IMG/VR virus record: IMGVR_UViG_3300037419_000702
Location: 1 to 52,928 of that record
Length of the DNA: 52,928 bases
Reading direction: 5' to 3' (one strand)
Source of the DNA: a virus
Lineage: Duplodnaviria > Caudoviricetes
Shown here one piece after another: positions 1-52,928 of this stretch. The position numbers and the translations under genes are program-made. Within the stretch, counting starts at the first letter, position 1. Each line of letters starts with the position of its first letter. The notes beneath the pieces were generated by a model that ran no database searches, was not told the origin of the DNA, and was given only the letters and a program-made list of their open reading frames with translations.

Positions 1-127
1 CGGATAAGCAAAGACAAACCTTCTATTGTAAGATGGAGGGTAAGCAGCTTACACATTATACCGAAATGCTTGAGGATTTTATGACCGACGATGGGGAATT
101 GGATGCCCCAAATGTTCTCACCCAGTT
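1..127. repeat. 127-bp direct repeat of window end (circular assembly overlap)
   Basis: 1-127 identical to 52802-52928; the helicase ORF reads through the junction in frame. Confidence 0.95.
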
Positions 128-665
128 AATGCGGTTACGGCAAATTTGTTTGGACCCAAGGCTGGTCGGGCTGGATGCGCCAAGTGCAAAAACGAAAGCC
201 CTTTTAGAGTGGCTGGATGATAATAAAGAGCCTGTAGTCATTATGTCCATGTTCACCAGCTATTTTGATCTAGTGAAAAAAGATATCGAAAAACTGGGGA
301 GAAAGGTTGGGATGATTCATGGAAAAATGTCCAACCAAGACAAGCAAAAATCAGTTAAATTATTCCAAGCAGGAAAAATTGACGTACTACTTTGTAATAT
401 TATTTCCGCAGGAGTGGGATTTACACTAGATCGAGCCGAAACTGTATTATTCCTAGATAAAGACTGGTCGCCCAGTATAAACGAGCAAGCCGAAGATAGG
501 GTAACTCCTGTCTCAGAAGAAAGGAATCATAAGCACACAATTATCAGCTTTGTTGCCAGTGATTCGGTTGACGAAAGAATCGATAAAGTCCTTGAGGAAA
601 AGAAATCGTTCACAGATATCATAAATAATGGAGGAATGAACGCTATCAGGAGGTTACTTAGCTAA
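1..665 (+). CDS. SNF2-like helicase, C-terminal part (continues from 51853)
   Basis: Helicase C motifs LRQICLDP, AGVGFTLDRA, QAEDRV; in frame with the ORF starting at 51853. Confidence 0.9.
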   Translation, partial: DKQRQTFYCKMEGKQLTHYTEMLEDFMTDDGELDAPNVLTQLMRLRQICLDPRLVGLDAPSAKTKALLEWLDDNKEPVVIMSMFTSYFDLVKKDIEKLGRKVGMIHGKMSNQDKQKSVKLFQAGKIDVLLCNIISAGVGFTLDRAETVLFLDKDWSPSINEQAEDRVTPVSEERNHKHTIISFVASDSVDERIDKVLEEKKSFTDIINNGGMNAIRRLLS

Positions 666-685
666 CTTCCTATAAAAATTCCCCA

Positions 686-724
686 CATGCCATGTTGCAT
701 ATGATACATGATATGTGTTATAAT
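686..724 (+). promoter_or_regulatory. sigmaA-type promoter overlapped by five heptad repeats
   Basis: TTGCAT 695-700, TGnTATAAT with -10 at 719-724; heptads CATGCCA TGTTGCA TATGATA CATGATA TGTGTTA. Confidence 0.7.
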
Positions 725-746
725 AAATAGTGAAAGGAGATAATTT

Positions 747-914
747 ATGAAGAAAACAAGTCATTATATTTCAATTAGTTATGAATACCAAAACAGTCAT
801 GAAATGCAGGAACATCTAAGAAAAATGGAAGAACTAAAAGAGGAAGGATGGAAGTGCACTTCATTTAGTTTTATGAATTTAAAAGCTAGATTTCGAAAGG
901 AGGTGAGCGAGTGA
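747..914 (+). CDS. hypothetical protein (55 aa, not in ORF track)
   Basis: AAAGGAGA RBS, ATG 747, TGA overlapping the next GTG start. Confidence 0.7.
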   Translation: MKKTSHYISISYEYQNSHEMQEHLRKMEELKEEGWKCTSFSFMNLKARFRKEVSE

Positions 915-1129
915 GCGAGCAGGAGTTGATCACACAATGTTTCTACTATCTAAATTCCTTTAAACGACATAGAGCATTACAGCAAATTAAGGCACTTGAA
1001 GGAAACCGTACAGAAGCACAATATCATGAGTTGAAGCAGTATCAATTTATGGATTCATTAGAGTTAGGACTAAGAGCGATTCAGAAAAACCAAAGAAGTA
1101 TTGGGGAGGAAAACAATGATCGAGATTAG
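911..1129 (+). CDS. hypothetical protein
   Basis: AAGGAGGT RBS, coupled to both neighbours. Confidence 0.7.
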   Translation: MSEQELITQCFYYLNSFKRHRALQQIKALEGNRTEAQYHELKQYQFMDSLELGLRAIQKNQRSIGEENNDRD

Positions 1130-2135
1130 AGGAAGCGAAGCAAGTACATTTCAACGTTGTCGATTAAAGTGGAAATACCAATGGGCGGATGGACTGAAGC
1201 CTAAACGCCCGAATGGGAAGCTGTGGTTTGGTACTCTATTTCATAAATATTTAGAGGAGTTATATATCAAAGGAAGCCATTACGATGCTAATGAAGTGAT
1301 GCGAAAGCTATTTGAGGGAACAGATACATCTAGAATGGAACAAGTAGAGCTGGATGAAGTGTGGGATTTAGCTGATAAGGTATCAAAGAATTATTGGGAC
1401 AAATGGTGGAAGGAAAACACCAAGCAGCGAACGATTGCAACTGAATTAACTTTCCGTATTCCTTATGGGGATAACCTGATGTATTATGGAACCATTGACC
1501 GTATTTACTTAGATGAAGATGATCGGCTGTGGTTCACGGATTACAAAACGGTAGCTTCCATTGAGCAGTATGAGGATAATGCCGAAATGGATCGTCAGAT
1601 TAGCCGATACTGGTGGGCGTTGCAACAACTAATGCGAGGTAAAGGAGAAATATGGGGCAAGATTGAGGATTGGGTTGATCCGAAATGGGAATTACCTTTA
1701 GAAAAGGAAGTAGCCGGATTTGTTTACGATATTATCAAGAAGGATTACCCACATCCCCCGGAGGTCTTGAAGAAGGGTGGGCTATCCAAAGCCAAGAATC
1801 AGAAAACATCCTATGATCTATATCTTGGCAAGATTAGGGAACTAGGGCTGAATGTGGAAGATTATCAGGATATGCTTGATTTTCTAACTGATAAGCCGGA
1901 CGGGTTCTTCCGTAGGGTCCAAGTGTTCCGTACGCAGGGTGAAGTTGACGCTTCGATGGAGGAACTACTGCTGGTAGCTAAGGATATGGAGCAGCCTAGA
2001 ATCTACCGAAATATCACGAAAGACTGTTCATGGGATTGCGATTACAAAGGATTATGTGTCGCTTCAATGGATGGATCAAATGTCGATCTACTTATTAATC
2101 TAATGTACGACAAGGAGGATATTAAAAATGGCTAA
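1116..2135 (+). CDS. PD-(D/E)XK Cas4/RecB-like exonuclease
   Basis: GTLFH, GTIDRI..TDYKT, C-terminal C..C...C; likely start ATG 1116 after GGAGG. Confidence 0.85.
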   Translation: MIEIRGSEASTFQRCRLKWKYQWADGLKPKRPNGKLWFGTLFHKYLEELYIKGSHYDANEVMRKLFEGTDTSRMEQVELDEVWDLADKVSKNYWDKWWKENTKQRTIATELTFRIPYGDNLMYYGTIDRIYLDEDDRLWFTDYKTVASIEQYEDNAEMDRQISRYWWALQQLMRGKGEIWGKIEDWVDPKWELPLEKEVAGFVYDIIKKDYPHPPEVLKKGGLSKAKNQKTSYDLYLGKIRELGLNVEDYQDMLDFLTDKPDGFFRRVQVFRTQGEVDASMEELLLVAKDMEQPRIYRNITKDCSWDCDYKGLCVASMDGSNVDLLINLMYDKEDIKNG

Positions 2136-2928
2136 AACACTAGGAAAGAAAGCTGAGACAAAAGGGGAAGGACGTTCGATTGTCCTTTATGCCCCACCAT
2201 TTGCAGGGAAAACCACTTACCTAGCTGATCCTGAAGTAAAGGTATTACTAGCGGATATGGATCACAATACCTCTCCCCTAGATGACGCGGATAATGTAAC
2301 TATATTTCCGATTGATAGTTTTGAGGATTACCTAGAGTTCAAAACTTCGGTGCAGCGTGGTTATTTTCAAATTGATGGTGAAAAAATTCCCTGCAAGGAT
2401 TATGATGTAATTGCACTCGATTCATTCACTCGATTTGAGGAATTGATTAAAAAGTTCGTCGCTACCAAGTATGCCCCAAATCGTAAACGTGAGATTGAAG
2501 GGAAGTTTGGCGCACAGACTGATTGGGATGATCTTCAATCTAGGGAAGTAGCTGAAGTCAGAGAGTGGCAAGCGATGACCCGTTCTCAAGGGTTCAACGT
2601 TCTGTGGATCGGTCACGATATGGCTATCAATGATTCACTGACAGGTCAAGTGGCTAGAATCCAATTAGCCCTTCAAGGAAAATACGCTTCAGCCCGAATT
2701 ATGTCGGCTGTAGATGCGGTTATGTATCTCCATAAATACGAAGATAAGGACAAAACGATTAAGCGTGTTATCTACACACAAAACTTCGGAGCCGTTCAAG
2801 CTGATGCAAGATTGCCTGTGGAAAAACGTGCGAAACTTCCTTCAGCTTTACCGTTGGATAAGATGCCTTTATCAAAAGTGTTACCATACTTAGGGTACAA
2901 GAAAGTCGAAGCAATTGCTCAAAAATAG
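2128..2928 (+). CDS. Sak4-like AAA ATPase (single-strand annealing/recombination)
   Basis: Walker A YAPPFAGKTT, Walker B IALDS, WIGH; lies between exonuclease and SSB. Confidence 0.8.
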   Translation: MAKTLGKKAETKGEGRSIVLYAPPFAGKTTYLADPEVKVLLADMDHNTSPLDDADNVTIFPIDSFEDYLEFKTSVQRGYFQIDGEKIPCKDYDVIALDSFTRFEELIKKFVATKYAPNRKREIEGKFGAQTDWDDLQSREVAEVREWQAMTRSQGFNVLWIGHDMAINDSLTGQVARIQLALQGKYASARIMSAVDAVMYLHKYEDKDKTIKRVIYTQNFGAVQADARLPVEKRAKLPSALPLDKMPLSKVLPYLGYKKVEAIAQK

Positions 2929-2931
2929 TTG

Positions 2932-2972
2932 TTGACTGTCATGTGCTACGTGGTATATGATAAGCACATGAC
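2932..2972 (+). promoter_or_regulatory. promoter with heptad repeats and inverted repeat
   Basis: TTGACT 2932, TATGAT 2956; inverted repeat GTCATGTGCT / AGCACATGAC. Confidence 0.65.
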
Positions 2973-3012
2973 GGTTTTAATAAATTAAACCAAAACTAGG
3001 GAGGAAAATATT

Positions 3013-3483
3013 ATGTCATTCTTTAAACTTGATGAGTCTCAAACTGGTGGAGCATTCGAGCCAATGCCGATTGGTGAGTACGAAGCGATTATTACAGGAG
3101 CCGAAGTTATTAATTCTTCTAATGGAAACCCAATGATCAAGATTACCCTAACGGTTCGTGATGATGTGGATCAAGAAGGTAAAAAGCGTAAGGTATTCGA
3201 TAATGCGGTTGCTACCGAAAAAGCGATGTTCAAATTTCACCAGCTAGGAAAAGCGTTAGGAATCGAAGCGATGGCTACAATTGAAGGGTTTGCTCAAGCG
3301 ATGCTGTATAAGCCAATTCGATTCAAAAATAAGCATGAAGAGTACAATGGTAAAGTTAATGACAAGGTAAATTATTATTCTCCTGCTCAAGTAGATTATA
3401 ATGGGCAAGGCGGTCAGGTAACAGGCGATCCATTCGCTGGGTCCAGTACAGTTGATATCAGTGATGAAGACCTTCCCTTCTGA
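3013..3483 (+). CDS. single-stranded DNA-binding protein (DUF669-like)
   Basis: FEPMPIGEYEA N-terminus, acidic tail DISDEDLPF. Confidence 0.85.
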   Translation: MSFFKLDESQTGGAFEPMPIGEYEAIITGAEVINSSNGNPMIKITLTVRDDVDQEGKKRKVFDNAVATEKAMFKFHQLGKALGIEAMATIEGFAQAMLYKPIRFKNKHEEYNGKVNDKVNYYSPAQVDYNGQGGQVTGDPFAGSSTVDISDEDLPF

Positions 3484-3550
3484 TGAAGGTACTTTACTAC
3501 TTTAACTAACTATGATACGATACCTTCATACTATTTTAGGAGGGTAAGCG

Positions 3551-4075
3551 ATGGACACTTGGAAACCTGTTGTTGGGTATGAAGGTATCTATGAAGTTAG
3601 CGATAACGGAGATATAAGAACTTCTGATGGTAAAACCACCTACACTGAAAAGCATGGGATTAGGCATTGGAGCCAACGTGTTTTAAAGCAAAAAACAGAC
3701 AAATACGGGTACAAAAGAGTAACTCTCTATAAAGATGGAAAGCCGAAAGATTTTCTAGTACATCGTTTAGTTGCTGAAGTATTTTGCGAAAAACAGGATG
3801 ATAAGCCGATCATAAATCATATTGACGGAAAGCCTGATAATAATATCGCTGACAATCTTGAATGGTGTGACTACAGGCATAATCTAATCCATGCTTTTAA
3901 GAATGGAATGAATAAATCCCCTAATAAAACCGTTCTAACTAATAAACTAACTGGCGAAAAACTTGAATTTATATCAATGGCAGAGGCTAGTCAATTTATT
4001 GGCTGTAATAAAGGGTATATTAGTAGTCTTGTAAAGAGGGGAAAGAACGAAACAAAAGAATGGATTATTAGCTAA
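3551..4075 (+). CDS. NUMOD4-HNH homing endonuclease
   Basis: WKPVVGYEGIYEVSDNG; VHRLVA..NHIDGKPDNNIADNLEW. Confidence 0.9.
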   Translation: MDTWKPVVGYEGIYEVSDNGDIRTSDGKTTYTEKHGIRHWSQRVLKQKTDKYGYKRVTLYKDGKPKDFLVHRLVAEVFCEKQDDKPIINHIDGKPDNNIADNLEWCDYRHNLIHAFKNGMNKSPNKTVLTNKLTGEKLEFISMAEASQFIGCNKGYISSLVKRGKNETKEWIIS

Positions 4076-4093
4076 AGGGCGACTCGCCCTTTT
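4074..4093 (+). terminator. intrinsic terminator-like hairpin
   Basis: AAAGGGCGA-CTCGCCCTTTT directly after the HNH stop. Confidence 0.55.
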
Positions 4094-4182
4094 GGTGAAG
4101 TGATAGGACAATAGCCGGGACTGCGCCTAGGAGGTCCCTCGCCTATTACTTCATCAAGTGGGCGAAGTAAGGAGGGGAAAGC

Positions 4183-7092
4183 ATGGTTAGGGGAGAATTT
4201 TTACGCACATTTTTTGAAGAAAGAGAAGCACTCACCGTCAAAACAAATAACGAAGCTGATGTTCGCTGCCCGTTTCCACATGACAAAGGATATGAAACTA
4301 GACCTTCTGCCCACGTTAACTTGGAGTTAGGGGTTTTTCATTGCAAGACTTGTGCTGCCGAAGGGCGTTGGAATCATGGTGGACTATCAGAGATCGATTT
4401 CCTAGCTAAGGTCTACAATCTACCCTATGCACAAGCTGTTCGATATATGTCTGTTTTAACAGGAGATATGGAAGTCCCGTGGGATCAAGCCATGATCAAC
4501 CTGAAAACGAACGCGGATGGAATGGAGTTTCTAACACAAGAAAGAGGGCTTACTGAACAAACGATTGAAGAATACCAACTAGGGTACCTAGGAGAAGGAG
4601 TCGCCTACCCGGTTTTCATTAACGGATACTTAGCAGATATACGAACCTATAACCCAAACTGGAAAGAAGAAGCAGCACAAAACCCCGGAAAGAATATTCC
4701 TAAGATCAAGTCAACAAGAGGTGCTTCAAATTTACTTTTCCCCTATGACCATTGGAGATTGGACCCCAAGCCCACCTTACTTTGTGCAGGAGACAACGAC
4801 ACATTATTAGCTAGACAAAACGGATTCAATGCCATAACCGTTACTTTTGGAGAAGGTAGCCAATTCCCGAAGATATTTCTTCCCCAGTTTAAGGATAAAC
4901 TTGTTTACGTTTGCTATGATTGTGATGCAGCTGGGAAGCAAGGCGGTCGAAGTGCAGCCTTTCAATTAAAGGAAGCTGGGGCAATAGTTAAGATCGTCGA
5001 TCTTGGATTAACTGGGGAAAAGGATGACAAAGACATTACGGATTTCTTCCTCAAGCGACATTTCACCTCAGATGACTTGGATCAACGAATGGCTGAAGCT
5101 GTGGACTACACAGAGGATTTATTTTCAGAAGATAAAGAAAGGGAGTACCCCCTCGTTCCTCTGTGGGAGATCATTAATCCTGAATGGAATAACCGCTACA
5201 TTTCGAGTCGAGTGATCATGATGGGTAAATATGACCGACCGATGGAAATTCCAACAGCGATTGAATGGAGTTGTACCCGACCAAAGTACACAGAGAATGG
5301 AACCTCTCCATGCGATTCTTGTCGGTTTGCTGAAGAAAGCGGTCATTGGTTTTTAGAGGAAAAAACCTTACGGGATGCCCTTTACCTAGCTGAACAAAAT
5401 GAGGAACCACAAGAAAAGTTTATTAAGACGAAACTACTAAACCTACCGGGAAAATGCCCCGGAGTAAATAAGAGAGTACTAGATCGTGCGCCTGTTCATA
5501 AGGTGATCTTATCCCCTGATGTGGAAACGGAAGATGAGTTATCAGGCTATAAGGGAGTAGAGCAATACGCTTATACAATTGGAAAAGAAAATCAGCTAGA
5601 AGATGGGCAACGTTATCGAGCCTTTTTCAAGCGTTTTCCACATCCCCTTCAACAACAATTTATCGTAGCGTTAATTGATAGAGTGGAAGAGTCCGATAAT
5701 GCAATCAATCGATTTCGAATCGATGAGGAAATGATCCAAGAACTTTCCCAGTTTCAAGGGCATCCAAAGGATGTAATGAATAAGCGATACGAGAACGCTA
5801 AGATCGTTGTAGGAGGATTTGCGAAAGATATGGTCGCATGGGCAGTCGATCTAGCTTATCACTCAGTTATGAGTTTCAAATTTGGTAGAGAGTTGATTAA
5901 AAGAGGAAGTTTGGATGCTTTAGTGATCGGGGAATCCCGAACAGGTAAATCTGATACAGCATTAAAGCTGCAACAATTCTATGGAGTCGGAAACTTTACA
6001 GAGTGTAAAACAGCAACAACGGCTGGTCTTTTAGGGGGAGCCGATAAGCTACCTTCGGGCGGTCATCGGATCAAGTGGGGGAAAATTCCTCGAAATCATA
6101 AAGGAATGCTGATCCTAGATGAGTTATCAGGGATGCCAATGTCGGTTATGGCAACATTGACCGGGCTACGTTCCCAACAAACAGCTAGGATAGAAAAGAT
6201 TGTAGATGGGGTCGCCCCTGCATGGGTCCGAAAGTTATGGATCAGTAACCCAAGGGTACAATCGAATGGGAAATCCCTTAACATCTTAGATTACCCGGAC
6301 GGTGTAAAAATTGTACTCGATTTGATTGGTTCGGATGAGGACGTTGCCCGTTTTGATTTTATCTACATCCTGCCGAATGATGGAAAGTATATCTCTCCAT
6401 TCGAAGATGCTCAAGGGCTATCTGAAGAGGAATACGAATACCTTTCCCATCATTCAGCTTCCTATCGAAACTTGATCCACTGGATATGGTCCCGAAATTC
6501 GGAACAGGTGAAATGGGAAGCGAATGCCGACCGCTACACTTGGCAAGTAGCTCAAGAGTTGAATGAGAAGTTTGACACAGATGTAAAGCTATTAGGAGGT
6601 GAAGCCCATAAGAAACTCGCTCGGATCGCTGTGGCTGTTGCTGGTTGTTGTTTTTCCCATGACGGTACGGGTCAGTCTATACTTGTCAGAAAGGAACATA
6701 TCGACTGGGCTAGAGATTTTATGGTGCGGTGTTATGACAACGATGTGTTTCGTTTACCTGAGTACGTGGCACAAACGAAATTAACCACAACCACAAATCC
6801 TGAAGTAAATGCCGTGGTAGCTGGGTTGATTAATAGCCAACCGATGCTAATGAAAACCTTGGCTAGTCAAACAGAAATCACTTCGAGACAGCTTCAATTA
6901 TTGTCGGGGATGGATACAAACCAATTCAGTGATGCCTACCGAACGCTGGTGAAACATTCCCTAGTTCAAACGATTGGGTCGGATCGAGTGATGCCAACGA
7001 GACGGTTCCGACTAGCGATTAGGGCTTACCGAGAAACACATGATTCACAACGCATGATACCTTTAAGTGAACAAGATGGGAGTTTTATATAG
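4183..7092 (+). CDS. DNA primase-helicase: Zn finger + TOPRIM + MCM-like AAA+ helicase
   Basis: CPFPH..FHCKTC; CYDCDAAG and KDITD; GESRTGKS, LILDELS, ARFD. Confidence 0.8.
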   Translation: MVRGEFLRTFFEEREALTVKTNNEADVRCPFPHDKGYETRPSAHVNLELGVFHCKTCAAEGRWNHGGLSEIDFLAKVYNLPYAQAVRYMSVLTGDMEVPWDQAMINLKTNADGMEFLTQERGLTEQTIEEYQLGYLGEGVAYPVFINGYLADIRTYNPNWKEEAAQNPGKNIPKIKSTRGASNLLFPYDHWRLDPKPTLLCAGDNDTLLARQNGFNAITVTFGEGSQFPKIFLPQFKDKLVYVCYDCDAAGKQGGRSAAFQLKEAGAIVKIVDLGLTGEKDDKDITDFFLKRHFTSDDLDQRMAEAVDYTEDLFSEDKEREYPLVPLWEIINPEWNNRYISSRVIMMGKYDRPMEIPTAIEWSCTRPKYTENGTSPCDSCRFAEESGHWFLEEKTLRDALYLAEQNEEPQEKFIKTKLLNLPGKCPGVNKRVLDRAPVHKVILSPDVETEDELSGYKGVEQYAYTIGKENQLEDGQRYRAFFKRFPHPLQQQFIVALIDRVEESDNAINRFRIDEEMIQELSQFQGHPKDVMNKRYENAKIVVGGFAKDMVAWAVDLAYHSVMSFKFGRELIKRGSLDALVIGESRTGKSDTALKLQQFYGVGNFTECKTATTAGLLGGADKLPSGGHRIKWGKIPRNHKGMLILDELSGMPMSVMATLTGLRSQQTARIEKIVDGVAPAWVRKLWISNPRVQSNGKSLNILDYPDGVKIVLDLIGSDEDVARFDFIYILPNDGKYISPFEDAQGLSEEEYEYLSHHSASYRNLIHWIWSRNSEQVKWEANADRYTWQVAQELNEKFDTDVKLLGGEAHKKLARIAVAVAGCCFSHDGTGQSILVRKEHIDWARDFMVRCYDNDVFRLPEYVAQTKLTTTTNPEVNAVVAGLINSQPMLMKTLASQTEITSRQLQLLSGMDTNQFSDAYRTLVKHSLVQTIGSDRVMPTRRFRLAIRAYRETHDSQRMIPLSEQDGSFI

Positions 7093-7551
7093 ATGAAAGA
7101 GATTCAGTTAACAAACGGTCAAATTGTTTTGGTGGATGAAGAAGATTTTATATATTTAACCGAAATCACGTGGGGGCAAAATCGTGGATATGGAGTTACT
7201 TATGTGTTGGTAAACTGCAAACCGAAAAGATTTTATATGCACAAAATGGTCATGAGGGCAGGTAAAGGTCAGATTGTGGACCATATAAATGGAAATAAAC
7301 TAGATAACCGTAAAGAAAACCTCAGATTAGTAACTCATCAACAAAACTGTATGAATCAAAATATTGCGATCAATAACTCGACAGGATATAAAGGTGTCTC
7401 TTATCACAAGGGACACCAAAAATATGGTGCAAGTATTCGTATTAATAATAGATTAGTTCATTTAGGTTACTTCAAAAATCCATTTGATGCTGCTTTAGCT
7501 TATAATGAAGCTGCCCTTATGTACTTCGGCAAGTATGCAAGATTAAATTAA
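7093..7551 (+). CDS. HNH-AP2 homing endonuclease
   Basis: VDHINGNKLDNRKENLR; STGYKGV..HLGYF..AALAYN. Confidence 0.9.
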   Translation: MKEIQLTNGQIVLVDEEDFIYLTEITWGQNRGYGVTYVLVNCKPKRFYMHKMVMRAGKGQIVDHINGNKLDNRKENLRLVTHQQNCMNQNIAINNSTGYKGVSYHKGHQKYGASIRINNRLVHLGYFKNPFDAALAYNEAALMYFGKYARLN

Positions 7552-7564
7552 GGAGTTTGATACT

Positions 7565-9775
7565 ATGATTATAACGATAGCTAGGGAAGAATACACTGTT
7601 TTTTACACAGAAAGTGGTCTTGAAATAAATGAATCGATAGCTTTTGATAGACCTAAATTCTTAACTTACGATACTGAAACCACAGGTTTACACTTGAAAA
7701 AAGATAAACCTACACTCGGAGCAATTTGCTACGATCATAAGGTATTCGTATTTCCTACAACAAAAGATGTGTTAAAGTGGATGCCTGAATGGACTAAAAA
7801 AGTAAAAAGACTATATGGTCATAACATTGGATTTGATATGAACATGACAGCAAACGCTATGGAAGATGACAACTTTCCACTAAAACTGGGGAAAATCGGG
7901 GATACAATGGGGCTTTGTCGGCTTACTTTTGAAGCCATTTCCGTTCGTGACGGTGGAGACTCCCTCGCTTTAAAAGCAATTGCTCGTAAGTATATCGATA
8001 AAGAATCCGATCGATTTGAAAAAGCTGTGAAGGGTTGGCTTGAAGCGAAGAAAGCACAGAATCGAAAAGTTCTTATTGCTGTGCTGCATGGATTTAAAGA
8101 TGAAAAAGGGAAATGGTCTATCAAGCGTTTCGAATCGGCTTTAAATAAAGGGACCGAAGCGATCCCCTCAGATGTAATGGAAGCTTTCCAAAATTGGCAA
8201 GTCTGTTATCCTGATCCAACGTATGCCGATGTTCCCCAAGAAATCCTGTTACCTTACCTAGCTGTGGATGTGATTTTAACCAAGATACTTGTTTTGAAAT
8301 CCTTGCCAATTATCGTGCAGCGAAACCAAACCGGGATCATGGAAATGGAGTTTGATCTTATTCCTGTTGTGTATAAGATGGAACGGGCTGGGATTAAGGT
8401 AGACCGGGAATACCTCCAAGATTGCTACAAGAAAGTCGATGATTACATCCAAGATTTATACATCCAACTTCACGAATTATCAGGTATGGAGTTCCGAGTC
8501 GGTCAGCATAAGGTAGTCAATGATCTGCTGAACGGAATGATTGAATCAGATAAAAATGTTAAGACTGACAAACCAGGACTGAAGAAGATCGAAAAACTGA
8601 CTGAAAATGAAGTGGCGATTGAAATCGCTGAGATCGTGAGCCGTTTGCGTAGGCTGGAAAAATGGAAGTCAACCTACATTGAAAAAATCCTTGATGATTC
8701 AGAGTACGATGGACGATTCTATACACAAATGTCCCAGTTCAATCCCGTTTCCGGTCGGTTCAGTGGGGATGCCCAGCAATTCCCGAAAGACCCGATTTAT
8801 ACGAAAGAAGGTTATCAGTATGAGAAAGACCATCCGGGTAAAAAGGTTCCCGAAGAGTATATTCTCTATCATCCACGCAGAGCCTTTATCGGATTCTTCT
8901 ACTACCTCGACTATTCGCAAGTTGAACTTCGTGTACAAGGTCATTATACCTTATACTTCGGAGGGGATACCAATCTTCTTCGGGCATATATGCCCTATCG
9001 ATGTAAGCACTATAAGACTGGAACAATGTACGATTACGAAACAGTGGAAGGTCGTTGTAAATGGTCGGAATTAAGAGAGGGTGCGCCTACTGATCTTCAC
9101 TGGGAAAAGGCACTTGAAAAAGGTTGGTCTGTATGGGTGATTGAAGAAACTGGGGAAACATGGGTCCCAACAGACGTTCACTTGGCTACTACCTTAAAAG
9201 CCCTTGTCGCTATGGGATTCGATCCGGCAACAATGGACCCTAAAGATATCGCATGGTGGAGAAAGAAAGGGAAAACCTTCAACTTTATGCGGAACTATGG
9301 TGGTGGGGATGCGAAAGCTGCGGAGACATTGGATATCTCCCTAGATGCTGCAAGAGCGATGAACCAAGGTTATACGGATGCCTTTCCAATCGTTGTCACT
9401 TATCAGGAAGGAGTGATAAAGAAAGCTAGGGAAATGGGCTATGTGGAAAATCTTTCGGGTCGAAGATACTACTTGGCAAATTGGAACAAACATTACAAAT
9501 TAGCCAATTATCTGATCCAAGGTTCTTGTGCCGATGTGCTGAAGAAAAAGATGATTCAAATTGACCAGTTCCTTACAGAGAATAATTGTAAAACAAGAAT
9601 GGTCCTTTGTGTTCATGACGAACTTCAGTTTGAGGGAGTTGAAGGAGAAGAGTGGGTAATCGCTAAGTGTAAAGAAATCATGGAAGATACCCCGGATATC
9701 CTTGTTCCAATCGTAGCTGAAGCTGAGGTAACATATACCGATTGGGCGTCCAAAAAGTCGTTTCATGTTGCCTAG
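7565..9775 (+). CDS. polA: DNA polymerase, family A, with 3'-5' exonuclease
   Basis: YDTETTG, GHNIGFD, DYSQVELR, KTFNFMRNYG, IQGSCAD, VHDEL. Confidence 0.92.
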   Translation: MIITIAREEYTVFYTESGLEINESIAFDRPKFLTYDTETTGLHLKKDKPTLGAICYDHKVFVFPTTKDVLKWMPEWTKKVKRLYGHNIGFDMNMTANAMEDDNFPLKLGKIGDTMGLCRLTFEAISVRDGGDSLALKAIARKYIDKESDRFEKAVKGWLEAKKAQNRKVLIAVLHGFKDEKGKWSIKRFESALNKGTEAIPSDVMEAFQNWQVCYPDPTYADVPQEILLPYLAVDVILTKILVLKSLPIIVQRNQTGIMEMEFDLIPVVYKMERAGIKVDREYLQDCYKKVDDYIQDLYIQLHELSGMEFRVGQHKVVNDLLNGMIESDKNVKTDKPGLKKIEKLTENEVAIEIAEIVSRLRRLEKWKSTYIEKILDDSEYDGRFYTQMSQFNPVSGRFSGDAQQFPKDPIYTKEGYQYEKDHPGKKVPEEYILYHPRRAFIGFFYYLDYSQVELRVQGHYTLYFGGDTNLLRAYMPYRCKHYKTGTMYDYETVEGRCKWSELREGAPTDLHWEKALEKGWSVWVIEETGETWVPTDVHLATTLKALVAMGFDPATMDPKDIAWWRKKGKTFNFMRNYGGGDAKAAETLDISLDAARAMNQGYTDAFPIVVTYQEGVIKKAREMGYVENLSGRRYYLANWNKHYKLANYLIQGSCADVLKKKMIQIDQFLTENNCKTRMVLCVHDELQFEGVEGEEWVIAKCKEIMEDTPDILVPIVAEAEVTYTDWASKKSFHVA

Positions 9776-9805
9776 AAAATCAACAATCTATAAGGAGTGT
9801 AAAAA

Positions 9806-9904
9806 ATGCCGATCGATATTGGTCCGTGGATAAGCGGAGTAACCATTGGGTTATGTGTTGTTGCTTTTATTAGTTGGATTTACCACAAGTTGAAAAGTCA
9901 ATAA
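9806..9904 (+). CDS. small membrane protein (32 aa) flanked by 8-4-8 sites
   Basis: AAGGAG RBS; MPIDIGPWISGVTIGLCVVAFISWIYHKLKSQ, one hydrophobic helix. Confidence 0.6.
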   Translation: MPIDIGPWISGVTIGLCVVAFISWIYHKLKSQ

Positions 9905-10034
9905 AATCCAGAGTTTGTTGGATTCGACATACTTTTCGATAGTCAGCCTGTCCGAATTTTGGTAAAATGAGAGAAGGTCAATCCCTTGAAGATTGACCTT
10001 TTTAAACCACAATATTTAGAAAGAGGGAGAAATA

Positions 10035-12116
10035 ATGGTTGTGCGTTTTCCGTTTTCAGAAATAAGTCTTACAGGTTTACAAGAAAAGATTTTCTTAGAT
10101 CGATATGCTGCGAAGGAATTGGATCACTCAAAATGGAAACTGGGGAATAAAATCATCGCTACCACTCATGAGGACCCAAACCAACCTCTTCTAAGAAAAA
10201 CTGTAACAGGAATTTTACGAGAAGTCAAAGACAATACGTATACAATCGAAGATGTAAATACAGGGGAACTAGTAGATGTTCCTAGAACGGCTATCGAATA
10301 CCCTGAGGAACAGCAACCAAAAGAAATGTGGGACCGTATTGCTCATGCCTTGGCTGGTGTAGAAAAACCCGAAAAGCAACAGGAGGTGTACGAACAATTT
10401 GCCTACGCTCTTAACGATTTTAAGCTTGTGGGCGGTGGCAGGGTTATGGCTGGTGCTGGAACGGAAGAACTAACTCTGATCAACTGCTTCGTAATACCTG
10501 ATCCGCATGATAGCCGAAGAGGAATCTTTGAAAGTGTTGCTGATATGGCTGATATTATGGCTAGAGGTGGGGGTGTTGGAGTCAATCTTTCTAGTTTGCG
10601 CCCGAAACGTGCGATTGTAGCTGGGGTAAATGGGCATTCGTCAGGATCAGTTAGCTGGGGAGGAGTATTCTCTCATGTAACAGGCTTAATTGAGCAGGGC
10701 GGTTCGCGTAGGGGAGCTTTGATGCTTATGATTTGGGATTGGCATCCTGATCTTTTATCCTTCATTCGTGCTAAGACCCAAATGGGAGCTATTACCAACG
10801 CTAATATGTCCATTTGTATCTCTGATGCTTTTATGAAAGCTGTGAAAGAAAATGGAGATTGGGTAACAAAATTTCCTGTCACCTCTCACCCAGCTTATGA
10901 TACAGAATGGGACGGAAATATTCAAAAGTGGGAAGAAAAAGGGTATCCTGTTGAAATTTATCATACGTATAAAGCTAGGGAAATATGGAATGAAATCATT
11001 ACTTCGGCTTGGAAATCGGCTGAGCCGGGTATCGTCTTTATGGAATATGCGAACTATATGAGCAATTCTTGGTATTTTAATCCTTTGATCTCTACAAATC
11101 CATGTGGGGAGCAGTTCCTTCCAAAATTTGGGGTATGTAACCTATCTGCTATTAACTTATCAAAGTTTTATGATGAGGGTAAGCATGATGTAGATTGGGA
11201 TGAATTAGCGAAGATTACCCGTATCGGTGTTCGTTTCTGCGATAACGTGACTACATTTACTATGTATCCGTTAGATCAGATCGTTAAGAACCAAGTAGAA
11301 GATGAGCGTAGAAGTGGACTAGGGACAATGGGGCTTGCCGAATTATTAATTAAGCTACAAATTCGGTATGGATCGGATGAGAGTATTGAGTTCCTAGATC
11401 GACTATACGGATTCATTGCAAGAGAAGCTTACATTGCTTCGGCTGAACTAGCTAAAGAAAAAGGCAGCTTTGGGAAATTCAATGCTGATTACTTTTTAGA
11501 ATCAGGATTTATGAAGCACATGCTTTCTGAAATACCGGGATTGGAAGCGATCATTCGTGAAAACGGAATGCGTAATGTGACTGTCATTACTCAGGCTCCT
11601 ACAGGTAGTTCAGGAACAATGGCTGGGACTTCTACAGGTATTGAACCATACTTTGCTTTTGAGTATTTCCGTCAAGGTCGTTTAGGAACAGAAAAACAAT
11701 ATGTTCCAATCGCTCAAGAATGGAAAGAATCACATCCGGGTGAAGACTTGCCTGAATGGTTTGTAACTGCTCAGGATTTAAGCCCTGAAGATCATGTAAG
11801 AGTGCAAGCAGCTATTCAAAAATGGACGGATTCAGCTATTAGTAAAACAGCCAATGCTCCTTCTGAGTTTACAGTAGAGGATACAGCTAGATTGTATGAG
11901 TTAGCTTATGATCTAGGATGTAAAGGTGTAACGATTTATCGTGACGGAAGCCGTGATATCCAAGTCTTATCTACTGTGAAGGAAACAGAAAAAGAAGCCC
12001 CGAAGGGCTTAGAAAAAGCTGAGGTAACACATGATGAACAGGATTTCCAATCGTCGAAGGTTTGTGAAATCCGATTTGAGAATGGTCAGTTGATTTCCGA
12101 GTGTGGGACGGAATAA
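10035..12116 (+). CDS. nrdJ: class II (B12-dependent) ribonucleotide reductase
   Basis: NCFV, GGGVG, RRGALM, TNPCGEQ, APTG, AISKTAN, KGVTIYRDGSR; no small subunit present. Confidence 0.9.
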   Translation: MVVRFPFSEISLTGLQEKIFLDRYAAKELDHSKWKLGNKIIATTHEDPNQPLLRKTVTGILREVKDNTYTIEDVNTGELVDVPRTAIEYPEEQQPKEMWDRIAHALAGVEKPEKQQEVYEQFAYALNDFKLVGGGRVMAGAGTEELTLINCFVIPDPHDSRRGIFESVADMADIMARGGGVGVNLSSLRPKRAIVAGVNGHSSGSVSWGGVFSHVTGLIEQGGSRRGALMLMIWDWHPDLLSFIRAKTQMGAITNANMSICISDAFMKAVKENGDWVTKFPVTSHPAYDTEWDGNIQKWEEKGYPVEIYHTYKAREIWNEIITSAWKSAEPGIVFMEYANYMSNSWYFNPLISTNPCGEQFLPKFGVCNLSAINLSKFYDEGKHDVDWDELAKITRIGVRFCDNVTTFTMYPLDQIVKNQVEDERRSGLGTMGLAELLIKLQIRYGSDESIEFLDRLYGFIAREAYIASAELAKEKGSFGKFNADYFLESGFMKHMLSEIPGLEAIIRENGMRNVTVITQAPTGSSGTMAGTSTGIEPYFAFEYFRQGRLGTEKQYVPIAQEWKESHPGEDLPEWFVTAQDLSPEDHVRVQAAIQKWTDSAISKTANAPSEFTVEDTARLYELAYDLGCKGVTIYRDGSRDIQVLSTVKETEKEAPKGLEKAEVTHDEQDFQSSKVCEIRFENGQLISECGTE

Positions 12117-12269
12117 TCTACCTTTGTATTATCAGTATATGTCTTGTACAATAAATATATACCTTTGTTTCTCCCCTACGGGAGTTCGGAACCTGTCCTT
12201 GACGGGTTCCTTTTTATTTGGTACGATAAAGAAGGTCATGGTGAACAGTTTCGATTGCTCAACCATAAG

Positions 12270-12300
12270 GAAAAGGAGCCTATATAACGGCTCCTTTTTC
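12270..12300. terminator. bidirectional terminator
   Basis: AAAAGGAGCC-N9-GGCTCCTTTTT between convergent genes. Confidence 0.6.
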
Positions 12301-12846
12301 TTTTATTTCGGTTAAGGGGATAACCTCTACCTGATACCCATCTGTTACCTTGTACTTAAAAGGTCGATCCGTCACCAGCCATAATTTCCTAGCTGCGTGT
12401 TTTCCTTTCTTGTGACTATCAATAAATCCATCTACTTTCTCCTGCATTTTCTTGTTGGAGGTATGACTTAATTGTACTTCGACAGCTATATGCTCATTCT
12501 TGAGTACAGTGTAGGCATCAGGTCGGTAATCATGTTTGAGATCAGGCTCAACCTCATATATCGTAGGTTGCCCAATCCGAATGTAAAAATCCGTAATAGC
12601 TAGGAAATGATTGGTTCGTGTGGAATTTGGGTGGATAATCGTGGGGTTAGGCATGTAAAGGTACGGTCTATCTTTGGGCTGGGGTATCGGCAAGACGATC
12701 CCATCCCGACACAGCCTTTTCATGATACGGTTGATCGTAGCATACGGCTTCGCTACTTCCGGGCAGATCAATGTCCCTAACTGGTCCCGTGATAAAACTC
12801 GGAAGTGGTGTAATAGTTTCACTATCAATTTGTCCCTTGTGGTCAT
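12280..12846 (-). CDS. replication-relaxation family protein (wHTH + PD-(D/E)XK)
   Basis: TTRDKLIV..LSRDQL, HFLAITDFY, YRPDAY..VEVQ; likely start MTTRD at 12846; typical partner of phage FtsK genes. Confidence 0.75.
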   Translation of the reverse strand: MTTRDKLIVKLLHHFRVLSRDQLGTLICPEVAKPYATINRIMKRLCRDGIVLPIPQPKDRPYLYMPNPTIIHPNSTRTNHFLAITDFYIRIGQPTIYEVEPDLKHDYRPDAYTVLKNEHIAVEVQLSHTSNKKMQEKVDGFIDSHKKGKHAARKLWLVTDRPFKYKVTDGYQVEVIPLTEIKEKGAVI

Positions 12847-13984
12847 TTTGAACATCCTCTTTCCTCTTTCGATAGTATGGCATGAGTAAAGCTTCTGCTT
12901 CATCATTAGATAAATATGGAATTTGAACTGTTTCAGGTAATCCGTCTACAAGTATCGCCCTACCCTTAATTCCTCCCAGCTTTTCGGCTCCTTCCATTCC
13001 CAAAATGATCTTGGAATCCGCTTCATTCGCTGTAGTTAATGCTATCTTTACTAACATATTTGTCTTAATCCGTGGATTTAATACATCCTTGGCATCCGGG
13101 CGTTGACTAAAAATAACTAGGTGAACATCCACATACCCGGCACGTTCAGCAATTTCGGTCATCGCTTCTTGAACGGCTGTGTTGTAGGCTTGCTGTTCCT
13201 TATCGGCTGTCTTTCCAAATACTCCAACCTCATCCACAATCACAACGAACGGCTGGAAAGTTTTGTCGGGATATCGTTCCTTCACAGTTTTTGCATCATT
13301 CACATTTCCCAGTTCATCGATAACAGCTTTCCGATCCTTATACTCTTGAATGGCATCATCCAAATGTTTGAGGGCTTTATCAGGAGTAACTAAGGAAACA
13401 TTGGGGAGATTTCGGAACATGTAGTAATCAGCATCCTTCGCACTAATAATGACCATTTTAATCTGACCTTTTGACTGAGCATATAAATGAGCTGCGGTCA
13501 TCAATTGCAGAACTGTTTTTCCCATTCGGGTAGCCCCTCCACCAACAATATGACAACTGGACCCATCCTGAATATCGAGCATCTTCCAACCAAAGGCGGT
13601 CAGGAAAGGTATCTTTAATCCTTCCTTTTTGGCGTCTTTATAGTCGATCCGATTGTGTAACCCCATCCGACCAAAATCTAGGGAACAATGTCGCCCCCGG
13701 AGGTGACGGAATCGGATGTTTGAGTAAGTATCTTGCTCGATAGCTGGGAGATAGGCTTTAAATTGCTCAACAGTTAAGCCTGATGGGAGAATAATTTCTG
13801 CATAAAAGCCGTAGTCTGTTCCTTCCAGCTTCGTTATGCTAATACTCCTTAGTTCGGTATCGAGGTTATGTGTATGAAAAGAAGCTTTTAAAACTCGTTT
13901 GAATTGTCGCTTCGGGGTATTGTAGAGTGGATAAACGATGGATGGTAAGATCATAGCTGCACCCACAAGAGTTCCCACAACCAT
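12668..13984 (-). CDS. FtsK/SpoIIIE-family ATPase
   Basis: N-terminal hydrophobic segment, GGATRMGKT, VIVDE, SQRPDA, GRAIL. Confidence 0.85.
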   Translation of the reverse strand: MVVGTLVGAAMILPSIVYPLYNTPKRQFKRVLKASFHTHNLDTELRSISITKLEGTDYGFYAEIILPSGLTVEQFKAYLPAIEQDTYSNIRFRHLRGRHCSLDFGRMGLHNRIDYKDAKKEGLKIPFLTAFGWKMLDIQDGSSCHIVGGGATRMGKTVLQLMTAAHLYAQSKGQIKMVIISAKDADYYMFRNLPNVSLVTPDKALKHLDDAIQEYKDRKAVIDELGNVNDAKTVKERYPDKTFQPFVVIVDEVGVFGKTADKEQQAYNTAVQEAMTEIAERAGYVDVHLVIFSQRPDAKDVLNPRIKTNMLVKIALTTANEADSKIILGMEGAEKLGGIKGRAILVDGLPETVQIPYLSNDEAEALLMPYYRKRKEDVQNDHKGQIDSETITPLPSFITGPVRDIDLPGSSEAVCYDQPYHEKAVSGWDRLADTPAQR

Positions 13985-14097
13985 GTTAACACCCCCTTCA
14001 TATGAAGTCCGAACAGCCCTTTATGGGCGACCCATTCTAAAAATCCCAAGACGGTTAAGTATTGGAACATAATTCCGTTGAAGATATATTTTCTCAT
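13951..14097 (-). CDS. small hydrophobic protein (48 aa) upstream of FtsK
   Basis: AAAGGAG RBS; MRKYIFNGIMFQYLTVLGFLEW... Confidence 0.6.
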   Translation of the reverse strand: MRKYIFNGIMFQYLTVLGFLEWVAHKGLFGLHMKGVLTWLWELLWVQL

Positions 14098-14122
14098 TCT
14101 GTCAACTCCTTTCCTGTCATAT

Positions 14123-14151
14123 ACTATATGCTGCTATGGTAGCTAAGATGA
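14123..14151 (-). promoter_or_regulatory. candidate sigmaE-type sporulation promoter
   Basis: TCATCTT-14 nt-CATATAGT on the - strand. Confidence 0.45.
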
Positions 14152-14171
14152 CAGATGTTAGAAAATTTTTA

Positions 14172-14200
14172 TTGCTGTGACAGGTGTTATGTGCTATGAT
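14172..14200 (+). promoter_or_regulatory. sigmaA-type promoter with heptads
   Basis: TTGCTG-17-TATGAT; TGTGACA GGTGTTA TGTGCTA. Confidence 0.65.
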
Positions 14201-14223
14201 AAAACTAGGGAGAGTGATCGTGA

Positions 14224-14733
14224 ATGAAAATGTTATGCTTCGATCCTAGCGGAAACTGGGGAAAAGAAGGTTTCGGTCATAGTGGCTGGGCATTATTCGA
14301 AAACGGAGAGTTAATCGAATTTGGAGATATTGCAGCCGAAGATTTTGAAACACAAGAGGCTTATTGGGCAGCACATGAAAATTTAATTATAGATAAAGGT
14401 GTGAAATTTGTAATTTGTGAAAATTATCGACTGTACGCAGGGGCGAGAGGTAAGGCTCAAATCAATTCTACCTTAGATACCCCTCAATTAATTGGTTTCA
14501 TAAAAATGGTTTGTTGGAAGGAACCTATCAATTTTGAAATGCAAGCCCCTTCAGATAAAACAAGGGTTGCCGATCCTCAACTAATCAAGATGGGGATTTT
14601 AGATAAGAAAGGTAACAAGCACTACTGTATGGGAAAGCCGACTAACCTTCATATGAGGGATGCGATCCGGCATGGGATTTACCATTTGAGATACGGGAGG
14701 GGTAAAAATGAAGGAGAGAAAGATCGAATTTGA
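14224..14733 (+). CDS. RuvC-like Holliday junction resolvase
   Basis: LCFDPSG..GWA, VICENY, HMRDAIRH. Confidence 0.75.
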   Translation: MKMLCFDPSGNWGKEGFGHSGWALFENGELIEFGDIAAEDFETQEAYWAAHENLIIDKGVKFVICENYRLYAGARGKAQINSTLDTPQLIGFIKMVCWKEPINFEMQAPSDKTRVADPQLIKMGILDKKGNKHYCMGKPTNLHMRDAIRHGIYHLRYGRGKNEGEKDRI

Positions 14734-15001
14734 ATGTCCTGAATGTCAGCATCCTATGACGATGGAAATCAGCTACAATGAGATTGACGACGACGAACTG
14801 CCTGATCATACCTACGATCATATCATGGGCTGTGAAACTTGCTTCGATCAGGCTGCTGATTACATTTTTACCCAGTTTGTAAAGGATGGGTTTGCGCCCA
14901 ATTCTTCTTTTCTAAGACAAGCCCTCAAATATTTTGATAGATTCTGTATATCGAAACACGATAAACTAGAAAATGAAGAAGAAGGGGAGGAACATGAGTA
15001 A
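14708..15001 (+). CDS. hypothetical zinc-binding protein
   Basis: CPEC..CETC; GGGAGG RBS. Confidence 0.65.
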   Translation: MKERKIEFECPECQHPMTMEISYNEIDDDELPDHTYDHIMGCETCFDQAADYIFTQFVKDGFAPNSSFLRQALKYFDRFCISKHDKLENEEEGEEHE

Positions 15002-15170
15002 TCCCTTTAATCCCAAGATGCCTATGATTATGAAGTCCCGTTCGAAAAATGATATTGAAAGACGTAAGAAAGAAGCCTTAAATCGAGGACATAAAATCCT
15101 CGGTGAAGGAACCTACATAGATAACGGCTACACCATCTATTGGGTGAAAATAAATAATGAGCATGTTTAA
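14994..15170 (+). CDS. hypothetical protein
   Basis: GGAGG RBS before MSNPF. Confidence 0.55.
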   Translation: MSNPFNPKMPMIMKSRSKNDIERRKKEALNRGHKILGEGTYIDNGYTIYWVKINNEHV

Positions 15171-15258
15171 AGGATTGTTGTGGGCGATTCCTTTGTCATT
15201 GTTACTTTGGACAAGCCTATTAGGTTGGATAGAACTGGTATGGAGGTTGATGAAATGA
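15163..15258 (+). CDS. small membrane peptide (31 aa)
   Basis: MFKGLLWAIPLSLLLWTSLLGW...; ATGA overlap with thyX. Confidence 0.45.
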   Translation: MFKGLLWAIPLSLLLWTSLLGWIELVWRLMK

Positions 15259-15908
15259 TCGAATTTACAGAAACAGAGGTATTTAACTGGCGAGGGGCTA
15301 TACGAGGGGCTAGAAATAGCTGGGAAAGTCATGATAAGTCGGATAGCAAATGGGTAGTTCACAAAGATAAAAGATTATACGGATTCAATTACCCTGATTA
15401 CGAGATCGGACCCAACGACCACGCCCTTTTATTTAAACTAGCGAATGCCGGATCGAGTCATGCGAAGTGGACGCGACAGGTCATGGTTTGTGTGGATATC
15501 AATGCTCCTTTGTATTGGTGGAAGGAAATGGATCAGTACAAATTTATCGTTACGAACAGTGAAAGCACTATGCACACGATACAACGAAACGAAATAGTTC
15601 CGTCTACTGAGATGTTCTCGCTAGACATACCTAGAGATGTTGATTTAAGAGACGTTGTTCCTAGCTTTCAAACACTTGAGATGTTGAGGAACAGATTCTT
15701 AGAAACTAAGGATAGACGCTATTGGAAACTCCTCATACAATTACTACCTAGCGGTTGGATGCAAAAACGCACCACCACTCTCAACTATGCAACGATTCGA
15801 GGGGCTTATCATGATCGTAAAGGTCACAGACTTTCCGAATGGCAAGAGTTCCGTGAATGGGCTGAGTCCTTACCTTATTCTGAATTTATAACTGGGGTGA
15901 AGAAGTAA
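15255..15908 (+). CDS. thyX: flavin-dependent thymidylate synthase-like protein
   Basis: AIRGARNSW, HAKWTRQV, APLYWWKEMDQY, NSESTMH, HRLSEW; start ATG 15255. Confidence 0.75.
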   Translation: MIEFTETEVFNWRGAIRGARNSWESHDKSDSKWVVHKDKRLYGFNYPDYEIGPNDHALLFKLANAGSSHAKWTRQVMVCVDINAPLYWWKEMDQYKFIVTNSESTMHTIQRNEIVPSTEMFSLDIPRDVDLRDVVPSFQTLEMLRNRFLETKDRRYWKLLIQLLPSGWMQKRTTTLNYATIRGAYHDRKGHRLSEWQEFREWAESLPYSEFITGVKK

Positions 15909-16228
15909 TGGTTAAATGTGGTATAAGTAGTTGTTACTATATGCCGGAAAAAGGGTCTAGCTTTTGTTTATATCACCAACCGAGAAAAGCTACTGATGAT
16001 ATCATCAATAAGCCAAATCATTACCATAAAGGTGGAATAGATGTTTACACATACCTAAATGGTAAATTATCACAAGAGCAATTAGAAGCTATTCACCAAT
16101 TTAATATCTTGAAATATGTTACAAGGTACAAGGAGAAAAATGGACTTCAAGATTTGCACAAAGCTAAGTACTCTTTGGACAAGCTTATTCAAATACTCGA
16201 AGGAGGAAAAGAAAATGCAGCCAAATAG
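15908..16228 (+). CDS. DUF3310 family protein
   Basis: INKPNHY..NILKYVTRY..KNGLQDLHKA. Confidence 0.8.
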   Translation: MVKCGISSCYYMPEKGSSFCLYHQPRKATDDIINKPNHYHKGGIDVYTYLNGKLSQEQLEAIHQFNILKYVTRYKEKNGLQDLHKAKYSLDKLIQILEGGKENAAK

Positions 16229-16290
16229 CCTAAGCTGGATGGAGATTCAGCAAATTAAAGAGGAAATGCTACAAGACGTAGAGCCAAAGG

Positions 16291-16316
16291 AAAAAGACCC
16301 CGAATAGGGGTCTTTT
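16291..16316. terminator. bidirectional terminator between the two genome arms
   Basis: AAAAGACCCC-GAATA-GGGGTCTTTT. Confidence 0.8.
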
Positions 16317-16352
16317 CCTATTTTCAGAATATTGATTCCTAGTGCCGTCAGA

Positions 16353-16565
16353 TCAATTTACATTTTGTTTATCGGGTATTTCACTGTTCCGTGGCGTATC
16401 TAAAGCTGTAGATTTTGCGAAATAAAACGATACGATCATAATAATCACATTCATAATGAACTGGTGATCCAAACGATCTGTAACAGCTAAATAAATAAAC
16501 AGAACAGTAACTAGGATGGCAATAATTTTACGAATTTCGATCAAGGCTACCAATTTCGATTTCAC
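16353..16565 (-). CDS. holin
   Basis: Two TM helices, FYF motif, next to the endolysin. Confidence 0.7.
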   Translation of the reverse strand: MKSKLVALIEIRKIIAILVTVLFIYLAVTDRLDHQFIMNVIIMIVSFYFAKSTALDTPRNSEIPDKQNVN

Positions 16566-16577
16566 TCTAATCCACTC

Positions 16578-17213
16578 CTATCGATTTTGTGGTTGCTGCC
16601 CGGAAGCCAGCCTTAGTTCATCAGCTAAACGTCCGATTTCATTGTCAGGAACAATCGCATAGAACGCATGTAAGATTTCGATCAGCTTATTTGCATCCTC
16701 AGCTTTCATTTGATATTCTCCTTTCAATTCTTTAAATAACCGTTCCCAAGGAAATTTAGGACCGGGACAATCTTTTCGAGATACACTATCAATTCGGAAA
16801 TGCCCAGTGATATGCACATCATCCACAGGAATTTGGAACTTATCCACAAGGTACTTATGGAGTTCGATGGTTGCCTGTGTTTGGGCTTCAGTCAATCCAT
16901 CTTCGGGATATCCTTCATGCTCAATCGAAATGGTCCACAGGTTGGGGTTCACTGCAGGAAACTGGGAGAGCCATGCTTGGTCAGGTGTGCTCAATCGACC
17001 ATTTGCCCATGCTGTGCTTAGTTCATTTACATATTGATGGATGGACCCGTCTTTACCTACCCCGAAATGTGCAGATACCCCTGATTCTGTTCGGCTGAAC
17101 CAATCATCTGTCCCAGCTAATGTTCCGCACATAATGTGATTGATAATCGCAAGGGGCTTGTACCCCCTGCGGTATAATTCAAAGTTTGGTGAGCCTTTCC
17201 ATTGAATGTTCAT
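16578..17213 (-). CDS. endolysin, N-acetylmuramoyl-L-alanine amidase (Amidase_2)
   Basis: NHIM, SAHF, AWANG, ISIEHEG, ITGH, DCPG. Confidence 0.9.
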   Translation of the reverse strand: MNIQWKGSPNFELYRRGYKPLAIINHIMCGTLAGTDDWFSRTESGVSAHFGVGKDGSIHQYVNELSTAWANGRLSTPDQAWLSQFPAVNPNLWTISIEHEGYPEDGLTEAQTQATIELHKYLVDKFQIPVDDVHITGHFRIDSVSRKDCPGPKFPWERLFKELKGEYQMKAEDANKLIEILHAFYAIVPDNEIGRLADELRLASGQQPQNR

Positions 17214-17219
17214 GTTGTA

Positions 17220-17444
17220 TCACCCTTTCATTATAATTGCGATAACCGCTACAGCTGCACTAATGGCTGAGATAGCTGTATTAACCCATCGATAGGGCGC
17301 ATTCTCTAGTTTTTCTACTCTTTTTTCTAATGCTTCGAACTGCACCTTTTGAACATAGTACAATTTGATTTCGTCTACGGATTTTATAAGTAGGTCCATT
17401 TTAGCTTCTAATGAAGCTATCGCCTTTTGCTCCTCCCCTGCCAT
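17220..17444 (-). CDS. XhlA/hemolysin-like lysis protein
   Basis: Coiled coil plus C-terminal TM helix, upstream of the endolysin. Confidence 0.55.
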   Translation of the reverse strand: MAGEEQKAIASLEAKMDLLIKSVDEIKLYYVQKVQFEALEKRVEKLENAPYRWVNTAISAISAAVAVIAIIMKG

Positions 17445-17446
17445 AG

Positions 17447-20400
17447 CTACTTCGCTCCTTTCATCTTCTCCTGTTTTTTGGCTTCCTTCGTTTTTGCGTT
17501 AGTTCGATCTCTTTCGGCAAAGATCAACCGTTCTAAGTCTTTTACTGGATCATCTGCATAGGTGTTTACTCCGGCTCCTTTTGCAAAATCACCTGTCAGG
17601 AGTTGCCCCGGTCCACCCATTGTTTGTTGAAGAAGATACTTCCAACCTTCAGGAGATTTAAGGGCGTTCGTATTGTCAGGAAGATCACTTGCAATTGGCG
17701 CACCGAATGTATTACGATTTTGTGGAATCTCTTGAACTAGTTTTAATGCTGGATTAAGTGACTGAGAAACGGTTCCTATTGGATCGAATAATTTATTCAA
17801 ATCGGAACTAGGTAGACCAACATTGAAGTATTGATGATCCGTACCCGGAACTTTTGTATACCCTTCTTGAATGAAATCGGGAAGAACTCCACCATTTTGT
17901 TTCACTAAGTCCTTGATTAAAGCTTGATCCTTTTTGTTGTTTATTCCTAAATCTTTCAAAGCTTGATCTACATTCGGCTCATCCTGTGATTCCTTTTGCA
18001 GTTCACCGATCATGGCATACTTACCGGGATTTTTTGCTGCATTAATGATTTGGAAAGGAATATTATTCCTCATCCATTGATAGAATGGTAGTACAACCCT
18101 TGCTAGTCTACCGAAATTGTTAATTTCACTATAATTAAATAGGTATTTACGAACAGAATCGGCTGCTTGTTCCACACTCATTCCAGCTTCACGCATATGG
18201 ACGAAGTGGGCAAGTCTAGCAATATTATCTTCATACTCCCCTGCCTTTCTACCTAGTTGACCCGGTAAGAAAGACTCACTTAAAGGATTCGCCATCTGAA
18301 GCTTATTTCCTCCTACCTTACTAGATAATTCTGCATCTAGGGTAGAAGCAAGGTCGGCTGCTGCGGAACCTGTATGGATAACCCCTGCTTCCAAGGCATC
18401 CTTGTACATTTGGTCGCTGTGGTTGTTTTTCTTTAGTAGACTAGCAGCTTTTGTGTAAGCGTCAGGGGTTACCCCAGCTAAGGTATTTTGGAAGGTGTTA
18501 CCGATTACCTGTCGGATATGGAACCCGGCTCGTACTACGGTTACGTTTCTTCTCCAAATGCTGTACATCTTGTCCATCTTTTCTAAGGTTTTATCCATTT
18601 CCTCAGATGATTGAAGAAGTCTATCAACATGGTTTACTTCTTTAGCGATTTCATGAGGAACAAGTATATCCTTATTTCCTAGTGTTACTTCTCTCCATCC
18701 TGTCGGTACTCGATCCTTCTTAGAAGTAGGCTTACCATCTTTACCTTCTTTCACGGCATTCGCTGGTTTTGCTAGTCCCATATCTGCTAGATTTCGAAGC
18801 ATATGTTCACGATTGATATCTCGCATACGAGAGATTGCCGTTTTCCCATAAGCTTCAATCGGATTAAAGGCTGCTTTTTCAAAAGCTTTTTTGATTTCAT
18901 CCGCTACATTTGGGTCATCTAGGAAATCACGAAGTTCAGCCATTGTGTTGAATCCGGTACGTTCCTTCGTATATCCACCCATCGAATGTTGGAGTTTACC
19001 AGCGATTTTATCCAATCCCTTAGATCGAAGCATATCAACTAACTGGTTGAATCCTTCTTTCTTGATATTCATTACATGAGGGAAGTAGTTCGGGCGTTCC
19101 TTGTAGGAAATCCCATACTGTTTCTCTAACCCACGAATTCCATCTAGGTAGGATTTAAATTTTTCGGCTGCTGCTTCGGCTTTCGCTAGTTTCTCAGCCG
19201 GGATGGATTCTTTCGGCATACTTTTAGGAAAAGCATCTTCGATTACATAAGGAACTAGGTGAAGTTCATCCTTTGATAACCCTTTGATAGCCGGATCGGT
19301 TTTTGCCATTGTAAGAAGTTCATTAATCTTCTCCTTGGCATTCGCAAACCCACGGTTCCCTGAGTTAAGGACTTCTGCCACACCTTTTTCAATTCGATGA
19401 TCAGCAAGCTTGGAACTAAGAGGGACGTATCTTCGAGAACCTAATAATTTCCCGGCTCCTTCAACGAACTTGTTTCCCTTAATGGCTTTCCCTAGCTTGG
19501 ATACTCCATCCAATCCATCAATTACTTTCAAATCTTTCCCGGCTTGTCTACCAACCGATCCTAGCACATCGTTTGCTGATAGCTTCGTCCCTTTCGGTTG
19601 TTTGCCAAATTTGATATCTGCCCCGGCATTCAACAGGCTTTTAGCTTTTGTTAAACCTTCAGCTTTGGTAAGTGGTGATCCGATTTTCTGATTTAAAGCG
19701 TCCAATCCAAGATTACGCTGGGCAAAAGGCTCAAGGTCACTAATCACATGAGGAATGACTTGATTCGTTAGGCTTTTTAATTCAGCTAGATTTAGCTGCT
19801 TTAATTCCTCAATCGGTACATCTAACCCAGCTTTAGGAAGGTTACGATCTAACCACGCAATATAATCTTTACCATTGTTTCGAGTAGGAAGATCAAGTGC
19901 CGTACCAATTACTTGATTAAGGTTTTGCCTATTCGTCAACAATTGGTCTGTTACAGATTGCCTGTCAGTAATCTTCAGACCGCTACCAAACGGATCGCCT
20001 TGATTCAAGTTATCTAGGGAAGATTTGATTGTATTGTCCAATCCACCATCTAACTGACGAAGTATATAATCGAACTCCTGAGTGTTCAAGTCTTTTGTTG
20101 AATTAATCGATCTTCCTGTCATATTAGAAAGGAATTGATATCGTTGCTCGTTCGTTAATCCTAATTTAGCCATTTGATTAGCCAAGTCTTCGGCTGGTAC
20201 TTGACCAATTTGTTGAGCCTTTTTAGTCATGAAGTCAGGCTTATTCGCAACCTTAATTTCAGGTCCGAATGGTAAATCCAAACCTAATAACTGATTGTTT
20301 GCATTAGCGATATGTTTATTAATAATGTTCTGAGCAGCTTCACTTCCCAGTTCTACACCCGGAGTCATTTTGATTTCGTCCATAGCTGCTTGAATTGCCT

Positions 20401-30103: not shown

Positions 30104-30544
30104 CTAACTTACGGTGATCTTAAAGATTCCGTTAGCATCCCAAGCAATTGTAAACGGTGCATTATTTGATGTTTGATCGGCTCCGAAATCCACATACCCC
30201 AAAAGTGGCTTAGTGGATGCTGTCGATGGTGTGTCATCGTAAATAACAGCATACCTAGCTGTTATTGTGGAATTAGCCCAAGATGTGTCATCTGCATCTA
30301 ACTTTATTACGTTTGTGGCACTGTCGTAAGTCATCGTTTTTGTAGTTAATGTAGTACCACCAGCCGTGTAACCTGTTCCAGTCACTTCGTAGGTGTTCAC
30401 ATCTGAGAAGTATTGGTGACTATCTTGGTTGGGAGTGTAAGTGTTGTTTAGCAAGGCTACACGAATCGTATCAGAACTCCAATTAACTTCCTTGTTAAGA
30501 GATTTCATAAGAGCCTGTCCATACCAAAATGCAGAAATTGTCAC
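30104..30544 (-). CDS. virion structural protein
   Basis: IRVALL..EVTGTGYTAGG..ARYAVIY pattern common in phage virion proteins. Confidence 0.65.
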   Translation of the reverse strand: MTISAFWYGQALMKSLNKEVNWSSDTIRVALLNNTYTPNQDSHQYFSDVNTYEVTGTGYTAGGTTLTTKTMTYDSATNVIKLDADDTSWANSTITARYAVIYDDTPSTASTKPLLGYVDFGADQTSNNAPFTIAWDANGIFKITVS

Positions 30545-30558
30545 CTATTACCCCTCCT

Positions 30559-30825
30559 TTAGTATAAAGCTAAAATATTACTTGCTGTGGTCCCTGTCGA
30601 CTTAACTCTAGTGGCACTAATAGCATGTATAACCCCTGCTGATAGATTAGTAAACGTTACTGTTGCACCACTTCGTAATGTAACTACCAAGTCTCCACCT
30701 ACACCTAAATAAATTCCTTTTGTGTAGCCTTTAGCTAAGTCTGTGCTATCACTTGGAGTAACTAAAACGGCATCTTCCGCACTACTCTTTACTTGCTTTA
30801 CTCCTAGTTCTTCGTACTGTGGCAT
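30559..30825 (-). CDS. head spike base-like protein
   Basis: VTPSD..DL..IYLG.GG.L.V..TGTTA..ILALY resembles the RcGTA head spike base. Confidence 0.55.
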   Translation of the reverse strand: MPQYEELGVKQVKSSAEDAVLVTPSDSTDLAKGYTKGIYLGVGGDLVVTLRSGATVTFTNLSAGVIHAISATRVKSTGTTASNILALY

Positions 30826-30970
30826 CCTCTATTGCCCCCTTTTTCTCTTCTTTTTCCTCTATAAGCTGGGAAAGAAGTTCATTCGTTTTTCGTTGTTCCT
30901 CAACCAACATATACAGGATTTGATCTTGTATTGTAGCCAAATGCCCAAATTCTTTTGTTCTCTTCGTCAT
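30782..30970 (-). CDS. hypothetical protein
   Basis: GGAGG RBS, located after the capsid terminator. Confidence 0.6.
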   Translation of the reverse strand: MTKRTKEFGHLATIQDQILYMLVEEQRKTNELLSQLIEEKEEKKGAIEDATVRRTRSKASKE

Positions 30971-31030
30971 AAATCCTCCATTTAAAAAGACTCTCCCACT
31001 ACGAGAGTAAGAGAGTCTTGTTTAGTTTAA

Positions 31031-31924
31031 TTACGCGCCAGTTACTTGCGCTCCTAGCACTCCACGGTGATCGGACCATCCATAAGAGAAACGCATACGT
31101 CCTTTATACTTCGCAATGTCTGTATCGAAGTCATCAGTAGACTTGAAGTTAAGCTTTTCTCTCCAAAAGAAGTTCAATTCGTGAAGATCAGGATCAAGTA
31201 GGAACCAATTGTTGCTATCTGTTAGATAGTCAAGCACGATAACTTGGAATCGACCACGCATTGGGTTGATATCGTTATTATTTGTACCCGGTAACTGGAT
31301 GGATTTTGCGATTTTTTCAGCCGTGAACTCCAAAGCACCCGGAACAACCAAGATTTTAGGGTTCATCTGAATTTTTAATCCACGCTCATCCACTTGCTCA
31401 CGGGCAAGCTTCATTGCAATTTCGAGGTTAGCTTCAGTCAAAGCTAAGTCTCCGATTGCATTAGTAGTCGTTCCACCATCTAAACGAGTGTGAGTTCCAA
31501 CTAATGCTTCACCTTTGTAATTAGCAGAAGAAGTTGTAAATGCATTGTTAAAGATCGAAGCAGCTTGTGTTTCGATTGTTGCACGAGCAGCACGAGCCAA
31601 CGCTTTTGGCATTTTGTTGATCACGTTATATTGTTCGTCATCAACCATTTCCTTCTCGATTTGGAAACCTTTAGAGAAGGTTGTATGCTTGTAGGTTAGC
31701 TGTGCAGTATCGGTTGGGTCTTCGTACTCAGTAGAATCTAAGGAACCCTTCGCATTCCACATGCTAAATCCACCAGCGCGTAAGTCTGTTTCGATTGCTT
31801 TTTTAGAAGTAAGCATGTTTAAAACGCTGGAATATTGCTCAGGCTTTTCTTTGTAAGTTTCGAAGAAAATCTTACGTAGACCCGGCTCAAGTAAACGTCC
31901 AAATTGACCTTGGTTAATAGGCAT
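31031..31924 (-). CDS. major capsid protein
   Basis: LLEPGL..., PKILVVP, WFL, RFSYGWSDHRG; follows scaffold and decoration genes. Confidence 0.88.
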   Translation of the reverse strand: MPINQGQFGRLLEPGLRKIFFETYKEKPEQYSSVLNMLTSKKAIETDLRAGGFSMWNAKGSLDSTEYEDPTDTAQLTYKHTTFSKGFQIEKEMVDDEQYNVINKMPKALARAARATIETQAASIFNNAFTTSSANYKGEALVGTHTRLDGGTTTNAIGDLALTEANLEIAMKLAREQVDERGLKIQMNPKILVVPGALEFTAEKIAKSIQLPGTNNNDINPMRGRFQVIVLDYLTDSNNWFLLDPDLHELNFFWREKLNFKSTDDFDTDIAKYKGRMRFSYGWSDHRGVLGAQVTGA

Positions 31925-31956
31925 CTAATTTCCCTCCTTTTTAAACAGCTAGTCTA

Positions 31957-32370
31957 TTAAACTAGTTGTCTCGCTGTAAGTACGACATAAGGCTTTCCGT
32001 TTACAACTTCAACAATCTTAGCAACTGTAGTTGTTGTATCCGCAGTATCTAGGTTAGAAGAACCGTCGATACCGTAAGCAGTTCCGACTGTTAATGCACC
32101 AGCACCAACTGTATCTGCTTGGTAAACTGTTTCAGGATCAACGATAACTTTACCCACTTTAGGGGTTACATTTAATCCTTCGAAATTGAATCCTACTAAA
32201 ACTCCTAGTACAGTCGTGTCACCAGTAGCAGCTAGTACTAGATTACCGGAAGCATTAAGACGAACAATGTCGCCACGCTTTGCAGTAGTAGCATAAGTCG
32301 CATCTAAAGAATAATCTTTAGCAGATGCTACACTGTCTCCGTCAAGCGATTTTCTGTAATGGAATGCCAT
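31957..32370 (-). CDS. capsid decoration/cement protein
   Basis: GDIV..VLGV; lies between scaffold and capsid. Confidence 0.6.
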   Translation of the reverse strand: MAFHYRKSLDGDSVASAKDYSLDATYATTAKRGDIVRLNASGNLVLAATGDTTVLGVLVGFNFEGLNVTPKVGKVIVDPETVYQADTVGAGALTVGTAYGIDGSSNLDTADTTTTVAKIVEVVNGKPYVVLTARQLV

Positions 32371-32386
32371 GACTCAAAACCTCCTT

Positions 32387-33268
32387 TTATTTTCGTTTAT
32401 ATTTGAGATAATCCTTCTCCGAAATGCCCATTTGCTTCGCTACGTACTTTTCATCCGCAGAAAGTTGGACAGCCGGATCGGACTTACCACCTTTCATTGG
32501 TAGTGGACTGTTGCTCGTTCTTCCACTGAGTTCAGCCAAAGCTTCTTGCTTGGCTTGTTCTCTAATAGAGTCTGCTATCTTTCGTCCATGAACAGCATAA
32601 ATCGCTTCCTCCAACGGAACGTCAGGGTTTGTTCGTAGCATAAACTGGATTGATTGTTGAATATCATCATCTGTCAATAAAGGAAGGGATTGTTTGGCAG
32701 CTTCGGCTTCACGATCCACACGGGATTTCCACGACTCAAATCGAAGTTGGTTTAATTCGGCTTGTACGGACTCAACCCGTTTTAAATCTTCTTGTCTTTG
32801 TCGTAAAAACTCAACTGGGACGTTTTGCGTTTTAGCTTCCTGCTTCAACTGCTCATCTTCAAGCTGTTGCAGCATTTGTTCGGTGGTTACACCATAACGT
32901 TGAGCCAACATCTGAGCCACACGATATTCGGGAGTCTGCTGCATCCGTTCTTGAAGCTGCTTATCGAGTTGCTGCTGTCTACGCATTTCAGCAAATCTAG
33001 CGTTTTCTTCATCCGATTGCTTAGGCTTGTCCTCTTTTTGCTCATCTTCCTGCTTATCTTCAGATTCCTGATCTTCGTTTTGATCTTCATTTGACTCATC
33101 ATCCGATTGATCTTCCGAATCTTCTTCCTCTTGTTCATCTTCTATATCAAAATCGTTGTCATCATCATTGAAATCAAACAATCCATCTAATTCGTCTTGA
33201 ACATTATCTTGGTTATCCTGATTATCCTGCTTGTCTTTTAGAGAAGCTTCATACTGATCGATATCCAT
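32387..33268 (-). CDS. scaffolding protein
   Basis: Acidic N-terminus, coiled coil, C-terminal AKQMGISEKDYLKY; start MDIDQ after AAAGGGG. Confidence 0.75.
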   Translation of the reverse strand: MDIDQYEASLKDKQDNQDNQDNVQDELDGLFDFNDDDNDFDIEDEQEEEDSEDQSDDESNEDQNEDQESEDKQEDEQKEDKPKQSDEENARFAEMRRQQQLDKQLQERMQQTPEYRVAQMLAQRYGVTTEQMLQQLEDEQLKQEAKTQNVPVEFLRQRQEDLKRVESVQAELNQLRFESWKSRVDREAEAAKQSLPLLTDDDIQQSIQFMLRTNPDVPLEEAIYAVHGRKIADSIREQAKQEALAELSGRTSNSPLPMKGGKSDPAVQLSADEKYVAKQMGISEKDYLKYKRK

Positions 33269-33458
33269 TTTTATACCCCTTTCCCTTTTTGCGCTTGGGT
33301 AGCGAAATTGTTCTAAAATTGGTCTTTTGCGGAACCACCCGAAACTAGCCATATTGTAATTGAAATCTAGTAATTTGTAAATACTTAACAATAAAAAAGT
33401 TGAATACATTTTAATAGACTAGGGAAGAATACAACTAAGGAATAATGAAAGGGGGCTG

Positions 33459-33833
33459 ATTGACTTCAATGGTCGCATACATTGGGTTTTTGGTCTTGCT
33501 GTCTATCTGTATCTTGTTTTGGGGAATTGGGAATTAGATCATATCCTGAATCCATTTCTCGTTGTGATCGGTTCATTATTCCCTGATGCGGATCACCGAA
33601 AGGCTCCGGCTGGGAAGATGTTGCCGTTATGGTTATTCTTTCGTCATCGAGGATTTACACATTCATTAGAGGGGATGATCTGCTTTCTGCTACCCTTATT
33701 GGCTTATAATCGCTTATACGCTCTGTCTTTTGGGATTGGTTATATTACTCACCTACTACTAGATAGCTTAACTCCAAGTGGAGTCAGGTGGATATATTTT
33801 AAGAAAAAGAAAAAGCCCCGTCCGATTGGATAG
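33459..33833 (+). CDS. YdjM-like membrane metal-dependent hydrolase
   Basis: GSLFPDAD, HRGFTHS, HLLLDSLTPSG; the frame extends upstream to GRIH, so the start is uncertain. Confidence 0.75.
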   Translation: MDFNGRIHWVFGLAVYLYLVLGNWELDHILNPFLVVIGSLFPDADHRKAPAGKMLPLWLFFRHRGFTHSLEGMICFLLPLLAYNRLYALSFGIGYITHLLLDSLTPSGVRWIYFKKKKKPRPIG

Positions 33834-33840
33834 GGCTTTT
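33811..33840. terminator. bidirectional terminator
   Basis: AAAAGCCC..GGGCTTTT between convergent genes. Confidence 0.6.
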
Positions 33841-33902
33841 CTCACGATAACTAGGGAAGTTGATCTATGAGGTATTGTATATTATTTCCTGTTTTCTGTC
33901 AA

Positions 33903-35825
33903 CTATGCGCCATTTGCCATATTCGCAGCCTGTACTTGCCCGGTTACACCTTTTGGTTGCTGCATTTCGGCTTGAGCATCCCTTGGTCTACCATTCTGCA
34001 TATCTTGTTTTTGCTTATCTTGCAGAATTTGGACCGCTAGTTGCTGGGCGGTTTGCATGACCTCACTTTCCGGCAAGCCTTGGCTTCTCATCTTCTGCAT
34101 TTCATCGGCTACATGCATCATCATCTGAGCCATGTTATTTACGTCTTGGCTTTCCATTTTTGTACGATCTGCTTCCATCCGTTTGAGAATAGCTTCCTTA
34201 TCATCAAAGTCTTGGAAATTAATCCATTCTTCGGGTGTAATGATGGGAGGATTGAACTGGAACTGTCCCTGCATTTGCATTAATTTGTCGGCTTGCTGTC
34301 GCTTGGTTGCCTGAGTAACAGGAGCCTTGGCGTACACATCGGATCGTACCCGGAACATTAGATTATCCGCAGTTAGTTTATCAACTGGGGAATAAGTGGC
34401 AAAATCAGGTTCTCCATTCGGCTGAATGTTTGTGATCGGTCGTTTGTCCTGCCATTTGTAGAGAATGTGCAGCACAATCAAATGACTGATTCGTTCCACG
34501 AAATCATCGATTTGGATCATTTTGTCTTTGTCACGAATGGTAGCTCTTTCGATTAGGGAGTCTACTCCCGTGGAAGTGGTTAAGCTCCCCACCGATTGAC
34601 CTGTATAGGCTTCATTTACACCCACCATATCTCGTATATTTTCTTTCATGCGGTCATCGAGTTCAAACAATTCTTTCGGAATCGGCATCGGTTCTACAAT
34701 TTCGATTGGATTCGGAATGTTTGAAGCCCATGTTTTACCCGGAAGTGTTCCCGTTTGTGCCAATTCTTGAGGGTTAATACCACTCTCACGAAGGACAACC
34801 TTTTGTGGGTTTTGATGAAGAACTCCCAGTATAGAAGCGGTTTGTTGTAGCTTATTAATAATCTTTTGGTTTTCCAGTATGTCCATAGCTGTGGACGTTC
34901 CCCAAAAGTCTTGTTCTTCTTCCTCATCGTAGAGGACAGCGAAGGGATACTCATTCGGCTTTACATCCTCCAATCGATACAGTAGGAAGTCCGTTCCACG
35001 AATGTAGTAGGTTACATCCAACTGCCAAGCACCTTTATCATTTACATAGCGTTCCCAATGGGTATGAACCGTGACCATTTCATCACCTTGGATCGGCTGG
35101 TTTCCGTCCATAATCTTGTTATCCCGGTCATAGATTTCCCCAGTTTCCGATTGGCTCTGTCCGATCATGCTGTATTTAAGCTTTTTTAAGTTATCTCCTG
35201 CATACTCTCTGAATTTCTTATTCCCTTTGACGGTACGAAGGGAAGTGATCTCGGTTGTTTCGACGTATTTACAATCTTCCAATCGATAGGCTTCAGGATC
35301 AGGGAAGAAATTGGTATTTGGGAAGATACGTACACAAATATCCCCTTGGAACAGATTATTTCGCTTATCGTCCTTTCCGAAGTATCGACCATTAATCGCT
35401 AGATCATCCACATAAACATAAGCAATTGCGGTCCCTTGTAGCAAAGATCGATCAATCCCCTTACGAATCACACGATTGATCTTTTGACGATCCCATATAA
35501 AATTATAAGCTTTTTGTAACTGTTCCACAGTTTGCTTATCTTCTTCGTACTCAGGGTAAAATGTAGACTTCGGAATGGATGAAGCTAGGTTGGCACGTTT
35601 CAGCGTGCGGATAAAACGAACGAAGTTAGTGACAGGCTTCGGTATCCAAGGTGGAATACTTTGACCCACCCACTGTTCACCTCTGTCGAACATATCGAGG
35701 GTTTGCCATTTGTCGTGTTTTACGTCCATGCCCCGTTCCGCTTTATGGTAACGCTGCTCATATGTGGAAATTAGCTGCTTCTGCTCGTCTGCGGAAAGTT
35801 GCTTTGTTGTGATTTTTTCTGCCAT
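33903..35825 (-). CDS. portal protein
   Basis: 640 aa downstream of terminase; GEQW, NFFPDP, Q-rich C-terminus. Confidence 0.85.
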   Translation of the reverse strand: MAEKITTKQLSADEQKQLISTYEQRYHKAERGMDVKHDKWQTLDMFDRGEQWVGQSIPPWIPKPVTNFVRFIRTLKRANLASSIPKSTFYPEYEEDKQTVEQLQKAYNFIWDRQKINRVIRKGIDRSLLQGTAIAYVYVDDLAINGRYFGKDDKRNNLFQGDICVRIFPNTNFFPDPEAYRLEDCKYVETTEITSLRTVKGNKKFREYAGDNLKKLKYSMIGQSQSETGEIYDRDNKIMDGNQPIQGDEMVTVHTHWERYVNDKGAWQLDVTYYIRGTDFLLYRLEDVKPNEYPFAVLYDEEEEQDFWGTSTAMDILENQKIINKLQQTASILGVLHQNPQKVVLRESGINPQELAQTGTLPGKTWASNIPNPIEIVEPMPIPKELFELDDRMKENIRDMVGVNEAYTGQSVGSLTTSTGVDSLIERATIRDKDKMIQIDDFVERISHLIVLHILYKWQDKRPITNIQPNGEPDFATYSPVDKLTADNLMFRVRSDVYAKAPVTQATKRQQADKLMQMQGQFQFNPPIITPEEWINFQDFDDKEAILKRMEADRTKMESQDVNNMAQMMMHVADEMQKMRSQGLPESEVMQTAQQLAVQILQDKQKQDMQNGRPRDAQAEMQQPKGVTGQVQAANMANGA

Positions 35826-36154
35826 TATTGCTCACCCTCCCATATTTCGGCTAGTTGTTTCTTTAGGTAATCCTCGGAATCCGGGTCCATATAAGGAAGA
35901 TTGAATAGCTTGGAGAAGCTATCATCCTCTTTTTCCTTCTTCGGCTTTTCCTTCGGCTGTTCCTCTACCTTCTTTTCTACAGCCGTTACAACATCTGTGA
36001 TTTCGATAAAGCCGATGGATACAGGAACTACAGCCCTTCCTGCTATCTTGTATTCTATCACTTTATCAAAATCGTCTTTTGTTAGTTCAAACTTTACGTA
36101 TTTACCGTCACGGTAGATGAAATTATACGGGTATTTCCTACGAGGGGTTGCCAT
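35825..36154 (-). CDS. hypothetical protein
   Basis: AAGGAGG RBS; lies between terminase and portal. Confidence 0.7.
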   Translation of the reverse strand: MATPRRKYPYNFIYRDGKYVKFELTKDDFDKVIEYKIAGRAVVPVSIGFIEITDVVTAVEKKVEEQPKEKPKKEKEDDSFSKLFNLPYMDPDSEDYLKKQLAEIWEGEQ

Positions 36155-36166
36155 ATTCGTTCCTCC

Positions 36167-38689
36167 TTAATATCCAAAGCTTGTCCAATCTCGGTCTGCA
36201 AAGCGATCTTCCATTTCATCTGTCCAGTCATTCTCTTCATAAGACCTTGCTTCTGCCAACGACATTTTCTGTGGCGTATAGCTAGGGAGAGCCAACAGGT
36301 CGGGATTGTCCGGCAATCGCATAAATCCATAGCGACAATTATGAACCAATACTCCATTAGCATAGTATTCAGGTAAATCTTCAACAGACAGGTTATATAC
36401 TGTTTGTTTTTGGGCTTCTGTGGCTACGGACACCACATGAACGGGAACAATATCGTTTTTTGTCATATTTGTTAGACTGAAATATTGATCCACAATACTC
36501 GCATGTTTTTTCAACATCATCGAGTCCATTATCTCTTCGCCATTTAGACTTACAGCTATTGGAACAAAATCTGACTGTACCATGTGGTTTAGCCCTAAAT
36601 GGTTTCTTGCAACAATCACAGATAAAATCTTTTTCTTCCATGTTTCCAAAGACACTTTTTCCATGTTCTTTATGCCATTCATGACCCTCTTTTGATTTGT
36701 GCCAATTGAGAGTTTTTGGTCTGATTTTTTCCAAATGTTTTCTTCTTTTTGCAACAAAATATGGGTTGTAGTTTTGTTTGCTTGCATGGTATTCCAAGTG
36801 CCTTTTCGCTTCGACCAATTCGAGATTTTTGATATCATTGTTTGTGGTATCTTCATCCTTATGGTGAACATGAAATCCTTTAGGAATCTCTCCATGATGA
36901 TACGCCCATACTTCTCTATGAAGCCATTTATTATGGCATTTATAGTATCGCCTGTCGCTAAGATGTTTTGATTCGGGATACCTTCTCCACTTTTTATCGT
37001 TCCATTCGATAATATCGACTTTAACCATAGCGATCCCTCCCAATTAGGTGATACTTTAATTATATCACCGTATCTTAGGGAATCAACAGTACAGAATCCT
37101 TCTCCTTCCACAAAAATAGGGTGGTTTCCTGTTGCAGTTATTGAGCACCCATTTGAAAAATGAACAGTGTACACCGTAGCGTTTTTGTTCGTTATGCCCC
37201 AATCAATTACTTTCTTATAACCGTTACGAGTTAAAACGTAATCACCTGTTTTTATTTTCTCGATTGGGACCTGCCCATTAATTGTTTCAATTAATGTTCC
37301 TGCCACAAAACAAGAATCCATGGCGTGGTCATTTGCCTTAACAGGTTTCTCATCCAAGTTTTCGTTGGCTGAATCCATATCCAGTTCGGGGAATTTGTAG
37401 TGAATCCCCTCTTTCATCAGGTTCACGCACGTCCTATAAATCTTCCATTTGCCCCTCTCAATGTACGAGTTTACCCGTAATACCCCGGCTTCTATCGAAT
37501 TGTTCCCCGGACTAAAGAATAAATCGTATTCTTGATAGAGTGCTTGGACAGATTTACCGTTTACCGGGTCTGTCTTATTTTTGATAGATGGGTCGGCTAC
37601 CATAAACCGTAAGCGACCTCTAGGGATTTTGTCTATCTCCGGCTTGAGGGCTTTCGCATGTTCCGGGACCAGTGTATTTGGCTTATAGTACTCGTTGTAA
37701 GTAACGACTTCTGCTTTAATCGGGTCAATCGCATGGAAATACACAGCCGTAGGGTTACGTAAACCGTGGTCAAGAGTAACAAAACGCTCCCAATCCATAG
37801 GTATGCCATATTCGTCCGTCCTTCCTTTCAAAACTGGGTAAGGATCGATGAAGCAGTTCATGATCATCGGGTAAACCATGCCCTCTGAATGGTCGAACGA
37901 TCCTTCCAAATATCGCTTGATCCACCAATCCGGCTTTCCTTTACTGTTGATCTCGATGAAATCTTGCGGTAAATGCTTATTTAGTTTGGTAGCCCATATG
38001 AACGTATGCACATAAGGGTTGTAATCTTCATGTTCGGGGTGATTTTGGTCCTGCTTAGCTGGGTTATCAGCGAAAATTTCCTTAATCCACCCCAAGTCGG
38101 GGTTTGAACAGACCATGAAACACCGATTGCGAACGAAAGGGTCCCTCATACGAGTTAAAAGCTGGTCATAGATCGTCCGTTTGATACCGGAAGCTTCCTC
38201 CATATGGATAATCCCGGCATTGATGGACCTTAGTTTTTCCTCATCATCTGAGGGAATCGTGTAGAAAGTGAATCCATTGATTAATCGGATTTCTCCATCC
38301 GATTTATTGTAACCTTCAATAAGTGGAGGAGGGCAGACTTCGTTAAAAAAGGTTTTGATCGTTGTTCGTTTAAGCTGCTGTAAGGTCGGGGCGGTAAGCA
38401 ACCCAGTTCCATTCGGGTTTTCCAATGCTCGTATAAGAACTTCTGTAAGGCTTGATCTTGATTTACCACTACCATAACCTCCGAAAGCCCCGATAATCTG
38501 CATCTTCAGGGCGTATTCTCCTTTATCTTGATCCCAGTATTCTTCATAATCAACTGCGTGTAAGCCCTCTTGGTAATCCTGTGGTACGTAAGTCAGTTCG
38601 ATTGATCCACAGTTCGGACATTCTAGGTAGGACGGATGCTGATTCGATGGCTTTTGCATCTGTCCGATAAAACAGTTTTGGCATTCCAT
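36167..38689 (-). CDS. terL: terminase large subunit with intein
   Basis: GGYGSGKS, HMEEAS, SNP, LDHG, DHAMDS|intein|CRYG. Confidence 0.92.
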   Translation of the reverse strand: MECQNCFIGQMQKPSNQHPSYLECPNCGSIELTYVPQDYQEGLHAVDYEEYWDQDKGEYALKMQIIGAFGGYGSGKSRSSLTEVLIRALENPNGTGLLTAPTLQQLKRTTIKTFFNEVCPPPLIEGYNKSDGEIRLINGFTFYTIPSDDEEKLRSINAGIIHMEEASGIKRTIYDQLLTRMRDPFVRNRCFMVCSNPDLGWIKEIFADNPAKQDQNHPEHEDYNPYVHTFIWATKLNKHLPQDFIEINSKGKPDWWIKRYLEGSFDHSEGMVYPMIMNCFIDPYPVLKGRTDEYGIPMDWERFVTLDHGLRNPTAVYFHAIDPIKAEVVTYNEYYKPNTLVPEHAKALKPEIDKIPRGRLRFMVADPSIKNKTDPVNGKSVQALYQEYDLFFSPGNNSIEAGVLRVNSYIERGKWKIYRTCVNLMKEGIHYKFPELDMDSANENLDEKPVKANDHAMDSCFVAGTLIETINGQVPIEKIKTGDYVLTRNGYKKVIDWGITNKNATVYTVHFSNGCSITATGNHPIFVEGEGFCTVDSLRYGDIIKVSPNWEGSLWLKSILSNGTIKSGEGIPNQNILATGDTINAIINGFIEKYGRIIMERFLKDFMFTIRMKIPQTMISKISNWSKRKGTWNTMQANKTTTHILLQKEENIWKKSDQKLSIGTNQKRVMNGIKNMEKVSLETWKKKILSVIVARNHLGLNHMVQSDFVPIAVSLNGEEIMDSMMLKKHASIVDQYFSLTNMTKNDIVPVHVVSVATEAQKQTVYNLSVEDLPEYYANGVLVHNCRYGFMRLPDNPDLLALPSYTPQKMSLAEARSYEENDWTDEMEDRFADRDWTSFGY
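36338..37312 (-). mobile_element. intein (325 aa) in the terminase nuclease domain
   Basis: CFVAGTLI start, TGNHP block B, VYNLSV..YYANGVLVHN/C end. Confidence 0.92.
36393..37028 (-). CDS. HNH endonuclease with Zn-finger repeats, nested out of frame within the intein
   Basis: LHREVW..HVHHKDEDTTNNDIKNLEL; C..C-FCSNSC and C..C-YCSRSC; GGAGGG RBS 6 nt upstream of ATG 37028. Confidence 0.85.
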   Translation of the reverse strand: MVKVDIIEWNDKKWRRYPESKHLSDRRYYKCHNKWLHREVWAYHHGEIPKGFHVHHKDEDTTNNDIKNLELVEAKRHLEYHASKQNYNPYFVAKRRKHLEKIRPKTLNWHKSKEGHEWHKEHGKSVFGNMEEKDFICDCCKKPFRAKPHGTVRFCSNSCKSKWRRDNGLDDVEKTCEYCGSIFQSNKYDKKRYCSRSCGVRSHRSPKTNSI

Positions 38690-38717
38690 CCTGTTAGGTT
38701 CCTCCTGTTAGGATATG

Positions 38718-39197
38718 TTAGGTTGAATATGTTAGGAATTCATTCAATTTTGCAAACTCGCCAAAATGATGAATTGCTGATTCATTGTAAGCTTTAGCAG
38801 CTTCTTCGACTGATTCAAAGCAACCTATATGAATTTTCTTTCCATCAACAGTTATCTGTGCGGTATACTTTCCTTTATTTCCGTAAGCAGATACGCCTTT
38901 ATATCCTGTTTTATTTGTTGAGTACATCCCTTTATTTCTTGAATTAAGTTTGTTTTCAACTATACGCAAGTTTTCTTTTCTATTATCCCAAGGCATACCG
39001 TTGATATGGTCTATTTGCTCGTTAGGCTTTGCATTCATAATCAACCTGTGCATTTTCTCTGTTGTATTCTTTCCTCGTGCCTTTCGGATAGCATATCCTT
39101 TGCTATCATCTGACCATTTATTCTTTGATAGCCATTCAAAGTCTTCAGCATCTACTAAGCATTCTCTTCCACTAGAAAGAGTTATAGTTTTGTACAT
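38718..39197 (-). CDS. HNH-AP2 homing endonuclease
   Basis: IDHINGMPWDNRKENLR; TGYKGV..AAKAYN. Confidence 0.9.
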   Translation of the reverse strand: MYKTITLSSGRECLVDAEDFEWLSKNKWSDDSKGYAIRKARGKNTTEKMHRLIMNAKPNEQIDHINGMPWDNRKENLRIVENKLNSRNKGMYSTNKTGYKGVSAYGNKGKYTAQITVDGKKIHIGCFESVEEAAKAYNESAIHHFGEFAKLNEFLTYST

Positions 39198-39206
39198 AAT
39201 AACCTC

Positions 39207-39848
39207 CTATATAGAATCTGACCATTCGGCTACACGACCTCTGAAATTGTGAGTCAATCGAAGTCTTTTTATCCAAGGTTCGCCGTAGGAATGATCTACA
39301 TAAGGTTGGAATCCAGATTTACTTGGATCAGGTAAATCACATTGACGCATATTACCTATAAGAATTACTTTACAATTATCTGCACATCTTGTAAGTATCT
39401 TTCGCAACTGATGGAGTGTGAAATTTTGAACTTCATCAATGATGATAGTTTCATTCTCGTAGTTCACTCCTCGCTCATAGACGTGGCTTCGTGCTTCAAC
39501 CCAAAAGGTTCCGTTATTAATTTTCGTTGGATCATCTTTGAGTTTTAAGAGGGCTTGTTTTAAAGGGGCTAAGTAAGGAGCCTCTTTTTCGTTTAGTTCA
39601 CCCGGTAGAAACCCTAGTTCATCTTCATTAACTGGGGAAAAGATGTACCGTAGTCTTGCTTTACTCGATTGTGCTCGTAGTTTTGCGCCCATTGTGCTGA
39701 TAAAGGTCTTGCCTGTTCCTGCTTGTGCTTCCACGATGACTATTTGGATTTCTTCTGTTGGGGCTAGGATAGCTGTAAGTAGGTCATATTGCTCGTTTGT
39801 AATACGATCTCTAAATCCAAATAGCATACTGTCTTGTGGAATGGTCAT
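39207..39848 (-). CDS. phoH: PhoH-like ATPase
   Basis: AGTGKT, LGFLPG, RG, IIDEVQN, GNMRQCD. Confidence 0.88.
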   Translation of the reverse strand: MTIPQDSMLFGFRDRITNEQYDLLTAILAPTEEIQIVIVEAQAGTGKTFISTMGAKLRAQSSKARLRYIFSPVNEDELGFLPGELNEKEAPYLAPLKQALLKLKDDPTKINNGTFWVEARSHVYERGVNYENETIIIDEVQNFTLHQLRKILTRCADNCKVILIGNMRQCDLPDPSKSGFQPYVDHSYGEPWIKRLRLTHNFRGRVAEWSDSI

Positions 39849-39909
39849 TAACCGGGTCCCCTTTGCCGTAGACTTGTTATGGTAACTGGTATAGTTTCTG
39901 AACTATATC

Positions 39910-40506
39910 TTATTCGCTCGATGAACCTTTAGATTTCGCCTGTTTAGCTGCCTGTTCTTGTTGAGACTTCTTTTGTTCAAAAAGCTGTTGATTCTGTTCT
40001 ATCTTTTGTTGCCCATCCATCTGAGAGAGGTGGAGTTTTTGGACTTGGCTGGCTTGATCGAATTGATTCTTTTGTGCCTGTTGTTGCAATTTTAAGTCAT
40101 TTTCTTGCTGCTTATGTTGGAGGGTCATTTGGTGTTCGGCTGCTTTCATTTGTAATTCTTGTTTTTTCATTTCGATATCAGCCTGATGTTTCTGTAGGTC
40201 CATGTGCATTTGTAAAGCTGGATCAGGTTGATTCTGTGCATCGGCTAAAGTCTTGTAAGCTTGGCTGAGTGTGCTGATGGCTGTCGCCTGAATGCCCTTA
40301 TCCAAGTCCCGGTTTTGGATATTCTCAAGGATCAGTTGGATGATCGCTTGCTGCGCTTGCTCCGGTCCGGGTGGTTGGGGTTGGGGCTGGAGTGACTGGA
40401 TTTGACCGGGTTGCTGTAATTGCTGAAGCTGAGCCGGGTCGATTGCGCCTTTTGGGATTGTCAGTTGTTGCGCCATTCTAGGGTCTATCCTTGGATCGAT
40501 GCTCAT
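39910..40506 (-). CDS. Q-rich hypothetical protein
   Basis: GGAG RBS, coiled-coil composition. Confidence 0.7.
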   Translation of the reverse strand: MSIDPRIDPRMAQQLTIPKGAIDPAQLQQLQQPGQIQSLQPQPQPPGPEQAQQAIIQLILENIQNRDLDKGIQATAISTLSQAYKTLADAQNQPDPALQMHMDLQKHQADIEMKKQELQMKAAEHQMTLQHKQQENDLKLQQQAQKNQFDQASQVQKLHLSQMDGQQKIEQNQQLFEQKKSQQEQAAKQAKSKGSSSE

Positions 40507-41024
40507 TGTGTTATCACTCCTAGATATTCAAAATGTTTGCTTCTTAAATCTTCTACTGCTTTAATAGCATCTTCTTTATTCTTTGAAGTTTTATTGTACA
40601 CTTTACCATTAACTCTGACTTGCGAAACCCATCGTTGCTTTTTCTCATGCCAGTAAACTCCTCTATGTCCTGATTTGTTTGATGAGTATAAACCTTTGTT
40701 TTGCGCACTTTCCGACGGTTCAACTATACTTAGGTTGGACCTACGGTTATTCATTGGATTCCTATCTTTATGATCTACATACATCCTCTCAGGTGCATTC
40801 AACAAGTATCTGTGCAGTAGAACAGACCTTCTTTTTCCATTAACTGTAGGTAATGTTCCTCTAACATATACCTCATCTGTTTTTCCCGTATGCCCATTCC
40901 AAGATATACCTAAGTCAATAAGATGGTGCATATCTTCATTATCTACGAAGCAGTTATAAGTAGTTCCTCTAAAGTTGATGTAAAGTACAGCATGATCTCC
41001 TTTAAACTCATACCTATTTTCCAT
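40503..41024 (-). CDS. HNH-AP2 homing endonuclease
   Basis: LHRYL..VDHKDRNPMNNRRSNL; SGHRGVYW. Confidence 0.88.
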   Translation of the reverse strand: MENRYEFKGDHAVLYINFRGTTYNCFVDNEDMHHLIDLGISWNGHTGKTDEVYVRGTLPTVNGKRRSVLLHRYLLNAPERMYVDHKDRNPMNNRRSNLSIVEPSESAQNKGLYSSNKSGHRGVYWHEKKQRWVSQVRVNGKVYNKTSKNKEDAIKAVEDLRSKHFEYLGVITQ

Positions 41025-41425
41025 TATTGCACCCTTTCTGTTTTAGGTCGTTCTATCTGATGTAGAATTACTACCTTATTTTGATCTGATTGAGTCAATA
41101 GTCCTGACAACTCTACGATTTGTTTTGCTGCTTGTGTGTTACCTAGTAGAGCCTGAGCCTGTAGCGACTGGATCGCTTTTCTCTGACTTACCTGTATCTG
41201 CTGACCCATTTGCTGCTTGATGTACTGACCCGTGATATCTAGGGAAAGAAGCTCCTGCCACTGATTGCGGTTACCGATGTTGGTCTCGTTTTGGAGTTCT
41301 TCGGGTGATAAGTATAGGTACTGAAAGTCCTCTTGGAATGCAGACGCTAATCTTGCGATTAGGTCTTGCTTATCTAAGGGAAGTGATTGGAATTGCTTAT
41401 TTTTCTTGAGCATTTCTGTCAACAT
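41024..41425 (-). CDS. possible terminase small subunit
   Basis: Position upstream of terL; helical, GNTQAAK motif; assignment is positional. Confidence 0.4.
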   Translation of the reverse strand: MLTEMLKKNKQFQSLPLDKQDLIARLASAFQEDFQYLYLSPEELQNETNIGNRNQWQELLSLDITGQYIKQQMGQQIQVSQRKAIQSLQAQALLGNTQAAKQIVELSGLLTQSDQNKVVILHQIERPKTERVQ

Positions 41426-41672
41426 TTTGTTCTACCTCCGAAAACCGTTCTTCCTCTACTAGTTCCCAATCATCACGGAACATAAAACTAATGGTGTAAT
41501 CTAAATCGCTTGTATCGCGTATGTCTAGTTCCGTACTGTATCGAGTGCGAATGATAATAGTTCCTTTCTCTCCAAAACCATCGTCAGGTTTCCAATACCA
41601 ATACCCACCCCATTCAGGAAGCTTGATTTTGTGCCCTCTTTTAAGATAAGAATAAGCTGCTTGGAATTTCAT
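41397..41672 (-). CDS. DUF2829/Tad2-like protein
   Basis: MKF.AA..LK.G.K..PEW..and C-terminal DDWELV pattern. Confidence 0.6.
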   Translation of the reverse strand: MKFQAAYSYLKRGHKIKLPEWGGYWYWKPDDGFGEKGTIIIRTRYSTELDIRDTSDLDYTISFMFRDDWELVEEERFSEVEQNVDRNAQEK

Positions 41673-41829
41673 ACCCTGAATTTCCCCTTTCTTACCGTAT
41701 TTGTCCTATTAATCTATTAACTTGTCCTAATTATACCGTATTTTGGTAGAGTTGTCCATGAGAATACAGAAAAGAACTGTTTACCGTTTTTGAGCCTAAT
41801 GATATAATATAGTAAAGGAGGGGTCAAAA

Positions 41830-42312
41830 ATGAAGGTATTCGAAAATGGAGTTATTGTAGATGATAGCGTGTATGAATTTATCACTGACTTAAAGATATG
41901 GATGGGCATAGATAAACACGGATACGCAAAAGTAGTCATAGATAGAAAGTTTATTTATGTTCATCACCTAGTTTTGTCTAGAAAAAAGGGATTCGAAATC
42001 GACCATATAAACGGAAACCCATTAGATAATCAAAGGAAAAATTTAAGGTACGCTACACGATCCCAACAGTCTGTTAATAGAAAACGAATAAATAGAATAT
42101 CGGGCGGTTCATCTAAGTACAAGGGTGTGTATAAAGAAATTCGCAGATATAAAGAAAAGGAGTATATCTACTGGACAGCAAAAGTGAAAAAGGATAACAA
42201 AGTAGTATTTAAGAAATCTTTTAAAAATGAGCAAGAAGCAGCTAGGGCTTACGATGGGTGGGCTAAAAAAGTACATGGTGAATTTGCTGTATTAAATTTT
42301 CCTGATGTGTAG
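41830..42312 (+). CDS. HNH-AP2 homing endonuclease
   Basis: IDHINGNPLDNQRKNLR; SSKYKGV..AARAYD; own promoter TTTACC-17-TATAAT at 41780-41808. Confidence 0.9.
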   Translation: MKVFENGVIVDDSVYEFITDLKIWMGIDKHGYAKVVIDRKFIYVHHLVLSRKKGFEIDHINGNPLDNQRKNLRYATRSQQSVNRKRINRISGGSSKYKGVYKEIRRYKEKEYIYWTAKVKKDNKVVFKKSFKNEQEAARAYDGWAKKVHGEFAVLNFPDV

Positions 42313-42515
42313 GTATTCACGCATCAGGATTATTTTGTATTCAAGGGACTCAATTTTTGGTCCACCGTATAGGGGATTGCATAATATATAGGTGGGCTAG
42401 GAAGCGGTGCGTTAAGGTATCGTTTTTCTAGGCTACTCCCCATTCCAAAAGATACCCCTACCCCTATACCTATGAGCAGGTAGGCAGCTTGTCGAAAAAT
42501 GTCGAACGAAAATTG

Positions 42516-42622
42516 TTTACTGGACGGGCAATAGGGTGATACTATTTAGGCAACGGCAGGGAATACGGTATCAAAAAATAAATTGATAAGGTATCGACAA
42601 CCGGGAAATACCATGATACAAT
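42516..42622 (+). promoter_or_regulatory. tandem sigmaA-type promoters
   Basis: TTTACT-18-TACTAT (42516-42545) and TCGACA-17-TACAAT (42594-42622), both with extended TG and A-rich upstream tracts. Confidence 0.65.
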
Positions 42623-42628
42623 AAAGAC

Positions 42629-43272
42629 AGTTAAGAGATAAGGCGAGGTGATACGGCAACCTTAGGGTGTTTAGTCGGTCGGTTGGCTCTCTCCTAACTC
42701 AAGTAATACACTATCAAAAAGCGACCCTCCAAACAGCAAGACGGCAATAAGCCCACGGGTGATAGCGTGGCAGTAAGCCCAGTTCCCTCCTATCAAAGGC
42801 AGTAGAGTACCCAATGTATTACACTATCTAATTTTAATTCGATTAAGTAAGAAACCGCAGGACCAAAGGGATAAAGACCATTATCGAACGATAATCTAAG
42901 CGCGGTCCAATAGCTAGGTATGCCTAGAACTAGGGAATCAGTACGGGCTGAAAACGGGAGAGAAGCGACCTAACCTTTGCAATCGAATATTCCGGGGATC
43001 GTGACCCCATTATCAAAGCAAATCCGGGTAAAGACAATAACCCGGTCTATAAGCGAGGGCAGTCGGCTCGCTAGACGGTCGAAGATCGTTTCTAAGGGCA
43101 GTTCGCTGTACACCCTTCCTAGCATACTGGGAAGGTGATTTGAAAGGCGAGAAGGGCTATGAGACGGTCTGAGACGGTCGTAAGTTTTACCTTCCATCAA
43201 GTCCTTGACGGACGAACAAAAACTGGGGAGACAATGAAAAAATAAGCCCTCACGGGCTTGATGGATGGTAAA
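42629..43272 (+). ncRNA. candidate large structured ncRNA
   Basis: No credible ORF, many nested helices, G-U pairs favour the + strand, promoters upstream. Confidence 0.6.
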
Positions 43273-43448
43273 CAATCATTATACCACATAAAAACTCTAT
43301 TGTCATTAGAAAAAACTTATCAAAAAGTCTGTATTACAATCAAAGTATGCTTGCATTATACAACTATCCATTTCCCAGGGAGAGTAGTAGGGCAAAAAAT
43401 TTCCAATTTTGATAATATATTTAGTATATATATTTAATATATTTACTA

Positions 43449-43478
43449 TTGACTTTTTAAAAAATACACTGTTATAAT
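43449..43478 (+). promoter_or_regulatory. sigmaA promoter inside an inverted repeat
   Basis: TTGACT-18-TATAAT with TG. Confidence 0.65.
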
Positions 43479-43595
43479 TAATTTCAAGGAGGATCGAAAT
43501 AATATTATCAAAATCGGAAAATTTTCTCTGACCCTAAAGTCCACCAACCCGGACCAACCCAAAAATAGCGTATTCACTTAAACCGAATACGCCAA

Positions 43596-43991
43596 ATGCA
43601 ATACATCATCAAATTTAAAAAGGAGACGAATTACATGCAAAAGCACATCGATGTATTCTTTTATCTTAATTTATTTCGCAACAAACATTTGCCCGTAACG
43701 AAGGAAATTCATAGGCAATTACTTCAATCTTGGCTTGAAACACCAATGAATGATACTACTGCTGATCGAGTAGAACAGATATTCACCCAATATCCGCCCG
43801 ATAACACGCAAAAAGCGCGATGGCTACGTGACAATGGTTATTCACCCAGTTTTATCGGCAAATATCTTAATATTACTCCCGGAACTGTGAGTTATCATCT
43901 AGGGAGAAGAAATTCCGAGGAGTATATCAACGGTATTTTGCTTCAGTATTTGCAAAACATAAATCGTCCAGCATACAGAAATAATTACTAA
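43596..43991 (+). CDS. HTH DNA-binding protein
   Basis: GYSPSFIGKYLNITPGTVSYHL; may start at the later ATG after AAGGAG. Confidence 0.6.
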   Translation: MQYIIKFKKETNYMQKHIDVFFYLNLFRNKHLPVTKEIHRQLLQSWLETPMNDTTADRVEQIFTQYPPDNTQKARWLRDNGYSPSFIGKYLNITPGTVSYHLGRRNSEEYINGILLQYLQNINRPAYRNNY

Positions 43992-44119
43992 TACTGTATT
44001 TGTACATTTGTTTGAAAAATACGTTTCATCCAAACTGAATACATCGACTTTGAAACCGTATTACGAACTTTTTTGCGAATTACAAAGTCGATGTATTACA
44101 AAATACAGGAGGAACCCAA

Positions 44120-44374
44120 ATGATTAACTACCAACTAACCAAAGTCATGATCAGAAAGTCCGGCTTGGTCCTCGGTAAAAACCGCTTCGGTACGAGGTGG
44201 GTTGAAATCAAGCTAAACGGTAAAACCATCAAGCGTATCGATATACAGAAAGGGTGGGATCGCGTCCCTACACCGTCCGAGGAAGAACTGTACATTCAGT
44301 CCCATGATTTCCTAGCTTTAGAACAAGACAAATACCATGCAGCTAATTTTTACCCTAAAGAATACACTATCTAA
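44120..44374 (+). CDS. hypothetical early protein
   Basis: AGGAGG RBS. Confidence 0.7.
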   Translation: MINYQLTKVMIRKSGLVLGKNRFGTRWVEIKLNGKTIKRIDIQKGWDRVPTPSEEELYIQSHDFLALEQDKYHAANFYPKEYTI

Positions 44375-44412
44375 TTATAGTCAATACTAAGCATACAAAT
44401 TTAAATCACCAC

Positions 44413-44441
44413 TTGACATGCCATATGTCATGTGTTATGAT
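44413..44441 (+). promoter_or_regulatory. sigmaA promoter with heptads
   Basis: TTGACA-17-TATGAT; CATGCCA TATGTCA TGTGTTA. Confidence 0.75.
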
Positions 44442-44480
44442 TATCTCAAGAACAAGCAAGCCACTAATAACTAAGGAGAA

Positions 44481-44765
44481 GTGATTAAGATGGAAAAGAC
44501 ATACAACGGTTGGTCAAATTATGAAACATGGGTAACAAAACTTTGGATGGATAACGATTACCGCAGCTATAATTATTTCAAAGAAGAGGGTAGCAATTAT
44601 GAAGGTCACCCATATGAGTTTGCCGAACACATCAAAAATGTAGTTGAAGAAGAATTTATTCCTGAATTACAAACTGGATTGGCTAGTGACTTGTTGGGTC
44701 ATGCAATAGGAAATGTGAATTGGTACGAAATCGCTGAATCCATCCTAGATGATTTAAACAATTAA
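44481..44765 (+). CDS. conserved phage early protein (YNGWSNYETW family)
   Basis: YNGWSNYETW..VNWYEIA. Confidence 0.7.
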   Translation: MIKMEKTYNGWSNYETWVTKLWMDNDYRSYNYFKEEGSNYEGHPYEFAEHIKNVVEEEFIPELQTGLASDLLGHAIGNVNWYEIAESILDDLNN

Positions 44766-44859
44766 TCATGCTACCAATCCCCTAGCTTTAGGGGGTTGTA
44801 TGGATGATTAACACATCCAACAGTTATTAAAATTCTACGATAACTAGGGAGGAATTACC

Positions 44860-46707
44860 ATGTGCAGAGAAAACAAAGGTATGAGCGCAAACATTTTAAG
44901 TGAAAAGGAGTCTATGGATGTTTTAAGAGAAGAGTACCGGGAACACGCTGCCGACTGTTGTCCGTCTATTCCCAGCTTTGCCCAGCGTGTCGCTACATTC
45001 GATGAGATTGTAGGAGTATATCCTGTCATTCATGATCGTACAGAAAAAATAAGAGAGAGTATTCACAAATTGATTGATTTCTGTCGCTATAATAAAACTC
45101 AAGAAAGATTGACCTATCAAATGACTGATTTTTTGAGATGGAATTTACTTGAAAGAATCGGTCAAGAAGATTTTATGAACAACACGATTCCTAAAAACTT
45201 ATTCGATCAGTTGAAAGATGAAATCAAAAAACAAGAAAACATGGATAATTTTTATTTAGACGAAAAAGTGTTCGAATTAATTAAAAAATCAAGTCCAAAA
45301 CTATCTAATTTGATTCTTTCCCTAGCTAAATTCTATGAACCAAACGAGGACCCAAATAATAATCAAGTGGTCAAAGATTACAATGATCGCGGATCAAATA
45401 AAAATAACGAAATGGAAATGGTTATTAGTACGGAACCGCACCGCATTGCCGGGATGAGTGCCTTTGGCAAGTTCACTAGTTGTCAAGATTGGGTCCGTAA
45501 ACATCAAGGGCATGAGTATCACGATTACACTCATCAAGTATGGGCGAATTTGAAGGATGAAACATGCGGAATTATCTTCATTCGTCATACTGACGAAGAG
45601 TATGAAGTAGAGGATATGTACGCTCGTTCCCTCATTCGTGTGCTGGAATTGGAAAACGGTCATAAAGTATTCTACATTCATAAAATCTATGCAATTGCTC
45701 CGTATGATAAGTACCTTCAGGATTCAATCGAAGCATGGGTGAAAACTTTGCCCGAAAACTACCATGCGATACTTATGTATAAACACGATCGTTCTACTTA
45801 TGAAGGAATGAAAAACAAGCACGGCAAAACCTTTAAGTCGTCTTTTACTTCCGTCACTCATGAGCAAGATGCGTTAGTATGCTATGGAGAAGAGCGTCAA
45901 GAATGTGATTGCTGCGAGGGGAGTGGAACGGTTACTCAAGAGTATGAAAACGAAGTGGAAAGAGATTGTTGGTCTTGTGATGGATCGGGCTATATATGGG
46001 ATGATGATTTAGAGGAAAATGTAATGTGTCATAATTGCGATGGAGACGGGTACACCGTCGAAACAGAATGGCAAGAGGAAGAAGTAGATTGCGAAAACTG
46101 CGATGGATCAGGCTATGTACTAGATGATGAAAGAGAATACAGCCCATACAATGACCATACAAATTTCCTAGATTTAGAGTCCTATAAAGGAATCAAATTC
46201 CAAGTCCCCACAGCGATTTTAAAATGGGATGAAGAGGAAGAACCAACTAAACCAATCGACCGCCCAACCCCAACAGGAATATATCAAGTAGGAGATCGTG
46301 TCAAGCTTCGTGATGGATTGATAGTCGGTCAAATGTACGGTGGGATAATTATGTACGATGGAATGATGAACTACATGCATAAAGTTATGGAAATAAAATT
46401 GACTTCAACAGAAGGTGGGACTACTTACTATGGCTGTGGGTATTGGTATTCAGCCGAAATGCTGGAACCAGCCCCCATTCAAGAGGGAGACTATGTCCGA
46501 ATCCGTCACGATCTAGTGGTCGGTCAGATGTACAACGGCTTAACTTTCCAAGAAGCCATGAAACATAATCAAATTGTAAAGGTATTGAGAAAAGACAGTA
46601 ATGACACATTCAAAGTATATCATCCTCGAATAGATTGGTTATATTATGGAGTCGATATGCTTCAACCAGTGGCACAAAACGCTCGACAACTAAGGGAGGT
46701 TGTATAA
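44860..46707 (+). CDS. multidomain protein with DnaJ-type zinc finger and two C-terminal repeats
   Basis: Four CxxCxGxG motifs; repeats GDRVKLRDGLIVGQMY and GDYVRIRHDLVVGQMY. Confidence 0.75.
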   Translation: MCRENKGMSANILSEKESMDVLREEYREHAADCCPSIPSFAQRVATFDEIVGVYPVIHDRTEKIRESIHKLIDFCRYNKTQERLTYQMTDFLRWNLLERIGQEDFMNNTIPKNLFDQLKDEIKKQENMDNFYLDEKVFELIKKSSPKLSNLILSLAKFYEPNEDPNNNQVVKDYNDRGSNKNNEMEMVISTEPHRIAGMSAFGKFTSCQDWVRKHQGHEYHDYTHQVWANLKDETCGIIFIRHTDEEYEVEDMYARSLIRVLELENGHKVFYIHKIYAIAPYDKYLQDSIEAWVKTLPENYHAILMYKHDRSTYEGMKNKHGKTFKSSFTSVTHEQDALVCYGEERQECDCCEGSGTVTQEYENEVERDCWSCDGSGYIWDDDLEENVMCHNCDGDGYTVETEWQEEEVDCENCDGSGYVLDDEREYSPYNDHTNFLDLESYKGIKFQVPTAILKWDEEEEPTKPIDRPTPTGIYQVGDRVKLRDGLIVGQMYGGIIMYDGMMNYMHKVMEIKLTSTEGGTTYYGCGYWYSAEMLEPAPIQEGDYVRIRHDLVVGQMYNGLTFQEAMKHNQIVKVLRKDSNDTFKVYHPRIDWLYYGVDMLQPVAQNARQLREVV

Positions 46708-46708
46708 T

Positions 46709-47668
46709 ATGAAGAAACTAACGAAGCAATTATTCAAGCTACTACGTCTACATAGTCCAAGTGGGAAGGAATGGGCGGTCGCTCGTTACCTTCTCCCCAT
46801 TCTTCGAGATACGATGGACATTGTGACGGTCGATTCTCATTGGAATATTCTAGCAGAAAAGAAATATGGGCAGGATGATTACACCGTTTTACTATCGGCA
46901 CATATGGACACGGTAGCAAGTCATCCTCCCGTACCGAAATGGAGGAACAATAAGACTGAAATCTATAACATGGCAGGAAATGGAGCATTAGGAGGAGACG
47001 ATAAATGTGGTATCGCTGCACATTTGGCAGTTATTCGGGAAATGAACCGAGGAACTCAATTCACAGGAACATTAAAAGTCTGTTTTTCAAGAGAAGAAGA
47101 AATTGGATGTGTGGGGGCTTCAAAAGCAGTAAAATTAAATCCTGAATGGTTCGAAGGAATAAACGCTTGTATCGTGGTAGACCGAAAAGGATCGGACAAT
47201 ATCGTAGAATCATGTGGTAGCTGGGAAAGATTTTGTTCTCCCGAATATAGTGAGTTTTGGGCTGATATGGCTACCAAAACGGGATTTATGGGGATTATTC
47301 AGGATGGATCAATCAGCGATACGATGATTTTTAGTGAACTAGGGATAAATGGAGTCAATCTATCGGCTGGTTATTACCATGCCCATACAAGGGATGAGTA
47401 CATCCGTATCGATGAGTTGAAACGGACGGTACGATGGATTTTAAATGGTTTGGATGAAATCCAATCCCATCAATTCCCTAGTTTTGACTACGAAATGGCA
47501 ATGGCAAATAAATCATGGGGAGGATGGACTTGGAGTTTAAAGGACGATTCAACAATGATCGAATGCGATTGTTGTCTCGTTCAATTCCCTATCGAGCAAA
47601 TGTTTGACTATCATGGGCATGATGTTTGCTATAACTGTATAAACGATATTAAAGAAGGGACGATCTAA
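46709..47668 (+). CDS. M20/M28-family metallopeptidase
   Basis: SPSGKE, SAHMDTV, GGDDKCG, EEIGCVG, SD, YHAHT. Confidence 0.85.
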   Translation: MKKLTKQLFKLLRLHSPSGKEWAVARYLLPILRDTMDIVTVDSHWNILAEKKYGQDDYTVLLSAHMDTVASHPPVPKWRNNKTEIYNMAGNGALGGDDKCGIAAHLAVIREMNRGTQFTGTLKVCFSREEEIGCVGASKAVKLNPEWFEGINACIVVDRKGSDNIVESCGSWERFCSPEYSEFWADMATKTGFMGIIQDGSISDTMIFSELGINGVNLSAGYYHAHTRDEYIRIDELKRTVRWILNGLDEIQSHQFPSFDYEMAMANKSWGGWTWSLKDDSTMIECDCCLVQFPIEQMFDYHGHDVCYNCINDIKEGTI

Positions 47669-47671
47669 CCA

Positions 47672-47788
47672 ATGACTAAATTCGACCTATTCATGATCTC
47701 AGTCCTAGCCCCCATAGGTGCAGCCGTTTTCTTGGCTGTACTCTATGGAATGATGGTCCTAGCTGAGTTCGCCCGGTCATTCCAATAA
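47672..47788 (+). CDS. small membrane protein (38 aa)
   Basis: Hydrophobic ORF whose stop lies in an 8-4-8 site. Confidence 0.5.
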   Translation: MTKFDLFMISVLAPIGAAVFLAVLYGMMVLAEFARSFQ

Positions 47789-47827
47789 AATCGCCATTTT
47801 ATTCTGTTTTAGAGAGGGGACGAAGTA

Positions 47828-48172
47828 ATGTTGAAAGCCTTCTACACATACGATCCGGATCATGAACATTGTGAGATTGTTTTTGCAGGAAATCGAAATT
47901 TAGCAAGACAAAGTTGTGAAGCAAGAGATTGGTGCGACTATATAGATATAGGTGCAAGAAGATTACCACATTTCGATAAGTATGCAGAACAAGGGTATGT
48001 CCCTAAAGAAGAATTGCTTAAAGATGGTTGGTGGTTTGAGTGCATGGTACATCATTTCAGAGAGCAATTAAATAACAATAAATTATACTGCACGAAACAT
48101 GTTTATGAAGAAGATGCAGTTATTATCGAAGATAAAGTCATTTGCAAAGAGTGTGCAGAAAAGCTTCGGTAA
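47828..48172 (+). CDS. hypothetical protein (cassette)
   Basis: GAGGGG RBS; GWWFEC..CKEC; flanked by 8-4-8 sites. Confidence 0.7.
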   Translation: MLKAFYTYDPDHEHCEIVFAGNRNLARQSCEARDWCDYIDIGARRLPHFDKYAEQGYVPKEELLKDGWWFECMVHHFREQLNNNKLYCTKHVYEEDAVIIEDKVICKECAEKLR

Positions 48173-48199
48173 AATCAACATTTGATTGGAGTTGAAGTT

Positions 48200-48337
48200 T
48201 TGATAACTGTATATTGTGGTTGGTGCAACAATACATTTATAGGCAAAAAAGAGGATTTCAAAATTTTAATCCACGAACTTGACGGTGAGTGTGTAGAGTG
48301 TCCGAATTGCAAAGGACATTCTGAAATATTTCGATAA
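48200..48337 (+). CDS. small zinc-ribbon protein (45 aa, cassette)
   Basis: GGAG RBS, TTG start, CGWC..CPNC; flanked by 8-4-8 sites. Confidence 0.55.
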   Translation: MITVYCGWCNNTFIGKKEDFKILIHELDGECVECPNCKGHSEIFR

Positions 48338-48376
48338 ATTCAACATTTTCTCGGCTTTTGAAAGGGGAGAGGTATA

Positions 48377-48862
48377 TTGAGTAAATATAATTACTTGTCA
48401 ACTGGAGAGAATGAACATCCTACTCCACAATGGCTATTTGACAAGATAAACGACATGTTTAATTTTGAAATTGATTTATCCGCAACTAGTGAAAATGCTA
48501 AATGTGAAAAGTTCTATACAAAAGAACAAGACGCATTGAAATATGAATGGGATAACACTTCATGTTGGTGTAATCCCCCATATTCAAAAGATTTACAGCC
48601 TTTATTTATCCAAAAGGCGTACACAGACAGTCTTAAATATAAAAATACAATTGTTTTACTTATTCCTTTACGAGCAGATACAAGAGTTTGGCATGATTAT
48701 ATTTGGGGTAAAGCAGATGTTTATATCTTTAAAGGCAGACCTAAATTCTATGGTGATAAGAGTCCGACATATGCGAGTGCTTTAGTTGTGTACAGTGATT
48801 CTGAACACAAAAATATTTATACGGTTGATAAGGATTTTGAAGCAATAAAACAAATTGCTTAA
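48377..48862 (+). CDS. phage DNA N6-adenine methyltransferase (cassette)
   Basis: TPQWLF, D..A...NAKC, WCNPPYS, LIPLRADT. Confidence 0.88.
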   Translation: MSKYNYLSTGENEHPTPQWLFDKINDMFNFEIDLSATSENAKCEKFYTKEQDALKYEWDNTSCWCNPPYSKDLQPLFIQKAYTDSLKYKNTIVLLIPLRADTRVWHDYIWGKADVYIFKGRPKFYGDKSPTYASALVVYSDSEHKNIYTVDKDFEAIKQIA

Positions 48863-48942
48863 ACCTGAACAAATCCAGATTTGCTTCGATTTTATGTAAA
48901 AACCAAAACAGGCGAGTATTCCATCGAAAGGGGATTTGCGAT

Positions 48943-49077
48943 ATGAAAGAAGAACCATGCGATTATTGTGGAGGTGACGGATGGATCGATCAAGGGGATG
49001 GATCAGAAAAGATGTGTAAATACTGCCGGGGAACCGGGATAGAAACAAAGGAGGATGAATGGCAATGGCAAAGATAG
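48943..49077 (+). CDS. small DnaJ-type zinc-finger protein (44 aa)
   Basis: AAAGGGG RBS; CDYCGGDG..CKYCRGTG. Confidence 0.6.
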   Translation: MKEEPCDYCGGDGWIDQGDGSEKMCKYCRGTGIETKEDEWQWQR

Positions 49078-49298
49078 CTACGAACGTTTCACTAACTACA
49101 GCTAAAAACATCGGGTTGAATGCTTCGAATCATACTCTTTCAGACGGTACACCTTATGTCATGCTTAGTTTAATGAATTTTTCTATTACGATTTGTGCGT
49201 CAACCGATCAAGCCGAACAAATAGCCAAGGCACTATTATCTCAAGTGCAGCAAATACAAGAACAACAAATGGAGGAAACAACAAATGAAATCGAATAG
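49059..49298 (+). CDS. hypothetical protein
   Basis: AAGGAGG RBS. Confidence 0.65.
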   Translation: MAMAKIATNVSLTTAKNIGLNASNHTLSDGTPYVMLSLMNFSITICASTDQAEQIAKALLSQVQQIQEQQMEETTNEIE

Positions 49299-49722
49299 CA
49301 GCAAACGAGGATTCGAAGTTTTAGTAAAGGAAGATTCAGTAATCAATTATTTTCCAAAACGAGGTACCATGCAAAGTGCAGGGTATGACTTAATCTCAAG
49401 AGATAAAGCCGTTATTCATCCGGGTCAAACCGTACTACTAAGAACAGGTGTAACAGCTTTTATGTTGCCCGATGAATGGTTGCATTTAAAAAGTCGGTCA
49501 GGATTGTCTCTTAAAAAAGGAATTATTGTAGGAGCAGGAGTTATCGATGCAGATTATTACCCTAATGAGATTGGAGTAGTTATTCATAATTTTGGAAATG
49601 AATCTTTTGAGGTAAATACTGGGGATCGTGTAGCTAACGCTATTTTCAGTAAGTATTTACTAGCGGATAAAGATAACGCTGATACAGAAAGAACTTCAGG
49701 ATTCGGTCATACAGGAGTTTGA
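49285..49722 (+). CDS. dut: trimeric dUTPase
   Basis: SAGYDL, SRSGL, GVIDADY, GDRVAN, RTSGFGHTG. Confidence 0.93.
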   Translation: MKSNSSKRGFEVLVKEDSVINYFPKRGTMQSAGYDLISRDKAVIHPGQTVLLRTGVTAFMLPDEWLHLKSRSGLSLKKGIIVGAGVIDADYYPNEIGVVIHNFGNESFEVNTGDRVANAIFSKYLLADKDNADTERTSGFGHTGV

Positions 49723-49859
49723 TTTTTCTTGAATACAATCCTTCACTTGTGTTAAACTACATATACAGGTGAAGGGTGTATGCTCGAAAGTATTTATAAA
49801 ATACTTTGGAGGATGCAGTCAACAATGTAGCCTAATCCGCATACATTAAACTAAAGGAG

Positions 49860-50426
49860 TTGAAATATATGTCACAGCTAGGAAAAGTATGTAACGCTTG
49901 TGGTAGAGAACGTAGTAAAACGAAAGCCTTGGTTTACGATCCTGAAACGTTAATGCCATATTGTGAGTTTCCTCATATCTGTAATACGAACCACCCGAAC
50001 AGCGTACCTAATCTACTAAAACGTGGGGCAGAACTGGTGATGATCAACCAAACCGAAGCCCAGCGACTATTCAAGGAACATTTAATCAAGACAATCGGCA
50101 ATACAGATAAGATCGCTAAGATTCGAAATATGGTAGATAAGCCTATGACGATTCGGATAGGCAGCCCGGACTTGGCTATATTCTTAATCGAATTGCAGGA
50201 ACAATACCACTTCAGTTCTTTATCGGATACGATCCGTTACTGCATTCAGGTAATGAAAGAGAATCAAGGTGAATACTACTCGGACTACAAAAAGATGGAG
50301 GAAACTAGGGAAGAAGTGAAGCAGGAGAAAGCCCTTGTCGAGTCTATCGAAGATAGTAAACCTTTGGAGGAAAAGCCGAAAGAGGAAGTCAAGGAGCCTG
50401 AGCAAGAAGAAGTATGGGATTTTTAG
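49860..50426 (+). CDS. putative regulator: Cys/His N-terminus + ribbon-helix-helix-like segment
   Basis: MTIRI..LAIFLIELQEQYHFSSLSDTIRYCI. Confidence 0.5.
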   Translation: MKYMSQLGKVCNACGRERSKTKALVYDPETLMPYCEFPHICNTNHPNSVPNLLKRGAELVMINQTEAQRLFKEHLIKTIGNTDKIAKIRNMVDKPMTIRIGSPDLAIFLIELQEQYHFSSLSDTIRYCIQVMKENQGEYYSDYKKMEETREEVKQEKALVESIEDSKPLEEKPKEEVKEPEQEEVWDF

Positions 50427-50438
50427 GAGGAATGAAGG

Positions 50439-51170
50439 ATGGCAACAATTAACCTAAAAACCGATGACAAACCGCATCTATCTGCACTAATGAAGTCCAA
50501 CCCAAAACTAGCGAAAGAAGTGATTGAAACATTCGTTAGTTGTATGGAGGAAGCATGTAACCCGGAATCAGGAATGATGTGGGCTGAATTGCCGGGTAAG
50601 TTTTCGGATCAGTTATCATTTCGTGATTTGATTCTCGGAATCTTAAAAGGTAGCTTGGATTTAAAAGAATTGAATCCTGAAGCCTTTGATGCAATTAAAG
50701 AGGAAGTCCACCCTCTATCCATGCTTATGCCGCGTAAAGATTGGTTAAATGGAGGAATGAGAAGGTATGAGTGGAGAAATCACTTCCGATTGCCGAAAGA
50801 TGCCCAAATCAACCAAGATACCGTTTCGGATATTTTTAGGAAGCTGCTTCGCTATTATAAATATGTGAAGGTTGACGACTTAGCCTATGCGATGATCAAC
50901 AACCAAATCAAAACCTTCGAGGGGCTAGGGGAACGGAATGTAGCGATGCTGCCGTTCGTCCCAGCTTTACGCTACCAACAAAAACACTTCGGGGATTTGC
51001 ATGTTGGAAAGTTCTTTGATGATATCGGGGCTTTGGATTGTGGGGAGATAGGTACTGAAGTAGAATGTCCTTCCTGCCAAACCCCGTACAATGAATTGTG
51101 GTATCTTGGAGAACATATAATCTGCCCTAGCTGTAATGCTGGATTCAAGGTAAAGGAGGAACGTCAATGA
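50439..51170 (+). CDS. hypothetical protein with C-terminal zinc ribbon
   Basis: CPSC..CPSC. Confidence 0.7.
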   Translation: MATINLKTDDKPHLSALMKSNPKLAKEVIETFVSCMEEACNPESGMMWAELPGKFSDQLSFRDLILGILKGSLDLKELNPEAFDAIKEEVHPLSMLMPRKDWLNGGMRRYEWRNHFRLPKDAQINQDTVSDIFRKLLRYYKYVKVDDLAYAMINNQIKTFEGLGERNVAMLPFVPALRYQQKHFGDLHVGKFFDDIGALDCGEIGTEVECPSCQTPYNELWYLGEHIICPSCNAGFKVKEERQ

Positions 51171-51499
51171 CCGAGCAGGAGAAACAATTTACTGATTATT
51201 GGATTCAACAAACGGTATCCGAACGCAAAGAAAATAAACGGTTAAAATCGTTGCTGGATGAACGTGATAAAGAAGTGGAAGGCTGGAAAAAACACGCTAC
51301 TGATTTTGAAGAAATGTATAAGCAGGAGCATAGAGAGAAGAATGCGTTAAAACGTGAACTAGAAAGATTAAAAGAAGTAAACCAACATCTAAGAAAGGCA
51401 TTGAATGATCTTAAATATGGACTAGAATATGGTGTAGCGAATGCTTCAAGCTGTATAAAAATTATTGACGAAGCCCTAACAGGGGAGGAATCTAAATAG
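51167..51499 (+). CDS. coiled-coil hypothetical protein
   Basis: AAGGAGG RBS, ATGA overlap. Confidence 0.7.
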   Translation: MTEQEKQFTDYWIQQTVSERKENKRLKSLLDERDKEVEGWKKHATDFEEMYKQEHREKNALKRELERLKEVNQHLRKALNDLKYGLEYGVANASSCIKIIDEALTGEESK

Positions 51500-51598
51500 A
51501 TTGGTACTATTTCGACCAAATTATTACACTTGTTACGGTTTCTTTTTCTATAGGATACTGGTTAGGAAGGAGAAATAAAAATCCTTCCTAAATTCTCA

Positions 51599-51628
51599 TT
51601 GTATATGTCATGTGATATGTGGTATACT
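51599..51628 (+). promoter_or_regulatory. promoter with heptads
   Basis: TTGTAT-18-TATACT; TATGTCA TGTGATA TGTGGTA. Confidence 0.65.
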
Positions 51629-51650
51629 GTAAGCAAATAACTAAGGAGGT

Positions 51651-51851
51651 ATGGTCATGTTACCTGTTGTCCATCCTATCGCTAAAACAGCGATTCAATT
51701 AAGACAGTCTATTAAGAGATTAGAAACCTTTGTTTTATCTAATCCAAACGATGAACACATTAGAGAAGTAAAGGAATTACTTAAAGACCTAGAAGCTGCA
51801 AGGGATCACATACCCGGTCACTTGTTGGATGTAGATTTGCAGGAGGGGTAG
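51651..51851 (+). CDS. hypothetical protein
   Basis: AAGGAGG RBS. Confidence 0.65.
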   Translation: MVMLPVVHPIAKTAIQLRQSIKRLETFVLSNPNDEHIREVKELLKDLEAARDHIPGHLLDVDLQEG

Positions 51852-51852
51852 T

Positions 51853-52928
51853 ATGCAAGTCAAAGTCACCAATGACCACATTTATGTAAAAACACCCTAT
51901 CATGAAAAGGATTTTGTGAAGGACGTAATGAACGGGACTTGGAGCAAGGCGGAAGGTATGTACCGTTTTCCTAAAAATATCCATACTTTGACGGAACTTG
52001 CCCGGAAATTCCCCAGTTTGATGCAAAATACCCAATTCATGAATGAAGGGACAAAGTTAAAGGCAGCTAGGAATTTTTTCTTAGAGTTAAAACAAACGAA
52101 TATCATCCTAGATGATCGGCTTCGCCCGTACCAAAATACGGATGTGAATTACCTAAAGAAACTCCCGGCTGCTGGAATTTTTAATGAGCCTAGAACTGGG
52201 AAAACACCTACATCCATTATTTTGATGAAGGAACTAAAGACCAAAAGGAACCTTGTTATTTGCCCGGCATCCCTTATTTGGAACTGGAAGAAGGAGTTTG
52301 AACAATGGTATCCTGAGTGTAAAGTAAATGTCTTTATCTCAAAAAGAAAACCAAAACTTCCTGAATGTATGGGATTTCTGCCTGTAAATGAACCTAATGT
52401 GGTGATTGTAAGTAAAGATACGTTAAAAACAAATATTAACTATTTTGAAGGAGATTCAGTACGATGGGACACTTGTTTTGTAGATGAAGCACATTTCCTA
52501 CGAAATCGGGATACCGCCCAATCGAAAGCTGTGTATGCCATTAAAGCGGATCGACGGTATGCCCTGACAGGAACCCCAACTGTGAAGCATGGAACGGATA
52601 TATTCGGTATTCTAAAATTCCTTTATCCCAAGAAGTTTTCCTCGTATTGGCAATTCATCGAACGATACTGGGAAATGGGTCAGGATTGGATGGGTCATGC
52701 TGAGGTCAAGGATATCAAGCCCAATCGTAAAGCTGAATTGCAGGAATTAATTGGGTTTATATCAGTCCAACGCAAACGAAAAGATGTGATGAAGTGGCTG
52801 CCGGATAAGCAAAGACAAACCTTCTATTGTAAGATGGAGGGTAAGCAGCTTACACATTATACCGAAATGCTTGAGGATTTTATGACCGACGATGGGGAAT
52901 TGGATGCCCCAAATGTTCTCACCCAGTT
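51853..52928 (+). CDS. SNF2-like helicase, N-terminal part (about 537 aa when joined with 1-665)
   Basis: LRPYQ, NEPRTGKT, VICPASL..NW, VDEAH, LTGTP; runs off the window end. Confidence 0.9.
   Translation, partial: MQVKVTNDHIYVKTPYHEKDFVKDVMNGTWSKAEGMYRFPKNIHTLTELARKFPSLMQNTQFMNEGTKLKAARNFFLELKQTNIILDDRLRPYQNTDVNYLKKLPAAGIFNEPRTGKTPTSIILMKELKTKRNLVICPASLIWNWKKEFEQWYPECKVNVFISKRKPKLPECMGFLPVNEPNVVIVSKDTLKTNINYFEGDSVRWDTCFVDEAHFLRNRDTAQSKAVYAIKADRRYALTGTPTVKHGTDIFGILKFLYPKKFSSYWQFIERYWEMGQDWMGHAEVKDIKPNRKAELQELIGFISVQRKRKDVMKWLPDKQRQTFYCKMEGKQLTHYTEMLEDFMTDDGELDAPNVLTQ

Follow-up and report, generated by a model that had tools for sequence, protein, structure and literature searches.

Virulent phages gain and lose small accessory genes, among them methyltransferases and anti-defense candidates, without damage to the neighboring genes. 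The explanation given for this is still, for the most part, 'illegitimate recombination plus selection', and the best-described alternative is provided by the promoter-early stem-loop (PeSL) cassettes of T4-type phages (Arbiol et al. 2010, PMC2839356; Comeau et al. 2014, PMC4122927). PeSLs are elements of ~100 bp that combine a strong sigma-70-type promoter with a stable stem-loop terminator. They border small orphan genes of variable regions and serve as linkers through which homologous exchange proceeds with no dedicated recombinase; a comparison with integrons was made by the PeSL authors themselves (PMC2839356, PMC4122927). Here we describe a stop-codon motif in an uncultured soil phage that we read, with a probability of about one half, as a PeSL-like linker at the joints of accessory genes that are swapped by ordinary recombination. 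Its sites share with PeSLs an intergenic position next to small orphan genes of a variable region. They differ in that the conserved part is only ~20 nt long, with mostly unstable hairpins and without a promoter- or terminator-like match, and in that the phage is Firmicutes-like in host type, whereas the PeSL phages infect Gram-negative hosts. If the reading is correct, a shorter linker with the stop codon built in, from a Firmicutes-type soil phage, would widen the PeSL picture and offer a concrete joint: one sample already shows polymorphism in the methyltransferase segment. On present evidence, the motif does not amount to a new type of mobile-element machinery.

The second system that invites comparison is the integron, whose attC sites are imperfect inverted repeats of roughly 55-140 nt with GTTRRRY / RYYYAAC core sites, and which works with the tyrosine recombinase IntI. 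The phage locus is integron-like in being a promoterless array of small genes with an imperfect inverted repeat near each stop codon, but it differs in its 20-nt sites, in an RBS of its own for each gene, in the lack of an IntI-type recombinase and in belonging to a lytic-type phage. A preliminary description had named ten 20-mers, all of which read as written, as the sites of an integron-like system that exchanges both accessory genes and receptor-binding modules. GTTRRRY / RYYYAAC words lie within 30 nt of three of these ten (48338; 9873 and 9917; 25897), at no fixed position, and the whole window holds 48 + 40 of them.

The window is the whole stretch of DNA that was analyzed, a complete phage record of 52,928 nt (IMG/VR record IMGVR_UViG_3300037419_000702, Caudoviricetes). 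The phage is of the virulent type, and a tRNA search of the window gave 0 matches. Features are collected in Table 1. The cargo genes have distant homologs: among the records listed, the 114-aa protein is 27.9-40.9% and the predicted methyltransferase 41.7-46.3% identical to its matches, and every record matching a cargo protein stays below 60% identity.

Table 1. Positions of the features discussed in the text (numbering of the 52,928-nt window)
Feature	Position	Strand	Remarks
Predicted homologous-recombination module	1116..3483	+	PD-(D/E)XK nuclease, AAA_24, DUF669
Predicted PD-(D/E)XK nuclease	1116-2135	+	4.9e-19
AAA_24 (PF13479), predicted Sak4-family annealing protein	2128-2928	+	1e-17
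DUF669, predicted SSB-like	3013-3483	+	1.5e-16
Weak member	9773..9792	+	at polA TAG; 22/26 identical to 24106-24131
Predicted 32-aa membrane-peptide ORF	TAA 9902-9904	+	downstream of polA
polA-region site	9900..9919	+	holds TAA 9902-9904 of 32-aa ORF; in register with sites 1-3
In-gene match	22845..22864	+	codons 27-32 of 445-aa gene, DKIGNL; not at a gene end
Imperfect long palindrome, one 91-nt hairpin	24102..24192		between convergent tail genes; outer arms: 24108 and 24167
In-gene perfect 8-4-8 palindrome	25856..25875	-	codons 235-240 of 795-aa beta-helix depolymerase-like gene, DKIGIL
38-aa hydrophobic ORF, predicted membrane peptide	47672..47788	+	no family
Site 1	47784..47803	+	perfect 8-4-8 palindrome; holds TAA 47786-47788 of 38-aa ORF
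114-aa ORF	47828..48172	+	phrog_8514, unknown function
42-nt direct repeat	48142..48183 with 48307-48348	+	74%
Site 2	48168..48187	+	holds TAA 48170-48172 of 114-aa ORF; 5/8 arm pairs
45/51-aa CxxC...CxxC Zn-ribbon ORF	48182..48337	+	start 48182 or 48200; no family; coding score low
Site 3	48333..48352	+	holds TAA 48335-48337 of 45/51-aa ORF; ends or branch points of contigs at 48345
Predicted 161-aa Dam-family N6-adenine DNA methyltransferase	48377..48862	+	PF05869, 3.2e-25
Site 4, weak member	48867..48886	+	5 nt past methyltransferase stop; small hairpin, then T's

Four small genes (stops 47788, 48172, 48337 and 9904) share an oriented, AT-rich ~20-nt motif, roughly TCSRATAAAATCAAC-ATTT, in which the position of the TAA is constant and the information amounts to 10.3 bits in the left arm, 4.9 in the core and 7.7 in the right arm. 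As the preliminary description had observed for the first three, the left arm contains the stop of the 38-aa, 114-aa and 45/51-aa ORFs, and each of these stops is followed by an RBS. When 63 gene ends were aligned at their stop codons and compared in register over stop..+20, the 1953 pairs had a mean identity of 7.65/23 (sd 2.17), and all six pairs among the four genes scored 15-17, inside the top eight; the remaining places in that set went to the pair of convergent tail genes (19) and to an unrelated pair (15). All eight gene-end sites are in the sense orientation, at -1 to +8 nt relative to a stop codon, and score far lower as reverse complements; with leave-one-out matrices (seven training sites) the left-out site ranked 7-10 in 7/8 cases, with site 4 at rank 18. 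The word AAAATCAA[CT] occurs four times, always directly after a stop and in gene orientation, and AAAATCAA is the top non-RBS 8-mer after stops (4/10 genome occurrences, p 1.7e-5), a value that fails Bonferroni correction (1.1). With a matrix from the three core sites, the members recovered elsewhere are 24183(-) and 25859 alone, both little above background, and 9776 ranks 16th. The statistics of the motif family are moderate, and the three-site matrix barely finds other members. The four gene ends belong together, but the ten named sites are not one family; of the two sites claimed after polA, 9900 is in register and 9773 is a weak member.

The palindrome rule by which the sites had been defined, RATAAAAT-N4-ATTTTATY, is matched without mismatch at 47784 and 25856 and with two mismatches at 48168, 48333, 9900 and 22845; 24167 has three, 48867 four, and 9773 and 24108 five. 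At <=2 mismatches the window holds 6 matches against 0.56 / 0.40 expected, a count reached by 0/200 order-1 and 0/200 order-3 Markov sequences; this enrichment test is circular, because the consensus was fitted to those very sites. Counts at <=3 (8 versus 5.1/4.1 expected), <=4 (27 versus 34.9/29.7) and <=5 mismatches (147 versus 175.7/157.1) are at chance level, and so 4/10 named sites are inseparable from background by this rule. Complete pairing of the 8-4-8 arms is seen at 47784 alone among the gene-end sites (8/8 Watson-Crick pairs), the other seven having 3-6/8. The matched cores reported earlier (CAAC, CCAG, CAAT, TGGA) come down to conserved motif letters, hairpin symmetry or common DKIG codons. 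In 6.7% of 150 shuffles the best score is at least as high as that for the likeness of 9773 to 24106-24131, and the degenerate 19-nt word common to 9773 and 24108 is found in 10 IMG/VR contigs, which is about chance by an estimate rather than a computation.

In agreement with the earlier statement that the genome lacks a recombinase, a six-frame search for tyrosine recombinases (PF00589) gave 0 matches at E<=1, with the control positive in 14/14 genomes, a search for serine recombinases (PF00239, PF07508) gave 0 matches, and neither rve nor Y1 transposases are encoded in the window. Judging from domain content, the predicted recombination module near the left end has AAA_24 beside the SSB-like DUF669, as in Sak4-type modules. 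Sak4 corresponds to PF13479, and annealing proteins work on short diverged homology (PMC8093625). The AAA_24/DUF669/PD-(D/E)XK module is a candidate engine of short-homology exchange. In the PeSL-like reading, the sites at 47.8-48.9 kb and at 9900 would be copies of a gene-oriented ~20-nt linker, with the TAA inside it and the next RBS after it. Such copies would act as conserved module ends: different small genes of related phages would finish in the same few letters, and these patches of identity would be the places of gene replacement. We infer that exchange would occur inside the motif and be driven by homologous recombination; the driver would most likely be the general recombination of the phage (the putative Sak4-type protein, DUF669 and PD-(D/E)XK nuclease), or else local duplication.

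The array lies in a variable stretch between an M20/M28 peptidase gene and a conserved gene for a 188-aa protein. A search of viral contigs with an alignment of 15 peptidase proteins returned L002 as the single true relative (55%), along with six distant matches; the same alignment led to the same contig among metagenome contigs, and a helicase alignment to the same record plus a 20% match, with a 28% match among genome contigs. The phage collection gave a sole match, 135 nt of the peptidase in Tsamsa-like phages, and the peptidase alone as query found no viral locus. In L002, the sole relative fetched, 0/7 window genes are present in this stretch and three other ORFs stand in their place, and the motif is absent from the gene ends of the matching region. 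The absences from L002 extend to many small genes that lack the motif, and the variability is therefore not specific to motif-flanked genes.

Population data came from four soil-metagenome runs (X4-X7), as assembled contigs, in which rare circles or deletions are invisible, with reads aligned at 80% likeness; the runs were read in part and filtered, and depth holes in X4, X6 and X7 are not evidence. Among the joints listed for these contigs none is of the circle (back-joining) type, and no RNA run was listed as containing the sequence. Contigs of X5 cover 46739-48345, 48316-48896 and 48867-51500 with 30-nt overlaps, and a further contig (depth 3.71) leaves the reference at 48345, in site 3, and rejoins it at 48867, the first base of site 4. 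This path, which is defined by its ends (the shorter side being 30 letters), bypasses the methyltransferase gene. The joint does not connect the two sites in register and has zero shared letters ('both' = 0); it is therefore not the product of site-by-site excision. An X4 contig likewise begins at 48867. The break points at sites 3 and 4 come from one locus in one run, and we estimate from intergenic lengths and coordinates that chance alone would place both inside sites in about 1 of 10 cases. Mosaic joints of phages fall at gene boundaries anyway. A 39-nt element around site 1 (47779-47817) recurs in a 271-nt X4 contig in which the sequence after it is unlike that of the window. In contigs of X4, X5 and X6 with other depths, a 22-24-nt match to site 1 stands upstream of a match to 51153-51187, and loose contig ends occur at the site-1 element in the same three runs. 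The exact site-1 20-mer is present in 3 IMG/VR contigs, with the flanks of the window in 0/3. Little weight is given to a 363-nt contig of X6 (depth 2.9) that matches 48170-48345 and has 187 additional letters.

It is possible, if doubtful, that the motif is primarily cis-regulatory, either a binding site for a dimeric DNA-binding protein or a short RNA element at cistron ends that would influence stability, processing or the coupling to the following RBS, with mosaic joints coinciding with it because it is intergenic. Conservation of the 39-nt site-1 element in another context, core and RBS region included, suggests that the sequence as such is under selection; regulatory function is also a property of PeSLs (PMC2839356), and two perfect 8-4-8 palindromes (47784, 25856) are present against 0 expected. 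The hairpins of sites 2 and 4 are better than those of shuffles (-9.5 kcal/mol, z -2.56, at 48168; -6.8 kcal/mol, z -2.41, at 48867), but those at 47784 (-2.6 kcal/mol, z +0.21), 48333 (-2.1 kcal/mol, z +0.32) and 9773 (-2.3 kcal/mol, z +0.32) are not. The right half-site is weakly conserved and the palindrome is full in only 1/8 gene-end sites, which makes a poor fit to a dimer operator. No candidate regulator is linked to the motif, and an Rfam search of the window gave 0 families. No promoter-like site was found on the + strand of 46710-48624, nor any terminator-like site at 47.7-48.9 kb, leaving four sites without a match of either kind. At 9900, TAAAAT forms the -10 element of two 9/12 matches, in a region whose total of 39 compares with 48.8 in shuffles. 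No function in expression emerged for the motif, and two roles were rejected: one in RNA structure, as folding is inconsistent from site to site, and one as a promoter, with no match at four sites and the 9900 region below shuffles.

A reading that we regard as unlikely dispenses with a system altogether, sites 2 and 3 having arisen by duplication of a gene end and the rest by AT-rich stops (TAAAAT) combined with post-hoc selection. The direct repeat over sites 2 and 3 (30/42 identical, the top of 1953 pairs with mean 13.18 and sd 2.98), which also counts in favor of the linker, does take in coding sequence, reaching 26 nt back into both genes, and the 19-nt match of the two sites, taken by itself, does not exceed chance over the genome (76% of shuffles). 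The k-mer enrichment that fails correction, the chance-level matches at 3-5 mismatches, the borderline pairwise intergenic matches and the abundance of 13-mer repeats (66 inverted, 87 direct) point the same way. Against it, the 114-aa and 51-aa proteins give no BLASTP alignment and are not paralogs, which removes whole-gene duplication as the source; the four gene ends that pair so highly in register include one 38 kb off, and the site-1 element recurs in contigs with other neighbors. We consider it rather improbable that the motif is a dedicated joint read by a phage or host protein other than a canonical recombinase, with the Dam methyltransferase and other genes moving as motif-bounded cassettes among co-occurring soil phages; were this so, the site-1 element beside other metagenome genes would be a trace of cassette traffic. 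The integron-like system of the preliminary description is highly improbable. Consecutive small genes are indeed divided by related sites that hold stop codons, in site-gene-site arrays, polymorphism of the methyltransferase segment is seen between two sites, and with no recombinase in cis the activity would need to come in trans, from the host or a co-resident element. However, the sites are oriented, mostly non-palindromic and without a consistent integron-type core word, and the X5 joint does not respect their register. The site-specific recombination and the movement of receptor-binding modules that were part of the proposal find no support, the tail-gene sites being hairpin arms or coding sequence.

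The former, at 24108 and 24167, belong to the hairpin at 24102-24192, which folds at -37.6 / -38.7 kcal/mol (z -8.35 / -9.45), with 0/200 shuffles as stable. It forms a long hairpin on either strand with U-runs past the inner stem, in the manner of a bidirectional intrinsic terminator, and its outer 19-nt arms, which start exactly at both stop codons, resemble the linker motif. It is not among the entries of a simple terminator scan; we regard it as probably a bidirectional terminator or 3' stabilizer. Serine-invertase switches comprise an invertase gene and inverted sites of ~26 bp or more. As in Gin, Cin and Hin of Mu and P1 and their kind, convergent tail genes here lie between an inverted 13-nt repeat: the 13-mer at 22845-22857 recurs inverted in the 25856 site, in frame in both genes. 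Unlike those switches, the phage has no serine recombinase, and the genome contains 66 exact inverted pairs of 13-mers (~38 in shuffles), this repeat among them; the 13-mer common to the two sites is at chance level. The two tail proteins have no relationship to each other, their best local match being 10/14 (E 0.014). The second tail gene has its own start, with promoter-like sequence upstream.

All ten 20-mers that the preliminary description had grouped as one family of related 8-4-8 palindromes are present at their coordinates, and the stop codon lies inside the left arm for the 38-aa hydrophobic ORF, the 114-aa ORF (phrog_8514) and the 45/51-aa CxxC ORF, which lie in the 47.8-48.9 kb region and are followed by a Dam-family methyltransferase. 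The palindrome rule itself stands only for part of the set. The ten sites carry 0 to 5 mismatches to the consensus; at ≤2 mismatches there are 6 matches against about 0.5 expected (6 being reached in 0/400 Markov sequences), a circular enrichment since the consensus was fitted to these very sites. Once 3-5 mismatches are allowed, matches are no commoner in the window than in random sequence, so that the sites at 24167, 48867, 9773 and 24108 have no statistical backing as palindromes. The arms pair 8/8 at 47784 only, the remaining seven gene-end sites pairing at 3-6/8.

The common element is a gene-oriented motif, roughly TCSRATAAAATCAAC-ATTT, when all gene ends are read in gene orientation. 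We aligned 63 gene ends at the stop codon without using the consensus and compared all 1953 pairs, which have a mean identity of 7.65/23 (sd 2.17) over the stop codon to +20. The genes that end at 9904, 47788, 48172 and 48337 form six pairs, every one of which scores 15-17 and falls within the top eight; the other two places go to the convergent tail genes (19) and to an unrelated pair (15). The 48172/48337 pair is also a clear outlier over -27 to +12 (30/42 versus a mean of 13.18, sd 2.98), and thus the likeness of these two sites extends into both coding regions; the encoded proteins (114 aa and 45/51 aa) give no alignment. With an eight-site matrix, the left-out site ranks 7-10 in seven of eight leave-one-out cases, and each of the eight is found within -1 to +8 nt of a stop codon in the sense orientation; scores for the reverse complement are far lower, which makes the motif asymmetric. 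AAAATCAA is the top non-RBS 8-mer after stops, yet it does not pass Bonferroni correction, and a three-site matrix barely recovers members elsewhere. The segments 9771-9796 and 24106-24131 match at 22/26 positions; in 6.7% of 150 shuffles the highest score is as large. The four sites at 47.8-48.9 kb have no promoter-like or terminator-like character and three of the four local hairpins are no more stable than those of shuffled sequence; these checks reveal no expression role for the motif.

The claim that the same family surrounds both tailspike modules did not survive. The elements at 24108 and 24167 belong to a single 91-nt hairpin between convergent tail genes (-37.6 and -38.7 kcal/mol; z -8.35 and -9.45), of which they form the outer arms; it is absent from the list of a simple terminator scan, and their 'matched cores' CAAT/ATTG are a product of its symmetry. 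Those at 22845 and 25856 are coding sequence, sharing a 13-mer that encodes DKIG in both frames of two otherwise unrelated tail proteins; the whole genome holds 66 exact inverted 13-mer pairs versus about 38 in shuffles.

One relative contig, L002 (peptidase 55% identical), keeps the flanking genes, and between its peptidase and 188-aa genes has three other ORFs, none of the seven window genes found there and no visible motif; it also lacks many small window genes that carry no motif. The stretch is variable by this comparison, with L002 too distant to place break points. Logan contigs from four runs were placed on 45500-51500 at 80% likeness. In run X5, the reference path is broken into contigs 46739-48345, 48316-48896 and 48867-51500, whose 30-nt overlaps are the signature of graph branches. 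A further X5 contig joins 48345, just past CAACA of the site at 48333, to 48867, the first base of the fourth site, bypassing the methyltransferase gene at a depth of 3.71 versus 7.9 on the reference path; a contig of run X4 also starts at 48867. Because this joint is out of register between the sites and has no letters in common, we read it as a putative replacement of the methyltransferase segment rather than a site-by-site deletion. The 39-nt element of the first site (47779-47817) recurs in an X4 contig of 271 nt, where the 226 letters after it are unlike the window; the letters before 47779 differ from the window and are the same among X4, X5 and a third run, X6. Contigs of other depths from these three runs carry a 22-24-nt word like this site upstream of a match to 51153-51187. 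The contig data, from one locus in assembled contigs with short flanks, are thin but consistent with a portable, conserved joint.

The closest described system is the promoter-early stem-loop (PeSL) cassette of T4-type phages. PMC2839356 and PMC4122927 describe PeSLs as elements of about 100 bp that span the interval between stop codon and RBS and contain a strong promoter plus a stem-loop; they flank orphan genes of hyperplastic regions, recombine homologously and give mini-circles. The window's motif has the same position and suggested role, but neither the promoter nor the stem-loop; accordingly, it would work like a PeSL without being a member. The integron-like mechanism proposed earlier, with a recombinase supplied in trans, is not supported. 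The system does not match integrons in recombinase, site length or core. The genome indeed lacks a recombinase of the five families covered by six-frame searches (no Phage_integrase, Resolvase, Recombinase, rve or Y1_Tnp domain at E≤1). It encodes a general recombination module of PD-(D/E)XK nuclease, AAA_24 and DUF669; according to PMC8093625, PF13479 (AAA_24) corresponds to Sak4, a family of annealing proteins, and DUF669 is an SSB-like partner often adjoining the PF13479 gene. The idea of a cassette joint is partly supported: the in-register motif, variable region and contig branches fit it, and the lack of the motif in the matching region of L002 counts against it. The original observation is partly confirmed: it keeps its coordinates, embedded stops and a shared oriented motif, and loses the palindrome rule and the tail-gene members.

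The window is an entire IMG/VR virus record (52,928 bases with 127-base end repeats) that is rated complete, and is present in whole or part in eight coded soil and rhizosphere runs; its closest cultured matches, Bacillus phages, are limited to part of one peptidase gene. Further products include polA, ribonucleotide reductase, primase/helicase, a capsid protein, an amidase, a beta-helix depolymerase-like tail protein and three HNH endonucleases. Joining the helicase frame across the record ends restores a single 538-aa protein with one terminal stop (the L002 homologue is also 538 aa), so the repeat looks like the overlap of a circular assembly rather than physical genome ends. Additional features are collected below.

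Coordinates of additional features in the window
Feature	Position	Remarks
'Direct terminal repeat', 127 nt	1-127, 52802-52928	Within helicase gene
Helicase gene	51853-52928 + 128-665	
Promoter-like site	9940-9968	TG-extended TAAAAT, beyond 32-aa ORF
Hairpin, 12 pairs	9974-10000	Directly after the preceding site; then T's on + strand (through 10003); listed for - strand
Two counter-oriented genes	12280-13984 (- strand)	Within + strand arm; mutual overlap ~240 nt; Replic_Relax-domain protein and FtsK/SpoIIIE-like ATPase (E 6.2e-5, just under cut-off)
Terminase large subunit gene	36167-38689	Intein inside (Intein_splicing, Hint_2)
216-aa ORF	36393-37043	Overlaps terminase gene in a different frame
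~0.9 kb without convincing ORF	42330-43260	Relatively GC-rich; HNH gene on one side, divergent promoter region on the other; Rfam families 0, tRNAs 0; possible large non-coding RNA
24-nt inverted repeat, 92% complementary	43395-43418 / 43502-43525	Flanks the next site; looks like putative paired operators
Promoter-like site	43449-43478	Strongest of right arm (11/12 with TG)
Repeated word TGTCATGTG...GGTATA	695-722, 2937-2972, 44423-44439, 51599-51641	In several promoter-like regions; among non-self intergenic matches, 2937 vs 51606 scores highest (36.3 bits, exceeding all shuffle top scores)
173-nt omission in X4 and X5 contig	45951-46125	CxxCxGxG-repeat part of 615-aa protein gene; looks like repeat-number polymorphism
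~35-nt segment	51153-51189	RBS and first codons of 110-aa gene; shared by many further contigs across all four runs, both flanks differing; window 896-925 similar too
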